DNA of 64,000 nt from an uncultured Gammaproteobacteria bacterium. Lineage in GTDB: Bacteria > Pseudomonadota > Gammaproteobacteria > Steroidobacterales > Foliamicaceae. The notes below the pieces were generated by a model that was given only the letters and a program-made list of their open reading frames with translations, ran no database searches and was not told the origin of the DNA. A program made the position numbers and the translations under genes. The stretch is taken from contig OX639965.1 in assembly GCA_951828235.1 (NCBI GenBank), positions 515,191 through 579,190 of the forward strand, given 5' to 3'. This document shows, in pieces, positions 1-64,000 of the stretch (position 1 is its first letter; each line of letters opens with the position of its first letter).

Positions 1-483
1 ATCGCAGACCGACATGGCCTGAAAGGTGTCGCCGTAGTAGCCTCGCCGTATGGTCAGCAGCCGGGTCCGGCCCTTGATGCCGCGGGCGCGCCAGTACTGG
101 AGGGCCATCTTGATCGCTACTTCCACCGCCACCGAGCCGGAATCGGAGAAAAACACCCGGTCGAGGTCGCCGGGAGTCATATCGACCAGCCGTTGCGCAA
201 GACGAATCCCCGGGGCATGCGTAAGCCCCCCGAACATCACGTGCGGCATAAGCGATATCTGCTCGCGCGCGGCGCGGTTCAGCACCGGATGGTTGTAGCC
301 GTGGATTACCGACCACCACGACGACATCCCGTCGATCAACTCCCGCCCGTCCGCAAGCGTCAGGCGCACGCCGCGGGCGGAGGCCACCGGATAGACCGGC
401 GTCGGTTTCCGCATGGATTCGTATGGATGCCAGATGTGCTGCCGGTCGAATTCCAGGTCAAGGTCAGACGGGCCGCTGCTCAA
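1..483 (-). CDS. bioA: Adenosylmethionine-8-amino-7-oxononanoate aminotransferase, 5' part (runs off the window)
   Basis: Manual minus-strand translation (absent from the ORF track): [10 protein letters not shown]...[15 protein letters not shown]...[22 protein letters not shown]...GYYGDT. TTG start overlaps the bioD stop (TTGA). Confidence 0.93.
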
Positions 484-1091
484 AGCGCGATCCTCGCGGC
501 CTGAATCCTGACCTGTTTGCGCGAAACCGGCCGCGGCAGCGCCGGCAGATCCAGCAGGCACGAAAGACCGGTCACTTCAAGAATAACGCTGCGGCTGTCC
601 GGATTGGGTTCGCCGCTGAAAACGATCCCGGCCAGCGGCAGTCCCCGTGCCCGAAGCGCTTCGACGGTCAGTAGGGTGTGATTGATGCTGCCCAGGTAAT
701 AGCTCGCAACGACAACCACCGGCAGGCCCCAGTCTTCCATGAGATCGGTGTTCAGCACATCCTTCGCCACCGGCACATGCACACCGCCCGCCGACTCCAC
801 AACCAATGGCCGGTCGATGCCGGGAAGCTGAAGCCGCGCCCGCTTCAGCGTCCTGCCTTCTCTTGCGGCGGCCGCATGAGGTGACATGGCCGCCTGCAGC
901 CGATAGGCCTCGGGCAGGATCCGGACGCGCTCATTCGTGACCAGCCGCCGCGCCTCCATGGCGTCGGTATGCGCCAGCCCGCCCGCCTGCACCGGCTTCC
1001 AGTACGCCGCCCCCAGCCGCTCCGCAAAAAGCGCGGCGACCAGCGTCTTGCCGACGCCCGTCCCAATCCCCGCAATCGCGTATCCCCGCAT
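480..1091 (-). CDS. bioD: Dethiobiotin synthase
   Basis: P-loop [35 protein letters not shown]; bio operon context. Confidence 0.95.
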
Positions 1092-1177
1092 CTATCCGGA
1101 AGAACAGTGGCGGACCATTAGTGCCGCAATGCACCAGGCCCGCCGGGACCGGGAACGGCCGCCCCGGCGAATGCGCT

Positions 1178-1726
1178 TTAGCGGCCCGGTGAAGAAACGG
1201 GCGCGCCGCGCTTCGCTACGCTCAGGCTCTCAAGCATCGCAACGATGTCCTCCGCGGCGGTGTCGGCGTTCACTTCCCGGTCAACGGCAAGTATCATCCC
1301 GTCCGTTCCGATGTAGAACGTCTCGCGTCTGGTGAAGCCGAAGCTGCTCATCACTTGATAGGCTTCGGCGACCTCTTTGGTCTCGTCGGACAGGATCGGG
1401 AAATCCGCGCCGTACTTGTTTGAGAACGCCGTGTTGTCCTCGACTGAGTCCACGCTGGCCATGAAGTAGCTGACCTTGAATTCGCGGATCCTGTCGCCGT
1501 TCTCCGTCAGGGACTTGCATTCCCTAGTGCATCCCGGCGTATCGGCCTTCGGAAACCAGGCGAGCACGACCGGGCCGTCCTTCAGGAGTTCCGACAGCGA
1601 ATGGTCGTTTCCGTCCGAGCCGGGGAGCGTCCAGTCCGGCGCCGGAGAGCCGACGTCGAGTGAGCCGACGGCGGCACAGGCAGCGCCCGCAAAGGCAAGC
1701 GCGCAAACAGCCAGGATCTTTTTCAT
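1178..1726 (-). CDS. Peroxiredoxin (BCP/PrxQ-like) with N-terminal signal peptide
   Basis: WFPKADTPGCTREC (PxxxTxxC); hydrophobic leader MKKILAVCALAFAGAACA; ATGA overlap with the bioF stop. Confidence 0.88.
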   Translation of the reverse strand: MKKILAVCALAFAGAACAAVGSLDVGSPAPDWTLPGSDGNDHSLSELLKDGPVVLAWFPKADTPGCTRECKSLTENGDRIREFKVSYFMASVDSVEDNTAFSNKYGADFPILSDETKEVAEAYQVMSSFGFTRRETFYIGTDGMILAVDREVNADTAAEDIVAMLESLSVAKRGAPVSSPGR

Positions 1727-2904
1727 GAGTGGTTACCGTTTGTTGGCAAGGGAGGGACGCCGATTATATCGGGCATCGCTTCGTCCACCGCCGCGAACAG
1801 GAGGTCGATTTCCGCCTTGGTGTTATGCGCGTGCAGACACACGCGAATTCGCTCCTCGCCCGCAGGAATAGTGGGTGCGCGGATCGGCAGGGCGGCAAGT
1901 CCCCGGCTGCGAAGAAGGCCGGCTACCCGAGTTGCACGGCGGGCGCCGGGCACCCGCAAACACTGAATCCAGGACTCGCTCGGCAGCCAGGGCCACGGCG
2001 ATTCCGCCACGCGCTCCCGAAAATAGGACACGTTGCCCCGCAATTGCTCCCGTTCCGCATTCATCTGCGGAAGCAGTTCGTATGCGGCTTGCACGCTTGC
2101 CGCCCAGAGGGGGGAAACGCCGGTGGAGAACACAAACGAACGGGCAAAATTCACCAGGTAGTCGCGCAGGTCCTTCGAACACAGCACGGCGCCGCCCTGC
2201 AAACCCAGCGCCTTGCCGAAAGTCACCACCCGGGCCAGCACCTGTTCCTGGAGTCCGGCGGCCGCCACGCCGCCACGCCCCGCAGGTCCCAGCACCCCGT
2301 TGGCATGCGCCTCGTCCACCACGACGGCCGCGTCATGCCGTTTTGCGAGAACCGCGATTTCGTCCAGCGGCGCGAAGTCGCCATCCATCGAATAGACCGT
2401 TTCCACTACGATCGCGGTGCTTGCTCCGGTTTCCAGCGCCCCGAGCCTGGCTCCGAGATCGCGCATGTCGTTGTGTGCGAAGATGACCCGTTTCACTCCG
2501 CTCAGGCGGCCGCCGTCGATGGCGCTGGCGTGTAGCAGACGATCGCAGACCAGCGTGCTCACCACTCCGCCCAGGCTAGCCAGCAGGCCCAGGTTGGCGG
2601 CGAAGCCGCTGGAAAAAACCAGCACGGCCCCGGACGAGTAGAACTCGGCGAGCCGGGCCTCCAGCTTCGCGATCCCGGCGTGGTTCCCGGAAATCAGCCG
2701 GGACCCGGTGGCGCCCTGCGGCACGTCGCCGTCGGCGGCGAGCGCGGCTATTCTGCGGCGCAGGCGCCGGTCGCGGGCCAGACCCAGGTAGTCGTTGGAA
2801 CAGAAGTCCACGCCGTTGGGCGCCGGCTCCAGGCTACGCCGCAGGCCGGCCATTTCACGCTCCCTGAGCGCCTCCCGTATGGCGCGCAGTGCCGCAGCGC
2901 TCAT
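1723..2904 (-). CDS. bioF: 8-amino-7-oxononanoate synthase
   Basis: FCSNDYLGLA, TGSRLISGNH, SSGFAAN, YSMDGD, DEAH, TFGKALG; start moved to ATG 2904, which overlaps the bioB stop. Confidence 0.95.
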   Translation of the reverse strand: MSAAALRAIREALREREMAGLRRSLEPAPNGVDFCSNDYLGLARDRRLRRRIAALAADGDVPQGATGSRLISGNHAGIAKLEARLAEFYSSGAVLVFSSGFAANLGLLASLGGVVSTLVCDRLLHASAIDGGRLSGVKRVIFAHNDMRDLGARLGALETGASTAIVVETVYSMDGDFAPLDEIAVLAKRHDAAVVVDEAHANGVLGPAGRGGVAAAGLQEQVLARVVTFGKALGLQGGAVLCSKDLRDYLVNFARSFVFSTGVSPLWAASVQAAYELLPQMNAEREQLRGNVSYFRERVAESPWPWLPSESWIQCLRVPGARRATRVAGLLRSRGLAALPIRAPTIPAGEERIRVCLHAHNTKAEIDLLFAAVDEAMPDIIGVPPLPTNGNHS

Positions 2905-3872
2905 TGAGGTATGTGCGTGTCCTGCTGCCGGTACGGCTCTCTCGCGGTAAGGCCCAGAAGCTCGAGCAATCCCTCGTCGCTGTCGAACGAGGGGTTTGGC
3001 GTGGTAAGCAGTTTTTCGCCGGTGAATATCGAATTGGCGCCGGCCAGGAAACACAGGGCCTGCTGCTCGGGGCTCATACGCGAGCGCCCGGCGGACAAAC
3101 GCACCATGGCATTCGGCATGAGCACGCGCGCGGTGGCGATCATCCGGACCATTTCCCAGGTCGAGACCGGCGGGCAGTCCTCCAGGGGCGTTCCGGGCGC
3201 CGGGACCAGCGCGTTGACCGGAACCGACTCCGGAGGACTGGGCAGCGTTGCAAGGGTGTGCAGCAGGTCGATGCGCTGATTTACTGTTTCGCCCATCCCG
3301 ATAATGCCCCCGCAGCACACGGAAATGCCGGCCTTGTGTACGTTGGCAACCGTCTCCAGGCGGTCGTCATAGACGCGCGTGCCGATGATCTCGGGATAGA
3401 ACTCGCGGCTGGAATCGAGGTTGTGGTTATACGCATACAGGCCCGCTTCCTTGAGGCGCTGCGCCTGCGACTCGGTGAGCATGCCGAGGGTGCAGCAGAC
3501 TTCAAGCCCCAGGTCGCGGACGCCGGAAACCATCTCCAGCACCTCGTCGAAGTGGCGATTGTCGCGCACTTCGCGCCAGGCGGCGCCCATGCAGAACCGG
3601 GTGCTTCCCGCCGCCTTGGCTTCCCGCGCGGCTTCGAGCACCGCGTCAAGTTTCAGCAGGCCGTGCCGGTCGATGCCGGTGTGGTAACGGGCCGCCTGCG
3701 GGCAATAGGCGCAATCCTCGGGGCAGCCGCCGGTCTTGACCGACAGCAGCGTGCAGAGCTGTACTTCGCCCGGAGCGTGATGCTCACGGTGCACCGTGGC
3801 TGCCCTGTACACCAGGTCCAGCAGCGGCGAATGGTAGATCGCCGCGACGTCCGCCCTTGCCAAGTCCGACAT
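2901..3872 (-). CDS. bioB: Biotin synthase (radical SAM)
   Basis: KTGGCPEDCAYCPQ (CxxxCxxC), RFCMGAAW, YNHNLD, CCGGIIGMGE, SVPVN, VRLSAGR; GGAGG RBS. Confidence 0.97.
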   Translation of the reverse strand: MSDLARADVAAIYHSPLLDLVYRAATVHREHHAPGEVQLCTLLSVKTGGCPEDCAYCPQAARYHTGIDRHGLLKLDAVLEAAREAKAAGSTRFCMGAAWREVRDNRHFDEVLEMVSGVRDLGLEVCCTLGMLTESQAQRLKEAGLYAYNHNLDSSREFYPEIIGTRVYDDRLETVANVHKAGISVCCGGIIGMGETVNQRIDLLHTLATLPSPPESVPVNALVPAPGTPLEDCPPVSTWEMVRMIATARVLMPNAMVRLSAGRSRMSPEQQALCFLAGANSIFTGEKLLTTPNPSFDSDEGLLELLGLTAREPYRQQDTHIPQ

Positions 3873-3881
3873 GTTCGCCTC

Positions 3882-5450
3882 CTAGTGCCGTATCACAGGT
3901 GTATCCCGCCGCCCGAGGACGGATGGCGCCAGCAGTTCATCGTACCGGCCTCGTCCAATCATCGCGCCGGGACTGCGGTCTGCAAGCGATACTACAACGA
4001 TTACCAGGGCCGCGGCCGGAATCGAGAACAGCCCCGGATAAATCCACGGGAAGGGCGCGTTCTCAAGCCCCAGGGCACCTTCCCAGACGGCCGGACTCAG
4101 CGCCAGCAACACCACCGAAACGACCATGCCCACCCAGCCGCCGATGATCAGCCCGCGTGCGCTGGCGCCGCGCCAGAACAGCGCAGCAACCAGCGCCGGC
4201 GTGTTCACGCTGGCGGCCACGGTAAAGGCGAGCGCGGTCAGATAGGCGACGTTCTGTCCCCGAAACTGAATCCCCAGCGCCACGGCCACCACGCCCAGTC
4301 CCACGACGCTGATGCGCGACGCCCGGACTTCCGTCCTGTCGTCGGCACGGCCACGCTTGAGCACGCCAGTATAGAGATCGTGCGCCAGGGCCGCAGCGGC
4401 GGCCAGCACCAATCCGCAAACCACCGCCAGCAGCGTGGCGAAGGCCACCGAAGCCATGAATCCCAGAAGCAGGTTGCCGCCGATGATCCGCGCCGCATGC
4501 ATGATCGCCATATTGGTACTGCCGATCATTCCGCCCTGCTCGTTCAGGATCTCCGTATTCCCGGCCAGCAGTACGATGATTCCGAGCCCGGTAATCCAGA
4601 GCAGCAGCGAAAAAGTCACGATGTAGCCGGTGGCGTACACCGCGGAGCGGCGGGCCTGTCTGGCGTCGGGCACCGTAAAGAAGCGCATCAACAGATGCGG
4701 CAGCCCCACCATGCCGACCAGCCCGGTCAGGACAAACGCGAAGATCGAGATCCTGTCGGGCAGGAACTGACCCGGGCTCAGCCACTCCTCGCCCCGCTGA
4801 TGCACGCGCGCCGCCGACTCCAGCAACGATAACGGACCCTCGCCCAGGTTCAGCATGAGCAGGGCAAGCAGCACCAGGATCGACATCATGAGCAATACGG
4901 CCTTGGTCATCTGCACCCAGGTGGTCGCCAGCATTCCGCCGACGCTTACATAGAGCACGGTCAGGCCACCCACCATGGCGACGGCATAGGGATAGCGGAT
5001 TCCGAACAGCACCTCGAACAGCGCGCCGCCCGCCACCATCTGCGATATCAGGTACAGGACCGCGGCCACCAGCGTCCCGGTGGCCGCCAGCACGCGGATC
5101 GAGGTTTCGCGAAAGCGTGCCGACAACACGTCCACAAAGGTATAGCTGCCCAGGTTCCGCAGCCGTTCCGCGAGCAGGCACATCAGCAGCGGGTAGCCGA
5201 CTGCCCCGCCCGTCATGTATATGAGGCCATCGTATCCGTCCGTGTAGATGACGGCGGTCACGCCCAGCAGCGTTCCGGCGGAAAGATGGTCCCCCGCGAT
5301 CGCCAGCCCGTTGCTGAAGCCGCCGATCGAGTGCGAAGCCGCATAGAACTCCGAAGATGAACGCGTCCGCCGACCCGCCTGCCAGGTGATCAACAGCGAG
5401 GCCCCGAGGATCAGGACAAACGTGAGGATGGAAGCCAGGTTAGGCGCCAT
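3882..5450 (-). CDS. Sodium:solute symporter, ActP-like
   Basis: NGLAIAGD, GGMLATTWVQ, GLPHLLMRFFTVPDARQARRS, AFATLLAVVCGL; many TM segments; preceded by DUF485. Confidence 0.88.
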   Translation of the reverse strand: MAPNLASILTFVLILGASLLITWQAGRRTRSSSEFYAASHSIGGFSNGLAIAGDHLSAGTLLGVTAVIYTDGYDGLIYMTGGAVGYPLLMCLLAERLRNLGSYTFVDVLSARFRETSIRVLAATGTLVAAVLYLISQMVAGGALFEVLFGIRYPYAVAMVGGLTVLYVSVGGMLATTWVQMTKAVLLMMSILVLLALLMLNLGEGPLSLLESAARVHQRGEEWLSPGQFLPDRISIFAFVLTGLVGMVGLPHLLMRFFTVPDARQARRSAVYATGYIVTFSLLLWITGLGIIVLLAGNTEILNEQGGMIGSTNMAIMHAARIIGGNLLLGFMASVAFATLLAVVCGLVLAAAAALAHDLYTGVLKRGRADDRTEVRASRISVVGLGVVAVALGIQFRGQNVAYLTALAFTVAASVNTPALVAALFWRGASARGLIIGGWVGMVVSVVLLALSPAVWEGALGLENAPFPWIYPGLFSIPAAALVIVVVSLADRSPGAMIGRGRYDELLAPSVLGRRDTPVIRH

Positions 5451-5763
5451 CGGGACTGTTCCAGTCGTGGCGCTGCCTGATTTGTGCGCGCAAGGGCGTC
5501 AGCCGGCGGGTACTGAGCGCAGCATAGGTGGCCGTGGCGGCGAACCAGCCGATCAGGCCCAGCACGTTCCAGACCAGCCCGACAGTAACCCAGCGGCCAG
5601 GCACAAGGCGAATGTCGAGCACTGCCGGCCAGTAGGCCATCACCACGCCCAGGCTTACGTAAAACGCCACCACGCTGCCGGCAATGGCAAAGGCATAGCG
5701 CCGCTGAAGACGGCGCAGCCGGATGAAGTCCGGGTCCTGAACGAGTTCCGCTACGGTATTCAC
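5440..5763 (-). CDS. DUF485 (YjcH-like) small membrane protein
   Basis: 107 aa with two TM segments and PDFIRLRRLQRR N-terminus; overlaps the symporter start, the usual DUF485-actP arrangement. Confidence 0.8.
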   Translation of the reverse strand: MNTVAELVQDPDFIRLRRLQRRYAFAIAGSVVAFYVSLGVVMAYWPAVLDIRLVPGRWVTVGLVWNVLGLIGWFAATATYAALSTRRLTPLRAQIRQRHDWNSPDGA

Positions 5764-5768
5764 CGTTC

Positions 5769-5820
5769 CTGGGAGAGAGGGCGTCTCGCCCTCTGGAGGT
5801 CGGGACGACCTCCCTCCCGG
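5769..5820. repeat. REP-like palindromic element, copy 1 (intergenic)
   Basis: ctgggagagagggcgtctcgccctctggaggtcgggacgacctccctcccgg; homologous to the copies at 27310, 28883 and 52245. Confidence 0.8.
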
Positions 5821-5821
5821 A

Positions 5822-6274
5822 CTACGCTTCGAGGATGCAATACAGCACGATCAGGTGGCCGTCGTGATCGAGCATGCCGATCTCGCGGCCCACGCGACCG
5901 TCGTGCGTACGCAGCGTTTCCTCCGGAAAGACATGCAGGCCTTCGGCGCGCGCGCCCTCCACGACGGCGTCGATATCGTCCACTTCCAGCACCAGCGCGT
6001 GGCTGCTCGGCAGGTTGGGCTCGGGCAGTTCCACGCCCTTGATCTCGGTCAGCGCCAGGCTGCGAACCTGATCTTTGGAACTGAGCGCGGCGAACCCGGT
6101 CGTGGCTTCCCGAGGGATCTGGAACACCGTAAACGAATACGATTCAGGGCGGTGCCCCAGGGTGAAATCCAGCTTAAAGCCAAGAATGTCGCGGTAGACG
6201 CGATAAGCGCGTTCCAGGTCGGCGACAACGAGATTGGTGCGTTGCACGCGCACCGGAAGATCACTGGTCATCAA
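5822..6274 (-). CDS. VOC/glyoxalase family protein
   Basis: RTNLVVADLERAYRVYRDILG, LVLEVDDID, MLDHDGHLIVL. Confidence 0.8.
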   Translation of the reverse strand: MMTSDLPVRVQRTNLVVADLERAYRVYRDILGFKLDFTLGHRPESYSFTVFQIPREATTGFAALSSKDQVRSLALTEIKGVELPEPNLPSSHALVLEVDDIDAVVEGARAEGLHVFPEETLRTHDGRVGREIGMLDHDGHLIVLYCILEA

Positions 6275-7771
6275 TCATTTCCCCATCTTGAGCATCGGAA
6301 AATCGGTGAGCGGGATGCTCACCGTCTTGGGTTCGGTGAAGAACTCCAGGCTGCCCCTGGCGCCGTCCCGGCCGATGCCGGACTGCTTGTAGCCGCCGAA
6401 GGGCGCCCGCAACTCGCGGTAGATCGGCGTGTTCACCCAAATCGTGCCGGCGCGAAGCTCGCGCGCCGCCCGCATGGTTACGTTGAGGTCCTGCGACCAT
6501 AGGTAGGCCACCAGGCCGAACTCCGAGTCGTTGGCGATGCGGAGCGCCTCGTCCAGGTCTTCGTACACCAGGAAAGTCGCAAACGGGCCGAAGATCTCTT
6601 CCTGGCAGATGCGTGCTGAGTTGTCGTCGGCGAGAACGGCCGTCGGTTCCACGAACCAGCCCTGCTCCATGCCCTCGGGCCGACCCCCGCCGGTCAGCAA
6701 CTTCGCGCCTTCCTCGCGCGCCAGGTCCGCGTACGACAACACGCGGTTCATGTGGTTCTCGTAGCACAGCGGTCCGATTTCGGTCTCCGCCTTGAGCGGG
6801 TCGCCGATGCGAAGCTTGCGGGACCGTTCCACGAAACGCTCGATGAACTCGCCGGCAATCGACTTCTGCACCAGGATGCGCGAACCCGCCAGGCATTGCT
6901 GGCCGTTGCCGGAGAAGATGCCGATCAGCGAGCCGTCCAGCGCGCGGTCGAGATCGGCGCTCTCGTGCACGATGTTGGCGGACTTGCCGCCCAGTTCCAG
7001 CAGCACCGGCTTGAGCGACTTGCCGGCCTCCGACATGATGATCTTTCCGGTCTCCGATCCCCCGGTGAATCCCACCATGTCCACCTCGGGATGCGTGACC
7101 AGGGCCGTGCCGGTAACCGGCCCCCGGCCGTTGACGAGGTTAACGACGCCCGGCGGCAGGCCGGCCTCGTGAAAAATCTCGACCATCCGCTGCATCGAGT
7201 GCGGAGTGTATTCGGACGGCTTCAGCACGCAGGTGTTGCCGAAGGCGATGCAGGTGGCCACTCGCATCGAAGCCAGCGGTATCGGGGCGTTCCACGGCGC
7301 CATCATGGCGCCCACGCCGACCGGCTCGCGGGTCACGTAGGTCAGGTAGTTGGGATTCTGCGTATAGACCTCTCCGGATTCCTGGCTCAGGACCTCGCCG
7401 AAGAACTCGAAGTTGTAGGCGGCGCGCGCCACGTGCATGGCGCGGACCTGGCTGATGGGCACTCCGGTGTTGAGGCTGTCCAAAAACTCCAGTTCCTCGC
7501 GGTGCCTGTGCAGCGCCTCGTGCATCGAGCGGAATATCGCCTTGCGCTCGTCGGCGCCCATGCGCGGCCAGGGGCCCGTCTCGAAGGCCTTGCGCGCCGA
7601 GCGCACGGCGGCATCGACTTCCTGGGCATCGGCCTCGCGCAGAACGCCGTTGGGTTCCTCGCTGGCCGGGTTGACGATCGGAAAGTCCACCCCGCGCCGC
7701 GACACACCCACGGATTCGCCGTCGATGATGCTGGTTACGCGCTCGCGCACGTCAAATGCCACGTCAGTCAT
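6275..7771 (-). CDS. Aldehyde dehydrogenase (resembles hydroxymuconic-semialdehyde dehydrogenase type)
   Basis: PWNAP, LKPSE, FTGGSETG, LELGGKS, GQQCLAGSR, EEIFGP, PFGGYKQSG. Confidence 0.92.
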   Translation of the reverse strand: MTDVAFDVRERVTSIIDGESVGVSRRGVDFPIVNPASEEPNGVLREADAQEVDAAVRSARKAFETGPWPRMGADERKAIFRSMHEALHRHREELEFLDSLNTGVPISQVRAMHVARAAYNFEFFGEVLSQESGEVYTQNPNYLTYVTREPVGVGAMMAPWNAPIPLASMRVATCIAFGNTCVLKPSEYTPHSMQRMVEIFHEAGLPPGVVNLVNGRGPVTGTALVTHPEVDMVGFTGGSETGKIIMSEAGKSLKPVLLELGGKSANIVHESADLDRALDGSLIGIFSGNGQQCLAGSRILVQKSIAGEFIERFVERSRKLRIGDPLKAETEIGPLCYENHMNRVLSYADLAREEGAKLLTGGGRPEGMEQGWFVEPTAVLADDNSARICQEEIFGPFATFLVYEDLDEALRIANDSEFGLVAYLWSQDLNVTMRAARELRAGTIWVNTPIYRELRAPFGGYKQSGIGRDGARGSLEFFTEPKTVSIPLTDFPMLKMGK

Positions 7772-7779
7772 GGCGGGCG

Positions 7780-7785
7780 AGCATA
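7780..7785 (-). promoter_or_regulatory. Putative -10 box TATGCT (leaderless start of the aldehyde dehydrogenase operon)
   Basis: TATGCT-N8-ATG with no SD. Confidence 0.45.
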
Positions 7786-7917
7786 AAGAATCCAGGCCGC
7801 CTAATCAATTCACGCGATTGCACGGAGCTTGACAATACAGCCCCGTCAGCAGTAAGAATGCGCTTCAGAAGGATCGGTCACAGGGACTGTCCGGGTAGAT
7901 ATTCAAGGAGGATCAAA

Positions 7918-8466
7918 ATGACCGGGGAATCGTTTGATACGCATGAGGCGATACAGACACTTGAAAGGGCCGGCTGCCCCGCCGAACAAGCGGAGGCCAT
8001 GGTTGCCGTCGTGACTCAGGCCACCGCACCCACTGCACAGGTAATCAAGGATCTGGAACGCATCCGGCTCGTGGTGGAGACCAAAATGGCCACCAGGGAA
8101 GACGTAGCGGAACTGCGAACGGAGATGCACGAGGGCCTGGCGGGCCTGCGAACGGAAATGCACGAGGGCCTGGCGGGCCTGCGAACGGAAATGCACGGGG
8201 GCCTGGCGGGCCTGCGCGCCGAAAATAAGGGAGATGCGGCTGAGCTTCGGGCTGACTGGAGGATTGATCTGGCAGAGCTTCGAACGGAAACGCAGACCGG
8301 ATTTGCGGATCTCAGTGCGCGCCTGAACAGGGTCACTGAGAGCATGATTACGCGGGGCGAGCTGTATCGCGCCCTGTGGATACAGGGTGGCGTGCTGGCC
8401 ACGCTCATTCTTTCGCTTGCGGCCATTACGCTGGGATTCGCGCTATTCGTTTTGACGGGGTCCTGA
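7918..8466 (+). CDS. DUF1640/CCDC90-like coiled-coil protein with C-terminal membrane anchor
   Basis: FDTHEAIQTLERAGCPAEQAEA head, MATREDV neck, hendecad coiled coil, hydrophobic C-terminus; AGGAGG RBS before ATG 7918. Confidence 0.8.
   Translation: MTGESFDTHEAIQTLERAGCPAEQAEAMVAVVTQATAPTAQVIKDLERIRLVVETKMATREDVAELRTEMHEGLAGLRTEMHEGLAGLRTEMHGGLAGLRAENKGDAAELRADWRIDLAELRTETQTGFADLSARLNRVTESMITRGELYRALWIQGGVLATLILSLAAITLGFALFVLTGS
8113..8217 (+). repeat. 33-bp in-frame tandem repeat, 3 copies plus a partial
   Basis: ctgcgaacgga(g/a)atgcacg(a/g)gggcctggcgggc x3, encoding LRTEMH(E/G)GLAG. Confidence 0.95.
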
Positions 8467-8526
8467 AGACTCAAGCGAACACAAGCTCCGGGTCGGACGG
8501 TCGCCCCGTTGCCCGGCCATGAGAAC

Positions 8527-9309
8527 TCATGCCATTGCCGTACGGGCCGCCGCCTCCCACAGAAGGCGTAGATCTTCATAGCCATCCACCAGGTGGCCGA
8601 GGGCGCGCCAATCCAAAAGATGCGCGCGGCCCCGGGCTGAGGCGAGCAGAGTTCGGGCCTCGCGTTCGTTGAGACTGTTGTGGCCCACTACCACCGCCAG
8701 GTCGAACAGCGGGTCGCCGGGCGCGGCAAATTCCCAGTCGATCAGCCGCAACGCCGGTCCGCACAAGACGTTTTGAGCCACCGGGTCGTTGTGGCACAGC
8801 GCCGGCCTGCGGCGCTCTCCCGCAGCCGCCTTGATGGATCGCAAGGCGGCGCGCGCCGTTCTCCGCGCCCACGCGCCGCCCAAGATGGAAGCGTAAAGTG
8901 CCAGGGCGCGCCTCAGGTCGAGCGGCTCCGTCACCGAGGGCGGCGCCGCGGTCCGGTGCAGCCGGCGCAGCAATTCCCCCAACGCGCGTAACCTGCGTGG
9001 GTGACGCAGCATGGCCGGAGTGCATGTGCGTCCCTCCAGCAGGCTCGTTACCAGCACGCCCCGGGTGGCATCGGAGTAAACCAGTTTCGGACCGAGCCCG
9101 CGGCCCGCGATCGAGCGCAACACGGCGGTCTCGGCGCCGCGGTCCAGGCCTAGCGCGCGAACCGCGGGCGTGTCCAGCCGAACGACAAGCCGCTCCTCAC
9201 CCCGCGCGGCCAGCCAGGTCTCGTTCCATCCTCCGCCGCCGGACAGCCGGCTCATGAATCGGATGTCCCCGAGATCGGGATGTTCGGGGAGCCGAGGCGC
9301 CGGGTTCAC
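8527..9309 (-). CDS. Choline/aminoglycoside-kinase-fold phosphotransferase, probable thiamine kinase
   Basis: CHNDPVAQNV and LIDWEFA motifs; GTG start overlaps the PnuC stop; last gene of a TPP-riboswitch operon. Confidence 0.8.
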   Translation of the reverse strand: MNPAPRLPEHPDLGDIRFMSRLSGGGGWNETWLAARGEERLVVRLDTPAVRALGLDRGAETAVLRSIAGRGLGPKLVYSDATRGVLVTSLLEGRTCTPAMLRHPRRLRALGELLRRLHRTAAPPSVTEPLDLRRALALYASILGGAWARRTARAALRSIKAAAGERRRPALCHNDPVAQNVLCGPALRLIDWEFAAPGDPLFDLAVVVGHNSLNEREARTLLASARGRAHLLDWRALGHLVDGYEDLRLLWEAAARTAMA

Positions 9310-9866
9310 GCCGGCAGGGCCTTGCGCCAGGACCGGTAGCCCAGCCACGCCAGGACCAGGTAGCTTGCATACAGCACGGCGGTGAAATAAAGGCCGCGTT
9401 CCAGGTACAGCGCCACGTAGATCGAGTCCAGCACGATCCACCAGATCCAGTTGCCGATGTACTTGCGCGCCTGCATGAATGTGGCCAGCGGCGCCGCCAG
9501 CGCGGTGACCACGTCGACAAAGAACAGGGACGATTCGCTGTATTGCGCGCCGAAGATCGTGATCGGGATCGAGACCGCGAGCAGCGCGGCCACCGCGATC
9601 ACGTTGTTGCGCCAGCCCCAGAATCCCAGCTTCGCCGGCTTCTTCGCTCCCTTGCGCCACTTGCGGTAGCCGTAGACAGCCATGATCATGTAGAAGACCT
9701 GCAGCCAGGGCTGGAATATCAGGCCGGCGTCGAGAAACACCACCACGAACAGTCCGGAAGCGAGGTACGACGCCGGCCAGCAGGCGATATGGCGGCGTAT
9801 GGCCAGCACCACGTAGACGAAACCGAGCGCGACGCCCACGATCTCCAGGACCGTCATGATTTCCAT
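9306..9866 (-). CDS. pnuT: PnuC-family transporter, probable thiamine specificity (PnuT)
   Basis: QVFYMIMAVYGYRKW, QARKYIGNWIWWIVLD; TPP regulon context. Confidence 0.85.
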   Translation of the reverse strand: MEIMTVLEIVGVALGFVYVVLAIRRHIACWPASYLASGLFVVVFLDAGLIFQPWLQVFYMIMAVYGYRKWRKGAKKPAKLGFWGWRNNVIAVAALLAVSIPITIFGAQYSESSLFFVDVVTALAAPLATFMQARKYIGNWIWWIVLDSIYVALYLERGLYFTAVLYASYLVLAWLGYRSWRKALPA

Positions 9867-9907
9867 TCGCCGCTCTCAGGGCAGGTTCGAGCTGAACGGC
9901 CCGCCGC

Positions 9908-10177
9908 CTAAATCTCGGGGGGCGATTGGATGGGCAGGTCCGCGTTCAGGTACTTTGCAACCAGCACTACCCGGTCGCCGGACTCCATGACCGCCTTCAT
10001 GCACGCATCCACGGCCCGCTGGACGTCCGCCATTTCGCCCCGCAGTTGCGTGCTCATCTGGTTGATCAGCACTTCAATGCCCGGTTGTTCGCGCAGATCG
10101 CGGATGAATCCGGTGATTCGCGCAATGGGCTCCTCGCTGGCCAGCGGATACAGGCTGAGTTCGGCGGTGATGCGCAT
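9908..10177 (-). CDS. YkoF/thiamine-binding-like small protein
   Basis: MRITAELSLYPL..., NQMSTQLRGE; lies between the TonB receptor and PnuC. Confidence 0.75.
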   Translation of the reverse strand: MRITAELSLYPLASEEPIARITGFIRDLREQPGIEVLINQMSTQLRGEMADVQRAVDACMKAVMESGDRVVLVAKYLNADLPIQSPPEI

Positions 10178-10181
10178 AGAT

Positions 10182-12341
10182 CTAGAAATACCGGCGAATG
10201 GTAACGCCGAAGTGCCGCGGGTCCCCCTGCTGGCGGAACTCCTGTTGGGGCCAGTCCGGGGGCACATTCGAGAAATAGAACCCGCGGACCGCGTAATACT
10301 CGTCAAGAAGATTGCGCACCCAGGCGTATGCTTCCCAGCCATTCCAGGCTCGGCCGGCCCGCACGTTCAACAGCGAATAGGCATCCGACTTTCGGTCGTG
10401 GCTGCTGGAGAAGTAGAAGCCGTCCTTTCCGGTCAGCTCGCCGGCCGCGAACCAGCCCCGCGGGCGCCCCCAGCGGACCCCGAGCGCGTAGCCGTAGCCC
10501 GGCGCGTGCGGCTGCTCGCGGCCTTCCAGTTCCGGGCGGCCCGGGAAGCGCGTGATTTCCGTGTCCAGCAATCCAATGGCGGCGCTCATGCGCCAGGCCT
10601 CGTTAGGCGCGTAGTCCAGGGTCAATTCGATGCCGCGGTTATAGCCGCGGCCGACATTCCGGGTGAAGAAGACGAAGGTATTGGGGTCCTGCGGGTCAAG
10701 CTGCCGCGAGGTGTCCACCTGCACGTCGGCGCGCTGCGAATGGAAGACGGCCAGCTCGCCGCGCAGCCGGCCGTCCAGCCACAGCCCCTTTGCGCCCACT
10801 TCGTAGTTCCAGAGAAACTCCGGCTGATAGACCAGTTCCGCGGAAGTCAGCCCCTGGCCCGCCAGACCCAGGTTGAACCCGCCGGCCTTGTAGCCGCGCG
10901 CTGCGCGAGCGTAAACGCTTGTTTCATCGCCGAGCCGACGCGAAACGCTGACATGCCCGCCCGTCATGCCGTCCGTCGGCGAGAACCGCTCGCCGTTGGA
11001 ATCATCGTAGTCGGCGTCGCGCTGTTCCCGGCGCAGGCCAACGGTTACCCGCCATTCATCGGCGAACGCGCGCGAAAGTTCGCCGAACAGCGCCAGGCTG
11101 TCGGCGCCGTAGCTGGAACGGAAGCGGTCCTCGCTGGGGCCGGGCGCGTAACCCGGCTCGGCGTACAGGCCCCGGTCGACGCGATCATTGTCCTCGTCGA
11201 GATTCAGGAACCACACCCCCAACACGTAGTCCAGCCCGGCGTCCGCGGGCGACAGCAGGCGCAATTCCTGGCTCAAGCCGCTGCGCTCGCGCAGGGTGCG
11301 CGAGCTGTAGTCGTACTGCATGGCAAAGCCGGCGATTTCCGACCAGTAGGCGTCTTCTCCCCAGTCGGCGTCATAGCTGTGTTCGATATCGGAGCTCGCC
11401 CCGCCGGTGATGCTCACCAGCCGGTGGCCACCGCCCAGTTCCAGCTCGGCGCGCAGCGAAGCTCCGGTGGACGCCTGCGAATCGCGCCCGGGACGGTCCG
11501 AGAAGGTGGTCAGCCGGTTGTCGATCGACCAGCCGTCATAGCCGTTGTCGAGGTCGACATGCAGCAGCGTCAATCGCAAGGCCAGACCCGGCGCCGGATC
11601 GAAATTGAGCCTGGTCCTGAGGCTCAACTCCTCCCGGCCGTTGGTGTCGTCGCGATCCAGCGTGGCATTGCGCCGAAAGCCGTTGGCCCGGTACCGGTGC
11701 ACGGCCAGGCGCCCGGCGGCCTTTTCGCCCAGAGGCCCGCTGACGGCCAGTCCGAAAGCCCGCATATCGTCGTTGCCGAAGGAAAGCTCGGCTTCGGCTT
11801 CCGCGTCCCGGCCCGGCTCGCGGGAGCGCGCATAGATCAGTCCGGCCAGCGCGTTGGCGCCGTAGCGCGTGCCCTGCGGCCCGCGCAGGACCTCCACGCT
11901 GCCCAGGTCGAAACGCGTGGCGACGCCGCCGATGGCGGAGAAGTCGATGTCGTCCAGCAGGAAACCCACCGAGGGGTTCGGCGCGCCTTCGTACTGCGAG
12001 CGTTCGCCGATTCCGCGCACCTGAAAATAACGCGCCCGGGACGATCCGCCGGACCAGTGCAGGTTGGGCGTGAGCTGCACCAGTTCCTCGAAGTGTTGGA
12101 CCGACGAGCTCCGGATTGTCTCAGCGTTATGCACCGTAACGCTGGTCGGCAGGTCCAGGCTGCGCACCTCCTTCAACGAGGCCGTGACCACCAGTTCCTC
12201 CAGCACGCCGCCGGGCGCTTCCTCCGGCGAGGCTTGTTGCGGCTGCGCCGCGGAAACGGCAGCGGTAGCGCTGGCGAGCAGCACGCAAAGCGAGTCTGCG
12301 GCGAATCGGCCAATGAAGTTGCGGTTGCGGAAAAGCTTCAT
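10182..12341 (-). CDS. TonB-dependent receptor, probable thiamine receptor
   Basis: Signal peptide, LEELVVTAS TonB box, VEVLRGPQGTRYGANALAG plug, terminal Phe; ATG 12341 directly follows the riboswitch. Confidence 0.93.
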   Translation of the reverse strand: MKLFRNRNFIGRFAADSLCVLLASATAAVSAAQPQQASPEEAPGGVLEELVVTASLKEVRSLDLPTSVTVHNAETIRSSSVQHFEELVQLTPNLHWSGGSSRARYFQVRGIGERSQYEGAPNPSVGFLLDDIDFSAIGGVATRFDLGSVEVLRGPQGTRYGANALAGLIYARSREPGRDAEAEAELSFGNDDMRAFGLAVSGPLGEKAAGRLAVHRYRANGFRRNATLDRDDTNGREELSLRTRLNFDPAPGLALRLTLLHVDLDNGYDGWSIDNRLTTFSDRPGRDSQASTGASLRAELELGGGHRLVSITGGASSDIEHSYDADWGEDAYWSEIAGFAMQYDYSSRTLRERSGLSQELRLLSPADAGLDYVLGVWFLNLDEDNDRVDRGLYAEPGYAPGPSEDRFRSSYGADSLALFGELSRAFADEWRVTVGLRREQRDADYDDSNGERFSPTDGMTGGHVSVSRRLGDETSVYARAARGYKAGGFNLGLAGQGLTSAELVYQPEFLWNYEVGAKGLWLDGRLRGELAVFHSQRADVQVDTSRQLDPQDPNTFVFFTRNVGRGYNRGIELTLDYAPNEAWRMSAAIGLLDTEITRFPGRPELEGREQPHAPGYGYALGVRWGRPRGWFAAGELTGKDGFYFSSSHDRKSDAYSLLNVRAGRAWNGWEAYAWVRNLLDEYYAVRGFYFSNVPPDWPQQEFRQQGDPRHFGVTIRRYF

Positions 12342-12432
12342 ACCTCGTTCCTCCGCCGGTACTAACCGGATCAGGTTCAAGGGGTCCCCGTTGACAGGGT
12401 CTCAGGCCGAAGGGCCGCCCCCCAGGTGAGTG
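12342..12432 (-). promoter_or_regulatory. TPP riboswitch
   Basis: Minus strand reads GGGGGGCGGCCCTTCGGCCTGAGACCC...CCCTTGAACCTGATCCGGTTAGTACCGGCGGAGGAA, with the CTGAGA and GAACCTGAT TPP signatures. Confidence 0.93.
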
Positions 12433-12435
12433 AAG

Positions 12436-12441
12436 AGTATA
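12436..12441 (-). promoter_or_regulatory. Putative -10 box TATACT for the thiamine operon
   Basis: TATACT a few nt upstream of the riboswitch 5' end. Confidence 0.5.
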
Positions 12442-12517
12442 AAGCCCGCGCCGCCAGCTACCCTGCGAGCGGAACGCGATTGGAGGATAATTGCCGCCGA
12501 ATGAACGGAGGCGGCGC

Positions 12518-13390
12518 ATGAGCGAACCCAATCACGATTACCGCGCGATCGACGCGGTCGTCAACATCTGGACGCCCGAGGCCCTGTCGCACCGGCCCGG
12601 CTGGCAGGGCGATTTCTTCGTGGGCAAGATGAAAGCGGAAAGCCCGCTGATGAGCGGACTCTCGCTGGAACAGATGATTGAGCGGCTGGACGCCGCCGGC
12701 ATCGAGCGGGCGTTCCTGATCGCGCCGCATACCGGCCAGGTGGGCCTGCCGGGCTGTTATCACCTGCCGTATGAGGTTGTGGCTCGCGCCTGCGAGAAGC
12801 ACCCCGACCGCTTCTCCGGCCTGGCGGGGATCGACCCCACCCAGGGCATGGAAGGTGTGCGCATGTTCGAGGATGCGGTGAAGAACATGGGCTTTATCGG
12901 CGCGCACCTTTACCCGCACTGGTTCGAACTCGCCCCGGACCATGCCCGCTACTACCCGTTCTACGCCAAGTGCTGCGAGCTGAACGTGCCGATACAGATG
13001 CAGGTCGGCCAGTCGATGATTTACGCCAAGGACGCGCCGCGCCGCAGCGTCGGCCGGCCGATCGCGCTGGACGCCGTGGCCTGCGACTTCCCCGAACTCA
13101 AGCTGATCGGCATTCACGTAGGCATTCCCTGGCACGAAGAGATGATCGCCATGTCGTGGAAGCACGACAATGTGTTCATCGGCTGCGACGCGCACCGGCC
13201 GAAGTACTGGCCGGACAGCTTCCGGCATTACATCAATTCGTTCGGCCAGGACAAGGTCATCTTCGGCACCGACTTTCCGGTGCTGGACTTCGAGCGCACG
13301 GTGCAGGACATCGACGCGCTCGAACTACGCCCGCGGGCGCGCCGCAAGCTGATGCGCGACAACGTCCTGCGCATCTACGGAATGGAGTGA
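12518..13390 (+). CDS. Amidohydrolase family 2 protein (paralog 1)
   Basis: RFSGLAGIDP, HLYPHW, YAKCCEL, DFPELKLIGIH, VIFGTDFP; GGAGG RBS before ATG 12518. Confidence 0.88.
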   Translation: MSEPNHDYRAIDAVVNIWTPEALSHRPGWQGDFFVGKMKAESPLMSGLSLEQMIERLDAAGIERAFLIAPHTGQVGLPGCYHLPYEVVARACEKHPDRFSGLAGIDPTQGMEGVRMFEDAVKNMGFIGAHLYPHWFELAPDHARYYPFYAKCCELNVPIQMQVGQSMIYAKDAPRRSVGRPIALDAVACDFPELKLIGIHVGIPWHEEMIAMSWKHDNVFIGCDAHRPKYWPDSFRHYINSFGQDKVIFGTDFPVLDFERTVQDIDALELRPRARRKLMRDNVLRIYGME

Positions 13391-13448
13391 TCTTCATCTA
13401 ACTTCCTCTATCTCTCAGCGATATTGCAGCTATCTCGCCGTTCCCGGC

Positions 13449-14735
13449 CTATCCACGACGCCCCTGAAGCCACGCCCGCGCCGGCCCGGCGGTATTGAAC
13501 GACCCCGTCACCACGACACGATGATCGGCGCCCGCCAGCGCCGCCGCCTGCTGGCAGGCTTCCGCCACCGACTCGCGCAGCCATAGCTTCGCAAGCGGAT
13601 GCCGCGCCAGCGCCTCGGCCAGTTCATCCGGGGAACACGCCTTCGGCCAGTCCGCCCGGGTAACGATCACCTGGTCACCCGCATCCAGCGGCAAGGCGGA
13701 CAAAAACCCGCTCACGTCCTTGTCGCCGTGCATGCCCAGCACCCAGATGACCGGACACGGCGGCAAGGCATTGAGGCTCTTTGCCAGACAGGCCCCCGCA
13801 TCGGGGTTGTGCGCGACATCCAGGATCCATTCCGTGCCGGCGCATTCCAGTCGCTCGAACCGGCCCGGCAACCGCCCGATGCGCAGGATCTGCAGGTAAT
13901 CGCCGGAATCGGGGACCCAATCCGGGGCGAGGCGTTCCAGCACCGCGAACGCCAGGCTGGCGTTGGGCAGCTCGGCCGCGTTGGCGGGATCGGCGAGCGC
14001 CAGGCCGTTGCGGCGGACGGCCCGGCCGCGCCAGTCCCAGCGCTCGCCTTGCCGTTCGAAATCGAAATCGACGCCTGCCTGGTATAGCGGCGCTTTCAGT
14101 TCCGCCGCGCGGTCGGCAATCGGCGCCGGCGCGATTCCCGCTCCATAGAACGCCGGCCGCCCGGCGCGCAGGATTCCCGCCTTCTCGGCCGCCACCGAGT
14201 CCAGCGTGTCGCCGAGCCAGTCCTCGTGATCCATGGCGATCCGCGTGATCACGCTCACGTCCGGGTCGATCGCATTGACCGCGTCCAGCCTGCCGCCGAG
14301 CCCCACCTCCAGCACCCAGGCGTCGCAGCCCTCCCGGCTGAACAGGCTGAAGGCCGCCAGGGTGACGAACTCGAACTCGGTAAGCCGGATATCGCCTCGC
14401 GCCGCCTCGACCCGCTCGAACTCGCGGCTCAAACTGGCCAGGTCGGCCTGCGCGCCGCCGATCTGCACCCGCTCACCGAAATCCTGCAGGTAGGGCGAGA
14501 GATACAGCGCAGTGCGCAATCCTCCCCTCACGCGCAACGCCGCGTCGATCAGCGCCGCGGTGCTGCCCTTACCGTTGGTGCCGGCCACGGTAACCACCCG
14601 CCCGGGAGGCGACGTCAGATCCAGCCTGCCGATCACCTGTGCGATCCTCTCAAGCCCCAGGTCGATCTCGCTGGGGTGTAGCCGGGCCGCATGGCGCAGC
14701 CACTCATCCAGATGCCTCAGGGTCGCGCTCGCCAT
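13449..14735 (-). CDS. folC: Dihydrofolate synthase/folylpolyglutamate synthase
   Basis: VAGTNGKGS, LEVGLGGRLDAVN, DHEDWLG, GRFE, LDVAHNP; ATG 14735 preferred because TAAAAT-N8-ATG precedes it. Confidence 0.93.
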   Translation of the reverse strand: MASATLRHLDEWLRHAARLHPSEIDLGLERIAQVIGRLDLTSPPGRVVTVAGTNGKGSTAALIDAALRVRGGLRTALYLSPYLQDFGERVQIGGAQADLASLSREFERVEAARGDIRLTEFEFVTLAAFSLFSREGCDAWVLEVGLGGRLDAVNAIDPDVSVITRIAMDHEDWLGDTLDSVAAEKAGILRAGRPAFYGAGIAPAPIADRAAELKAPLYQAGVDFDFERQGERWDWRGRAVRRNGLALADPANAAELPNASLAFAVLERLAPDWVPDSGDYLQILRIGRLPGRFERLECAGTEWILDVAHNPDAGACLAKSLNALPPCPVIWVLGMHGDKDVSGFLSALPLDAGDQVIVTRADWPKACSPDELAEALARHPLAKLWLRESVAEACQQAAALAGADHRVVVTGSFNTAGPARAWLQGRRG

Positions 14736-14793
14736 GGCCACGAATTTTATTGGGACACAGCCTTACAATGCGCGCACGAACCGGAGACATGAC

Positions 14794-15456
14794 ATGCGCA
14801 TCAAGCAATCCCAGGCTCTTCTCGCCCTGACTATCAGCTTGCTTCTATGCACAAGCGCCGCGCGAGCGGAAATCGCGGCCAGCGCCGAGGAGACCTCGCC
14901 CCTGCCCGCCGGCGCCGCGTCGCCCGCATTCACTGCCCGCAATGCCGACGGCAGCGAATTCGCCTTCGATCCGTCCGCGCTCGAACGCCCGGCAATGCTC
15001 ATCTTCTACCGTGGCGGCTGGTGTCCCTATTGCAACGCACATCTGGCCGAACTGCGGCATGTCGTCCCCGAACTGGAACAACGCGGCATGGACGTGTACT
15101 TCCTGAGCGCCGACAGCCCGGAGAATCTGGCCTCGGCTCTGCACGGCGACGCCGAGGGCCTGGATTACACCCTCCTGTCCGACGCCCGCTTAAGCGCTGC
15201 CGAAGCGTTCGGACTCGCCTTCCGCATTTCCGACGCCTACTACCGCCAGGCAAAAGAATACGGCGTGGACCTTGAGGAGGCCTCCGGCGAAACCCACCAC
15301 GCCCTGCCCATTCCGGCCGCCTACCTTATCGACAGCGAAGGCATGATCCGCTACGGCCACACCAACACCGACTACACGCAGCGGCTCAGCGCCGACGAAC
15401 TCCGCGAGGGCGTTGACAGCGTGCTGACAGCAAGCTCAGGCGCCGGCGATGCTTAG
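14794..15456 (+). CDS. Exported peroxiredoxin-like (AhpC/TSA) protein
   Basis: FYRGGWCPYC, LLSD, HALPIPAAYLID; signal peptide; GGAG RBS and TACAAT upstream. Confidence 0.88.
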   Translation: MRIKQSQALLALTISLLLCTSAARAEIAASAEETSPLPAGAASPAFTARNADGSEFAFDPSALERPAMLIFYRGGWCPYCNAHLAELRHVVPELEQRGMDVYFLSADSPENLASALHGDAEGLDYTLLSDARLSAAEAFGLAFRISDAYYRQAKEYGVDLEEASGETHHALPIPAAYLIDSEGMIRYGHTNTDYTQRLSADELREGVDSVLTASSGAGDA

Positions 15457-16755
15457 GTCCTGGATCAGGATCGAACCGGTGTAGATCCCGCCGCGCCGGT
15501 CCACGTCGGAGCCGATGGCGGCGATGTTGCGGAACATTTCCTTTAAGTTGCCGGCCACGGTGATTTCGTGGGCGGCGTGCGCGATGGCGCCGCCGCGCAC
15601 CCAGTATCCGGCCGCGCCGCGCGAATAGTCGCCGGTTACGGTGTTGGCGCCCTGCCCCATCATTTCGGTCACCACGAGGCCCTCGTCCATTTCCGCGAGC
15701 AGTTCCTCGTACGACTGGCCGGTGCTTTCCAGCAGGAGGTTATGGGCGCCACCGGCGTTTCCGGTGGTTGCCATGCCGAGTTTGCGCGCCGAGTAGCTGC
15801 CCAGGAAGTAGCCCTTCACGACACCCCCGCACACCAGCTCGCGATCGGCGGTGGCCACGCCCTCGCCATCGTAGGCGCGGCTGGCCAGCCCGCGGGGAAT
15901 ATGCGGACGCTCGGCCAGGTTGACGCAGTCCGCGAAGACCGGCTTGTCCAGGCTGTCGAGCAGGAAGCTGGCCCGGTTGTACAGCGCCCGCCCGCTGACC
16001 GCCGCGCAAAAGTGTCCGATCAGGCTGCGGGCGACCCTCGGCGAGAACAGCACCGGCGCCCGCGTGCTCCTGATCTTGCGCGCACCCAGGCGCTTGATGG
16101 TCCGTTCGGCGGCGCTCTCTCCCACCTTTTTCACCGGTGTCAGTTCCTCGGGCGCCCGCGCAACGCTGAAATCGTAGTCGCGCTCCATCTGCCCGTCCTG
16201 CTCGCTCAGCACCACGCAAGACACCGAGTGATTGCTCGACCGTCCGCTGCGCAGAAAGCCGTGCGAGTTGCCGTAGGCGAAACTCGACTCGCCTGTATCC
16301 ACGCCGGCCCCTTCCGAATTGCCGATCCTGGGGTCCGCGTCCAGCGCTGCCGCTTCGCATTCCAGCGCCAGTTCCATAGCCTGTTCCGCATCCAGGTCCC
16401 AGGGATGGTAAAGATCGAGGTCCGGGAATTCCGTGGCCAGTCGCTCCGCGTCGGCAAGGCCCGCATATTTGTCCTTGGCGGCGAACCGGGCCAGGCTCAA
16501 GGCCTTGTCGACGGTTTCCCGAACAGCCCCGGCAGACAGGTCGGATGTGCTGGCCGAGCCGCGCCGCTTGCCGCGATACACCGTTACGCCCAGCGAATGG
16601 TCCTGGTGGCTCTCCAGCGTTTCCACCTCGCGCATGCGCACGCGCAAGGTCAGTCCCGTGTTGTTGGAGGCCGAGGCTTCCGCCTGACTGGCGCCCCGCT
16701 TGCGGGCGCAGCTCAGGGCGTCGGCAACGCGCTCGCTGAGTTCATTGGGTGACAT
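15436..16755 (-). CDS. pmbA: Metalloprotease PmbA/TldE
   Basis: MERDYDFS, APVLFSP, YDGEGV, GQGANTVTGDYSRGAAG, EITVAGNL. Confidence 0.95.
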   Translation of the reverse strand: MSPNELSERVADALSCARKRGASQAEASASNNTGLTLRVRMREVETLESHQDHSLGVTVYRGKRRGSASTSDLSAGAVRETVDKALSLARFAAKDKYAGLADAERLATEFPDLDLYHPWDLDAEQAMELALECEAAALDADPRIGNSEGAGVDTGESSFAYGNSHGFLRSGRSSNHSVSCVVLSEQDGQMERDYDFSVARAPEELTPVKKVGESAAERTIKRLGARKIRSTRAPVLFSPRVARSLIGHFCAAVSGRALYNRASFLLDSLDKPVFADCVNLAERPHIPRGLASRAYDGEGVATADRELVCGGVVKGYFLGSYSARKLGMATTGNAGGAHNLLLESTGQSYEELLAEMDEGLVVTEMMGQGANTVTGDYSRGAAGYWVRGGAIAHAAHEITVAGNLKEMFRNIAAIGSDVDRRGGIYTGSILIQDLSIAGA

Positions 16756-17227
16756 CGCTGCCCCGGACCGCCTCCGCCGTTTGAGCGGCCCTGAAGGCCG
16801 TGAGCGCGGCGCGGATGTCGGCATCTCCCAGGGCCAGAATGGCGGTCGCCATCAGGGCGGCATTCACGGCGCCGTGACGGCCGACTCCCAGCGTTCCCAC
16901 CGGCACGCCGGCCGGCATCTGCGCCATCGAGAGCATTGCGTCGGCGCCCCCGAAAGCCGCGGTCGCCATCGGCACGCCCAGCACCGGCAGAGAGGTGAGC
17001 GCCGCCACGGTACCAGGAAGGGCTGCGGCCAGGCCGGCGCCCGCTATGACCACCTTGATCCCGCGCTCCTCGGCCTGCTCGCAGTACTCGGCAAGTTCCC
17101 TGGGTGCGCGGTGCGCCGAAAGCGCCCGCGCTTCCCAGCTTATGCCCAGCGAATCCAGCGTATTGGCCGCGTTCTCCATGATTTTCCAGTCCGAACGCGA
17201 ACCCATGAGTATGGCTACTTGTGTCAT
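16742..17227 (-). CDS. purE: N5-CAIR mutase / AIR carboxylase catalytic subunit
   Basis: MGSRSD, SAHR, IAGAG, PVLGVP, QMPAGVPV. Confidence 0.93.
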   Translation of the reverse strand: MTQVAILMGSRSDWKIMENAANTLDSLGISWEARALSAHRAPRELAEYCEQAEERGIKVVIAGAGLAAALPGTVAALTSLPVLGVPMATAAFGGADAMLSMAQMPAGVPVGTLGVGRHGAVNAALMATAILALGDADIRAALTAFRAAQTAEAVRGSDVTQ

Positions 17228-17274
17228 TTGCGTTTCCTAGATTGTGTGAGATTCTGAGATCTATTGATTCCCGG

Positions 17275-18746
<1,472 letters not shown>

Positions 18747-18750
<4 letters not shown>

Positions 18751-19574
18751 TTCAGGCCGGACGTCAGCTGGCGATGATCGAGCGCCGGAAAACCGCTGCG
18801 CAGCCGGTCAAGGTTGTCCAGCGCCACATCATGGCACAGCACGCCGTCGCCCTGCTTGCATTCCGCAACAACCTGCCCCCAGGGTTCGATCAGCATCGAA
18901 TGCCCGTAGCTCTCGCGCCCGCCGGGATGGATTCCATGTTGAGCCGATGCCAGCATGTAGCAAAGGTTCTCGACGGCGCGGGCGCGCACCAGGACGTACC
19001 AGTGCGCTTCCCCGGTCGGACGGGTAAAGGCGGCCGGCAGGGCAACCATTTCCGCGCCCTTTTCGCCCATGGCCCGAAACAGCTCGGGGAAGCGAAGGTC
19101 GTAGCACACCGCCAGTCCCAGCCGGCCGAAGGGCGTTTCGGCCACGACCGGCTCGCTTCCCGCCGTGGTCGTGGCCGACTCGCGAAAGGACTCCTTGCGC
19201 CCAGGCAGGGACACGTCGAAAAGGTGCATCTTGTCGTATCGCGCCGCCAGGGTTCCGGAGCCGTCAAACAGGCAGCAGGCCGAAGCCGGGCGCCGCGGAT
19301 CTTCGGCGAGCATGGGAATAGTCCCGGCCACGATCCACATCCCCAGCCGCTGGGCCTGCTCGGCCGCAAACTCCTGCCAGGGCCCGTCCCCCGGGCGCTC
19401 GGCATGCTCGGCGCGCATACGTTCGGCGTCCTTGGACATCAAGGCGAAGTTCTCCGGCAGGACGGCCAGCGCCGCTCCCTGGTCGGCGGCCCGGCGAAGC
19501 AACGCCGCCGCGCGCCCCAGGTTTTCGCCGGGCTCGTCGCCCGAACACATCTGTATGACCGCCACCTTGCTCAT
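18747..19574 (-). CDS. Carbon-nitrogen hydrolase (Nit1-like, probable deaminated glutathione amidase)
   Basis: LPENF, YDKMHLFDV, VCYDLRFPE triad; yhdP-nit-tldD synteny. Confidence 0.92.
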
Positions 19575-22500
19575 GGCGCGTCTTCGCCCTGCTGCGGCAC
19601 GGCTGCGTCCTCCGCCGTGCTCAGCAACGCTTCCCAGTCCACTACAGGCATATCGGTCAACTGCTCCTCCAGGTAGCGGGCGCAGTCTTCAAATGCACCC
19701 AGATCAATTTCTTCCCGCAGCACACGCTCAACCAGCGGTTCATCCCAACTGCCGCCGACCCGGTAATAGTTCGCCGAGATCGCCTGCAGGGGTTCGCGGA
19801 AGGCCTGTGACAGCAACAGCATTGTTGCGCCCAGACCGGTCCCGCCGACAATCACCCCGCCCAGCGAAAGCAAATCCGGCAGATTGGGGGATACTACGGC
19901 AACTTGGTCGTAACTGCGATCCTGCAAGCCGGTGCGGCCGAACAATGCGAGGCCGGCCACGGCGCCCTGCAGGCCCATGTTGCAGGTGTAGGCCTGCCCT
20001 TCGCGAAGACTGAAATCGCCGGCCAGCCGGTCAAACGGCAGGCCCTCCTCCGTCACCTCGCGGAAATCCAGCGCTAGGCGGCGCGGCAACCGCGCCAGGC
20101 TGAGCACGCCCAGCATACGTCCGCTGCCGGGATCCAGGGCCGCTACTTCGCCACGCTCCACTTCCAGGTTGACCGTTCCGTTGGACCGCGCCAGGAAGTC
20201 CCCCGCAGGCGGTCCGTCCCAGTTCGCCGACAGGGTCATTTCGCCCCGGTCGCCGGAAATGCCGCGCGCGTATCCCAACTGTTCCAGGGCCGCCCCGACA
20301 TCGGAACTTTCCAGGACCATGTCGAGCCGGCCCAGTTGCTCCGCGCCCTCATCGTCGGCCACCAGCCAGGCCGCGCTGCCCTCCGAGGAGAAGGCCGGCG
20401 ACTCGGTGCGAAACCAGTTCACCGCCAGTCCGCCCGTGGTCTTCTCGTAGCGGGCGCGAACTTCTCCCAGGCGCATCTGACCGATCGTGAGATCGCCCAG
20501 CAGCACCTTGCCGGCAGGCAGGCTCCTCGGATTCGCCGGCGGCTGCGGGTCCGGATCCGGCAGCGTCAGCCTGAGCCGGTTCAGTTCCGCCAGCAACTGC
20601 CCATTCCCGTCGCCCGCGCGCGGCCAGAAAAGGCGCCCGTCGGCGAACTCGCCCTGAAGCTCGACCAGCCATCCGTCGGAGCGCGGCCGGGCGCGAATCG
20701 ACTGGTCCCGCAGGGTGCTGCCCATGCTGTAGACCTCGCCCGCGATGAGATCCAGCTCCCAGGGCAGGTCAAGCGAGTTGGCCTGATCCGCCAGCACGCG
20801 CGCCCAGTCGGCGGGACGCAGCGAATCGACCCGCCCGTCCACCACCAGTCCCGCGCCCTGCGGAAGGCGCGGCAATGTATCGCCGAAGTGCAGGCTCCCG
20901 CGCGCGATGCGCCACCCGCCGCCGTCGGCAAACTCCAGCGCGACGCCCGGCCCCAAACCCAGCCTGCCGGCCAGGCGCGGCGGGGCCCCGGACCCCCATC
21001 GAAGCTCCAGACGCGTGGGCCCGGGCTCGTCGGCCGGCTTGTTCATCGGGTACGGCAGGTCGCTGCCCAATCCCAGCAGGTCGGTCTCCAGGCGCAACCG
21101 GATGGGACTCCGGCCCGCTTCCACCGTTGGCAGGAGCACACTGCCCTGCCACGCGAATTGTCCATTGAGCCGGTCAAGGGCGCAGCAGGCAAACAGTGTC
21201 TTAAGCTCTTCGGCGGCCGCCGCTCCGTCCAGGTCCACCCGGTACGCATACCCGGCGGTCCCGGCCGGCGCCCTGTCCACTTCGATGACCAGCGGCTGGT
21301 CCAGAAAACGCCCTTGCAATTCCCGCGCGCGCACTCCGGCCCGGCTGAAGCGGACGCTGCCCAGCAGGTTGGTCACCGCGGGTATCAGGGCATTCAGTCT
21401 CAATTCCGCGCCGCCCAGTACTGTTTCGGTATGGATTTCCCAGGCGCTCCTGTCCTCGACGGGCAGCCTGAACTCCACGCGCGTGCCCGCCTCGCCGGAG
21501 GTTTCGGCATCGAGCAGCATGGGGTGAATCCGATCGGCCATGGGAATGCGCGCCAGGCCGGCAATCAGCGCCGGCACGGGATCGTCGCTTTCGCCGTTCA
21601 CTTCCACGACCGGGCTGGTGAGGTCGCGGACGTCGGTGCGCACGTCGCGCCAGCGCACGCCGGCAAGCTCGCCCGCGGCGTCGAGAATGACCAGGGAGGA
21701 CCCGTTCAGCACCAGCGTGCCCGACAGGTCCGCCACGTCCGGCCACGCGTCGTGCACCGTCAGCACCCCGTCACTCAGGGCCATCTCCACCCGCAGGACC
21801 GCGCCGCCGAACGGAAATGAATCCAGCGGCCCGCTGAGCTGCATGTTCCAGCCGCCGGCGCGGCCGGCGTGCAGGGCCCGGCTGAGCCAGCCGAAGGGAA
21901 GTCCGCGCGTGTTCTTCCAGGGCAGAAGCCTGAGCGCCGCCGGCAGGTCCCCGATACTGTCGCCGCCCCCGCTCAGCTCAAGCACGGGAGAGCTGCCGAC
22001 TTCGGGCAGGGCGAGGGAAAACCGGCCGGCGAACTCCATCCCCTCGGAGCCGATTCTGAGATTGTTGCCTTCGATCGACCAGCTCTCCGGGCCTGTCCTC
22101 CAGCTCAACTCCGCCTGCGCCCCGGTCAGATTGACGGACCCGTCCAGCCAGGACGCAGCGAAACCGCCGTCCCCCGAAATCGAAAGATCGGCGTTGCCGG
22201 CGCCGGATTCGTGCCGCAGGCTGCCGTCCACTCCCGCCAGCGTCAGGCCGCGGTCCTGCCAATCCACCGACAATCCGGAAAAGTCGGCCCGGATTTCCGG
22301 CAGGGCCGGGTCGCCGGAGTCCCAGCTCAAACTCAGGTCGTTGACGTCGCCGGCAAGCGGCACCAGCGCAGGCGACACTCCCAGGCGCCCGGCAATCCCG
22401 AGCAGCGGCGGGATCGCGTCTTCCAGACGCACAAAGCCGGCTTCGAGTTGCAGTGCGGCGAGGTCTCCCCCGGTCGCCAGCGTCCAGCTTGCGCTGACTT

Positions 22501-23485
22501 CCGTGTCCGGCCAGTCCTGTCCGTTTCGCGCTGCCTCGAGCCGGGCGGCGGTCAGTACGGCGGCGTTTCCCTCCCGCTGCCATTCGAACTGACCGGCGAG
22601 GCGGTCAAAAACATGGTCGCCGGTTCCTCCTGCAACCCACAAGTCCTCGAAGTCAAGTTCTCCGAAAAGCTGCTCGATTTCGGCACCGTTGAGGTCCACG
22701 AAGACGTTGAAATCGCCGGAGCCGATAAAGGGCAGCCCGGCCACCTCGGTGACCAGGTCCGCCATCTTCGCGAGGTCGACGGACCTGCCCTCCAGGTGAA
22801 GGCGCCAGCGCCCGGCCGGCAGAAAGGGGCGGGTCCATTGCGCAAGCTCGATGTCCGCCCCGACCCCCAGCCAGTCCCCGTATTCCTCCGGCAGGACCAT
22901 GCGTCCGTCCAGCACGATTCGACCGTCCGCAATGGTCATGGACAGACGCTCAAGCCACAGGTTCTCGCTCACATTGCGGCCCGGCTCTTCGAAATCGACC
23001 CAGACATCCCGCAGCTGCATCTCGGGCGGGGCAAACGCCAGCATGCGCGCCGGACCGCCCGGATAGTAGGCGGGATCGCGCCCCTGCAGGGAGAAGGTTT
23101 CCGGCCCCAGCCGCCGCAATGACAGCCTGGCGCCGACAATCGACATGCGGTCCAGGTTGAGGCCCGCGCCCGGCAAAAGCGTCCACAGGTTGATTCCCAC
23201 CAGGATCTCGTCGGCCAGCAACAGCGGGCCGCCGCCGCGCTCGGACATGACCCGCACCCCACGCAAACGGAATTCCGGCCCGGTAAGACCCCAGGACGGT
23301 TCGATCCGGGCGAACTCCACCGGATACCCCAGGCTGTTGCTGGTCCACTCGGCAATCTCCTCCTGGAACGTCGGAACGAGAGGCATGAGCACGCGCAGCA
23401 CGCCCAGCAGCAGGGCCACGACCAGCAACGCCGCGCAGACGGTGCCGATCGCCCAGCGCAGGGCCTTCTTCAATAGGGGGGGCAT
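19571..23485 (-). CDS. yhdP: YhdP (AsmA/TamB-like phospholipid bridge protein)
   Basis: 1304 aa with N-terminal TM; LPRRLALDFRE and C-terminal YRVGGSWDEP; located upstream of nit-tldD. Confidence 0.88.
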   Translation of the reverse strand: MPPLLKKALRWAIGTVCAALLVVALLLGVLRVLMPLVPTFQEEIAEWTSNSLGYPVEFARIEPSWGLTGPEFRLRGVRVMSERGGGPLLLADEILVGINLWTLLPGAGLNLDRMSIVGARLSLRRLGPETFSLQGRDPAYYPGGPARMLAFAPPEMQLRDVWVDFEEPGRNVSENLWLERLSMTIADGRIVLDGRMVLPEEYGDWLGVGADIELAQWTRPFLPAGRWRLHLEGRSVDLAKMADLVTEVAGLPFIGSGDFNVFVDLNGAEIEQLFGELDFEDLWVAGGTGDHVFDRLAGQFEWQREGNAAVLTAARLEAARNGQDWPDTEVSASWTLATGGDLAALQLEAGFVRLEDAIPPLLGIAGRLGVSPALVPLAGDVNDLSLSWDSGDPALPEIRADFSGLSVDWQDRGLTLAGVDGSLRHESGAGNADLSISGDGGFAASWLDGSVNLTGAQAELSWRTGPESWSIEGNNLRIGSEGMEFAGRFSLALPEVGSSPVLELSGGGDSIGDLPAALRLLPWKNTRGLPFGWLSRALHAGRAGGWNMQLSGPLDSFPFGGAVLRVEMALSDGVLTVHDAWPDVADLSGTLVLNGSSLVILDAAGELAGVRWRDVRTDVRDLTSPVVEVNGESDDPVPALIAGLARIPMADRIHPMLLDAETSGEAGTRVEFRLPVEDRSAWEIHTETVLGGAELRLNALIPAVTNLLGSVRFSRAGVRARELQGRFLDQPLVIEVDRAPAGTAGYAYRVDLDGAAAAEELKTLFACCALDRLNGQFAWQGSVLLPTVEAGRSPIRLRLETDLLGLGSDLPYPMNKPADEPGPTRLELRWGSGAPPRLAGRLGLGPGVALEFADGGGWRIARGSLHFGDTLPRLPQGAGLVVDGRVDSLRPADWARVLADQANSLDLPWELDLIAGEVYSMGSTLRDQSIRARPRSDGWLVELQGEFADGRLFWPRAGDGNGQLLAELNRLRLTLPDPDPQPPANPRSLPAGKVLLGDLTIGQMRLGEVRARYEKTTGGLAVNWFRTESPAFSSEGSAAWLVADDEGAEQLGRLDMVLESSDVGAALEQLGYARGISGDRGEMTLSANWDGPPAGDFLARSNGTVNLEVERGEVAALDPGSGRMLGVLSLARLPRRLALDFREVTEEGLPFDRLAGDFSLREGQAYTCNMGLQGAVAGLALFGRTGLQDRSYDQVAVVSPNLPDLLSLGGVIVGGTGLGATMLLLSQAFREPLQAISANYYRVGGSWDEPLVERVLREEIDLGAFEDCARYLEEQLTDMPVVDWEALLSTAEDAAVPQQGEDAP

Positions 23486-23512
23486 GGCTTGATCGGGCCC
23501 GGGCTTCGCCTG

Positions 23513-23854
23513 CTAGGTGCCCGCGGCCGCGCTGTCAAACTCCCACAAGTCCTCCAGCTTGTAGAAGTCCCGCGTATCCCGCCGCATGAGGTGAACGACA
23601 AGGTCCCCCAGATCGATCAGCACCCACTCGCACCACTGCAGGCCCTCCACGCCCAGCACGCGGTGCCCGTCCTTCTTGCTTCGCTCAACCAGGCGATCGG
23701 CCAGGGCCTTGATGTGACGCGGGTTGCGGCCGGTGGCGACCAGCATGAAATCGGTCATCCCCGTTTGCGAGCGCACGTCCATAAGGCGCACTTCGGATGC
23801 CTGCAACTCGTCCAGGATGCCTTCGGCCAGGCTTACCAGGGGATGGTCGTTCAA
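23513..23854 (-). CDS. rsfS: Ribosome silencing factor
   Basis: TDFMLVATG, EWVLIDLGDLVVHLM, FYKLEDLW. Confidence 0.95.
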   Translation of the reverse strand: MNDHPLVSLAEGILDELQASEVRLMDVRSQTGMTDFMLVATGRNPRHIKALADRLVERSKKDGHRVLGVEGLQWCEWVLIDLGDLVVHLMRRDTRDFYKLEDLWEFDSAAAGT

Positions 23855-24504
23855 TTCTCACCCCCGGCATAGGCGCCGGAATCCGAGATGATTCGCGCTA
23901 CAGAAGCCGGAATCAGGTCATGTGCGAGGTCCCCCGATCGGGCGGCGCGCCGCACGCTGCTGGAGGAAACCGCCGCCACGGGCTTCCGGCAGATCATGAT
24001 GCGGCCAGCGGGCGAGGACTCCAGCTCCCGGCGGTCGGTAACCGAGCGCGATTCGATTTCCGCCTCGAGAGCCGCGGGCAGCCGGCCCTGATGGCCGGCG
24101 CGCGCTCCCACCAGCAGGTGCGCCAGGCCAAATATCGACTTCCAGCGCCGCCAGGTCGGCAGGGTAAGGAACGAATCGAAGCCCATCATCCAGCAGAGCG
24201 TGCGCCCGGGATTCGCGCGTTTCAAGGCCTTGAGAGTGTCCGCCGTATAGCCTGTGGCCGACGGACCCAGCTCGCACTTTTCCACCGAGAATCCGGGGAT
24301 TCCCTCAACGGCCGCCTTGAGCATCCGCAGCCTGAGCGGCGCGGAAGCCACCAGGGCGGACCGGTGCGGCGGGGAGGACGCAAGCACGAAGCGCACCTCG
24401 GACAGCCTTGCCGCGTCGGCAAGCTGGCGCGCCAGGGCGATATGCCCCGTATGCACCGGATCGAAACTGCCCCCGAGCAGACCGAGTCCCTGCCACCCGT
24501 TCAT
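23851..24504 (-). CDS. nadD: Nicotinate-nucleotide adenylyltransferase
   Basis: GGSFDPVHTGH, PPHR, MGFDSF, VSSSSVR. Confidence 0.93.
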   Translation of the reverse strand: MNGWQGLGLLGGSFDPVHTGHIALARQLADAARLSEVRFVLASSPPHRSALVASAPLRLRMLKAAVEGIPGFSVEKCELGPSATGYTADTLKALKRANPGRTLCWMMGFDSFLTLPTWRRWKSIFGLAHLLVGARAGHQGRLPAALEAEIESRSVTDRRELESSPAGRIMICRKPVAAVSSSSVRRAARSGDLAHDLIPASVARIISDSGAYAGGEN

Positions 24505-25526
24505 GATTCCGCGCCCATGCGATGCGGCTCCGCCAGACCGAAGGCCAGCAACTGAAGCTCCGCCCAGGGCTCGCCGGCACGGGCGCCCTTGATGACCTGG
24601 TCGGCCCTGGCCGAACGCTTGAGCAGCCAGTCGATCGAACGGGCGCCGTGGCGCTTCAGCGCCGAGCGGAACTCGGCCTTGCGGCTCGACCAGACCGACA
24701 ACGCCCCCATGGCCGACGGCAGGCTGTCTCCCCGCGCCGTACGCCAGTAAAGGTCCGCCAAAGTAGTGATGTCGCGAACCAGGACCCAGAGGATCAGGGT
24801 CAGCGGCGCGCGTTCGCGCTTCAGCCCGGCAAGAATGCGGGCGGTTCGGCGCAGGTCCTGGCCCAAAGCGGCCGATCCGAGCTGAAACACGTCAAACCGG
24901 CTGGCATCGGCAATGGCCTCCATCACCGCGTCCACCGACAGCGGTCCGAAGTCATGGGCGAGCGCCAGCTTGTCGATCTGCTGCCGCGCGGACAGCAGAT
25001 TGCCCTCGGTTCGTTCGGCCAGCAGCATGACGGCCGCCTCGTCGGGCTGGAAGCCCTCTCCGGCCAGACGGTCTTTGATCCAGCCGCGCTGCTCCCGGGC
25101 GGACAGCCGGGGAGCGTCGATCCAGGCGCCGGCCTTCTCCAGCGCGACCACCCAGGCACTCCTGCGGGCGCTGCGATCCAGCGGTCCGGTAACGACCATG
25201 ATCAGGGTGTCCTGGGGAATGGCGCCGGCCAGGTCCTTGAGCACCCTGGCGCCCGCGGCTCCCGGCTTGCCGCTCCCCAGGCGGACCTCAAGCAGCCGCC
25301 GGCTGGCGAACAGCGATTGGCTGCAGGCGTCGGCGTACAGGTCGTTCCACTTGTAACGCGCGTCGGCGACGTGAAGCGCGCGCTCCGAAAAGCCGCCGTC
25401 GCGCGCCGCCGCCCGGACCCGGTCAACCGCTTCGTCCAGCAACAGCGGCTCCGCGCCGGACAGCAGGTACAGGCTCTCCAGGCCTCGCTCGAGGGCCCCC
25501 GGCAGTTCCTTGGGAGTCAGGCGCAC
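24501..25526 (-). CDS. holA: DNA polymerase III delta subunit
   Basis: YLLSGAEPLL, QSLFASRRLLEV, TEGNLLSARQ, SRFDVF. Confidence 0.93.
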   Translation of the reverse strand: MRLTPKELPGALERGLESLYLLSGAEPLLLDEAVDRVRAAARDGGFSERALHVADARYKWNDLYADACSQSLFASRRLLEVRLGSGKPGAAGARVLKDLAGAIPQDTLIMVVTGPLDRSARRSAWVVALEKAGAWIDAPRLSAREQRGWIKDRLAGEGFQPDEAAVMLLAERTEGNLLSARQQIDKLALAHDFGPLSVDAVMEAIADASRFDVFQLGSAALGQDLRRTARILAGLKRERAPLTLILWVLVRDITTLADLYWRTARGDSLPSAMGALSVWSSRKAEFRSALKRHGARSIDWLLKRSARADQVIKGARAGEPWAELQLLAFGLAEPHRMGAES

Positions 25527-25774
25527 GTATCGACGAGCGGTACGGCTTCCTCAACCAGGAGGACCGGAATGCCTTCATGAACCGGATAGAGCCAGCGGCC
25601 GCATTCGGACACCAGCGCGCCTTCCATCGCCTGCTCGAGCTTCTTGCCGGCGGCATTGCTCAGCTTCCCCTCCCCCAGGGCCTCGTTGTAGGCCGACAGC
25701 TCCTCCGCCCCGGCAAGGCGAATTTCGCCGCCGGTCCTGGGGCAGCGCAAGAGCGAAAGAAAGGACTGGTCCAC
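25517..25774 (-). CDS. Trm112/YcaR family protein (long form)
   Basis: LLRCP...YPVHEGIPVLLVEEA. Confidence 0.85.
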   Translation of the reverse strand: MDQSFLSLLRCPRTGGEIRLAGAEELSAYNEALGEGKLSNAAGKKLEQAMEGALVSECGRWLYPVHEGIPVLLVEEAVPLVDTCA

Positions 25775-25779
25775 GTGCT

Positions 25780-26025
25780 TTACTTGTCCACCTTGACGGG
25801 CGGCACGGGATCCCAGCCCGAGGGGCCCAGCGGGTGGCAGCGCAGCAATCGGCGCAGGGACATCCCGAACCCGCGCAGCAGCCCATGAGTATCAATTGCT
25901 TCCCTGGCATATTCGGAACAGGTCGGCAGGAAGCGGCAGCGAGGACCCAGGAAAGGCGACACGCAAAGCTGGTACGCGCGGATCAGCCCGATGGCCATGG
26001 CCTTCATGAGTGACACTAGAGACAT
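25780..26025 (-). CDS. yidD: Membrane protein insertion efficiency factor
   Basis: [30 protein letters not shown]. Confidence 0.92.
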
Positions 26026-26450
26026 TTTACGGCCCGCTGCCGGATTTCGTTGACCATGGAATGCAGGCCGTTGCTGCGCGTCGGACTCAGGTGCCGGTCG
26101 AGTCCGGCGCCGGCGATGAAGTCGGGCGAAGTTTCGAGTATCTCGCCGGGCCGCCGCCCGCTGTAGATTCGAGTCAGCATGGCCGCCAGCCCGGAAACGA
26201 TCGCGGAATCGCTCACCGCGACAAAGAACAGGCGCCCCTCCTCCTGCCAGGACTTCAGCCACACCTGGGACTGGCAGCCACGCAGGCGGTTGTCCTCAAT
26301 CCGCCACTCGTCGGGAAACTCCGGCGCATTGCGGCCCAGTTCGATAATGTGCTGATAGCGCTCCATCCAACTGTCGAAGAAGCCCAGTTCTTCGAGCAAC
26401 TCTTCCTGGGCGTCCCGCAATGTACCCGGGGACGGCAGTTCGACGCTCAC
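26016..26450 (-). CDS. sufE: SufE family sulfur acceptor
   Basis: [38 protein letters not shown]; GTG start overlaps the hisI stop. Confidence 0.92.
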
Positions 26451-26917
26451 AAGCGGGTGGGGTTTTCCTGCCCGGCGTAGACCTGCTCCGGGTCGAACAC
26501 CTTGTCGCTCTCGATGAATTCGAGCTCGACCGCGCCGCCGCCGGAACTCAGCGGGACCCGCCGATAAAAGCAGGACCGGTAGCCCACATGACAGCTTGCG
26601 CCGCCGGTCAGCTCCACCCGCAGCCAGACGCAATCCTGATCGTCGTCGATCAGCAACTCGCGCACCTGCTGCCTGAGCCCGCTGGTCTCGCCCTTCCGCC
26701 AGAGTTTGTTGCGGCTGCGGCTGAAATAGTGCGCCTCACCCGTGGTGATGGTGAGTTCAAGCGCCTCCCTGTTCATGTAGGCGTGCATCAGCAGTTCGCC
26801 GCTGCCATGGTCCGTGACCACGGCCGGGATAAGGCCGCTGGCGTCGAATTTCGGCGCCAGCTCGGCGCTCTCCTCCACCTGGGCCACGGTCCGCCGGCGT
26901 GCAAACAAGTCGCTCAT
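26447..26917 (-). CDS. hisI: Phosphoribosyl-AMP cyclohydrolase
   Basis: [30 protein letters not shown]. Confidence 0.95.
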
Positions 26918-26924
26918 AAGCCAA

Positions 26925-28346
26925 TCATAGCGCCGTCCGGCGCCAGGTCGTACCCCCGGGGCCGTCTTCCAGGATCACGCCGCGGTCCTTGAGGACTTCG
27001 CGTATGCGGTCGGCAGCGGCATAGTCGCCGTTCGCGCGCGCGCTGGCCCGCTCGCCGATGCGTTTCTCGATTTCCCCGGCGCTCAAATCCAGCGCCGCCG
27101 CCGTAAACCACTCTTTGGGATCGCTCTGAAGAATACCCAGCAGGTAGCCGCCCGCCTGCAACGAGGCCGCGCCCGCACTGGGCTCGAGTTCGCCTGAGCG
27201 GAGTTTGCGGGCCTGAGCGGCCAGCACGCTTAGTGCCGCGGGCGTGTTGAGATCGTCCTCCAGCGCGCGGACCAGTTCCTGTGGCGGATCCGCCGCGCGA
27301 GAACGGACTCCCGGGGGCGAAGGCGTCCCGCCTTCGTGGAGGGCGGGACGCCCTCCCTCCCGGGCTTCCGCGGCGCAATCGAGCAATACGCGATACAGGC
27401 GGTCCAGCCGCTTCCGGGAGGCGGCGATCAGCTCATCGCTCCACTCCAGCGGGTCGCGGTAACGCGCGCTGAGAAGGGCCAACCGCAACACTTCGCCCGG
27501 AACTTTCTCCCGCAACTCGCGGATCGTCAGGATATTCCCCCGGGACTTGGCCATCTTCGACTTGCCCATGCGGATCATGCCGTTGTGCACCCAGTAACGG
27601 GCCAGAGGTGCGCCGTGGGCACAGCGGCTCTGGGCAATCTCGTTTTCGTGGTGCGGAAAAATCAGGTCCTGGCCGCCGCCATGAATGTCGATCGTTTCTC
27701 CCAGGTGTTCCCGCGCCATGGCCGAGCACTCCAGGTGCCAGCCGGGACGCCCGCGCCCCCAGGGGCTCTCCCAGCCGGGAAGCTCGCCGGAAGAGGGCTT
27801 CCAAAGCACGAAATCGGCCGGGTCCTCCTTGTACGGCGCAACGTCGACCCGGGCGCCGGCAAGCTGCTCGTCGCGATTACGCCCGGAAAGCTCTCCGTAC
27901 CACGCAAAAGCGCCCACCCGGAACAGCACGTGACCCTCCGCCTCGTAGGCGTGTCCCGACTCCAGCAGTTTCCCGACCAGGGCGATCATCTGCGGCACAT
28001 GTTCGGTCGCCTGCGGTTGCCGGTCCGGCGCAAGCACGCCCAGCGCGCCTGCATCTTCCCGCCAGACCCGCGTCCAGCGCTGCGCGACGGTTGCGATCGG
28101 CACGCCCTCGTCAGCGGCCGCCTGGTTGATCTTGTCGTCCACGTCCGTGATGTTGCTGGCGTAAACCAGCTCGAAGCGCCGGCGCAACAGGCGGGCCAGC
28201 ACGTCGAAGACCACTGCCGGGCGGGCGTTGCCGATATGCGCAGGCCCATAGACCGTCGGTCCGCAAACGTACATGGTTACCCGGTCCGGGTTTCCGGGAA
28301 CGAAGGGCTGGCGTTTGCCGCCCAGGGTGTTGTAGAGGCTGATCAC
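26925..28346 (-). CDS. cysS: Cysteine--tRNA ligase
   Basis: [43 protein letters not shown]; GTG start overlaps the lptE stop. Confidence 0.96.
27310..27364. repeat. REP-like palindromic element, copy 2 (in frame inside cysS)
   Basis: cccgggggcgaaggcgtcccgccttcgtggagggcgggacgccctccctcccggg; reverse complement nearly identical to the 52245 copy. Confidence 0.88.
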
Positions 28347-28935
28347 GGACCGCCGCCTGCCGCGGGAGCGGGCAGCGAGGCCAGGTCGCGCAGAATCTGC
28401 CAGGCCAGGTCTTCCGCCAGGGCATCGCGCAGGACCTCGGTCTCGCGCTCCATTCCCAGCACCCGGAACTCGTCCTGTACGCGCGTGTGGTCCACTTCCC
28501 ACTCGCGCTCGTCAATCAGCCGCTCGCCGCCCAGCCTGAGCGTGTACTTCACGCGGTAGCTGATTTCCGTGACCGTGGGCAGGTTGTTCGCGGAGATGGC
28601 CACAAGGCTTTCCTCGCTCTCGTCTTCCAGCAGGCGCAAAATCGCCACGCCTTCGCCCGGCTCGTCGTGCACGGTGACCTCGGCCAGGCGCAACTGCTCG
28701 TCCAGGGCGCGCCGAAGAGGCGTCGAACCCTGGGCGCTTTGCACCCATACGCCCGCGGCCAGCGCCGGAAAATCAAGTCGCCCCTGGAACTGAAAGCCGC
28801 AGGCTGCGAGCATGAACGACAACGCGCAGGCTACGGCGACGCGGCCTGCCAGGCAAGGCGAAGGATGGCTGATCCTGGTTTCGAGGGCGGGACGCCCTCG
28901 CTCCCGGTCGGCGATGAATGGCGCGTGATTCAGGT

Positions 28936-28939
<4 letters not shown>
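28343..28939 (-). CDS. lptE: LPS assembly lipoprotein LptE
   Basis: Lipobox LAAC-GF; follows leuS; start uncertain (GTG overlapping the leuS stop gives a long leader). Confidence 0.85.
28883..28907. repeat. REP-like element, half copy 3 (5' region of lptE)
   Basis: gagggcgggacgccctcgctcccgg matches one arm of the other copies. Confidence 0.7.
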
Positions 28940-31542
<2,603 letters not shown>

Positions 31543-31597
31543 GGCGGTGAATTGTACGGGCGCGCGCGTCGCCCGGCGGCGCGATAACCGGCTGCAA

Positions 31598-32386
31598 TCA
31601 GGCGGTAATGGCCGCCCAGGCCGCCGCCGGACCGGCGGCGATGGCGCGCCTGCCGACAGCCTCGGCCCAATCGGTGTCCCGGCCATACTCGGCTCGCCAG
31701 CTCCACAGCGGCAGGCTGAAATACTGCAGGCCCATTTCCTCGGTAAAACCGATCGCGCCATGCACGCCGTGCGCGATCTGCGTCACCGGGTGCACCAGTT
31801 CCGAACAGCGGCACTTGGCGACGGCGATGGCCAGCCAGGCGGGACTGTCCGCGGACTCCGGCATGCCGTGCTTCTGAACCGCCGCAAATGCCTGCTGCGA
31901 CGCCGCCTGCATGCACGCCGCGTATCCTGCCAGTTCGGCCAATTGCTGCTGCACGGCCTGAAATTTGGCAATTGGGCGTCCGAACTGCTCTCTTTCTCCG
32001 CAATACGCGACGGAGCGTTCCACAAGACCCTGCGCCGCGCCCGCCATCTGCGCCGAGCGAAGCAGCGCTCCGGCCAGCCTCGGCAGCGCGGCGGAACCGC
32101 CTTCTTCAACGGCGGCGCCAAGCGCAGGCCAAATCATGATCTCGGGCAAGTCCCCCGGGGCGGCGTAGCGCCCGCATGCCTCGGCAATCACAAACGCGTC
32201 CGGCCATCCGCCGCCATAGCCTCCCTGTTCCTGCGGAACCATTACCGCGTCCAGGCCCATCTCGCGCGCCAGCGCCATGAACTGCTCGCCGCCGTTGCGA
32301 TGCGCTTCGTCAAGCATGTCGGGCGCAAGGTTCTCGGCGAACATGCGCTCCACTGTTTCCACCAGCAGCGGGTCGGCGCGCATCAT
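31598..32386 (-). CDS. Short acyl-CoA dehydrogenase-like subunit
   Basis: REQFGRPIAKFQAVQQQLAE, HGVHGAIGFTEE; only 262 aa; ATGA-coupled to the upstream ACAD. Confidence 0.85.
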   Translation of the reverse strand: MMRADPLLVETVERMFAENLAPDMLDEAHRNGGEQFMALAREMGLDAVMVPQEQGGYGGGWPDAFVIAEACGRYAAPGDLPEIMIWPALGAAVEEGGSAALPRLAGALLRSAQMAGAAQGLVERSVAYCGEREQFGRPIAKFQAVQQQLAELAGYAACMQAASQQAFAAVQKHGMPESADSPAWLAIAVAKCRCSELVHPVTQIAHGVHGAIGFTEEMGLQYFSLPLWSWRAEYGRDTDWAEAVGRRAIAAGPAAAWAAITA

Positions 32387-33546
32387 CGAAGCCCCAGTCC
32401 GCGCGCGATGATTCCGCGCAAAATCTCTCCGCTGCCGCCGCGAAGAGAGAACGACGGCGCCAGGAGCGTCGTCAGGTGCAGCACCTGCTGATACGGCAGG
32501 GCGTCGTCCCCGCCCAGGGGCGGCAAGTCGATAAGCTCCTGGGCCAGCCGGGGAAGCGACTGCTCGAAGCGGGTGCCCATGTCCTTGACCATGGCCGCCT
32601 CCAGAGCCGGTGACCCGCCGCTCTCAAGCATCGCCGCAACCGAAAGCGACATGGCGCGCAAGGCCCCCAGTTGCGCCACGATGCGGCCGACCGCCACGGC
32701 GGCCGCACCGTCGGCCCCGCGTTCGCCAAGCAGCCGCAGGAGCTCGTTGAACAGGGCCTGGCAGGAGAGATACCGCTCGGGGCCGGAGCGCTCCAGGCCC
32801 AGCTCCTCGGTCACCTGCGCCCAACCGTTGTTCTCGACGCCGATCAGCGCGTCTTCGGCCAGCAAGGCGTCTTCGAAATGAACCTCGTTGAAGTGTTCGC
32901 GCCCGGCGATGTCCCGGATCGGAGCAATGCGTATGCCGGGCGTGTTGCGCAGGTCCACCAGAAATTGCGACAGGCCTTCATGCCGGCGCTGGCCTTCGCC
33001 GGTGCGAAACAGCGCGATCATGTAGTGCGCGCGGTGCGCGTTGGTGGTCCAGATCTTGGTTCCGTTGACCCGCCAGCCCGATGAAGTCCTGGTGGCCCGG
33101 GTGCGCAGCGAGGCAAGGTCCGAGCCCGAATCCGGCTCGCTCATGCCGATGCAGAAACAAAGCTCGCCGCGGCAGATGCCCGGAATAATTCTCCGCTTGA
33201 GGTCTTCGCTGCCGTAACGCAGGATCAGCGGGCCGCTCTGACGGTCGGCGAACCAGTGAAAACCGGTGGGCGCGCCGGCGGCCAGGCACTCTTCCAGAAT
33301 CACGAATCGCTCCAGCTGGGAGCGTCCGCCGCCACCGTATTCCACCGGAAAACTCAGGCCTATGAACCCGGCTTCGCCCATGCGGCGGCTGAAATCCGGG
33401 TTGCAGGCATCCCAGGAGAGGGCCCGCTCGCTGATCGGCACGTTACGCAATGCTTCGTCGAGAAATTCACGCACGGCCTCGCGCAGGGCCGCGGTCCCCT
33501 CTGGCATTTCCGGCGGAGGAAGATTAGCCCGAATATTGCGCATCAT
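32383..33546 (-). CDS. Acyl-CoA dehydrogenase
   Basis: GMSEPDSGSDLASL, GTKIWT, HFNEVHF, LERSG, SLRGGSGEILRGIIARGLG. Confidence 0.92.
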   Translation of the reverse strand: MMRNIRANLPPPEMPEGTAALREAVREFLDEALRNVPISERALSWDACNPDFSRRMGEAGFIGLSFPVEYGGGGRSQLERFVILEECLAAGAPTGFHWFADRQSGPLILRYGSEDLKRRIIPGICRGELCFCIGMSEPDSGSDLASLRTRATRTSSGWRVNGTKIWTTNAHRAHYMIALFRTGEGQRRHEGLSQFLVDLRNTPGIRIAPIRDIAGREHFNEVHFEDALLAEDALIGVENNGWAQVTEELGLERSGPERYLSCQALFNELLRLLGERGADGAAAVAVGRIVAQLGALRAMSLSVAAMLESGGSPALEAAMVKDMGTRFEQSLPRLAQELIDLPPLGGDDALPYQQVLHLTTLLAPSFSLRGGSGEILRGIIARGLGLR

Positions 33547-33569
33547 CGCGGCGCAAGCCGGCGGATCCC

Positions 33570-33884
33570 TTACTCTTCGGGAGCGATGGTGAGGGTAAGC
33601 CCGTCCAGTTCTTCGGTAAATCTGAGCTGGCAGGTCAGCCGCGAGTTCTCCCTGAAGTAATCCAGTTCGGACAGCAACTCTTCCTCCTCGGGAGACCTGG
33701 GCGGCAACTTGTCCCACCAGGAGGGATCGACATAGCTGTGGCAGGTGGCGCAGGAGCACATGCCGCCGCACAGCGCTTCGACGCCGTTGTCCAGTTCACG
33801 CAAGGTCTCCATTACGCTCACGCCGGTGTGGCCTTCGACAACCTGAGACTCGCCCAACCGGTCCGTTACGTGAATCCGCGCCAT
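33570..33884 (-). CDS. 2Fe-2S ferredoxin (adrenodoxin/putidaredoxin type)
   Basis: CGGMCSCATCH...SRLTCQ. Confidence 0.93.
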   Translation of the reverse strand: MARIHVTDRLGESQVVEGHTGVSVMETLRELDNGVEALCGGMCSCATCHSYVDPSWWDKLPPRSPEEEELLSELDYFRENSRLTCQLRFTEELDGLTLTIAPEE

Positions 33885-33907
33885 TGACGATCTCGCAGGC
33901 CGCCTGC

Positions 33908-34249
33908 TCAGGCCGTGCCGGCGTTACGGTCCAGGGGCGTATGGAAGTACTCGCTTTCCTCGCAATGCTGCTTGACTTCCTCCATCAGGCGAGCGAGGCG
34001 CTGCTCGGCGGTCGCAACGGAGGCGCAGGTCTCGCACAGCGGATCGTTGCAGGGCTGGCGCGAAAACAGCCAGAAATGGACTGCGCCGGCCAGCAGTCCC
34101 GAAGCGACGTCCCAGGCGTCCGGTTCATCGTTGGATTCCAGCAGCTTGTTGCCGCCGTTGATCACGGCGTCTATCGCTTCCTGGAAACCTTCGGGATACT
34201 CTTCTTCGCCGGCGAAATAGTCGTCCGGCAGCAAATTATCGGTACTCAT
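33908..34249 (-). CDS. Acidic hypothetical protein with a CxxxxCxxC motif
   Basis: Coherent 113-aa ORF filling the gap upstream of the ferredoxin; QPCNDPLCETC. Confidence 0.7.
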   Translation of the reverse strand: MSTDNLLPDDYFAGEEEYPEGFQEAIDAVINGGNKLLESNDEPDAWDVASGLLAGAVHFWLFSRQPCNDPLCETCASVATAEQRLARLMEEVKQHCEESEYFHTPLDRNAGTA

Positions 34250-34326
34250 GCGCTTACCCGTAAATTCGCTTACGCGGCCCTTATATGGTACCACCTACGC
34301 CGCTCCCGCTAAAGGGCCGATCGCCC

Positions 34327-35640
34327 TCAGGACGCGGTCTGCGGAATCCCGTACTCGCGCAGCGTGCCCTCCAGCGTGGGGCGCCCCAGCCGTATCCGGC
34401 TGTCGTTCAGCAGGTACGAGAACACGTAGCCGGCCGCCAGCATTATTACGCCGATCAGGAAACAGTAAAGGACCGCCCGGTCCGGGTAGACGTCCTTCAG
34501 GTAACCCACGTAGACCGGGCCGGCGATGCCGGCCGCAGCCCAGGCGGTCAGGATGCTGCCGTATATCGCCGACATCTTCCTGGGACCGAATACGTCAAGC
34601 ACGAACGAAGGCATGGTGGCGAATCCGCCGCCGAAGCAAAGCAGCACGTAGCACACCAGCGCCGAGAACACCCAGGGGTTGGTCTCGGTCATAAGGATGC
34701 CGAACACGACCATCTGGCTGGCCAGCAGGATCCGGAACACCGCGACGCGTCCGATTCGGTCCGACAGCAAACCCCAAAAGAGGCGTCCCACGCCGTTGCA
34801 CAGGGAACTTACGGCTATAAGCGTTGCGCCATACTCCGCAAGAACGGCCGGCTCAAGGGAGGAATCGGAAAGTCCCCAGACTTCCTGCAGCAGTTCCGAC
34901 TGAAAGCTGATCACGGAAATTCCCGCGGCGATATTGAAAAAGAACACGATCCAGAGAACCACGAAGGACCGCGACCTCAGGTACGGCAACAACGAGTCCG
35001 GATCGGCGCCGGGGCTGACAGGCTGTGGCGTTGGAGCGGCCGGCGCCTGTTCGGGTTCGGGCGGATTGCTCAGGAACAGACTGCAGGGAATCAGCACGCA
35101 GGCGAAAATCACTCCCAGCCAGACGAAGACCAGCGACAGGTCCTGGCCGGCCTGCAGCACCAGCAGCGGCGCCAGCCCCTTGCTGAGCAGAAAGGCGCCC
35201 ACCCCGAATCCCATGACCACGATCCCGGTAACCAGGCCCTTGTGGTCGGGAAACCACTTGGCCACGGTAGCCACGGGAGTGACGTAACCCATGCCGATGC
35301 CCGCTCCCCCGACGACGCCGTAAAACAGGTAAAAGAGCGGGATCGAATCCAGGTGCAGCGCCCATCCTGCAAGCAGGTAGCCGACGGAGAACAGGGAGGA
35401 ACCGATCAGCGCGAGCCGCCGGGGGCCATGCCTGGGCAGCGCCTGGCCGGCCCAGGCCGCCGAAACCCCGAGCGAGAAGATCGTGATGCTGAAGGCCCAG
35501 GCCGTCTGCGTAAAGGTCCAGCCGGATTGTCTCACCAGAATCGTCTGGAAAAAACTCCAGGCGTACACCGTGCCCAGGCACACCTGCAGCGTCGTGCAGA
35601 AGAGCGCGATGACGGTGCGCGGCAGGCGTATGGTTCTCAT
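34327..35640 (-). CDS. OFA (oxalate/formate antiporter) family MFS transporter
   Basis: GTVYAWS, GYVTPVATVAKWFPDHKGLVTG, SDRIGR, FGGGFATMP. Confidence 0.9.
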   Translation of the reverse strand: MRTIRLPRTVIALFCTTLQVCLGTVYAWSFFQTILVRQSGWTFTQTAWAFSITIFSLGVSAAWAGQALPRHGPRRLALIGSSLFSVGYLLAGWALHLDSIPLFYLFYGVVGGAGIGMGYVTPVATVAKWFPDHKGLVTGIVVMGFGVGAFLLSKGLAPLLVLQAGQDLSLVFVWLGVIFACVLIPCSLFLSNPPEPEQAPAAPTPQPVSPGADPDSLLPYLRSRSFVVLWIVFFFNIAAGISVISFQSELLQEVWGLSDSSLEPAVLAEYGATLIAVSSLCNGVGRLFWGLLSDRIGRVAVFRILLASQMVVFGILMTETNPWVFSALVCYVLLCFGGGFATMPSFVLDVFGPRKMSAIYGSILTAWAAAGIAGPVYVGYLKDVYPDRAVLYCFLIGVIMLAAGYVFSYLLNDSRIRLGRPTLEGTLREYGIPQTAS

Positions 35641-35654
35641 TGACAGTGCCCTGA

Positions 35655-36392
35655 CTAGCCCTGCTGCACGGCCTTCAGCGTTTCGGGCCTGGGACCGTTT
35701 CGGGCCACGTACAGGAACAGGCGCGCCAGGTGGCCCACTTCGTCATCCCGGGCAAGCACGGCCCGTTCCGACACCGATTCCTCGTCCTCGTCCCGGGCCA
35801 GTTCGACCGCATAGGCAAGCAGTTCGCCAAGCGGCTTGGCCGCGAGGTTCACCAGCCAGATCGAAGCCAGCACGCCGATGACCAGGATGATGGAAACCAG
35901 GTAGACCTGCTGGCCTATCGCCCTCGTGATCTTCAGCGAGACCACGTCCAGGTCCATGCCGACGTGCACGGTTCCGGCCACTCCCGCGAGAATCGGGCTG
36001 CCGACCTCGACAAAATTGCCCAGACCCGGGAGTTCCCGGTCGATGGGCTCGGTACTGCGGTGATCGCTTTGCAGGATTTCGTCGGGAATACCCGGCACGA
36101 AGGTATGCGCGAGGTACTCCCCGGTCTCGCTGGTGATATAGATGTAGCGGATGCCCTGAATCTCGACGAACTGGTCCACCAGCGACTGCAGCGTGGCCAG
36201 GTCGCGGTTCAGCAGGATGTCCACGCTGGAGTCCGCCACGGTCTTGGCGATGTTCTTGCTGTTGATCTCGTACTCCGCCGATAACTGCGTATCCACCGTA
36301 TACAGGCAAAGGGCCGAGGTGGAAAGCACGATTCCGCCGAATACGGCGAATATGCCGAAGCGCGTTCGCTGAAAAAGTTTCTGAATCTTCAT
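35655..36392 (-). CDS. Two-TM periplasmic-sensor (Cache-like) plus HAMP protein with no output domain
   Basis: TM1, periplasmic domain, TM2, then KPLGEL...RDDEVGHLARLF (HAMP) and a stop about 15 aa later. Confidence 0.8.
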   Translation of the reverse strand: MKIQKLFQRTRFGIFAVFGGIVLSTSALCLYTVDTQLSAEYEINSKNIAKTVADSSVDILLNRDLATLQSLVDQFVEIQGIRYIYITSETGEYLAHTFVPGIPDEILQSDHRSTEPIDRELPGLGNFVEVGSPILAGVAGTVHVGMDLDVVSLKITRAIGQQVYLVSIILVIGVLASIWLVNLAAKPLGELLAYAVELARDEDEESVSERAVLARDDEVGHLARLFLYVARNGPRPETLKAVQQG

Positions 36393-36393
36393 A

Positions 36394-37698
36394 TCATCCA
36401 AACTTGGCTTGCCAGTCCTCCAGGGGAACGAAACGGCCATCCTCAACGACCGTGTAGTAAACAGTCTGCAATCCCTGGCGCCGGTCCGGCCCGAACGAAA
36501 CCCGCTCGCCGACGCCCAGATCGAAATCCCGCACCGAGAAGACCGCTTCTTCCAGCCTGGCGCGATCCACCTGGCCCTCAAGCCGGCGAATTATTTCCGC
36601 CAGGAGCTTGGCGTTGAGGAACCCTTCCAGGCTGCCGAAACTGTTGGGGAAGGGCGCATACTCCTCCTTGACCAGTTTGGGCGGAACCTGCGGATCGTAG
36701 TGAGCCATCAGTTCGCGGTATTCGCGCACGGCCGGCAGCGACAGGTCCTCGTAACTGGGCACGACCTGCGAGTTGACCAGCAGCCGGGTGTAGGCCTCGC
36801 CGTCCTCGCGCCCCTCGACCAGCAGCTTGAGCATGTTTTCGCTGCCCACGAAGGACAGGTTGGCGATCGGCACCTCGAGTCCGAGATCGACAGCGTCGCG
36901 CGCAAAGGCGGCGCAGGCCGCGTAGGCCCCGATGCAGATGACCGCGTCCGGCGCGGACGCCTTGAGGATTTCGACCTGGCGGCGCATGGTGCCGGTGAAC
37001 GGCGCGCCGCGGCTGTAGGTGGCCTCTCCGGCGATCCGCAGTCCGTGCGGCCTGAGAGCCGCCCTCACTCCAGCCCAGCCGCTACGGCCGTAGGCGTCGG
37101 CCTGGTAGAAAACGGCAATGCGCTCCTTGCCGATGCGCACGAAGTTGTTCACCAGGCCAGCGGTCTCCTGCGCGTAGGAAGCCCTCAGGTTGAAGGCGAA
37201 ATCACCGTACGGCGGCTGCCTCTGCGGCTGCGCGCCGGTGAACGGGAAGAACATGAAGATGTTCTCGTCCTGAAATTTCTTGAGCAGCGGCAGCACGCGG
37301 GTGACGGTGGGCGTGCCCACGTAACCGAACAAGAGGAAAACCTGGTCCTCCAGCATCAGCTTCATGGTGTTTTCCACGCAGGGGTCAGGCTGGTAGCCGT
37401 CGTCGTACATCTTCAGCGCGATCCTGCGGCCGTTGATGCCACCGGATTCGTTCACCCGGCTGAAAAAGGCGCTTGCTCCCCGGTACAGTTCGGTTCCCAG
37501 TCCCCGCGAAGGCCCGGAAAACGCCGCTGACACGCCCAGCACGATCTCGCCGTCGAAGGAGGCGCCGTCCAGGTTCGATTCAGCCGCGCCGGAGTCCGCC
37601 TGCCGGAAATAGCTTTCCGCTCCGCCCAGCGCCCGCTCCAGCGGCGCCAGCACAATGGCCGCAAGTGCGTACCGGATAAGGTCCTTTCTCGTCAGCAT
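36394..37698 (-). CDS. Periplasmic binding protein (LivK/type I fold)
   Basis: LGVSAAFSG, GGINGRRI, DDGYQP, GYVGTPT, NLRASY, DAYGRSG; Tat-like leader TRKDLI. Confidence 0.9.
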   Translation of the reverse strand: MLTRKDLIRYALAAIVLAPLERALGGAESYFRQADSGAAESNLDGASFDGEIVLGVSAAFSGPSRGLGTELYRGASAFFSRVNESGGINGRRIALKMYDDGYQPDPCVENTMKLMLEDQVFLLFGYVGTPTVTRVLPLLKKFQDENIFMFFPFTGAQPQRQPPYGDFAFNLRASYAQETAGLVNNFVRIGKERIAVFYQADAYGRSGWAGVRAALRPHGLRIAGEATYSRGAPFTGTMRRQVEILKASAPDAVICIGAYAACAAFARDAVDLGLEVPIANLSFVGSENMLKLLVEGREDGEAYTRLLVNSQVVPSYEDLSLPAVREYRELMAHYDPQVPPKLVKEEYAPFPNSFGSLEGFLNAKLLAEIIRRLEGQVDRARLEEAVFSVRDFDLGVGERVSFGPDRRQGLQTVYYTVVEDGRFVPLEDWQAKFG

Positions 37699-37764
37699 GA
37701 CCGGGCGGGGCGTTGGATCGTGGGTCAACGCTAGCGGAAGACTACCGGTTTCCCGATGCGGCCA

Positions 37765-38277
37765 TCAACGTGGTTTCGAGCTTTGGTCGAGCGCCGCTCT
37801 GCGCATATTCAGGAATTCCTCCGCTTCCCTGAGCCGCTTTGCGTCGGGGTTAATGCGCTTGCCGCGTTCGATATCCTCGGCCGCCTTGCTAACGCTCCCG
37901 GTGAGGGCGTGCAGCACGGCACGATTGGAATATGCATGCCAGTTGTTTGGCTTCAGCCGCAACGCCTCGTTGCAGTGCTCGAGCGCCAGCTCGAATTTTC
38001 CCGACATCACATAGCCCGCGCAAAGGTTGTTATGCGCGGAGGACCGGGTGCGAATGCTGTGGGCCGTTCCCGCCGGCGCCCGCAAGCCTTCCAGGGTCAG
38101 CCGGATGCCCTCCTCGAAGTCGCCCAGGCGCAGCGCCAAAGCCCCGTCGGAAAGGTTCGGGTCGGCCCCGAAAACCGACTGGGAACGGGAACTCTGCGCC
38201 GCAGCCGGCCCCGAGGCAAGCAGCATGGCGCCCATCAGGCAGGCGAGGCATGCGCGTATCGATCCCGTCATGCCCAT
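37765..38277 (-). CDS. Exported TPR-repeat protein
   Basis: Signal peptide; AHNNLCAGY, AYSNRAVLH TPR-like helices. Confidence 0.8.
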   Translation of the reverse strand: MGMTGSIRACLACLMGAMLLASGPAAAQSSRSQSVFGADPNLSDGALALRLGDFEEGIRLTLEGLRAPAGTAHSIRTRSSAHNNLCAGYVMSGKFELALEHCNEALRLKPNNWHAYSNRAVLHALTGSVSKAAEDIERGKRINPDAKRLREAEEFLNMRRAALDQSSKPR

Positions 38278-38280
38278 ATC

Positions 38281-39762
38281 TTACGCGGCCCTCGGATAAA
38301 TCTCCGACAACAGCCGGCTGCTGCCGTCCGGCTGAACGATGCGGCAATGCTCGCGGCGCAGCAGGCGCGGATCGACGACTCCGCAGGAATGCGCGATGAT
38401 CTTCAGCTCTTCCTCAATGCGGCGCTGGTAATTGGCCACGCTCACCGCCTTGGTCGGCGGATCGAGGCCGCGCTGCAGGCGCCGGTTGTGGGTGGTGATG
38501 CCCGTGGGGCAGGTGTTCTTGTTGCAGCGCATCGCCTGAATGCAGCCCAGCGCGAACATGAAACCCCTCGCGGACACCGCAAAGTCCGCCCCGGCGCACA
38601 GCGCCCAGGCCGCTTCGGTCGGGGTGATGAGCTTGCCGCTGGCCACCACCCGCACGCGTTCGCGAAGACCGTGGTTTTCCAGGGCGTCCACCAGCATGAT
38701 CAGGCTCTCCCTCAGCACCATGCCCACATTGTCCATGAGCGGCATCGGGGCCGCGCCCGTGCCGCCGTCGCCGGAATCCACGGTGACGAAGTCGGGTGCG
38801 CTGTCCGGCCCGCGACGGTTGATCAGTTCGAAAAGTTCATCCAGCCAATGCGGGTTGCCGATCACAGCCTTGTATCCGGTGGGCTTGCCGCCGACGTCAC
38901 GCACGCGGTTGATCAGGTCCAGCAACTCCCCGTTGTTGCTCACCTCCCTGTGGCGGTTCGGGCTTACCGCGTCCTCGCCCGGGCGGATGCCCCGAATGCC
39001 GGCGATCTCCTCGGTCACCTTCGCTCCCGGCAGGATCCCGCCCTTGCCCGGCTTGGCTCCCTGGCTCAGCTTGATCTCGATCATCTTCACCTGCGGGTTA
39101 GAGCCCACCTCCCTCAGGCGCTCCTCGCTCAGGGCGCCTTCGGGCGTGCGCACGCCGTTCTTGGCCGTTCCGAACTGGAACACCACGTCGTTGCCCGATT
39201 CGAGATGCCAGGGCGAAAGTCCGCCCTCGCCCGTGTTCATCCAGCATCCGGCCATCGCGGCGCCCTTTCCCAGCGCCGTCACCGCGGGCTTTGAAATGGC
39301 CCCGAAGCTCATTCCGGAAATATGGAAGATCCGGTTGGTGGTGTACGGATTCGGGCCGTCCTTGCCGATCGTCACTTCGGACGTGTCCCGGTATTCCTCC
39401 TCAAGCAGGCTGAAGGGCGCGTTGGCGAAGATGGCTGTGCCCGGCCAGCGCGTCTCGCGGGTCGAACCGAAGGCCACGGTCATGGAGCCGGCGCTGGAGG
39501 CCCGGTCCACCCAGTTGCGCTGGGCCCGATTGAACGGCATTTCCTCGCGGTCCATGGCGAACATGTACTGCCGCATGAACTCGCCCAGGCCCTCGAAGAC
39601 ACGGCGGAAGCGGCCGATGACCGGGTAGTTGCGGCGAACGGCGTTGGCGGTCTGCGCGAGGTCCACCATCAGCAGGAAAAGCAGGACCAGCAGCGTGGTC
39701 CCGACCGCCAGAAGGAACAGGCTGGCCAGGATGTGCAAGGCTTGATCAACAAAGTCCGTCAT
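38281..39762 (-). CDS. FMN-binding glutamate synthase family protein (stand-alone, N-terminal TM)
   Basis: SGMSFG, NTGEGG, KLSQGAKPGKGG, GCIQAMRCNKNTCPTGITT. Confidence 0.9.
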   Translation of the reverse strand: MTDFVDQALHILASLFLLAVGTTLLVLLFLLMVDLAQTANAVRRNYPVIGRFRRVFEGLGEFMRQYMFAMDREEMPFNRAQRNWVDRASSAGSMTVAFGSTRETRWPGTAIFANAPFSLLEEEYRDTSEVTIGKDGPNPYTTNRIFHISGMSFGAISKPAVTALGKGAAMAGCWMNTGEGGLSPWHLESGNDVVFQFGTAKNGVRTPEGALSEERLREVGSNPQVKMIEIKLSQGAKPGKGGILPGAKVTEEIAGIRGIRPGEDAVSPNRHREVSNNGELLDLINRVRDVGGKPTGYKAVIGNPHWLDELFELINRRGPDSAPDFVTVDSGDGGTGAAPMPLMDNVGMVLRESLIMLVDALENHGLRERVRVVASGKLITPTEAAWALCAGADFAVSARGFMFALGCIQAMRCNKNTCPTGITTHNRRLQRGLDPPTKAVSVANYQRRIEEELKIIAHSCGVVDPRLLRREHCRIVQPDGSSRLLSEIYPRAA

Positions 39763-39805
39763 GCTCAACCCCCGGCTGATGATGCATTGCTTGCGGACGG
39801 CTGCC

Positions 39806-39881
39806 TGGTGGGCCTGGCAGGACTCGAACCTGCGACCAAGTGGTTATGAGCCACCTGCTCTTACCACTGAGCTACAGGCCC
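39806..39881 (-). tRNA. tRNA-Ile2 (CAT anticodon, lysidine type)
   Basis: GGGCCTGTAGCTCAGTGGTAAGAGCAGGTGGCTCATAACCACTTGGTCGCAGGTTCGAGTCCTGCCAGGCCCACCA; 76-nt cloverleaf with encoded CCA; C4:G69 and C5:G68 pairs as in TilS substrates; TATACT upstream at 39895-39900. Confidence 0.9.
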
Positions 39882-39935
39882 TCCGAGGGCCTAGAGTATA
39901 GCTGGTTTGCGGTTTTCCCCGGCGCTCCCGGAGAC

Positions 39936-40556
39936 TCAGCGGCGGCGTTTGCGCCAGGGACCGGGAGCGGTCTTTTCCCCGGCGGGGTGGGAATGCGGAA
40001 GTATGGCCAGGCGGGCAAGAAGCTGGCGCTTCGGATCATCGGATTGCGCAGCCCGCAGCAGTTCGCTCCATAAGTCGGGACGGTCGGCAAAGCGTGCCTT
40101 GAGGATGCTTGCGGAGTGGGCGGCGAGACTCTGGATTTCACCGAAATTCAGGTTCCCTACGGGCTCGCCCTCCTGGCGGGCCGTGCCCAGCCAAAGCGAC
40201 GAGAGCGTGTGGTTCTGCTGCGCATCCTGGGTCAGCCAGGTCATCAGCGCCGCGCCGAACACCTGCTCCGCGGCATCTTTTCCGCGAAAACTCCGCCGCT
40301 CCCCGTCTTCGCTGTCACGCACCGTCCCTGCCCTCTCGACGTCACCACGGGTAACGGTAACCAGCAGCAAAGGCACGCTGGCAACCGCGTCGCGTTGCGA
40401 GTCCGTCAGTGCCCTGATTTGGCCGCACAGCTCATCGGGAAGCCCGTACCTGCCGCCCTCCGCATCGCCCTCATGCCGAGCGATCAAATCGACAAAGCGA
40501 CGATTGATTGCGAAGATCTCGTCCAGCCGTTTTCGTTCTTCCGACCCGCCTGCCAT
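39936..40556 (-). CDS. Protein with two tandem FlhD-like repeats
   Basis: LDEIFAIN...GLPDELCGQIRALTDSQRDAVAS and LWLG...LNFGEIQSLA...ARFAD resemble FlhD helices (by-eye comparison); AGGAGG RBS. Confidence 0.6.
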   Translation of the reverse strand: MAGGSEERKRLDEIFAINRRFVDLIARHEGDAEGGRYGLPDELCGQIRALTDSQRDAVASVPLLLVTVTRGDVERAGTVRDSEDGERRSFRGKDAAEQVFGAALMTWLTQDAQQNHTLSSLWLGTARQEGEPVGNLNFGEIQSLAAHSASILKARFADRPDLWSELLRAAQSDDPKRQLLARLAILPHSHPAGEKTAPGPWRKRRR

Positions 40557-40729
40557 CCGTTCCTCCTTCCGGCCGCGGCCGTGCTGAAGCAGTTTTGGAT
40601 TCCCGTTCAGACAAAGCGGCATTTTCGCCGGTTCATGTGATAGTTGCTGTTTTTGTTCGTTTACTATTAAGACAAGCAGCATGGTTTTGATCAACCCGGA
40701 AAAAGTGGCCGAATTGCCCAATTTTTGAA

Positions 40730-40758
40730 TTGCAATCTTAGTCCGAATTCGCTAGAAC
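40730..40758 (+). promoter_or_regulatory. Putative sigma70 promoter of the flhC-like gene
   Basis: TTGCAA-N17-TAGAAC, ending 9 nt before an ATG with no SD. Confidence 0.45.
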
Positions 40759-40767
40759 ACCTGCGCC

Positions 40768-41352
40768 ATGCGAGTTACCCAAAGCCGTTACGAGGGAGAA
40801 CTGGACCGGTTCCACCTCGCCATCCGCATGCTCGGCCTGCAGGCCCGCACGAGCACAATCGGACGCTACACGGGGCTTTCCAGCGACCGTATACGCAAGG
40901 CCTATGTCAGCTACGTGGCCGAGCACGGCAAAAACAGGCTGCCCCGCCGCAAGCGCGGGCGGCCGCCCAGCCGCGTGGCCCATTTTTTCAAGAGCCGCGA
41001 TCGGCACTGCGAATCCACCGTTTTGGTGTCCCTTTTCATGCATGCCGGACTGCTGGTGCCGGACGGTTCGTTCGGATGCATGCTGCCGGGCAGGCTGAGC
41101 CTGCTTTCGCAGGGGCGCCGCCTGTGCGATGCCTACGAAATGCACCGCCACATGGTGCCCGGCGGAGAAATGTCCCTGGAACTCGCCGCCACCCTGCTGC
41201 GCGCCCTGGCGGAGACGCAGGAACTGGCTCTTGCCGAATGCGAGTCCTGCGGCGCGCTATACGTCCACGACGCCTACGCCCTCGACTACGGGCGCGGCCC
41301 CTTCTGCGAACAACCGGTGCCGGGCGGCCCGGCGCGAATCACCTGCCGCTAG
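40768..41352 (+). CDS. FlhC-like transcriptional regulator
   Basis: LAIRMLGLQAR...TGLSSDRIRKAY, RGRPP, CDAYEMH, ELALAECESCGALY...PFC, matching FlhC architecture. Confidence 0.72.
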   Translation: MRVTQSRYEGELDRFHLAIRMLGLQARTSTIGRYTGLSSDRIRKAYVSYVAEHGKNRLPRRKRGRPPSRVAHFFKSRDRHCESTVLVSLFMHAGLLVPDGSFGCMLPGRLSLLSQGRRLCDAYEMHRHMVPGGEMSLELAATLLRALAETQELALAECESCGALYVHDAYALDYGRGPFCEQPVPGGPARITCR

Positions 41353-41368
41353 TGTCGTGCGCCGGCGA

Positions 41369-42220
41369 TTACCCGGCCAGTTCGGCCACGAAAGCGTCGA
41401 AAGTGCGCAGCGGGTGGCCGACGGCCATGCGCGACGCGGCCACCTCGCCTTCGCTGGCGGCCGGGCCGTGCGCCTGCTGGGCCAGGAACATCTTCTTCAG
41501 CGATTCCAGCAGCCAGGGCGGGATAAACGCCTTGACGGACTCGCCCCATTTCTCCACATCATCGCCGCCGTAGAAGACCTCGCGCCCGAAGTGCTTCGCG
41601 TAAACCGCCGCGGCGCCGGGACCGCTGACCGTGTCCGGCCCGTGCAGATCGTATTCCGCCCCTGAATGCCCGTCTTCGGTCAATGCGCGCGCGGCGCAAT
41701 CGGCGATGTCCCGGGTGTCCACGCGGTTCTGGCCGATCGTCCCGATGGGCATCGGATAGACGCCGAAGTCCTTGACGACGCGGACCACGGAGAGATCGGT
41801 CTGGTTGAAATAACTCGGGCGCAGAATCGTGTACTCCGCGCCGCTTTCCCGGATCGCCGCCTCGATGGGCAATTTGCTCCGGCTGTGCGGAATCGGGGGC
41901 TCCTGGTCGGGGTTATGCACCGACAGGTAGACAATCCTCTCGACTCCGGCCGACTTCGCGGCGTTAACGGCGTTCAGGCCGCGCTGAGTTTCCGTTTCCC
42001 CGTTGGCGGTGATCAGAAAGAAACGATCCACCCCGTCGAGAGCCGCGTCCAGGCCGCTGCCGGTTTCGAGGTCCGCGATGGCCCCTTCGGCGCCTTCGGG
42101 AAGGGCGCTGAACTTGTCTTCCGAGCGGCTCAGCGCGCGTACCGCTTCGCCCCGGGAAAGCAGGGCCGCAACCGTCGGGCGGCCGACATTGCCGGTTGCG
42201 CCGGCTACGAGAATGGTCAT
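41369..42220 (-). CDS. NmrA-like/atypical SDR NAD(P)-binding protein
   Basis: ILVAGATGNVG, IVYLS, TILRP, VDTRDIA. Confidence 0.88.
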   Translation of the reverse strand: MTILVAGATGNVGRPTVAALLSRGEAVRALSRSEDKFSALPEGAEGAIADLETGSGLDAALDGVDRFFLITANGETETQRGLNAVNAAKSAGVERIVYLSVHNPDQEPPIPHSRSKLPIEAAIRESGAEYTILRPSYFNQTDLSVVRVVKDFGVYPMPIGTIGQNRVDTRDIADCAARALTEDGHSGAEYDLHGPDTVSGPGAAAVYAKHFGREVFYGGDDVEKWGESVKAFIPPWLLESLKKMFLAQQAHGPAASEGEVAASRMAVGHPLRTFDAFVAELAG

Positions 42221-42330
42221 GTGAAATCGTTCCTTTTGACTGCGGGAAAGCGCCCTGTACATGTTATACGAGTGCGCGGTTTCCGCCGCTTCGGAAACCT
42301 GGCCGTGCGGGCCATTTGCGTTAACAGGCT

Positions 42331-42596
42331 AGTGTGCTGTCCCATAAGTTCGTTGCCTTTCAGAGCGGGCCTGAAGCGTCAATGCAAGGCGCCGTCCGCA
42401 GGGAATACTGCCCGTATTACCCAGGGCGGCAACGCCGCAGTGGCGCTTCAGGCCCGCTCCCGTAGGGCGTGTCCCCTGCGGCGTGTGGCCGCGTTGCGGC
42501 CCTTGGCAATGGGGGCTACCATTCCCGGCGGACCGCGCCTTGCCACACGCCGCAGGGGACACGCTGAAAGGCAACGAACTTATGGGACAGCACACT
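42331..42596. mobile_element. MITE-like element with perfect 33-bp terminal inverted repeats and two internal hairpins
   Basis: agtgtgctgtcccataagttcgttgcctttcag (42331-42363) is the exact reverse complement of 42564-42596; internal IRs 42364-42378/42444-42458 and 42468-42489/42542-42563; no transposase. Confidence 0.85.
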
Positions 42597-42611
42597 GAGA
42601 TATCGGGCGCA

Positions 42612-43532
42612 ATGACCAACCTGACCGAAGTCGAAAACCGGGCCGGCATTGCCCGAATCACCTGCGGCTGGAAAAAGCCGGAACTGCCGCTGACCTGGGT
42701 TCGCCGCTACTGGCGGGACGTCCACAGCCCCGCCATTTCCCGCCGCGCAGGGATTTACGACTACCGGCACTACCAGTACGACGATGTCGACCCCGCCCTG
42801 TTGGGCGGAGTGGGAGGCGTGCAGCTCGAATGCTCCCGGGGCGAGCAACTCATGTGGACATCGGACGTTCGCTACCGGGATGATGCCGGCCTGGCGGCCT
42901 TCGACGCCACGCCGCCGCCTGACGTAAAGCCGCACTTGCTCGGCGACATCGAACTCATCGTGGACAGGAGCACGACCTACCGCGCCGTGGGTGCGAACAC
43001 CCGCACCTATGCCGACCGCACGGGCGACGCCACGCCCCAGGGTCCGCCCACCGCACCGGCTTACGCCCTGTTCATGCGCCGCCGTAGGGACGAACCCTCG
43101 TTCCGGGAATGCGTCAGGGCCCTGGCCCGGCGCTGGGCGGGCCTCGACGGCGTGCTGCGGGTGCGGATGAGCCTGTTCGACGCCCCGGACATGGAGGCCG
43201 AGCGCAAGGCGGGTTACCCGATCAAGACTCATCCGCCCGAACAGCAATACCAGGCCACGGTTGAAATCGTGCTGGGCGGGCGCGACACGGGCCGCGAACT
43301 GCTCGGTGACCGGGTCGCCGTGGATTGGGCGAGGTCCATCCGCACGATTCACGCGTACCCGGTGGCGGCCTGCTACACCAGCGTTTACGCCGGCCGGCCA
43401 ACTCTCGTGGGGCTGCGCGGGTATGCGGCGAATCAGGCGATCAGCGCGCTTGGCGCGCAAAACCAGGAGGAACCCGGCCTGCTGGAGTGGATGTACGGCG
43501 CCGCGGCGCGGGACGGCGTTTCCGGAGAATGA
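42612..43532 (+). CDS. EthD-domain protein (two domains)
   Basis: WVRRYWRDVHSP motif; the longer ORF-track start lies inside the MITE. Confidence 0.7.
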   Translation: MTNLTEVENRAGIARITCGWKKPELPLTWVRRYWRDVHSPAISRRAGIYDYRHYQYDDVDPALLGGVGGVQLECSRGEQLMWTSDVRYRDDAGLAAFDATPPPDVKPHLLGDIELIVDRSTTYRAVGANTRTYADRTGDATPQGPPTAPAYALFMRRRRDEPSFRECVRALARRWAGLDGVLRVRMSLFDAPDMEAERKAGYPIKTHPPEQQYQATVEIVLGGRDTGRELLGDRVAVDWARSIRTIHAYPVAACYTSVYAGRPTLVGLRGYAANQAISALGAQNQEEPGLLEWMYGAAARDGVSGE

Positions 43533-44896
43533 GCGTGAACCGGACCGTTGCCGAACGCCTGGTGGCCTTTGCCGGGGACCGTGCCGACAGCGGCGTCCCC
43601 GACGACGTGCGCCACGAGGCGAAACGGCTGTTGCTGAACCAGCTCAAGGCTTCGGTGGGCGCGACCGGTCACGAGGTCGTTCGCATCCTCCACGAGTGGG
43701 GCGGCGCGACCGGCGGCGAAGGCAACGCGCGGGTCCTGTGGCTGGGCACCCGGATGGAACCGGGCCGCGCGGCGATGGTGAACGGCGCGCTGTTCGAAGT
43801 GCTTGATTTCCATGACACCTACATTCCCTGCTACATGCACGCCACGTCCGCTGTCCTGCCCGCCGTCCTGGCGGCCGCCGAGTCCCGCGCGAACAGCGCC
43901 CGCGAGATGGTGGAGGCGCTGGCGCTGGGCATCGAAGTGGAACTGGCCTGCGCCCGGGCGCTGATGCCCACCGGCTACTACCGCGGCTTCGTACCGGCCG
44001 GCCTGACCGGCGGGGTAGGCGCCGCCGCCGCCTGCTCGCTGCTGGCGGGCCTGGACAGCGAGCGCATGCGCAACGCCCTGGCGATTGCCATGTGCACGGC
44101 CTTCGGCACCTACGAGTCGGTGGGAAGCATGACCCTCTCCTACATTACCGGCGCCACCGCCATGTCGGGGCTTAACGCGGCCGACTTGGCCGGGCGCGGA
44201 ATGGACGCGCCCGGCACCGCCTTCGAAGGCGACAAGGGAATGCGCGAGTCGTATTCCGACGAACCGGCGGAGAAGATCGAAGAAATCCTCGATTCGCTGG
44301 GAGACCCCTGGTGCATACACGGCCAGAGCTACAAGTCGGTGCCCACCGAAACCATTACGCACGCGCCCATCGAGTGCGCACTTGAGCTGCTGCCGCGCGC
44401 CGGGGGCCGGAAGGTGGAGCGGGTGCGCATCATGGTCGAGCCCATCGTGGTGGACATCTGCGACGAACGCATGGAACGCTTCGGCGATCCGCACAGCGAG
44501 CTCACCGCACGGTTCGACCTGTGTTTCTGCGTCGCGGCGGCCTGGCGGCGCGGACGTTTCACGCTGGACGAGATGCGCGAGCCCGCCTACACCGACCCTG
44601 ACATCCTGGCGCTGCGCTCACGCGTGGAGCTGGTCCGCGACGAGGGCCGCGAGAGTTTTGACGGCTGCTCGATGGAAATCGAGTTCAGCGACGGCACCAC
44701 CGAGTCCACTTCGGTGGACGCGTTCCTCGGCAGCCCCGGCCGGCGGATGAGCGACGAGGAACTTGCCGGGATTTTTCGTGCCGCGGCGGAACCCGTATTG
44801 CCCGCGGGACGGGCGGAAGAGATTCTTGCCGCCGTGTGGGACCTCGAATCGGCGCCGGACATTGACGGCCTGATGCGGCTTTGCCGCGTTGGCTGA
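43529..44896 (+). CDS. MmgE/PrpD family protein
   Basis: AAMVNG..LDFHDT, HATSAVLPAVLAAAE, AFEGDKG, YKSVPTETITHAPIE. Confidence 0.88.
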   Translation: MSVNRTVAERLVAFAGDRADSGVPDDVRHEAKRLLLNQLKASVGATGHEVVRILHEWGGATGGEGNARVLWLGTRMEPGRAAMVNGALFEVLDFHDTYIPCYMHATSAVLPAVLAAAESRANSAREMVEALALGIEVELACARALMPTGYYRGFVPAGLTGGVGAAAACSLLAGLDSERMRNALAIAMCTAFGTYESVGSMTLSYITGATAMSGLNAADLAGRGMDAPGTAFEGDKGMRESYSDEPAEKIEEILDSLGDPWCIHGQSYKSVPTETITHAPIECALELLPRAGGRKVERVRIMVEPIVVDICDERMERFGDPHSELTARFDLCFCVAAAWRRGRFTLDEMREPAYTDPDILALRSRVELVRDEGRESFDGCSMEIEFSDGTTESTSVDAFLGSPGRRMSDEELAGIFRAAAEPVLPAGRAEEILAAVWDLESAPDIDGLMRLCRVG

Positions 44897-45746
44897 GTTG
44901 CCGGCCGTGACGACTGTTTCACTGCCCCGCGGAGAGACGATCTGGTACCAACGCGTCGGCAACGGCGTGCCGGTGCTGCACATTCACGGCTCGGCATTCG
45001 GACACCGGAATTTCGAGCGCCTGACGCCGTTGGTCGCCGCCGACTTCGAGGTGATCGATTTCGACCTTCCCGGCTACGGGCAAAGCGCCGGCGCCCCCCG
45101 GGAAGGCGGCCTGGAAGGCATTGCCGACCAGGTGCATGAGTTCATCGGCGTGCTTGATACGGCGCCGATGCATGTGCATGGAACGTCCTTCGGCGCCATG
45201 GTGGCCCTGATCCTGGCGGCAAAGTACCCGCAGTCGGTCAACCGCCTGGTCCTGAGCTGCTTCCTCGCCCGCTACGACGGCGCGGCCCGCATGATGCGCG
45301 CCACATGGAGACGGGCGGCGCGCGACAGCGGCATGGCGGCCGTATCGGACCTGACGGCCGTGGCCGGTTTCGGCAGGGCGTTCTACGAACGTGAGGAGGC
45401 CGAAGAGCAGCTTGCCTCGATGCGCGAGGCGTTCAGCCGGACCGATCCCGAGGCCTTTGTGCGCGGCACGAAAATGCTGGAGCAGGTGGACTTGAGTCCC
45501 TGGGCCCGGCGCATCAAGGCGCCGACGCTGCTGATCGCGGGGGAAGAAGACAACATGACGCCCTTCGCCCCGGCCGACAGCGGGATCGGATTCTCCAGGA
45601 TCCAACACATGATCCCCGGCTGCGAACTCGCCACGGTGCCCGACAGCGGCCACTACCTGGTGATCGAACAACCGGAAGCCTCGGCGGCCCAGGTCAGGGA
45701 ATTCCTTCGGGCCGGCCCCACGTTCATGTCGGCCGGTCGCCCTTGA
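44889..45746 (+). CDS. Alpha/beta hydrolase
   Basis: HIHG, DLPGYG, GTSFG nucleophile elbow, GEED, SGHY. Confidence 0.88.
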   Translation: MAELPAVTTVSLPRGETIWYQRVGNGVPVLHIHGSAFGHRNFERLTPLVAADFEVIDFDLPGYGQSAGAPREGGLEGIADQVHEFIGVLDTAPMHVHGTSFGAMVALILAAKYPQSVNRLVLSCFLARYDGAARMMRATWRRAARDSGMAAVSDLTAVAGFGRAFYEREEAEEQLASMREAFSRTDPEAFVRGTKMLEQVDLSPWARRIKAPTLLIAGEEDNMTPFAPADSGIGFSRIQHMIPGCELATVPDSGHYLVIEQPEASAAQVREFLRAGPTFMSAGRP

Positions 45747-46608
45747 TCGTGACGCGCCGCCCCTTGCGCCGTTCGGGCCAGTAGTCCCAGATCGCCCGGT
45801 GCATCGCGCAGCGGTTGTCCCAGAAGGCGACGTCGTTGCGTTCCCAGCGATACCTGATCTGAAAGTCGATGCCTTCGCAGTGATCGAAGAGGAATCCGAG
45901 CAGCGCTTCGCTCTCGGCCGCTTCGAGTTCTTTGATCCGGGTCGTGAACGTGCGGTTTACAAAAAGCGTCTTTCGGCCGGTCTCCGGGTGCGTACGGACG
46001 ACGGGGTGAATCGCGCTTGGATATTCCCTGGCGATGTCGTCTACGCCGCGATCGGAGTAGCGCTCGCGGTAGACGTGCTCGGATTCGTGCAGGGCACTCA
46101 GTCCTTCGAGCATCCGCTTCATCGGCTCCGATAGAGCGTCATAGGCCGCGTACATGTTGGCGAATAGCGTGTCGCCGCCTACCGGAGGGAGGATGTGCAG
46201 TTGCAGGATCGTGCCGAGCGGCGGCACTTCGTCGCAGGACACGTCGGAGTGCCAGAATTCGCCGTTGGCGATCTTCGAGTTCCTGCCCACGTAGATTTCG
46301 AAGATTTCGGGGTAGCCCGCCATCTGAGGGGCGGCGGGGTGCATGTGAAGCTCGCCGAACATCCTGCCAATCTCGATTTGAGTTCGCGGGGAAATCTCCG
46401 TCTGGTCCTTGAAGAACAGCACCTGGTGCGCGAGCAGGGCCGCGCGAACCTGCTCGTACGTCGCGAGATCAAGGCCGCCCGCGAGATCGACGCCCCTGAC
46501 TTCGGCGCCGAGCGCGGGCGCGTAGCGCCTGATGTCGAGTGCGGACCCGGCACCATCACGGGTTGTTCGCGCGTTCAAAAGCGTTTCGGCATCTTCGATC
46601 GAACCCAT
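45724..46608 (-). CDS. TauD/TfdA family Fe(II)/2-oxoglutarate dioxygenase
   Basis: WHSDVS, GGDTLFA, HPVVRTHPETGRK, FWDNRCAMHRA; start codon uncertain. Confidence 0.92.
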   Translation of the reverse strand: MGSIEDAETLLNARTTRDGAGSALDIRRYAPALGAEVRGVDLAGGLDLATYEQVRAALLAHQVLFFKDQTEISPRTQIEIGRMFGELHMHPAAPQMAGYPEIFEIYVGRNSKIANGEFWHSDVSCDEVPPLGTILQLHILPPVGGDTLFANMYAAYDALSEPMKRMLEGLSALHESEHVYRERYSDRGVDDIAREYPSAIHPVVRTHPETGRKTLFVNRTFTTRIKELEAAESEALLGFLFDHCEGIDFQIRYRWERNDVAFWDNRCAMHRAIWDYWPERRKGRRVTIKGDRPT

Positions 46609-46681
46609 GGTACAACCGGGAAGCGTCGCCAACCGCGGCCCTTATCATGGAAAGCCTTCAGCGTCATGCCGGGGAGGAAAC

Positions 46682-48673
46682 GTGAAGCCCGACAACCAGC
46701 CCCACCCAGCTCCATCCGACCGGGAGGAACCGGCGCGCGTCAACCGCAGGGATTTCCTTTCGTCCGCAATGGCGGCCGGGCTGGCCGCCACAGGCGCCGG
46801 CGCCGCGGGCAAGGCTTCGGCGCGGCAGGCGGCCGACAATGCGCAGGCGCCCGGCGCCTTGCCGCCCACAGCCGCCCAGGAGGCGATGGAATCGGAAATA
46901 CCCCACGGCTACAGCGCCGATCAGGCGCGCGAGTATTTCGTCCGCAATCCGGGTTCCGATTTCATGCTGGACGTCATCCGGCGGCTCGGTCTCGAATACA
47001 TCGCCACCAATCCGGGTTCCAGCTTCCGCGGACTACAGGAATCCATCGTCAACTACGGCGGCAACCAGGCGCCCGAACTGCTGACCTGCGTGCACGAGGA
47101 ACAGGCGGCGGCCATGGCCCATGGCTACTACAAGGTCAGCGGCAAGCCCATGGGCGTGCTCTGCCACGGCACCGTGGGACTGCAGCACGCTTCCATGGCG
47201 GTCTACAACGCCTGGTGCGACCGGGCGCCGATGATTCTGCTCGCGGGCAACCACCTGGAGGCGACGGAGCGCCGGGCGGGCGTGGAGTGGTCGCATTCCG
47301 CGCAGGACTGCGTGCGGGTCATACGCGATTACATCAAGTGGGACGACATGCCGCTTTCCCTGCAGCACTACGCCGAGTCCATGGCCCGCGCCCTAAAGAT
47401 CGCGATGACGCCGCCGGCGGGACCCGTGGCCGTGGTGCTGGACGGCCATCTGCAGGAGGCCGAGGCGGGCAATCAGCGCCTGAGCCTGTTTTCCGTTTCC
47501 GTCAATCAGCCGCCCACCGGCAACGAGGCCGCGGTCGCCGAGGCGGCGCGCTGGCTGCTGGAAGCGGAATCGCCCGTGATCGTGGCGGACCTGATGGCCC
47601 GCGACCAGGAAGGCGTGGAGCGGCTCGTCGCCCTCGCCGAGGCCTTGCAGGCGCCGGTGGTCAACCAGTTCGGACGCATGAACTTCCCGAACACGCACTA
47701 CCTCTCGCAGGGTTCGACCGCGGTGGCCCAGGCCGACGTGGTGCTCGGGCTGGAACTCTTCGATGTCTGGGGCGTGATCAACACCGTGCGCGACCGGGTC
47801 CACCGCGACAGCGTGCGCAAGGCGCGGCCGGACGCCCGCGTGATCAGCATCGGCTCCAACGACCTGTTCACGAAGTCCAACTACCAGAATTTCCAGCGTT
47901 TCTATCCGTCGGACCTCTCCATCGCCGGGGACGCGCAGGCCACGTTGCCGATGTTGACCGATGCCGTGCTCTCGGGGATGCGGCCTGCGAGACGCGCGAC
48001 CAACGCCGCCAGGGAAGCACGCTGGAGGGAGGCCCACTCGCTCGCCCGCGCGCAGGCCCTGGACGAGGCGCGCTACGGCTGGAACGCCAGTCCGGTGAGC
48101 ACGGCCCGCCTCTACGCCGAACTGTGGAACGTGGTGAAGGACCGGGACTGGGCGCTGGTCTCGGACGACGGTGCGCAAAGCCGCTGGGCCCGCCGGCTAT
48201 GGCCCATCGACAGGCACTATCAGTACATCGGCCGTTCGGGCGGCGCCGGACTCGGCTATGGGGCGCCGGCGGCCATCGGCGCGGCGCTGGCCCACCGCGC
48301 CGAGGGGCGGTTCGCGGTCAACGTGCAGAAGGACGGAGACCTGATGTACACACCGGGCGCATTCTGGACCGCCGCGTATCACCGCATTCCGCTGTTGACG
48401 GTAACCCACAACAACCAGGGATATCACCAGGAATTCATGCACCTGCAGCGCATGGCGGCGCGGCGGCAGCGTGGGATCGACAGCAGTTGGCGGGTGGGCA
48501 ACGAATTGCGCAATCCCGACATCGACTTTTCCCGCATGGCCGGCGCCATGGGCGTGTGGGGGGAAGGCCCGATTACCGACCCGGACGACCTGGGCCCGGC
48601 CCTGGCCCGCGCCGCGGAGGTCGTCGACGGCGGAGAACCGGCCTTCGTCGACGTTCGCTGCCAGCCGAGATGA
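46682..48673 (+). CDS. ThDP-binding enzyme with Tat signal
   Basis: NRRDFL leader; NPGSSFRGLQES, HEE catalytic Glu, KDG-X24-NN ThDP motif; GGAGG before the GTG. Confidence 0.88.
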   Translation: MKPDNQPHPAPSDREEPARVNRRDFLSSAMAAGLAATGAGAAGKASARQAADNAQAPGALPPTAAQEAMESEIPHGYSADQAREYFVRNPGSDFMLDVIRRLGLEYIATNPGSSFRGLQESIVNYGGNQAPELLTCVHEEQAAAMAHGYYKVSGKPMGVLCHGTVGLQHASMAVYNAWCDRAPMILLAGNHLEATERRAGVEWSHSAQDCVRVIRDYIKWDDMPLSLQHYAESMARALKIAMTPPAGPVAVVLDGHLQEAEAGNQRLSLFSVSVNQPPTGNEAAVAEAARWLLEAESPVIVADLMARDQEGVERLVALAEALQAPVVNQFGRMNFPNTHYLSQGSTAVAQADVVLGLELFDVWGVINTVRDRVHRDSVRKARPDARVISIGSNDLFTKSNYQNFQRFYPSDLSIAGDAQATLPMLTDAVLSGMRPARRATNAAREARWREAHSLARAQALDEARYGWNASPVSTARLYAELWNVVKDRDWALVSDDGAQSRWARRLWPIDRHYQYIGRSGGAGLGYGAPAAIGAALAHRAEGRFAVNVQKDGDLMYTPGAFWTAAYHRIPLLTVTHNNQGYHQEFMHLQRMAARRQRGIDSSWRVGNELRNPDIDFSRMAGAMGVWGEGPITDPDDLGPALARAAEVVDGGEPAFVDVRCQPR

Positions 48674-49044
48674 GCGCGTTTTCGCGAATCGCCCAGTCAC
48701 CGGGCCTCGCTGTTCCGGTCCTGCTGTTATGGACGCTTGGTTGGGCGCTTGCGTCGGCTGAGGAGCCCGCGGACGACGTCCGGAAGGGCCGAGCGCTGTA
48801 TGTGAGCCAGCAGTGCTGGCAGTGTCACGGCCATGAAGGACAGGGAGGCGTAGCCGGCAATCGCATCGCTCCGACGCGGTATCCCTATGAAGCGTTTGCG
48901 CGGCTGGTGCGGTTTACGAACCTGATGCCGGCCTATTCGCCGAAGGTGCTCAGCGACGAGCAGCTCCGGCTGATCTATGCCTACGTGCGTTCCATGCCGG
49001 AACCGCCGCCGCTGGAAGAGATCCCCGAACTGGATTTCGACTAA
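48670..49044 (+). CDS. Monoheme class I cytochrome c
   Basis: Signal peptide, CWQCH, distal LMPAY Met; ATGA overlap with the ThDP gene. Confidence 0.88.
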   Translation: MSAFSRIAQSPGLAVPVLLLWTLGWALASAEEPADDVRKGRALYVSQQCWQCHGHEGQGGVAGNRIAPTRYPYEAFARLVRFTNLMPAYSPKVLSDEQLRLIYAYVRSMPEPPPLEEIPELDFD

Positions 49045-50201
49045 ATCGCGCAGTTCGTCGCGTCGAAACCGTAGACCCAGTCGGTGCTGGCGGCGCGCTG
49101 GCGCTTCTTGTCGCCGCTCAGGCGCTGATACAGGCTGGTCTGCGCCCTGGATTGCAGGATGACGCGGGCCGTGCGCTCGCGGCGCACCGCCTGGTAGCGT
49201 GACAGCGCCACCTCGAGATCGTCGTAGGCTTCAACGCACCGCGCCAGGATCACGGCATCCTCTATCGCCATGGCCGAGCCCTGCGCCATGAAGGGCAGCA
49301 TGGGATGAGCCGCGTCGCCCAGCAGCGCGATCCGTCCGTAAACCCATTGCTCCAGCGGGTCCCGGTCGAACAGGCCCCACTTGTAGAGCGCGCCTGCGGG
49401 AGTCGCCTCAAGCAGGGACTGCACGTCTTCATGCCAGCCGGCGAACCCGGCGCGCAGTTCACTGCGCTTCGCCGGGCGCGTCCAGCCCTCCCCGGTCCAG
49501 CGGTCCTGGACCGCGATGGCCACGTAGTTGACCAGCGAGCCGCCGCGCAGCACGTACTGCACGATGTGGCGATCGCGGCCGATCCACACTACCGATTCTC
49601 TTGCGGTCACGCGCTCCGGCAGGCCGTCCGCCGGCACCAGCGAGCGCCACGCCACCTGGCCGCGAAAACGGGGTTCCGCGCCCGCAAGAAGCCGGCCGCG
49701 CAGGGTCGACCGAATTCCGTCGCAGGCCAGCAGCAGATCGCCCACGGCGGCATCACCGTTTCTGAACTGCACGGTGACCTCCCCGCCCTCCTGTGAACAG
49801 TCCCTCGCCATGCGGCCGGCACTCAATTCGGCAGCGCCCTGCGCCCGCACGGCGGCCAGCAGCACATCCAGAAGGTCGCTGCGATGGATGTGGAAATACG
49901 GGGCGCCGTAGGCCGTTTCCATCGCTTCCGCCAGTGGCGCGTCGCCGATCACGCTGGCGTCGTCGAAGCGCCGGTACACGGAGGCGGACGGACGCAGGGC
50001 GGCGCGATCAAGGGCCGCCTCCAGGCCGAGATGGCGCAGCACGCGGGTGGCATTGGGTGTCAGCATGATGCCGGCGCCGATCTCGCTGAATTCCGGCGCC
50101 TGTTCGTACACCGCCACCCGGTACCCCGCCCGGCCCAGGGCCAGCGCGGCGGTCAGGCCCCCGATGCCGCCGCCGACGATGAGTACGCGCTCCGGCTTCA
50201 T
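49041..50201 (-). CDS. FAD-dependent monooxygenase (salicylate hydroxylase-like, group A)
   Basis: GGGIGG, DGIRS, LLGDAAHPMLPFMAQG. Confidence 0.92.
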   Translation of the reverse strand: MKPERVLIVGGGIGGLTAALALGRAGYRVAVYEQAPEFSEIGAGIMLTPNATRVLRHLGLEAALDRAALRPSASVYRRFDDASVIGDAPLAEAMETAYGAPYFHIHRSDLLDVLLAAVRAQGAAELSAGRMARDCSQEGGEVTVQFRNGDAAVGDLLLACDGIRSTLRGRLLAGAEPRFRGQVAWRSLVPADGLPERVTARESVVWIGRDRHIVQYVLRGGSLVNYVAIAVQDRWTGEGWTRPAKRSELRAGFAGWHEDVQSLLEATPAGALYKWGLFDRDPLEQWVYGRIALLGDAAHPMLPFMAQGSAMAIEDAVILARCVEAYDDLEVALSRYQAVRRERTARVILQSRAQTSLYQRLSGDKKRQRAASTDWVYGFDATNCAI

Positions 50202-50219
50202 GCTCGGGCCCCGACGCCC

Positions 50220-51074
50220 CTAGTCTTTCAGCAGGAAATCGGCGATTGCGGCCCGAATTCGCCCCCGTGCGGGCTGCAGATGAGCGTAGTCGCCGCCGCC
50301 CGGCACCACCACCAGGGCCTTGTCCTCCGTCGGCAGCCGCTCGAAGTACTCGGCCCGCTGTATCCCCCCGTGCATGTAGGCGGCCTTGCCGGCGCCGCTG
50401 CCGTAGATCATCAACACCGGGCAGGTCAGCGCTTCGGGATCGGCGGGAATGCTGCCTCTGGCGTTTTCCCGCCGAATGCCGTTGGGCGAGCGCGGCTCAT
50501 GCGCGGCCACGTAGTCCGCCAGCGCGCGGCGCATTTTCTCCGACCCGTACTGCGCTTCGCGCTCGAAGAAGTACTCCCAGCCGCCGCTCCACCACGGCTC
50601 CTCGGGGTCGAAGGGAATCAGGTTGCCGCCCCCGAGCGCCGGATCCAGCAGGACCATGCGCGCCACCCGCTCCGGGTGCTGTTCGCCGTACCGGGCGACG
50701 ATGCGCCCGCCCCATGACCAGCCCAGAAGATGGGGACGGGAGTGACCTTCGGCCGCCAGCCAGTCCATGACGCCCGCAAGGTCCTCGATCGCCACGTCGG
50801 TATCGACCGTGAGCGGGTCTTCGGGCGCATCGGACCGAGCGTAGCCGCGCAGGGCAAAAGTCACGGCAGCCAGTCCGCGGACCGCCAGGGCGTCCATCAG
50901 CGAATAGTCCTCGCCGCCGGGGAAATTGAGGTCGAATCCCGCCTGGCCGCTCAAATTTGCGCCCTGCACCAGCACCACGACATGGCCGCACCCCGGCGCA
51001 AGGCCCTTGCTGCGGGCCGCCAGCTTCCCGACCGGCCCCGGCACGAAGAAATCACGGCTTTCGGTCATGGTCAT
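50220..51074 (-). CDS. Alpha/beta hydrolase fold protein
   Basis: ALRGYARS, GWSWGG elbow, LMIYG. Confidence 0.82.
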   Translation of the reverse strand: MTMTESRDFFVPGPVGKLAARSKGLAPGCGHVVVLVQGANLSGQAGFDLNFPGGEDYSLMDALAVRGLAAVTFALRGYARSDAPEDPLTVDTDVAIEDLAGVMDWLAAEGHSRPHLLGWSWGGRIVARYGEQHPERVARMVLLDPALGGGNLIPFDPEEPWWSGGWEYFFEREAQYGSEKMRRALADYVAAHEPRSPNGIRRENARGSIPADPEALTCPVLMIYGSGAGKAAYMHGGIQRAEYFERLPTEDKALVVVPGGGDYAHLQPARGRIRAAIADFLLKD

Positions 51075-51133
51075 CGCTGCACGGCGAGCCCGCATGATAC
51101 ATTCGCAGTCCACGCGGGCACCGGGTGCGGGAG

Positions 51134-52231
51134 ATGAACAGAAGAGATGTTTTGCATGCGTCGGCGATGGCGGTTTCCGCCGGCATACTCGGGAGCACGT
51201 CCAGCGAGAAGGCCGCCGCCGAAGAGGCCGGCGCGGGCAACGCCGCGCAGGACGCACCCCGTGTCCAGTCCGGCCAGGCGCTTGCGTCTCCGGAAGAATC
51301 CAACCCCCTTCAAGCGAAGATCGTCGTGTTCACGACGGTCTCGCCGGACGTGGATGCCAGCATCCGCTTCTACACTGAGGTGATCGGCATGACCCTCGCC
51401 GACGAGGGCACGCTGACGGCGGCTGCCGGCAATGCGCCCGGCGTCGGAAATGCCGGAAGGCGCTACGCGATATTGCATATGCCGGAGCCCTCCGACAGCG
51501 CGCAGGTACGGGTGCTCGAATCGCCGAGGGGGGCGGCGGCCAATCGCCCGCGGCCCGACTCCGGTCCCGGAGACCCCGGGCTGCTGGTCATGGAAGGCGT
51601 TACGCGGGACCCGGCCGAGTCCTACCATCGACTCGCGTCGGCGAACACCCCGGTCATTACGCCGCCGCGCTATTACTTTTTCCGCAACACGACCTGGCGC
51701 CGTGACATCGACGTGATGAGCTATGCCGCTTTCGGGCCGGGCGGAGAGCAGATGTTCATTACCGCCCACGTGCGCAGCGACCGGCCGGAATGGACGCTGC
51801 CGGGGCTGCATTCCGGGTTTCACAACGCCGCCATCACCAGTCTCGACCAGCGCCCGGTGGACGCGTTCTACGAGCAGGCCTTGGGACTCAGGCGCAGCTC
51901 GCAGCTGGAATGTTTCCAGCGCAACACCAACGAGCTGATCGGCGCGCCGGACGACAGCTATTTCCTGTGGGGGAACGTGGGCATCGGGGTCAGCATCGAG
52001 GTGTGGGAGTTCAAGGCGGCCAGCGGCACCCTGTATCCCACATCGCTGGACCGGACCGGGCTGGCGATGATGACTATGCGCGTCAACGATCTCGGCAAGG
52101 TCCGCGAAATGTGCGAGGCCAGCGGTATTACGCCCGTGGGCGATGGCGCCCTGCCCCTGCTCGGCAATGCCCAACCCGAGGGATTCACGCTGCGCGGCGC
52201 CGTCGGCGAACTGATCGAAGTGATCGCCTGA
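51134..52231 (+). CDS. Tat-signal VOC family protein (multi-domain)
   Basis: MNRRDVL leader; DVDASIRFYTEVIG, FYEQALG, GPGGE, GAVGELIEV. Confidence 0.8.
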   Translation: MNRRDVLHASAMAVSAGILGSTSSEKAAAEEAGAGNAAQDAPRVQSGQALASPEESNPLQAKIVVFTTVSPDVDASIRFYTEVIGMTLADEGTLTAAAGNAPGVGNAGRRYAILHMPEPSDSAQVRVLESPRGAAANRPRPDSGPGDPGLLVMEGVTRDPAESYHRLASANTPVITPPRYYFFRNTTWRRDIDVMSYAAFGPGGEQMFITAHVRSDRPEWTLPGLHSGFHNAAITSLDQRPVDAFYEQALGLRRSSQLECFQRNTNELIGAPDDSYFLWGNVGIGVSIEVWEFKAASGTLYPTSLDRTGLAMMTMRVNDLGKVREMCEASGITPVGDGALPLLGNAQPEGFTLRGAVGELIEVIA

Positions 52232-52244
52232 ACATGCATCCCAT

Positions 52245-52302
52245 CCCCGGGGAGGGAAGGCGTCCCGCCTTCCACGAGGGCGGGACGCCTTCCCTTCCGG
52301 GG
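52245..52302. repeat. REP-like palindromic element, copy 4 (intergenic)
   Basis: 16-bp perfect stem gggaaggcgtcccgcc / ggcgggacgccttccc. Confidence 0.88.
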
Positions 52303-52322
52303 GCACGTCCCGGGATCCGGCG

Positions 52323-53624
52323 GTGACTGAATCAACGTTTGCCGCGTCGCAACGCTATCGGCGCTACGTCCTGGGGCTGCTGCTGGCGGTGATGACGCTG
52401 AACTACGCCGATCGCTACGTGATCGGCATCCTGCTGCCGCAGATCAAGTCCGACCTGGCGTTGACCGACACCCAGATCGGCTTCATCACCGGCGCCGCTT
52501 TCACGGTTTTCTACGCGCTGCTGGGGGTCCCGATCGCAAGCCTTGCGGACCGCCGCTCTCGCCGGAAGATCATTGCCGGGGCGCTGGCGCTTTGGAGCCT
52601 GATGACCTGCCTGTGCGGGCTGGCCCGGTCGTTTGTGCAACTGGCCGTGTTCCGTGTGCTTGTGGGCGTTGGCGAAGCAGGCTGCACGCCGCCGTCCCAT
52701 TCGCTCATATCCGACTATTTCGCTCCCCGCGAGCGTGCCATGGCCATGGCCGTGCTCGGCCTGGGCTCGTCTCTGGGGGTGTTCCTGGCTTTCCTGATCG
52801 GCGGCTGGATCACCGACGCCTATGGCTGGCGGGTCACGCTGGTGTCCTTCGGCGCCCCGGGGGTATTCATTGCGCTGGTCGTGTATTTCACACTGCGCGA
52901 CCCGCCGCGCGGCCACAGCGACGGCCTGGAAGTGGCGGAAGAGGCCCCGCGGATGTACCCGGCTTTCCGCGGCCTGTGGGCAAAGGGAACGTTCCGCTAC
53001 ATGGTCCTGGGCGGCAGCCTCTACGGCATGGTCAGCACCGCCCTGCTTGCCTGGTTGCCTTCGTTCTATACCCGCACCCACGGACTCGAAGTCGCCGCCG
53101 TCGGCACCTGGCTGGCGTTTACGAAGGCGCTGCCTCACGCCGCCGGCACCCTGCTGGGCGGCCTGCTGGCCAGCCGGCTTGCAAAGTTCGGAACAAAGCC
53201 GCCGATCTATCTTTGCGCCGGCGTACAGCTTGTGGCCGCGCCGTTCTACGCACTGGTTCTGCTGGTTCCCGATCCCACGGCTGCGCTGCTTTGGCTCATC
53301 GTGCCGGCCTGCGTGGGCGTGATGCAGGGGCCGGTGCTGTTCGCCACCATACAGGGCGTCGCCGACGTTCGCACCCGGGCCGTCGCCTCGGCGCTCATGA
53401 TCCTGATCATCAACCTGATCGCGGGCGTGATCGGACCGCAGGCGGTAGGCGTAGCCAGCGATTATCTGGCGGGATCACTGGGCGTGGATTCCCTGGGCGT
53501 AGCGCTGCTGATCGTGTGCGTGGCATGCAGCCTCGGCTCGGCCGGCCTGTTCTACCTGGCTTCCCGCAGCATCGAGCAGGACCTGCAGTATTCGCGGCCA
53601 ACGGGCATCAGAAAAGTGCTTTGA
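52323..53624 (+). CDS. MFS transporter (spinster-like)
   Basis: LNYADRY, LADRRSRRK, GVGEAGCTPPSHSLISDYF. Confidence 0.9.
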   Translation: MTESTFAASQRYRRYVLGLLLAVMTLNYADRYVIGILLPQIKSDLALTDTQIGFITGAAFTVFYALLGVPIASLADRRSRRKIIAGALALWSLMTCLCGLARSFVQLAVFRVLVGVGEAGCTPPSHSLISDYFAPRERAMAMAVLGLGSSLGVFLAFLIGGWITDAYGWRVTLVSFGAPGVFIALVVYFTLRDPPRGHSDGLEVAEEAPRMYPAFRGLWAKGTFRYMVLGGSLYGMVSTALLAWLPSFYTRTHGLEVAAVGTWLAFTKALPHAAGTLLGGLLASRLAKFGTKPPIYLCAGVQLVAAPFYALVLLVPDPTAALLWLIVPACVGVMQGPVLFATIQGVADVRTRAVASALMILIINLIAGVIGPQAVGVASDYLAGSLGVDSLGVALLIVCVACSLGSAGLFYLASRSIEQDLQYSRPTGIRKVL

Positions 53625-53648
53625 TGCTTCCCATAATGATGCTATTAT
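53605..53648 (+). promoter_or_regulatory. Putative vapBC promoter/operator
   Basis: TTGATG-N16-TATTAT overlapped by GCATCA (53605) and TGATGC (53622, 53637). Confidence 0.45.
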
Positions 53649-53676
53649 GCCGACCACGCGTGTTCGGGAGCGCAGG

Positions 53677-53946
53677 ATGAGAACCACCCTGACTATCGAG
53701 GATGAAATCGCCAGAAGGCTGAAGGAAATTGCCTACCGCACCGGCAAGTCCTTCAAGTCGGTGGTGAACGATTCGCTGCGCGCCGGTATTTCGCGCGGAA
53801 AGGACGTGCCGGCCGCCAGGCCTTATCGCATAAGACCCGTGTCAATGGGACAGGTAGCCGGACCCTACAACCTCGACAAGGCCTTGCTTCTGGCGGATCG
53901 AATTGAAGACGAGGAAATCGCCCGCAAGCTGCAAATGCGGAAATGA
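53677..53946 (+). CDS. vapB: VapB-type ribbon-helix-helix antitoxin
   Basis: MRTTLTIEDEIA...SFKSVVNDSLRAG; overlaps the PIN gene start. Confidence 0.88.
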   Translation: MRTTLTIEDEIARRLKEIAYRTGKSFKSVVNDSLRAGISRGKDVPAARPYRIRPVSMGQVAGPYNLDKALLLADRIEDEEIARKLQMRK

Positions 53947-54383
53947 TCCTTGTCGACGCCAACCTGTTGATTTACGCCGTCAACAGGGACGCCCCCCACC
54001 ATGAAGCTGCGAGAAAGTGGCTTGAGCGGACGCTTTCCGGTGAAGAACGGGTCGGACTGCCATGGGTGTGTCTGCTGGGATTTCTGAGACTGACAACTCG
54101 CCCCGGCATCCTCGCCAATCCGCTCACAGTCGAGCACGCAACGGAATTTGTCGAGGATTGGCTGGAGCAGCCGTTCGCGGAACCTGTTGCGCCCGGGCCG
54201 GGACATTGGCCGATTCTGCGTCATCTTCTACTCGCCGCAGGCACCGGCGGCAACCTGACTTCAGACCTGCATCTGGTGGCCATGGCCATTGAGCAAGGCG
54301 CCGCCATCTACTCGGCTGACCACGATTTTCAGCGTTTCGCCGGAATCGATCATGTCAATCCGCTTGGAGAAGTGGGAACATAG
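53943..54383 (+). CDS. vapC: VapC PIN-domain toxin
   Basis: MILVDANLLIYA, GNLTSDLHL, SADHDFQRF. Confidence 0.92.
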   Translation: MILVDANLLIYAVNRDAPHHEAARKWLERTLSGEERVGLPWVCLLGFLRLTTRPGILANPLTVEHATEFVEDWLEQPFAEPVAPGPGHWPILRHLLLAAGTGGNLTSDLHLVAMAIEQGAAIYSADHDFQRFAGIDHVNPLGEVGT

Positions 54384-54434
54384 GAAGGGTCCGGCGCAGA
54401 CGCCGGACTCAGACTACCGACACGGGAACCAACC

Positions 54435-55862
54435 ATGAGCGAAAACTACGATGTCATCATCATCGGCGCGGGTTCGACCGGAATGCCGACCGGCATTCTT
54501 GCGGCCGAACGCGGCGCCAGGGTGCTGCAGATCGAGGCGGACAACCGCATCGGTGGAACGCTGTACTGGTCATCGGGGCAGATGAGCGCGGCCGGCACGC
54601 GGCTGCAGGAGGCCGCTGGGATCGACGACAGCCCCGAGGAGCACTATCGAGATGCCATGCGCATCTGCAACGGCACCATGGATCCGGCGCTCGGGCGCAA
54701 GGCGATCGACAACGCGAGCGAAACGCTTGACTGGCTGACGGACCTGGGTTTCGAGCCGCTGCCCGGCCATCCGGTCGCCGGCAGCGCCCATGAGCCCTAC
54801 CGCACGCGGCGCTATTGCTGGGGCGAAAAATTGGGCGTGAGCGTTCTCGAGGCGATGACGCCTCCGTTCGAGGAACTGGTTTCGGACGGCCGGATCGATC
54901 TCAGGCTTGAGACGAAATTCACGCGCCTTGTCCAGGACGATTCGGGCGCGGTGACCGGGGTAGAAGTCGAAACGCCGGCGGGAGAAACGGAAACCCATTA
55001 CGGACAAAACGTCGTTCTGGCCAGCGGGGGCTACGCGGCGAACCTCGAAATGTGGGCGGAAATCACGCCGCAGTTCACGCTGACCTCGTACTGCAATCCG
55101 TTCTCGCGCGGCGACGGCATCCGCGCGGCGCAGGAGCTGGGCGCCTCGGTGACCGGGGGCGAGGCGTTTCTGACCACCGTGGCCGGCTTCCGCGAAGTTG
55201 CCGAAGACCCGCTGTCCGGCGCCCATCTGCGTCTGAATCCGGCCATCCGCAAACCCTGGGAGTTCTACGTGGACGGCGAGGGCAAACGGTTCGTGCGCGA
55301 GGACCACCCCAGTATCGACCACATCGAAAGGGCGGTGCTGTCGCTGCCGGACTTCACCCTCTACGTGATATTCGACGAGCCCATGCGCCAGAACACGCCG
55401 GTGATCACGCTGGAGACCCGCGAGGAAATGGCGGCGCGGTTCGGCAAGCATGCGCATTTTCTGAAGGCCGACAGCCTCGCCGGACTCGCCGCGCAGATCG
55501 GTGCGGACCCGGAAACGCTGGAGCGGAGCACAGAACAATTCAACCAGGCGGTGGAGTCGCGGCACGACCCGGAGTTCGGCCGCGAGCACATGATCCGGCC
55601 GATCGGCACGCCGCCGTTCTACGCGGTCAAGGCAGTCGGCTTTACCGTGATCAGCCCCGCCGGCATCGACGTGGATGCCGACTTGAGGGTCCTGCGCGAA
55701 GACGGCTCGGCGATCCCGAACCTGTACGCCGCGGGCGAGGCGCTGGGCTTCGCCAAACTCAGCGGGAACGCCTTCGTCGGGGGCATGTCCCTGACGCCCG
55801 CGATCACCTTCGGACGCCTGCTGGGCCGGGACATTCTCAGTTGGGAGAACGGCGGGGGATAG
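54435..55862 (+). CDS. FAD-binding oxidoreductase (fumarate reductase / 3-ketosteroid dehydrogenase superfamily)
   Basis: IIIGAGSTG, SSGQMSAAGT, VVLASGGY, IPNLYAAGE, TFGRLLG. Confidence 0.88.
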   Translation: MSENYDVIIIGAGSTGMPTGILAAERGARVLQIEADNRIGGTLYWSSGQMSAAGTRLQEAAGIDDSPEEHYRDAMRICNGTMDPALGRKAIDNASETLDWLTDLGFEPLPGHPVAGSAHEPYRTRRYCWGEKLGVSVLEAMTPPFEELVSDGRIDLRLETKFTRLVQDDSGAVTGVEVETPAGETETHYGQNVVLASGGYAANLEMWAEITPQFTLTSYCNPFSRGDGIRAAQELGASVTGGEAFLTTVAGFREVAEDPLSGAHLRLNPAIRKPWEFYVDGEGKRFVREDHPSIDHIERAVLSLPDFTLYVIFDEPMRQNTPVITLETREEMAARFGKHAHFLKADSLAGLAAQIGADPETLERSTEQFNQAVESRHDPEFGREHMIRPIGTPPFYAVKAVGFTVISPAGIDVDADLRVLREDGSAIPNLYAAGEALGFAKLSGNAFVGGMSLTPAITFGRLLGRDILSWENGGG

Positions 55863-55879
55863 ACGCGAGCGTTCGACGC

Positions 55880-56740
55880 ATGTCCGGCATCATCGACATC
55901 GTCTGCAATCTCTATACGCCGCAGACGGTGGCCGAGGGCCGCACCGGCCTGGACGACACATTCAGCGACCAGGTGCGCATGCCCGAGGACATGCGCGGCG
56001 GGGTTTCCATCGCCGACTACCTCGGCCGCATGGACCGCGCCGGCATCGAGCGGTCGCTGCTGGTTGCCGTGCGGGCCGGGCAGATGGGCCTGCAGGACTC
56101 TTTCGAGGTGCCGTACGAATACGTCAGCGAGGTGTGCGAGAAGTATCCGGCGCGCTTCTCGGGGCTGGCGGGGATCGACCCCACGCGCGGCATGGCGGGG
56201 CTGAAGGACCTCCAATACGCCGTTAACGAACTGGGTTTCGTCGGCGCGCACTTCTACCCCCACTGGTTCGCGATGCCGCCCGACGCGGCCCGGATGTATC
56301 CCTATTACGCCAAGTGCTGCGAACTCGATATTCCGATCATGATGCAGGTCGGTCAGAACCTCGTCTACACGCGCTCGCGGCGCCTGCCTTCGGTGGGCCG
56401 GCCGATCGCCCTTGACCCGGTCGCCATCGATTTTCCCGATCTCAAGCTGATCGGCATTCACATCGGCGTGCCGTGGACCGAGGAAATGATCGCCATGTGC
56501 TGGAAGCACGACAACGTGTATACCGCCGGCGACGCTTACGCGCCCCGCTACTGGCCTGCGCCTTTCGTCCACTACCTGAATTCCTACGGGCGCGACAAGG
56601 TGATGTTCGGCACCGACTGGCCGGTCATCGACCCCGAGCGGGCGGTGGCCGAAGTCGACGAACTTGGGCTCAAGCCGGAATCCAGACAGCGGCTGCTGCG
56701 CGACAACGCGCTCGGCGTCTTCGGGCTCGCCACTCAATGA
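55880..56740 (+). CDS. Amidohydrolase family 2 protein (paralog 2)
   Basis: RFSGLAGIDP, HFYPHWF, YAKCCEL, VMFGTDWP; closely resembles 12518-13390. Confidence 0.88.
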   Translation: MSGIIDIVCNLYTPQTVAEGRTGLDDTFSDQVRMPEDMRGGVSIADYLGRMDRAGIERSLLVAVRAGQMGLQDSFEVPYEYVSEVCEKYPARFSGLAGIDPTRGMAGLKDLQYAVNELGFVGAHFYPHWFAMPPDAARMYPYYAKCCELDIPIMMQVGQNLVYTRSRRLPSVGRPIALDPVAIDFPDLKLIGIHIGVPWTEEMIAMCWKHDNVYTAGDAYAPRYWPAPFVHYLNSYGRDKVMFGTDWPVIDPERAVAEVDELGLKPESRQRLLRDNALGVFGLATQ

Positions 56741-58281
56741 CGGGATCGAACGGCGCACCGGGCCTGCCGGCCTCGTACCGGCCCCTGTCCGTGGCCGGCG
56801 GCATCCGCGCCGCAATGGGCCGCGATCCCGGAAAGATCGCCGTTCGCCATGGCCGGCAGGAGCGGACCTATCGCGACCTGGTGTCCCGCATCGACAGGGT
56901 CAGCGCCTGGATGGTTGAAGAGCTCGGACTTGAACCGGGAACCCACGGCGCGATTCTGGCCGGGAACTGCATCGAGTACCTGGAGATCGTGGCGGGCGCG
57001 GCCCAGGCCGGGATTCCGCTGGCGACCATAAACCCCGCCCTGGGCCCGCGGGAAGTGACCGGCATCTGCGACGACGCCGGTGCGCGGGTGCTGTTCGTCG
57101 ATGCCGAACGGGCCGAGCTGGCGCACGACACCGCCTTCGCCTCGGTCGAGCAGGTGTTTGTCATCGGCGACGATCTCGAGCGGCGGCTGGCCGGCGCCCG
57201 GGCGCCGGCCGAACTGGCGCCGGTGCAGGAATGGGAGGTCTTCACGATTCCCTACACGTCGGGCACCACCGGCAAGCCCAAAGGCGTGCTGGTTTCGCAC
57301 CGGTCACGGATCCTGCAGTTCTACGGCATGGCGTCCGAATACGGCTGCTATTCGCCCGACGACCGGTTTCTGGGAATCACGCCCCTGTGCCACGGCGGCG
57401 GACTGGCCTTCAGCATTGCGGCGGTTTTCCTGGGCGGGCAGCTGGACCTCCTGTCACGCTTCGACCCGGAGGAAGTTCTCCGCCGGCTGGACCGGGGCGC
57501 CACCGGCGTGTTCATGGTGCCCACCCACTTCCACGCTATCTTCGCGCTCGGAGAAAGCGTGCTGGCGAAGTATTCCGCGCCGGCGCTGAAGTCCATCATC
57601 TCCAACGCGGCCGCGCTGCCGCAGGCCACCAAGGAGCGCATCGTCGGCCACTTCGGCGACGGAATACTCCACGAAACCTACGGCTCCACCGAGGCCGGCA
57701 TCGTCTGCAACCTGCGCCCCGCCGATCAGCTTCGCAAGCAGCGCTGCGTGGGACAGCCGTTCACGACCACCGAAGTGAAGCTGCTGGACGAAGAGGGCGA
57801 GGTCGGCCCCGGACAAGTCGGCGAACTCTTCTCCTTAAGCCCGTTCCTGTTCAACGGCTACTGGCGCAAGCCGCGCGAAACCGCCGAGGCCTTTCGCGAC
57901 GGCTGGGTATCGGTGGGCGACCTGGCCCGGCGAGACGAAGAGGGTTACATCTATATCGTGGACCGCAAGAAGGACATGGTCATCAGCGGCGGCGTCAACA
58001 TATTCCCGCGCGAAGTCGAGGAAGAACTCCTGCGCCATCCCGACGTCCGCGATGCCGCCGTGGTGGGCGTGCCGGACAAGCGCTGGGGAGAACGGCTGAA
58101 GGCGTTCGTGGTACTGCGTCCCGGCGCGTCGCTTGACGCCGGGGGGCTATCCGCTTTCTGCGAGGGACGCCTGGCGCGCTTCAAGGTTCCCCGGCTGGTC
58201 GAGACCCTGCCCGAATTGCCCCGCAATGTCTACGGGAAAGTGCTGAAGGGCGAACTCAGGAGCCATCGGTCAGCGACGTAG
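56737..58281 (+). CDS. AMP-dependent acyl-CoA synthetase
   Basis: YTSGTTGKPKG, YGSTEAG, VGDLA, RKKDMVISGG, YGK. Confidence 0.93.
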   Translation: MTGSNGAPGLPASYRPLSVAGGIRAAMGRDPGKIAVRHGRQERTYRDLVSRIDRVSAWMVEELGLEPGTHGAILAGNCIEYLEIVAGAAQAGIPLATINPALGPREVTGICDDAGARVLFVDAERAELAHDTAFASVEQVFVIGDDLERRLAGARAPAELAPVQEWEVFTIPYTSGTTGKPKGVLVSHRSRILQFYGMASEYGCYSPDDRFLGITPLCHGGGLAFSIAAVFLGGQLDLLSRFDPEEVLRRLDRGATGVFMVPTHFHAIFALGESVLAKYSAPALKSIISNAAALPQATKERIVGHFGDGILHETYGSTEAGIVCNLRPADQLRKQRCVGQPFTTTEVKLLDEEGEVGPGQVGELFSLSPFLFNGYWRKPRETAEAFRDGWVSVGDLARRDEEGYIYIVDRKKDMVISGGVNIFPREVEEELLRHPDVRDAAVVGVPDKRWGERLKAFVVLRPGASLDAGGLSAFCEGRLARFKVPRLVETLPELPRNVYGKVLKGELRSHRSAT

Positions 58282-59614
58282 CGCCGCGCAGGTCGGCGAG
58301 CTGCTTCTCCGTTAGCCGGTAGGACACCAGCCAGAAGAGCGCCAGCGCCTGCAGGGTGGCGGGGATCCAGGCCTTGCCGAAGATGATGGCGGTAATCGCG
58401 CTGTCCGGCTGCTCGACGGCGCCCAGCGTGGTCTCCACAAGGCCCGCGGCGGAAAAGTAAAAGCCCATGAGCAGCGGCCCCAGCGCAAAGCCGGTTTTCT
58501 CGACAAAACCCAGGACTCCCGTGTAGAGCGCGGTGCGGACCTTCCCGGTGCGGATGCGGTCGTACTCGATGGTGTCCGGCAACATCGAGAATCCTATCGT
58601 CAGGCCCCCCGCGCTGAAAATGCCGATAAAGCAGGACCTTATGACAAACACCAGGTCGCTTTCGGCCGGCGTGGCCAGCGACCATGAGACGAGCATGAGG
58701 CCGGAGCCGATGATGGCGACCATGTAAACCCAGCGCTTGTCCTTGCCGCGGCTGAAAAAGGCCCAAAGCGGCACCGTGCAAAGGCCGGCGATGTTGCCCG
58801 CCAGGGTGGACAGGGCCACGCCCATTTCGCCCCGCTCGATGACATAGGTCATGAAGAACAGCAGGGCGCTGCCGTTGACGCCCACGCCCAGGTACAGCGT
58901 GCCCTTGAGCGCGGCGAGAGTGAGGAAGGGCCGGTTGTTCCCCAGCGCCCGGAAATACTCGCGGATCGAATAGCGGTCTGACTGAGAACTCGGCAACTCG
59001 CGGGCGCGGCTCGTGAACAGCACCGTCATCATCATGGTGGCGGCAATCAGGATGCCCACCAGTATCGCGACGATCCCGTAGGCCCTGCGGTCGGCGCCCA
59101 GGACGTCGATCAGCGCCGGCATGCCGGCGGCGATGAGGATCCCGGCGAAATTGGAATACCCCACCCGCCACGACATGATCGACGTGCGTTCGTTGTAGTC
59201 GTCGGTCATTTCGGCGGGCATCGCCATGAACGGCACGTAGAACAGCGTGTAGCCGCTGAAATAGGCAATCAGTACGACGAGCTGGTAGATCGCCAGCGCA
59301 TTCATTGACGCCAGCGCCGGGACATTGAACGTGAAGATCAGCGCCAGGCCGGACACGAAAGCGCCCAGGGCCATCCACGGGCGCCGCCGGCCCCAGCGGC
59401 TGCGCGTTGTGTCGCTCAGAAACCCGATCATGGGGTCGCTGAATACGTCGTATATCCGGGTGATGAAGAGGATGAGTCCGGCCATGCCCGGTTCCATTCC
59501 CAGGTGATTGACCAGGAAGAACAGGACGAAGACGTTGACGATGAACAGCATGCCCAGGCAACCCATCGAGCCCACCCCCCAGCCCGCCTTGAGCGACAGG
59601 GGCAGCCGGCCCAC
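58256..59614 (-). CDS. GPH (MelB-like) MFS transporter
   Basis: DPMIGFLSD, RWGRRRPW, YVPFMAMPAEMT, MLPDTIEYD. Confidence 0.9.
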   Translation of the reverse strand: MGRLPLSLKAGWGVGSMGCLGMLFIVNVFVLFFLVNHLGMEPGMAGLILFITRIYDVFSDPMIGFLSDTTRSRWGRRRPWMALGAFVSGLALIFTFNVPALASMNALAIYQLVVLIAYFSGYTLFYVPFMAMPAEMTDDYNERTSIMSWRVGYSNFAGILIAAGMPALIDVLGADRRAYGIVAILVGILIAATMMMTVLFTSRARELPSSQSDRYSIREYFRALGNNRPFLTLAALKGTLYLGVGVNGSALLFFMTYVIERGEMGVALSTLAGNIAGLCTVPLWAFFSRGKDKRWVYMVAIIGSGLMLVSWSLATPAESDLVFVIRSCFIGIFSAGGLTIGFSMLPDTIEYDRIRTGKVRTALYTGVLGFVEKTGFALGPLLMGFYFSAAGLVETTLGAVEQPDSAITAIIFGKAWIPATLQALALFWLVSYRLTEKQLADLRGATSLTDGS

Positions 59615-59652
59615 GTAGCCGGGCTCATGCTGTTGGGGAGGAGCGGCGATAT

Positions 59653-60831
59653 TCAGTCCTCGGCGGCCAGTTCCCGCAGGCGCGGAAACACCTCTTCGCC
59701 GAGAAGCTCCAGGTTGCGCCGGGTGCGGCCATAGTCTTCCACCGCGAAGTGGGACACGCCCAGGTGCCCCACCCCGAACCTCAGGCGCAGTTCGTTCAGT
59801 TGCCGCACGACGGTGTCCGGGCTGCCGATAATCATCTGGCGCGTCTCAAGCGCCTTCTCGTAGCCCTGGGTGAAGAAGGCATAGGGCGTTCCGCCCATGT
59901 ATCTGCGCCGGGCAATGGCCGCCTCGCGACTCACGTAGCCCGGGGGCGCCATCCAGGCGGCCACGTCGGGATGAATCTTCATGTCCACCATGCTGGTGAT
60001 CTGGGCCACGCGGCCTCCGAACTGTTCCCTGCCCTCTTCAAGCGCCTGCTCGTCGGTGGGCGCCACGTGCACGCGGGTGAAGTAACCGCGGTGGCCCGGC
60101 GTCGGAACATGTCCGGCCTGTTCGGCGATCTCGTTGTAGTCGGCGAACAGTTGGTCGGTGGCCTCCAGGCGGGTGGCCAGCGCCACGTACGGGTAGCCCC
60201 GCTCGGCGGCGAACTCCACGGTCTCGCGGCTGGTGGACCCCGGAATCATGATCTGCGGATGCGGCTTCTGCATGGGCAGCGCCCAGGGATTGACGCAACG
60301 GTAGTGATAGTGCTTCCCCTCCCACACGAAGGGGCCGGGTTCGGTCCAGGTCTTCAGGATCAGGTCGTGCGCTTCGGCGAAGATCTCCCGGTTGTGCAGA
60401 GTATTGACCGACATGGCCAGAGACTCCACCGCCCCGCCCCGGACGAATCCGGAAATAAGCCGGCCCTTCGAGAACAGGTCGATCAACGCCAATTCCTCGG
60501 CCAGGCGAACCGGGTTGCCGTTCACCGGCAGGATGTTTCCGGCGATAAAAATTTTCACCCGTGACGTGACCTTCGCCAGCACCGTCGCGAATATGTTGGG
60601 CGAGGGAGACATGGCCGCCGGCGCGCTGTGATGCTCGTTGACCACGATGGAGTCGAAGCCCACCTGTTCGGCCACCACGTACTCCTCGTGGTAGCGCTCG
60701 AACAGCTCGGCGGCGCGCTCGCCGTCGAAGTGGCGATTGGAGAACTTGAGCATCACGGCGCCGAATTCGGCCGCCGCTTCATGCGGATAACCCAGATAGG
60801 GGTGGTTCACGAAGTAGTGCAGCTGGAACAT
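59653..60831 (-). CDS. Luciferase-like (LLM) flavin-dependent oxidoreductase
   Basis: VNEHH, PVRLAEELALID, GRLISGFVRG, QKPHP. Confidence 0.92.
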   Translation of the reverse strand: MFQLHYFVNHPYLGYPHEAAAEFGAVMLKFSNRHFDGERAAELFERYHEEYVVAEQVGFDSIVVNEHHSAPAAMSPSPNIFATVLAKVTSRVKIFIAGNILPVNGNPVRLAEELALIDLFSKGRLISGFVRGGAVESLAMSVNTLHNREIFAEAHDLILKTWTEPGPFVWEGKHYHYRCVNPWALPMQKPHPQIMIPGSTSRETVEFAAERGYPYVALATRLEATDQLFADYNEIAEQAGHVPTPGHRGYFTRVHVAPTDEQALEEGREQFGGRVAQITSMVDMKIHPDVAAWMAPPGYVSREAAIARRRYMGGTPYAFFTQGYEKALETRQMIIGSPDTVVRQLNELRLRFGVGHLGVSHFAVEDYGRTRRNLELLGEEVFPRLRELAAED

Positions 60832-60834
60832 GTT

Positions 60835-61635
60835 TCAGTCCGTCCCCAGTTTCGCGCCGAACTGAATGACGGCGTCGGCGAATGCCCCGGCCCGCTCCAG
60901 GTGCGCGTAGTGTCCGGCGTCCGCGATCGTGGCCAGTTCGGACGCGGGCAATGCGTCCAGGAAACGCTCGGCGACCGCCGGCGGCGTAATGACATCGTTC
61001 GCGCCCCACACCAGCAGGGCAGGATTCGAATAGCGCGCCAGCGCCGGCAGCAGGGACCGGTCGTGCATGTACGGCTTGAAGCCGAGCAGGGCCGACAGTT
61101 CCATCACTTCCAGGTCCTGGGTCACGGCGTCATCGTCGAATTCGCCTGCCCAAAGGTCCTGAAATACCCCGGAGCGGGCGTCGTTGTAACCGAAGGAAAT
61201 GTATCGGCGGTACGGCATCAGGAACAGGTCCGGCGTATTCATGTCCCCGGTGGCCGTGCCCTGCGAACCGGCCAGTACCAGCCCTGCGAACCGGGCGGGC
61301 TCCATCGAAGCCATTTCCGCCGCGATCCACCCGCCCATGGAAACCCCGCCCAGGATGCACTCGCGAACGCCGCCGTCGTCGAGAGCGGCCAGCAGGACCT
61401 TCGCCATGTCGGGAACCCCGTTCACCCAATCGGGCAACTCCGACGCGCCGATGCCGGGCAGGGTCGGCGCCATTACCGTGAAGCGCTCCGCCAGGCGCGC
61501 ATGGTGCGGCAGCCAGCCGCGCTGGCCCTCTTCGCCGTGCAGCCAGACGAGCGTCGGACCGTTCCCTCCCCGGAGGACTTCCAGCGGAGCAAGGCCCGTC
61601 AGCGTGACGCGTGCATGCTGGTCGGAATCGTTCAT
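60835..61635 (-). CDS. Alpha/beta hydrolase
   Basis: WLHGEEG, PTLPGIG, GVSMGG, WGAND, AGHY; start uncertain. Confidence 0.87.
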   Translation of the reverse strand: MNDSDQHARVTLTGLAPLEVLRGGNGPTLVWLHGEEGQRGWLPHHARLAERFTVMAPTLPGIGASELPDWVNGVPDMAKVLLAALDDGGVRECILGGVSMGGWIAAEMASMEPARFAGLVLAGSQGTATGDMNTPDLFLMPYRRYISFGYNDARSGVFQDLWAGEFDDDAVTQDLEVMELSALLGFKPYMHDRSLLPALARYSNPALLVWGANDVITPPAVAERFLDALPASELATIADAGHYAHLERAGAFADAVIQFGAKLGTD

Positions 61636-61752
61636 GAATGGATGCCAAAACCCCTCCGCCGCGTAATGTAGCCCTTTTGACCGGCTGAACGCCACTTTGT
61701 CGGCTGCATCGGCAAGGGGCCGGGGTGGACGGCGGTGTAAAATATTCGGCTT

Positions 61753-62049
61753 ATGACTGATGACACCAGCGTCATGCCGGCAGCCCGGCCTTTTGAGATC
61801 GTCGCCCTGGAACAGACCGCATCTCCGGATGGCTCCGACGCCGATGACTGGTATCGCTACGAGTTGACCCAGGGAACAACCACCATTACGGGCTACAAGC
61901 AGGGCGACGCCGACGAGGTGCGCGAAGAAGTCACCAGTCTTGTCTCAAGATTGAACGAGCGGCGCGCCGGCAAGACCAGCCGCGTGCACCTGACTCGGAT
62001 CGGCCGCAAGAGCCAGGCCCGGGCGCAGGCGACCAGCCGCAAGAACTGA
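61753..62049 (+). CDS. Hypothetical protein (98 aa)
   Basis: Fills the intergenic gap; TAAAAT-N9-ATG; DWYRYEL.Q, RLNERRAG; basic tail. Confidence 0.65.
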   Translation: MTDDTSVMPAARPFEIVALEQTASPDGSDADDWYRYELTQGTTTITGYKQGDADEVREEVTSLVSRLNERRAGKTSRVHLTRIGRKSQARAQATSRKN

Positions 62050-62074
62050 AAATCGCCAGGGAGCAGCGCTCGGC

Positions 62075-63013
62075 ATGTCCGTTGATATTCTCGTAAGCGA
62101 AGTGGGGCCGCGCGACGGCCTGCAGAGCCTCGACTTGATCATGTCCACCGAGGCCAAGAAAGCCTGGATCAGGGCCGAGGCCGCCGCGGGCGTGCCCGAA
62201 ATCGAAGTGGGTTCCTTCGTTCCGCCCAAGCTCCTGCCCCAGATGGCCGACTGCGAGGAACTGGTGCGCTACGCCGTGACCATCCCCGGCCTGCACGTCA
62301 CCACGCTGGCGCCGAACCTCAAGGGCGTGGAGCGGGCGGTCGCCGCCGGTACGCACAAGGTGAGCATTCCGGTCTCCGCCAGCGAGACGCACAGCAAGGC
62401 GAACGTGCGCAAGAACCACGCGGAAATGCTGGAGGAGGTCCGGCGCATCAACGAGATGCTCGACGAACTTCCCGAGGAGCGCCGCCCGATCTTCGAGGCC
62501 GGAATCGCCACCGCCTTCGGCTGCACCATGGAAGGCCCCGTCCCCGAGAGCAAGGTGCTGGAGCTGGCCCATGCGCTGGTCGAGGCGGGTTGCCGGGAAG
62601 TCGGGCTGTCCGACACCACCGGCTACGCGAACCCCGCGCAGATCCGGCGGCTGGTGCGCATGGTGCGGTCCGAGATCGGCGAGGAGAAGCTCACCGGCGT
62701 GCATCTTCACAACACGCGCGGCCTGGGACTGGCCAACGCCATGGCGGCGCTGGAAGAAGGCATCACCACGCTGGACAGCTCGCTGGGCGGCATCGGCGGT
62801 TGTCCGTTCGCCCCCGGCGCCAGCGGCAACATCGTCACCGAGGACCTGGTGTTCATGCTGGAGTCCATGGGACTGAAAACCGGCATCGACCTCGACCGGC
62901 TGCTGAAGGTGCGCGACGTGGTCAACGAAGCGCTGCCGAGCACCGAGATGTATGGCTTTACTCCGGAAGCCGGCCTGCCCCTGGGCTTTCGCCCCGGCTG
63001 GGGAACCGCCTAG
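62075..63013 (+). CDS. Hydroxymethylglutaryl-CoA lyase family protein
   Basis: EVGPRDGLQ, LSDTTG, HLHNTRG, GGCPFAPGASGN. Confidence 0.93.
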   Translation: MSVDILVSEVGPRDGLQSLDLIMSTEAKKAWIRAEAAAGVPEIEVGSFVPPKLLPQMADCEELVRYAVTIPGLHVTTLAPNLKGVERAVAAGTHKVSIPVSASETHSKANVRKNHAEMLEEVRRINEMLDELPEERRPIFEAGIATAFGCTMEGPVPESKVLELAHALVEAGCREVGLSDTTGYANPAQIRRLVRMVRSEIGEEKLTGVHLHNTRGLGLANAMAALEEGITTLDSSLGGIGGCPFAPGASGNIVTEDLVFMLESMGLKTGIDLDRLLKVRDVVNEALPSTEMYGFTPEAGLPLGFRPGWGTA

Positions 63014-63035
63014 GCGCGTATATCCGGCCGCCGGG

Positions 63036-64000
63036 TTACGGGAGTTCGGTTGATCCCATGAGGTAGCGGTCGATTTCGCGGGCGGCCTCGCGGCCTTCGT
63101 TGATCGCGTTCACCACCAGCGATTGACCCCGGCGGCAGTCGCCGGCGGCGAATATGTTTTCCACGCTGGTCTGGTACTTCCCATAGTCGGCCCGGTAGTT
63201 GCCGCGCGCGTCATAGGCCAGGTCCAGCGGATCGGAGACGGCGTGTTCCGGGCGCAGAAAACCCATGGCCAGGAACACAAGATCGGCCGGCCATTCCCGT
63301 TCGCTGCCGGGCACGTTCTCGAACTTGCCGTCCTTCAATTGGACGTCGACGGTGCGGATACCGGAAACCCGCCCATTCGCATTCGCCACGAATTCCGTTG
63401 ACGAAATCAGGTAAACGCGCGGGTCCTTGCCGAACTTGACCGCGGATTCCTCGTGGCCGTATTCGGTGCGAAAGATCACCGGCCAGGTGGGCCAGGGATT
63501 GTTCGACGCCCGCGACGCCGGCGGCTGCGGGAGCAATTCAAAGTTGACCAGGCTACTGCAGTCGTGGCGAAGCGCCGTGCCGATGCAGTCGGTACCCGTG
63601 TCGCCGCCGCCGATCACGATCACGTCCTTGTCTTTCGCGGAAATGTAGTTGCCGTCGGCGAGATTGGAGTCCAGCAGGCTGCGGGTGTTCTGCGTCAGGA
63701 AGTCCATGGCGAAGTGCACGCCATCGAGCTCGCGCCCGGGGATCGGCAGGTCGCGTGGAACGGTGGCCCCGGTCGCCAGCAGCACGGCGTCGAATTCCTT
63801 CGCCAGGCCGCGGACGTCGATGGAGCCGCCGCTGCCGTCGCCGACGGCCGCATTGACAAGGAACTCCACGCCCTCCTGCCGCATGATGTCGAGGCGCCGA
63901 TCGACGATTTCCGTCTTGTCGAGCTTCATGTTGGGGATGCCGTAGGTCAAAAGGCCGCCGATGCGGTCGGCGCGCTCATGCACTACGGCTATGTGGCCGG
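63036..64000 (-). CDS. gltD: Glutamate synthase small subunit, 3' part (5' end outside the window)
   Basis: [32 protein letters not shown]. Confidence 0.95.

Follow-up and report, generated by a model that had tools for sequence, protein, structure and literature searches.

Two overlapping genes in a 64,000-nucleotide stretch of DNA from an uncultured Gammaproteobacteria bacterium (the window) probably form an operon for a periplasmic ThDP-dependent dehydrogenase that gives electrons to a cytochrome c. The first gene encodes a ThDP enzyme with a predicted twin-arginine (Tat) signal, and the second a small c-type cytochrome with a Sec-type signal (Table 1). A periplasmic ThDP dehydrogenase had already been proposed in a first-pass annotation of this DNA. 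The proposal has gained a Tat signal conserved throughout a single clade and a conserved cytochrome linkage, while its chemistry is something that we infer. Of the three outcomes that the annotation had named as speaking against it, i.e. a cytoplasmic location, the lack of a conserved cytochrome linkage and an already characterised function, none emerges from the genomic evidence, since signal and linkage are conserved and no characterised function was found.

Table 1. Features of the ThDP-cytochrome module and of other loci in the window (positions are those of the window)
Feature	Position	Strand	Basis
TPP riboswitch, before a TonB-dependent receptor and a kinase-like gene	12330-12432	-	window
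TauD/TfdA gene diverging from the module	45724-46632	-	window
Shine-Dalgarno-like GGGGAGGA, preceding the GTG start	46671-46678	+	read directly in the sequence
Tat-signal ThDP enzyme gene, 663 aa (P0001)	46682-48673	+	ORF, Pfam and model
Predicted Tat signal peptide, residues 1-47, presumably cut after A45-S46-A47	46682-46822	+	conserved n/h/c pattern
Twin-arginine motif N21-R22-R23-D24-F25-L26	46742-46759	+	R22 and R23 invariant in alignments A1 and A2
PYR (N-terminal ThDP) domain, residues 91-200, with S113, E139 and H162	46952-47281	+	Pfam PF02776
Catalytic Glu E139, in H138-E139-E140	47096-47098	+	alignment to benzoylformate decarboxylase
Central domain, residues 285-424, with H339	47534-47953	+	Pfam PF00205
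PP (C-terminal ThDP) domain, residues 497-658	48170-48655	+	Pfam PF02775
ThDP/Mg motif D551-G552-D553...N577-N578, then clade-specific Y581-H582-Q583-E584-x-M586-H587	48332-48415	+	sequence and alignments
ATGA overlap of the ThDP stop (TGA, 48671-48673) and the cytochrome ATG (48670)	48670-48673	+	sequence
Monohaem c-type cytochrome gene, 124 aa (P0002)	48670-49044	+	Pfam PF13442, PF00034
Sec-type signal peptide of the cytochrome, residues 1-30, presumably cut after A28-S29-A30	48670-48759	+	sequence
Haem-binding motif C49-W-Q-C-H53	48814-48828	+	C49, C52 and H53 invariant in alignment A4
M86 (M-P-A-Y, MPxY), probable sixth haem ligand	48925-48927	+	invariant in alignment A4

Architecture and active site of the ThDP enzyme

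The ThDP gene starts with GTG, and homologues at 81-98% identity share its start point (MKPD or MKPE). All three Pfam domains of the protein score above their cut-offs (TPP_enzyme_N PF02776, 72.5 bits; TPP_enzyme_M PF00205, 45.3 bits; TPP_enzyme_C PF02775, 81.9 bits) and follow one another in the order PYR, middle, PP. In the AlphaFold model (pLDDT 84.4, pTM 0.83) residues 1-58 are disordered; the top Foldseek matches of this model are benzoylformate decarboxylases (E ~1e-33, TM ~0.8 on target). Benzoylformate decarboxylase (MdlC, EC 4.1.1.7; PDB 1BFD, 4Q9D), a flavin-free enzyme, has the same three-domain fold and the same catalytic Glu, but the identity is only ~22%, and the corresponding NCBIfam equivalog, PRK07092, scores 172.1 bits, below its cut-off of 493. 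The window enzyme has in addition a Tat signal, a linker of ~40 residues and a dedicated cytochrome c partner, whereas benzoylformate decarboxylase is cytoplasmic and non-oxidative.

The residues of benzoylformate decarboxylase are numbered here as what we take to be S26, E47, H70, His281, A460, L461 and F464. In the alignment, S26, E47 and H70 fall on S113, E139 and H162, and His281 on H339, which is invariant in alignment A2. E139 is invariant as well; the HEE stretch around it had been picked out in the first-pass annotation as holding the conserved ThDP Glu, and this assignment stands. Likewise, the variant KDG-X24-NN motif is found as K550-D551-G552-X24-N577-N578, in which the first Gly of the usual GDG-X24-27-NN is replaced. 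D551, G552 and N578 are invariant in the family alignment, and the positions of D551 and N578 are those of the metal ligands of the ThDP/Mg motif. The Tat-ThDP family thus keeps a catalytic set of E139, S113, H162, H339, D551, N578 and E584. Neither a flavin motif nor an Fe-S motif was seen in the sequence of the enzyme; read by eye, it also lacks the RFDDR-like flavin motif of acetohydroxyacid synthase.

The substrate pocket appears to differ from that of the closest solved relatives. Counted from the common NN motif, the hydrophobic residues A460, L461 and F464, which line the phenyl pocket of benzoylformate decarboxylase, are replaced by the polar Q583, E584 and H587, although the HMM alignment places a 9-residue insertion here rather than this equivalence. 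All three polar residues are conserved within the Tat-bearing group, and E584 is a pyruvate decarboxylase-type Glu that benzoylformate decarboxylase does not have. The substrates suggested earlier are conjectural, and one of them, phenylglyoxylate, is disfavoured by these polar residues.

A Tat signal confined to one clade

The NRRDFL leader, first noticed as a twin-arginine motif, is followed by 17 uncharged residues (S27-G43) and then by K-A-S-A, and comprises every element of a Tat signal (Z-R-R-x-Phi-Phi, h-region, basic c-region, AxA). An RRxF[LI]-type motif, preceded by N, S or D, is kept in 115 of the 121 best homologues; the uncharged, mildly hydrophobic stretch behind the RR motif has a median length of 17 residues in these signals, and 112 have an AxA-like end. 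The six homologues that are devoid of the motif have shorter N-termini and are probably truncated gene calls. TatC is encoded in the host genome. The signal thus predicts export of the ThDP enzyme to the periplasm via Tat.

In the phylogeny, the signal-bearing proteins, the window enzyme among them, group in a single clade (SH-aLRT 100) beside a signal-less sister family of ~565-610 residues, which is near NCBIfam PRK08327, is 35-41% identical to the window enzyme and is uncharacterised too. The sister family shares the catalytic core (E139, H162, D551, N578, Y581) but has neither signal nor linker, its members beginning directly at this core; next to the ThDP site, the two families have different residues at the positions of H576, H582, E584 (where the sister family has Asp), M586 and Q589. 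A possible objection is that the enzyme is cytoplasmic, with an RR stretch that serves for association with the membrane or for regulation, and that the cytochrome is a mere passenger of the operon. We consider this highly improbable: the complete pattern (polar-RR-x-F-L, ~17-residue h-region, basic c-region, AxA) persists down to ~43% identity, it is missing from the sister family, and the cytochrome linkage described below goes along with the signal.

The Tat-ThDP family has at least 590 matches in 185,579 representative genomes, many of them from soil Acidobacteriota and from marine and sponge Gammaproteobacteria. Contigs of sponge metatranscriptomes map on the window gene at 90-100% identity, a hint of its expression; they are short, some come from relatives at 90-95%, and carry-over of DNA is possible. 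None of these metatranscriptome contigs crosses the junction of the ThDP and cytochrome genes.

The partner cytochrome and its linkage to the ThDP gene

The ATGA overlap with a gene for a His/Met monohaem cytochrome c, reported in the first-pass annotation, was recovered, with CWQCH and M86 as the putative haem-binding elements. The protein matches Cytochrome_CBB3 (PF13442, 44.6 bits, cut-off 27) and PF00034 (32.4 bits). Its signal peptide ends in ALASA, and all members of the family have hydrophobic N-termini. In the family alignment (A4), C49, C52, H53, M86 and P87 are invariant and a C-terminal IPxL tail is conserved; M86 is aligned with the Met-Pro of the cytochrome domains of QcrC and CcoP (MP(K)F in the second domain of QcrC). 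The model is helical (pLDDT 81.5). With a signal peptide, a single CxxCH, a distal Met and a small helical fold, the protein has the characters of a class I c-type cytochrome. CcmE and a haem-copper oxidase (COX1) are encoded in the host genome.

The pairing of the two genes extends across phyla. A CxxCH-containing ORF lies on the same strand within 450 nt downstream of the Tat-ThDP gene in 63 of 78 assessable loci, which are mostly from Acidobacteriota and Pseudomonadota; judged from stray matches, chance would place such an ORF there in ~0.7 of 80 loci. For the signal-less sister family the count is 1 of 59 (Fisher p ~4e-23), and the lone cytochrome precedes, and belongs to, another Tat-ThDP gene. 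The sister loci were taken from a metagenome scan, because a sample of 300 same-phylum genomes proved too sparse (matches in 3 of 301). Ten of the 15 loci that have no same-strand downstream cytochrome contain a CxxCH ORF within 1.5 kb on either side, e.g. in convergent or upstream position, and in the other five (L033, L048, L056, L060 and L061) none was found within this distance. Over 65 loci, the distance from the ThDP stop to the cytochrome start ranges from -26 to +129 nt, with most values from -16 to +20; the gaps of -26 to +20 nt that prevail suggest translational coupling of the two genes.

The two proteins also co-diverge (Mantel r 0.85, a value reached in none of 2000 permutations). 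Conversely, nine of nine assessable further strong copies of the cytochrome family, from six genomes, stand behind a ThDP paralogue, and a single genome may hold up to nine matches to this family, about six of them strong. The pairing is thus beyond chance. Since several copies of the partner cytochrome occur and each assessable strong one stands behind a ThDP paralogue, such genomes may have a periplasmic substrate-oxidising set comparable to the PQQ dehydrogenases.

These observations bear on a different function of an exported enzyme, namely non-redox chemistry. In the periplasm, the protein could catalyse a decarboxylase, lyase or carboligase reaction of the kind known from benzaldehyde lyase and cyclohexane-1,2-dione hydrolase; the cytochrome would then be a structural subunit, an activator or redox sensor, or would donate electrons instead of accepting them. 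The closest solved relatives (benzoylformate decarboxylase, benzaldehyde lyase, glyoxylate carboligase) are indeed non-oxidative, the proton-relay residues for non-oxidative release (H162, H339, E584) are conserved, and the missing flavin and Fe-S motifs fit such chemistry too. We nevertheless regard it as unlikely: without electron transfer one can hardly account for a dedicated cytochrome that is co-inherited, translationally coupled and restricted to the neighbourhood of exported ThDP enzymes, and the copies of a second Tat-ThDP lineage likewise adjoin c-type cytochromes, although of other kinds.

No natural fusion of the two proteins came out of a word search in which a concatenated query was used and only its cytochrome part was scored. 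Two candidate ORFs, long ones in the loci L031 and L077, are artefacts that lie in another frame of GC-rich DNA; a third candidate, P0293 (775 aa), results from read-through after a frameshift, and the cytochrome's own signal peptide is still present in it.

Clustering of the ORFs across 81 loci leaves the cytochrome as the sole conserved neighbour of the Tat-ThDP gene. The next most frequent neighbour, an MFS transporter, occurs in 15 loci; amidohydrolases, a PQQ dehydrogenase, a Mo hydroxylase and a UbiD-like protein each occur in at most 13 and have no fixed position. The neighbourhood is variable, and the clustered loci yield no clue to the substrate. The TauD/TfdA gene beside the module is not conserved in other loci, and a scan for promoters and terminators gave nothing above the shuffled background. 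The thiamine uptake operon of the window, which had been read as a sign of high ThDP demand, cannot carry this argument: it is the TPP riboswitch locus of Table 1, which is separated from the module by 34 kb, belongs to another transcription unit and is no conserved neighbour, and is thus uninformative on the ThDP enzyme.

Comparison with oxidative ThDP enzymes and periplasmic dehydrogenases

The reaction type proposed for the window enzyme is known from PoxB (pyruvate:quinone oxidoreductase, EC 1.2.5.1, formerly EC 1.2.2.2, ‘pyruvate dehydrogenase (cytochrome)’), a member of the same ThDP superfamily that sends the electrons of the enamine to the respiratory chain. PoxB and the POX of Lactobacillus plantarum (EC 1.2.3.3) oxidise the ThDP enamine via an FAD relay. 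Their site of action faces the cytoplasm and their electrons go to quinone or O2, whereas the window enzyme would be periplasmic with haem c as acceptor; with the NCBIfam pyruvate oxidase model NF006377 (cut-off 742 bits) it scores 78.9 bits, and only over residues 400-659. Flavin-free one-electron oxidation, in which a ThDP radical passes its electron to a metal centre, is the mode of pyruvate:ferredoxin oxidoreductase and oxalate oxidoreductase (EC 1.2.7.x), but the ThDP fold family of these enzymes is unrelated, their metal centres are [4Fe-4S] clusters, and they are sensitive to oxygen, located in the cytoplasm and in most cases dependent on CoA. One-electron acceptors such as ferricyanide are able to oxidise ThDP enamines.

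For the arrangement of the genes, the nearest parallels are the sulfite dehydrogenase SorAB and the flavocytochrome c enzymes FccAB and PchCF, in which a Tat-exported catalytic subunit is combined with a small Sec-exported cytochrome c from the adjoining gene, feeding an oxidase. The window pair is like these systems in the layout of its genes alone; their catalytic cofactor is molybdopterin or FAD instead of ThDP, and the catalytic subunits are not homologous. To our knowledge, every bacterial member of this ThDP superfamily that has been characterised is cytoplasmic, and the oxidative ones among them use flavin or iron-sulfur relays. The acetone-induced ThDP enzyme of Desulfococcus biacutus, considered as an exported case, is no precedent for export because no signal peptide is predicted for it.

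A known enzyme might still hide behind generic annotation, as the database names are all of the kind ‘thiamine pyrophosphate-binding protein’ or ‘acetolactate synthase large subunit-like’. We judge this improbable. In the PDB, no chain is a better match than the benzoylformate decarboxylases (E 1e-27, ~22% identity), and every NCBIfam model stays far below its cut-off for the ThDP enzyme, the best being PRK08327 (‘thiamine pyrophosphate-requiring protein’; 264.8 bits, cut-off 456). A description of the Tat-ThDP family was not found in the full-text literature covered, which takes in a minority of the subscription journals.

Proposed mechanism and implications

The operon for a periplasmic dehydrogenase, as outlined above, could operate as follows: The ThDP enzyme, free of flavin and Fe-S clusters, would fold in the cytoplasm, bind ThDP and Mg2+ and dimerise. 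The Tat route for folded proteins would be needed because ThDP sites form between two subunits, and the assembled enzyme would be exported by Tat, while the class I His/Met monohaem cytochrome c would be exported by Sec and matured by the Ccm system. In the periplasm, the enzyme may decarboxylate a small polar 2-oxo acid or deprotonate an aldehyde, yielding the ThDP enamine. The haem of the partner cytochrome would then oxidise the enamine in two one-electron steps, the acyl-ThDP would be hydrolysed to the carboxylic acid, and the reduced cytochrome would pass its electrons to a haem-copper oxidase.

We know of no natural precedent for direct electron transfer from ThDP to haem. That haem c is the direct natural oxidant of the ThDP enamine, without the help of flavin, Fe-S clusters or CoA, is proposed only tentatively, the chances being somewhat short of even; it would define a new class of respiratory dehydrogenases (EC 1.2.2.x) that are Tat-exported as holo-dimers.

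If this is true, a classic cofactor, ThDP, would have a new electron-transfer chemistry linked to periplasmic cytochrome c, and a second ThDP lineage would have reached the cytochrome c solution independently. The ThDP-loaded dimer of ~130 kDa would be a new and large Tat cargo. Organic acids or aldehydes would enter aerobic respiratory chains by a new route, without uptake of the substrate, and, given the occurrence of the family in many soil Acidobacteriota and marine and sponge Gammaproteobacteria, this substrate could matter for carbon turnover.

The gene pair and its export signals

The genes for the Tat-signal ThDP enzyme (P0001) and the 124-aa monohaem cytochrome c (P0002) overlap by an ATGA sequence (Table), and the ORFs and motifs on which the first-pass annotation had based this arrangement are all present. 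Close homologues of P0001 share its start residue (MKPD or MKPE); an ORF begun at the alternative upstream ATG would overlap the divergent TauD-family gene. Since the next gene, encoding an FAD monooxygenase, is convergent, the two genes alone appear to form the transcription unit.

The twin-arginine leader claimed for P0001 is confirmed: residues 21-26 read NRRDFL, followed by 17 uncharged residues and K-A-S-A. Among the 121 closest proteins in a 5.8-billion-protein collection, 115 retain the RRxF[LI]-type motif, preceded by N, S or D; the uncharged stretch that follows measures 17 residues (median), with a Kyte-Doolittle mean of 1.15, and an AxA-like end of the leader is found in 112. The six homologues without the motif have a shorter N-terminus and are probably truncated gene calls. 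In the AlphaFold model of P0001 (pLDDT 84.4, pTM 0.83), residues 1-58 are disordered and the remainder is folded. TatC, CcmE and haem-copper oxidase subunit I are encoded in the same genome, a single 3.11-Mb contig.

Besides a hydrophobic signal peptide, P0002 contains a single CWQCH motif and an MPAY motif; both Pfam Cytochrome_CBB3 and Cytochrom_C match it. Invariant in the family alignment are G40, C49, C52, H53, G54, G59, R81, M86, P87 and L121. Of the solved domains, the second of actinobacterial QcrC and the C-terminal one of CcoP come closest, and their Met-Pro aligns with M86-P87. The model shows a small helical cytochrome fold and a tail without regular secondary structure; this proline-rich C-terminal tail, which is conserved and ends in IPxL, may serve as a docking arm.

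Coordinates of features in the window and of second-lineage loci
Feature	Position	Strand	Remark
APH/choline-kinase-family phosphotransferase gene	8527-9660	-	further downstream of riboswitch
TonB-dependent receptor gene	10182-12380	-	behind riboswitch
TPP riboswitch	12330-12432	-	Rfam RF00059, 67.5 bits
tRNA gene	39809-39881	-	Rfam RF00005, 76.3 bits
Catabolic-looking genes	43325-46632 and 49041-53624		on both sides of module
TauD/TfdA dioxygenase gene	45724-46632	-	49 nt between its start and that of ThDP gene
Alternative P0001 start	46532		ATG; inside TauD-family gene
P0001 ORF, ThDP enzyme	46682-48673	+	663 aa; GTG start, GGGGAGGA in front
ATGA overlap	48670-48673	+	P0001 stop / P0002 ATG
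FAD monooxygenase gene	49041-50201		next after P0002
VOC/glyoxalase-domain protein	51125-52231	+	Pfam PF00903; Tat-like N-terminus MREMNRRDVLHASAMAVSAGILG
Second-lineage ThDP gene, same genome	~1175448-1177374	-	outside window; 642 aa, ISRRQFGKVMAAVGFSAAAAES leader
L042 second-lineage pair	1786-4364		ThDP gene 1786-3699; dihaem cytochrome gene overlaps ThDP stop
L150 second-lineage pair	4810-7072		ThDP gene 5096-7072; CFQCH cytochrome directly upstream

Linkage of enzyme and cytochrome across genomes

One genome per prokaryote species was scanned, which yielded at least 590 related stretches; the best 80 belong to Acidobacteriota (49), Pseudomonadota (28; gamma, alpha and beta classes), Dormibacterota and Thermodesulfobacteriota. 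With the window counted, 63 of the 78 assessable loci have a CxxCH ORF on the same strand no more than 450 nt downstream, and 73 have one within 1.5 kb on either side; measured from the ThDP stop, the cytochrome start codon falls at -26 to +129 nt, mostly at -16 to +20. When all ORFs of 81 loci were clustered, the cytochrome emerged as the sole conserved neighbour, the second-commonest being an MFS transporter (15 loci). Over 55 loci, the pairwise identities among the ThDP proteins correlate with those among their cytochromes (r = 0.85; none of 2000 Mantel permutations as high). A seeming ThDP-cytochrome fusion, P0293 (775 aa, in the cluster of P0116), proved to be a frameshifted read-through of two adjacent genes, which had merged both proteins into one 90%-identity cluster.

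The control was a signal-less sister family of ThDP proteins, ~40% identical to P0001. HMMER, run exhaustively over 1.8 billion cluster representatives, shows a sharp break: the RR signal is present in all full-length matches from 42% identity upwards, whereas those at 41% or less (565-610 aa) start directly at the catalytic core, YGSD. Of 80 sister-family metagenome loci, 59 were assessable, and only one has a downstream CxxCH ORF (Fisher's exact p = 4e-23 against the Tat-bearing group); in this exception, L150, the cytochrome stands directly in front of a different, Tat-signal ThDP gene. In a maximum-likelihood tree, all 42 signal-bearing sequences fall on one side of a branch with SH-aLRT 100.

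In the reverse direction, the cytochrome-family profile was searched against six genomes whose ThDP gene has no same-strand downstream cytochrome (L033, L056, L061, L039, L048 and L028, loci L165-L176; four acidobacterial, one Dormibacterota, one Burkholderiales). Each contains one to nine matches, and each of the nine strong copies that could be assessed directly follows another ThDP paralogue; the cytochrome family thus seems to occur mainly as partner of these ThDP enzymes, with several modules present in some Acidobacteriota. The ThDP genes in L171, L172 and L176 look frameshifted in the assemblies.

A distantly related second Tat-ThDP lineage forms a separate clade (SH-aLRT 99), members of which also adjoin c-type cytochromes of other types (L042, L150). 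The window's own genome encodes one such member; no cytochrome lies beside its gene, which is followed by a DNA-methyltransferase-like ORF.

Enzyme type and active site

All three decarboxylase-type ThDP domains of P0001 score above the Pfam cut-offs. Every NCBIfam model stays below its cut-off: PRK08327 comes first (265 bits against 456), ahead of benzoylformate decarboxylase (172 against 493) and pyruvate oxidase (79 against 742). By sequence and fold, the closest solved relatives are benzoylformate decarboxylases (~22% identity), whose Ser26, Glu47, His70 and His281 align with the invariant or nearly invariant S113, E139, H162 and H339, respectively. The NN motif continues as NNQGYHQEFMH, resembling NNxGYTIExM in pyruvate decarboxylase; by this analogy, E584 would be the putative counterpart of the catalytic Glu of that enzyme. 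Residues that the Tat group conserves and that differ in the sister family cluster beside the ThDP site (H576, H582, E584, M586 and Q589, with E584 replaced by Asp in the sister family) and are candidates for substrate contacts or an electron path. Positions of the phenyl pocket in benzoylformate decarboxylase are polar in P0001, which argues for a small polar substrate. P0001 has five cysteines, and its sequence contains no CxxCH and no cluster motif; no flavin-type motif is seen in the sequence of the central domain.

Genomic surroundings and occurrence

The module lies amid catabolic-looking genes: an MmgE/PrpD family member, two alpha/beta hydrolases, a divergent TauD/TfdA dioxygenase, the FAD monooxygenase and an MFS transporter. 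In other genomes, none of these genes is a conserved neighbour of the module, with the exception of MFS transporters. A VOC/glyoxalase-domain protein 2 kb away is a possible second Tat cargo. The riboswitch locus probably serves salvage of thiamine or a precursor; it had been cited as a thiamine uptake operon in support of the module, but it lies 34 kb away, outside the conserved module, and therefore has no bearing on the ThDP-cytochrome finding.

The sequence of this genome recurs in sponge-metagenome runs. In four marine and sponge metatranscriptome runs, contigs match the ThDP gene with 90-100% identity (for instance over 151 identical bases, 47130-47280), with DNA carry-over possible; none of them spans the P0001/P0002 junction.

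Proposed mechanism

The pair could act as follows. ThDP is made in the cytoplasm and sits between two subunits, so the enzyme would be loaded with cofactor and dimerised before leaving via Tat, the route for proteins loaded and assembled before export; the cytochrome would be handled by Sec/Ccm. The periplasmic enzyme would then convert a 2-oxo acid or aldehyde to the enamine, from which the haem may take two electrons, singly, before water releases the acid; the reduced cytochrome could then reach the haem-copper oxidase. Chemical one-electron oxidants such as ferricyanide carry out this oxidation on ThDP enzymes. SorAB-type enzymes have the genetic and cellular layout suggested for the module, the mechanism here being proposed from sequence. 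Genomic evidence supports the periplasmic ThDP-cytochrome c reading to the extent that it can, through signal and linkage, and the chemistry stays a proposal.

Searches of the literature in full text turned up neither an exported ThDP enzyme nor a ThDP-cytochrome c pair; one candidate paper was dismissed as precedent, its ThDP enzyme being without a predicted signal peptide. We would class the pair as a new variant within the ThDP enzymes and, equally, within the periplasmic dehydrogenase-cytochrome pairs; there is a realistic chance that it represents a new enzyme class.
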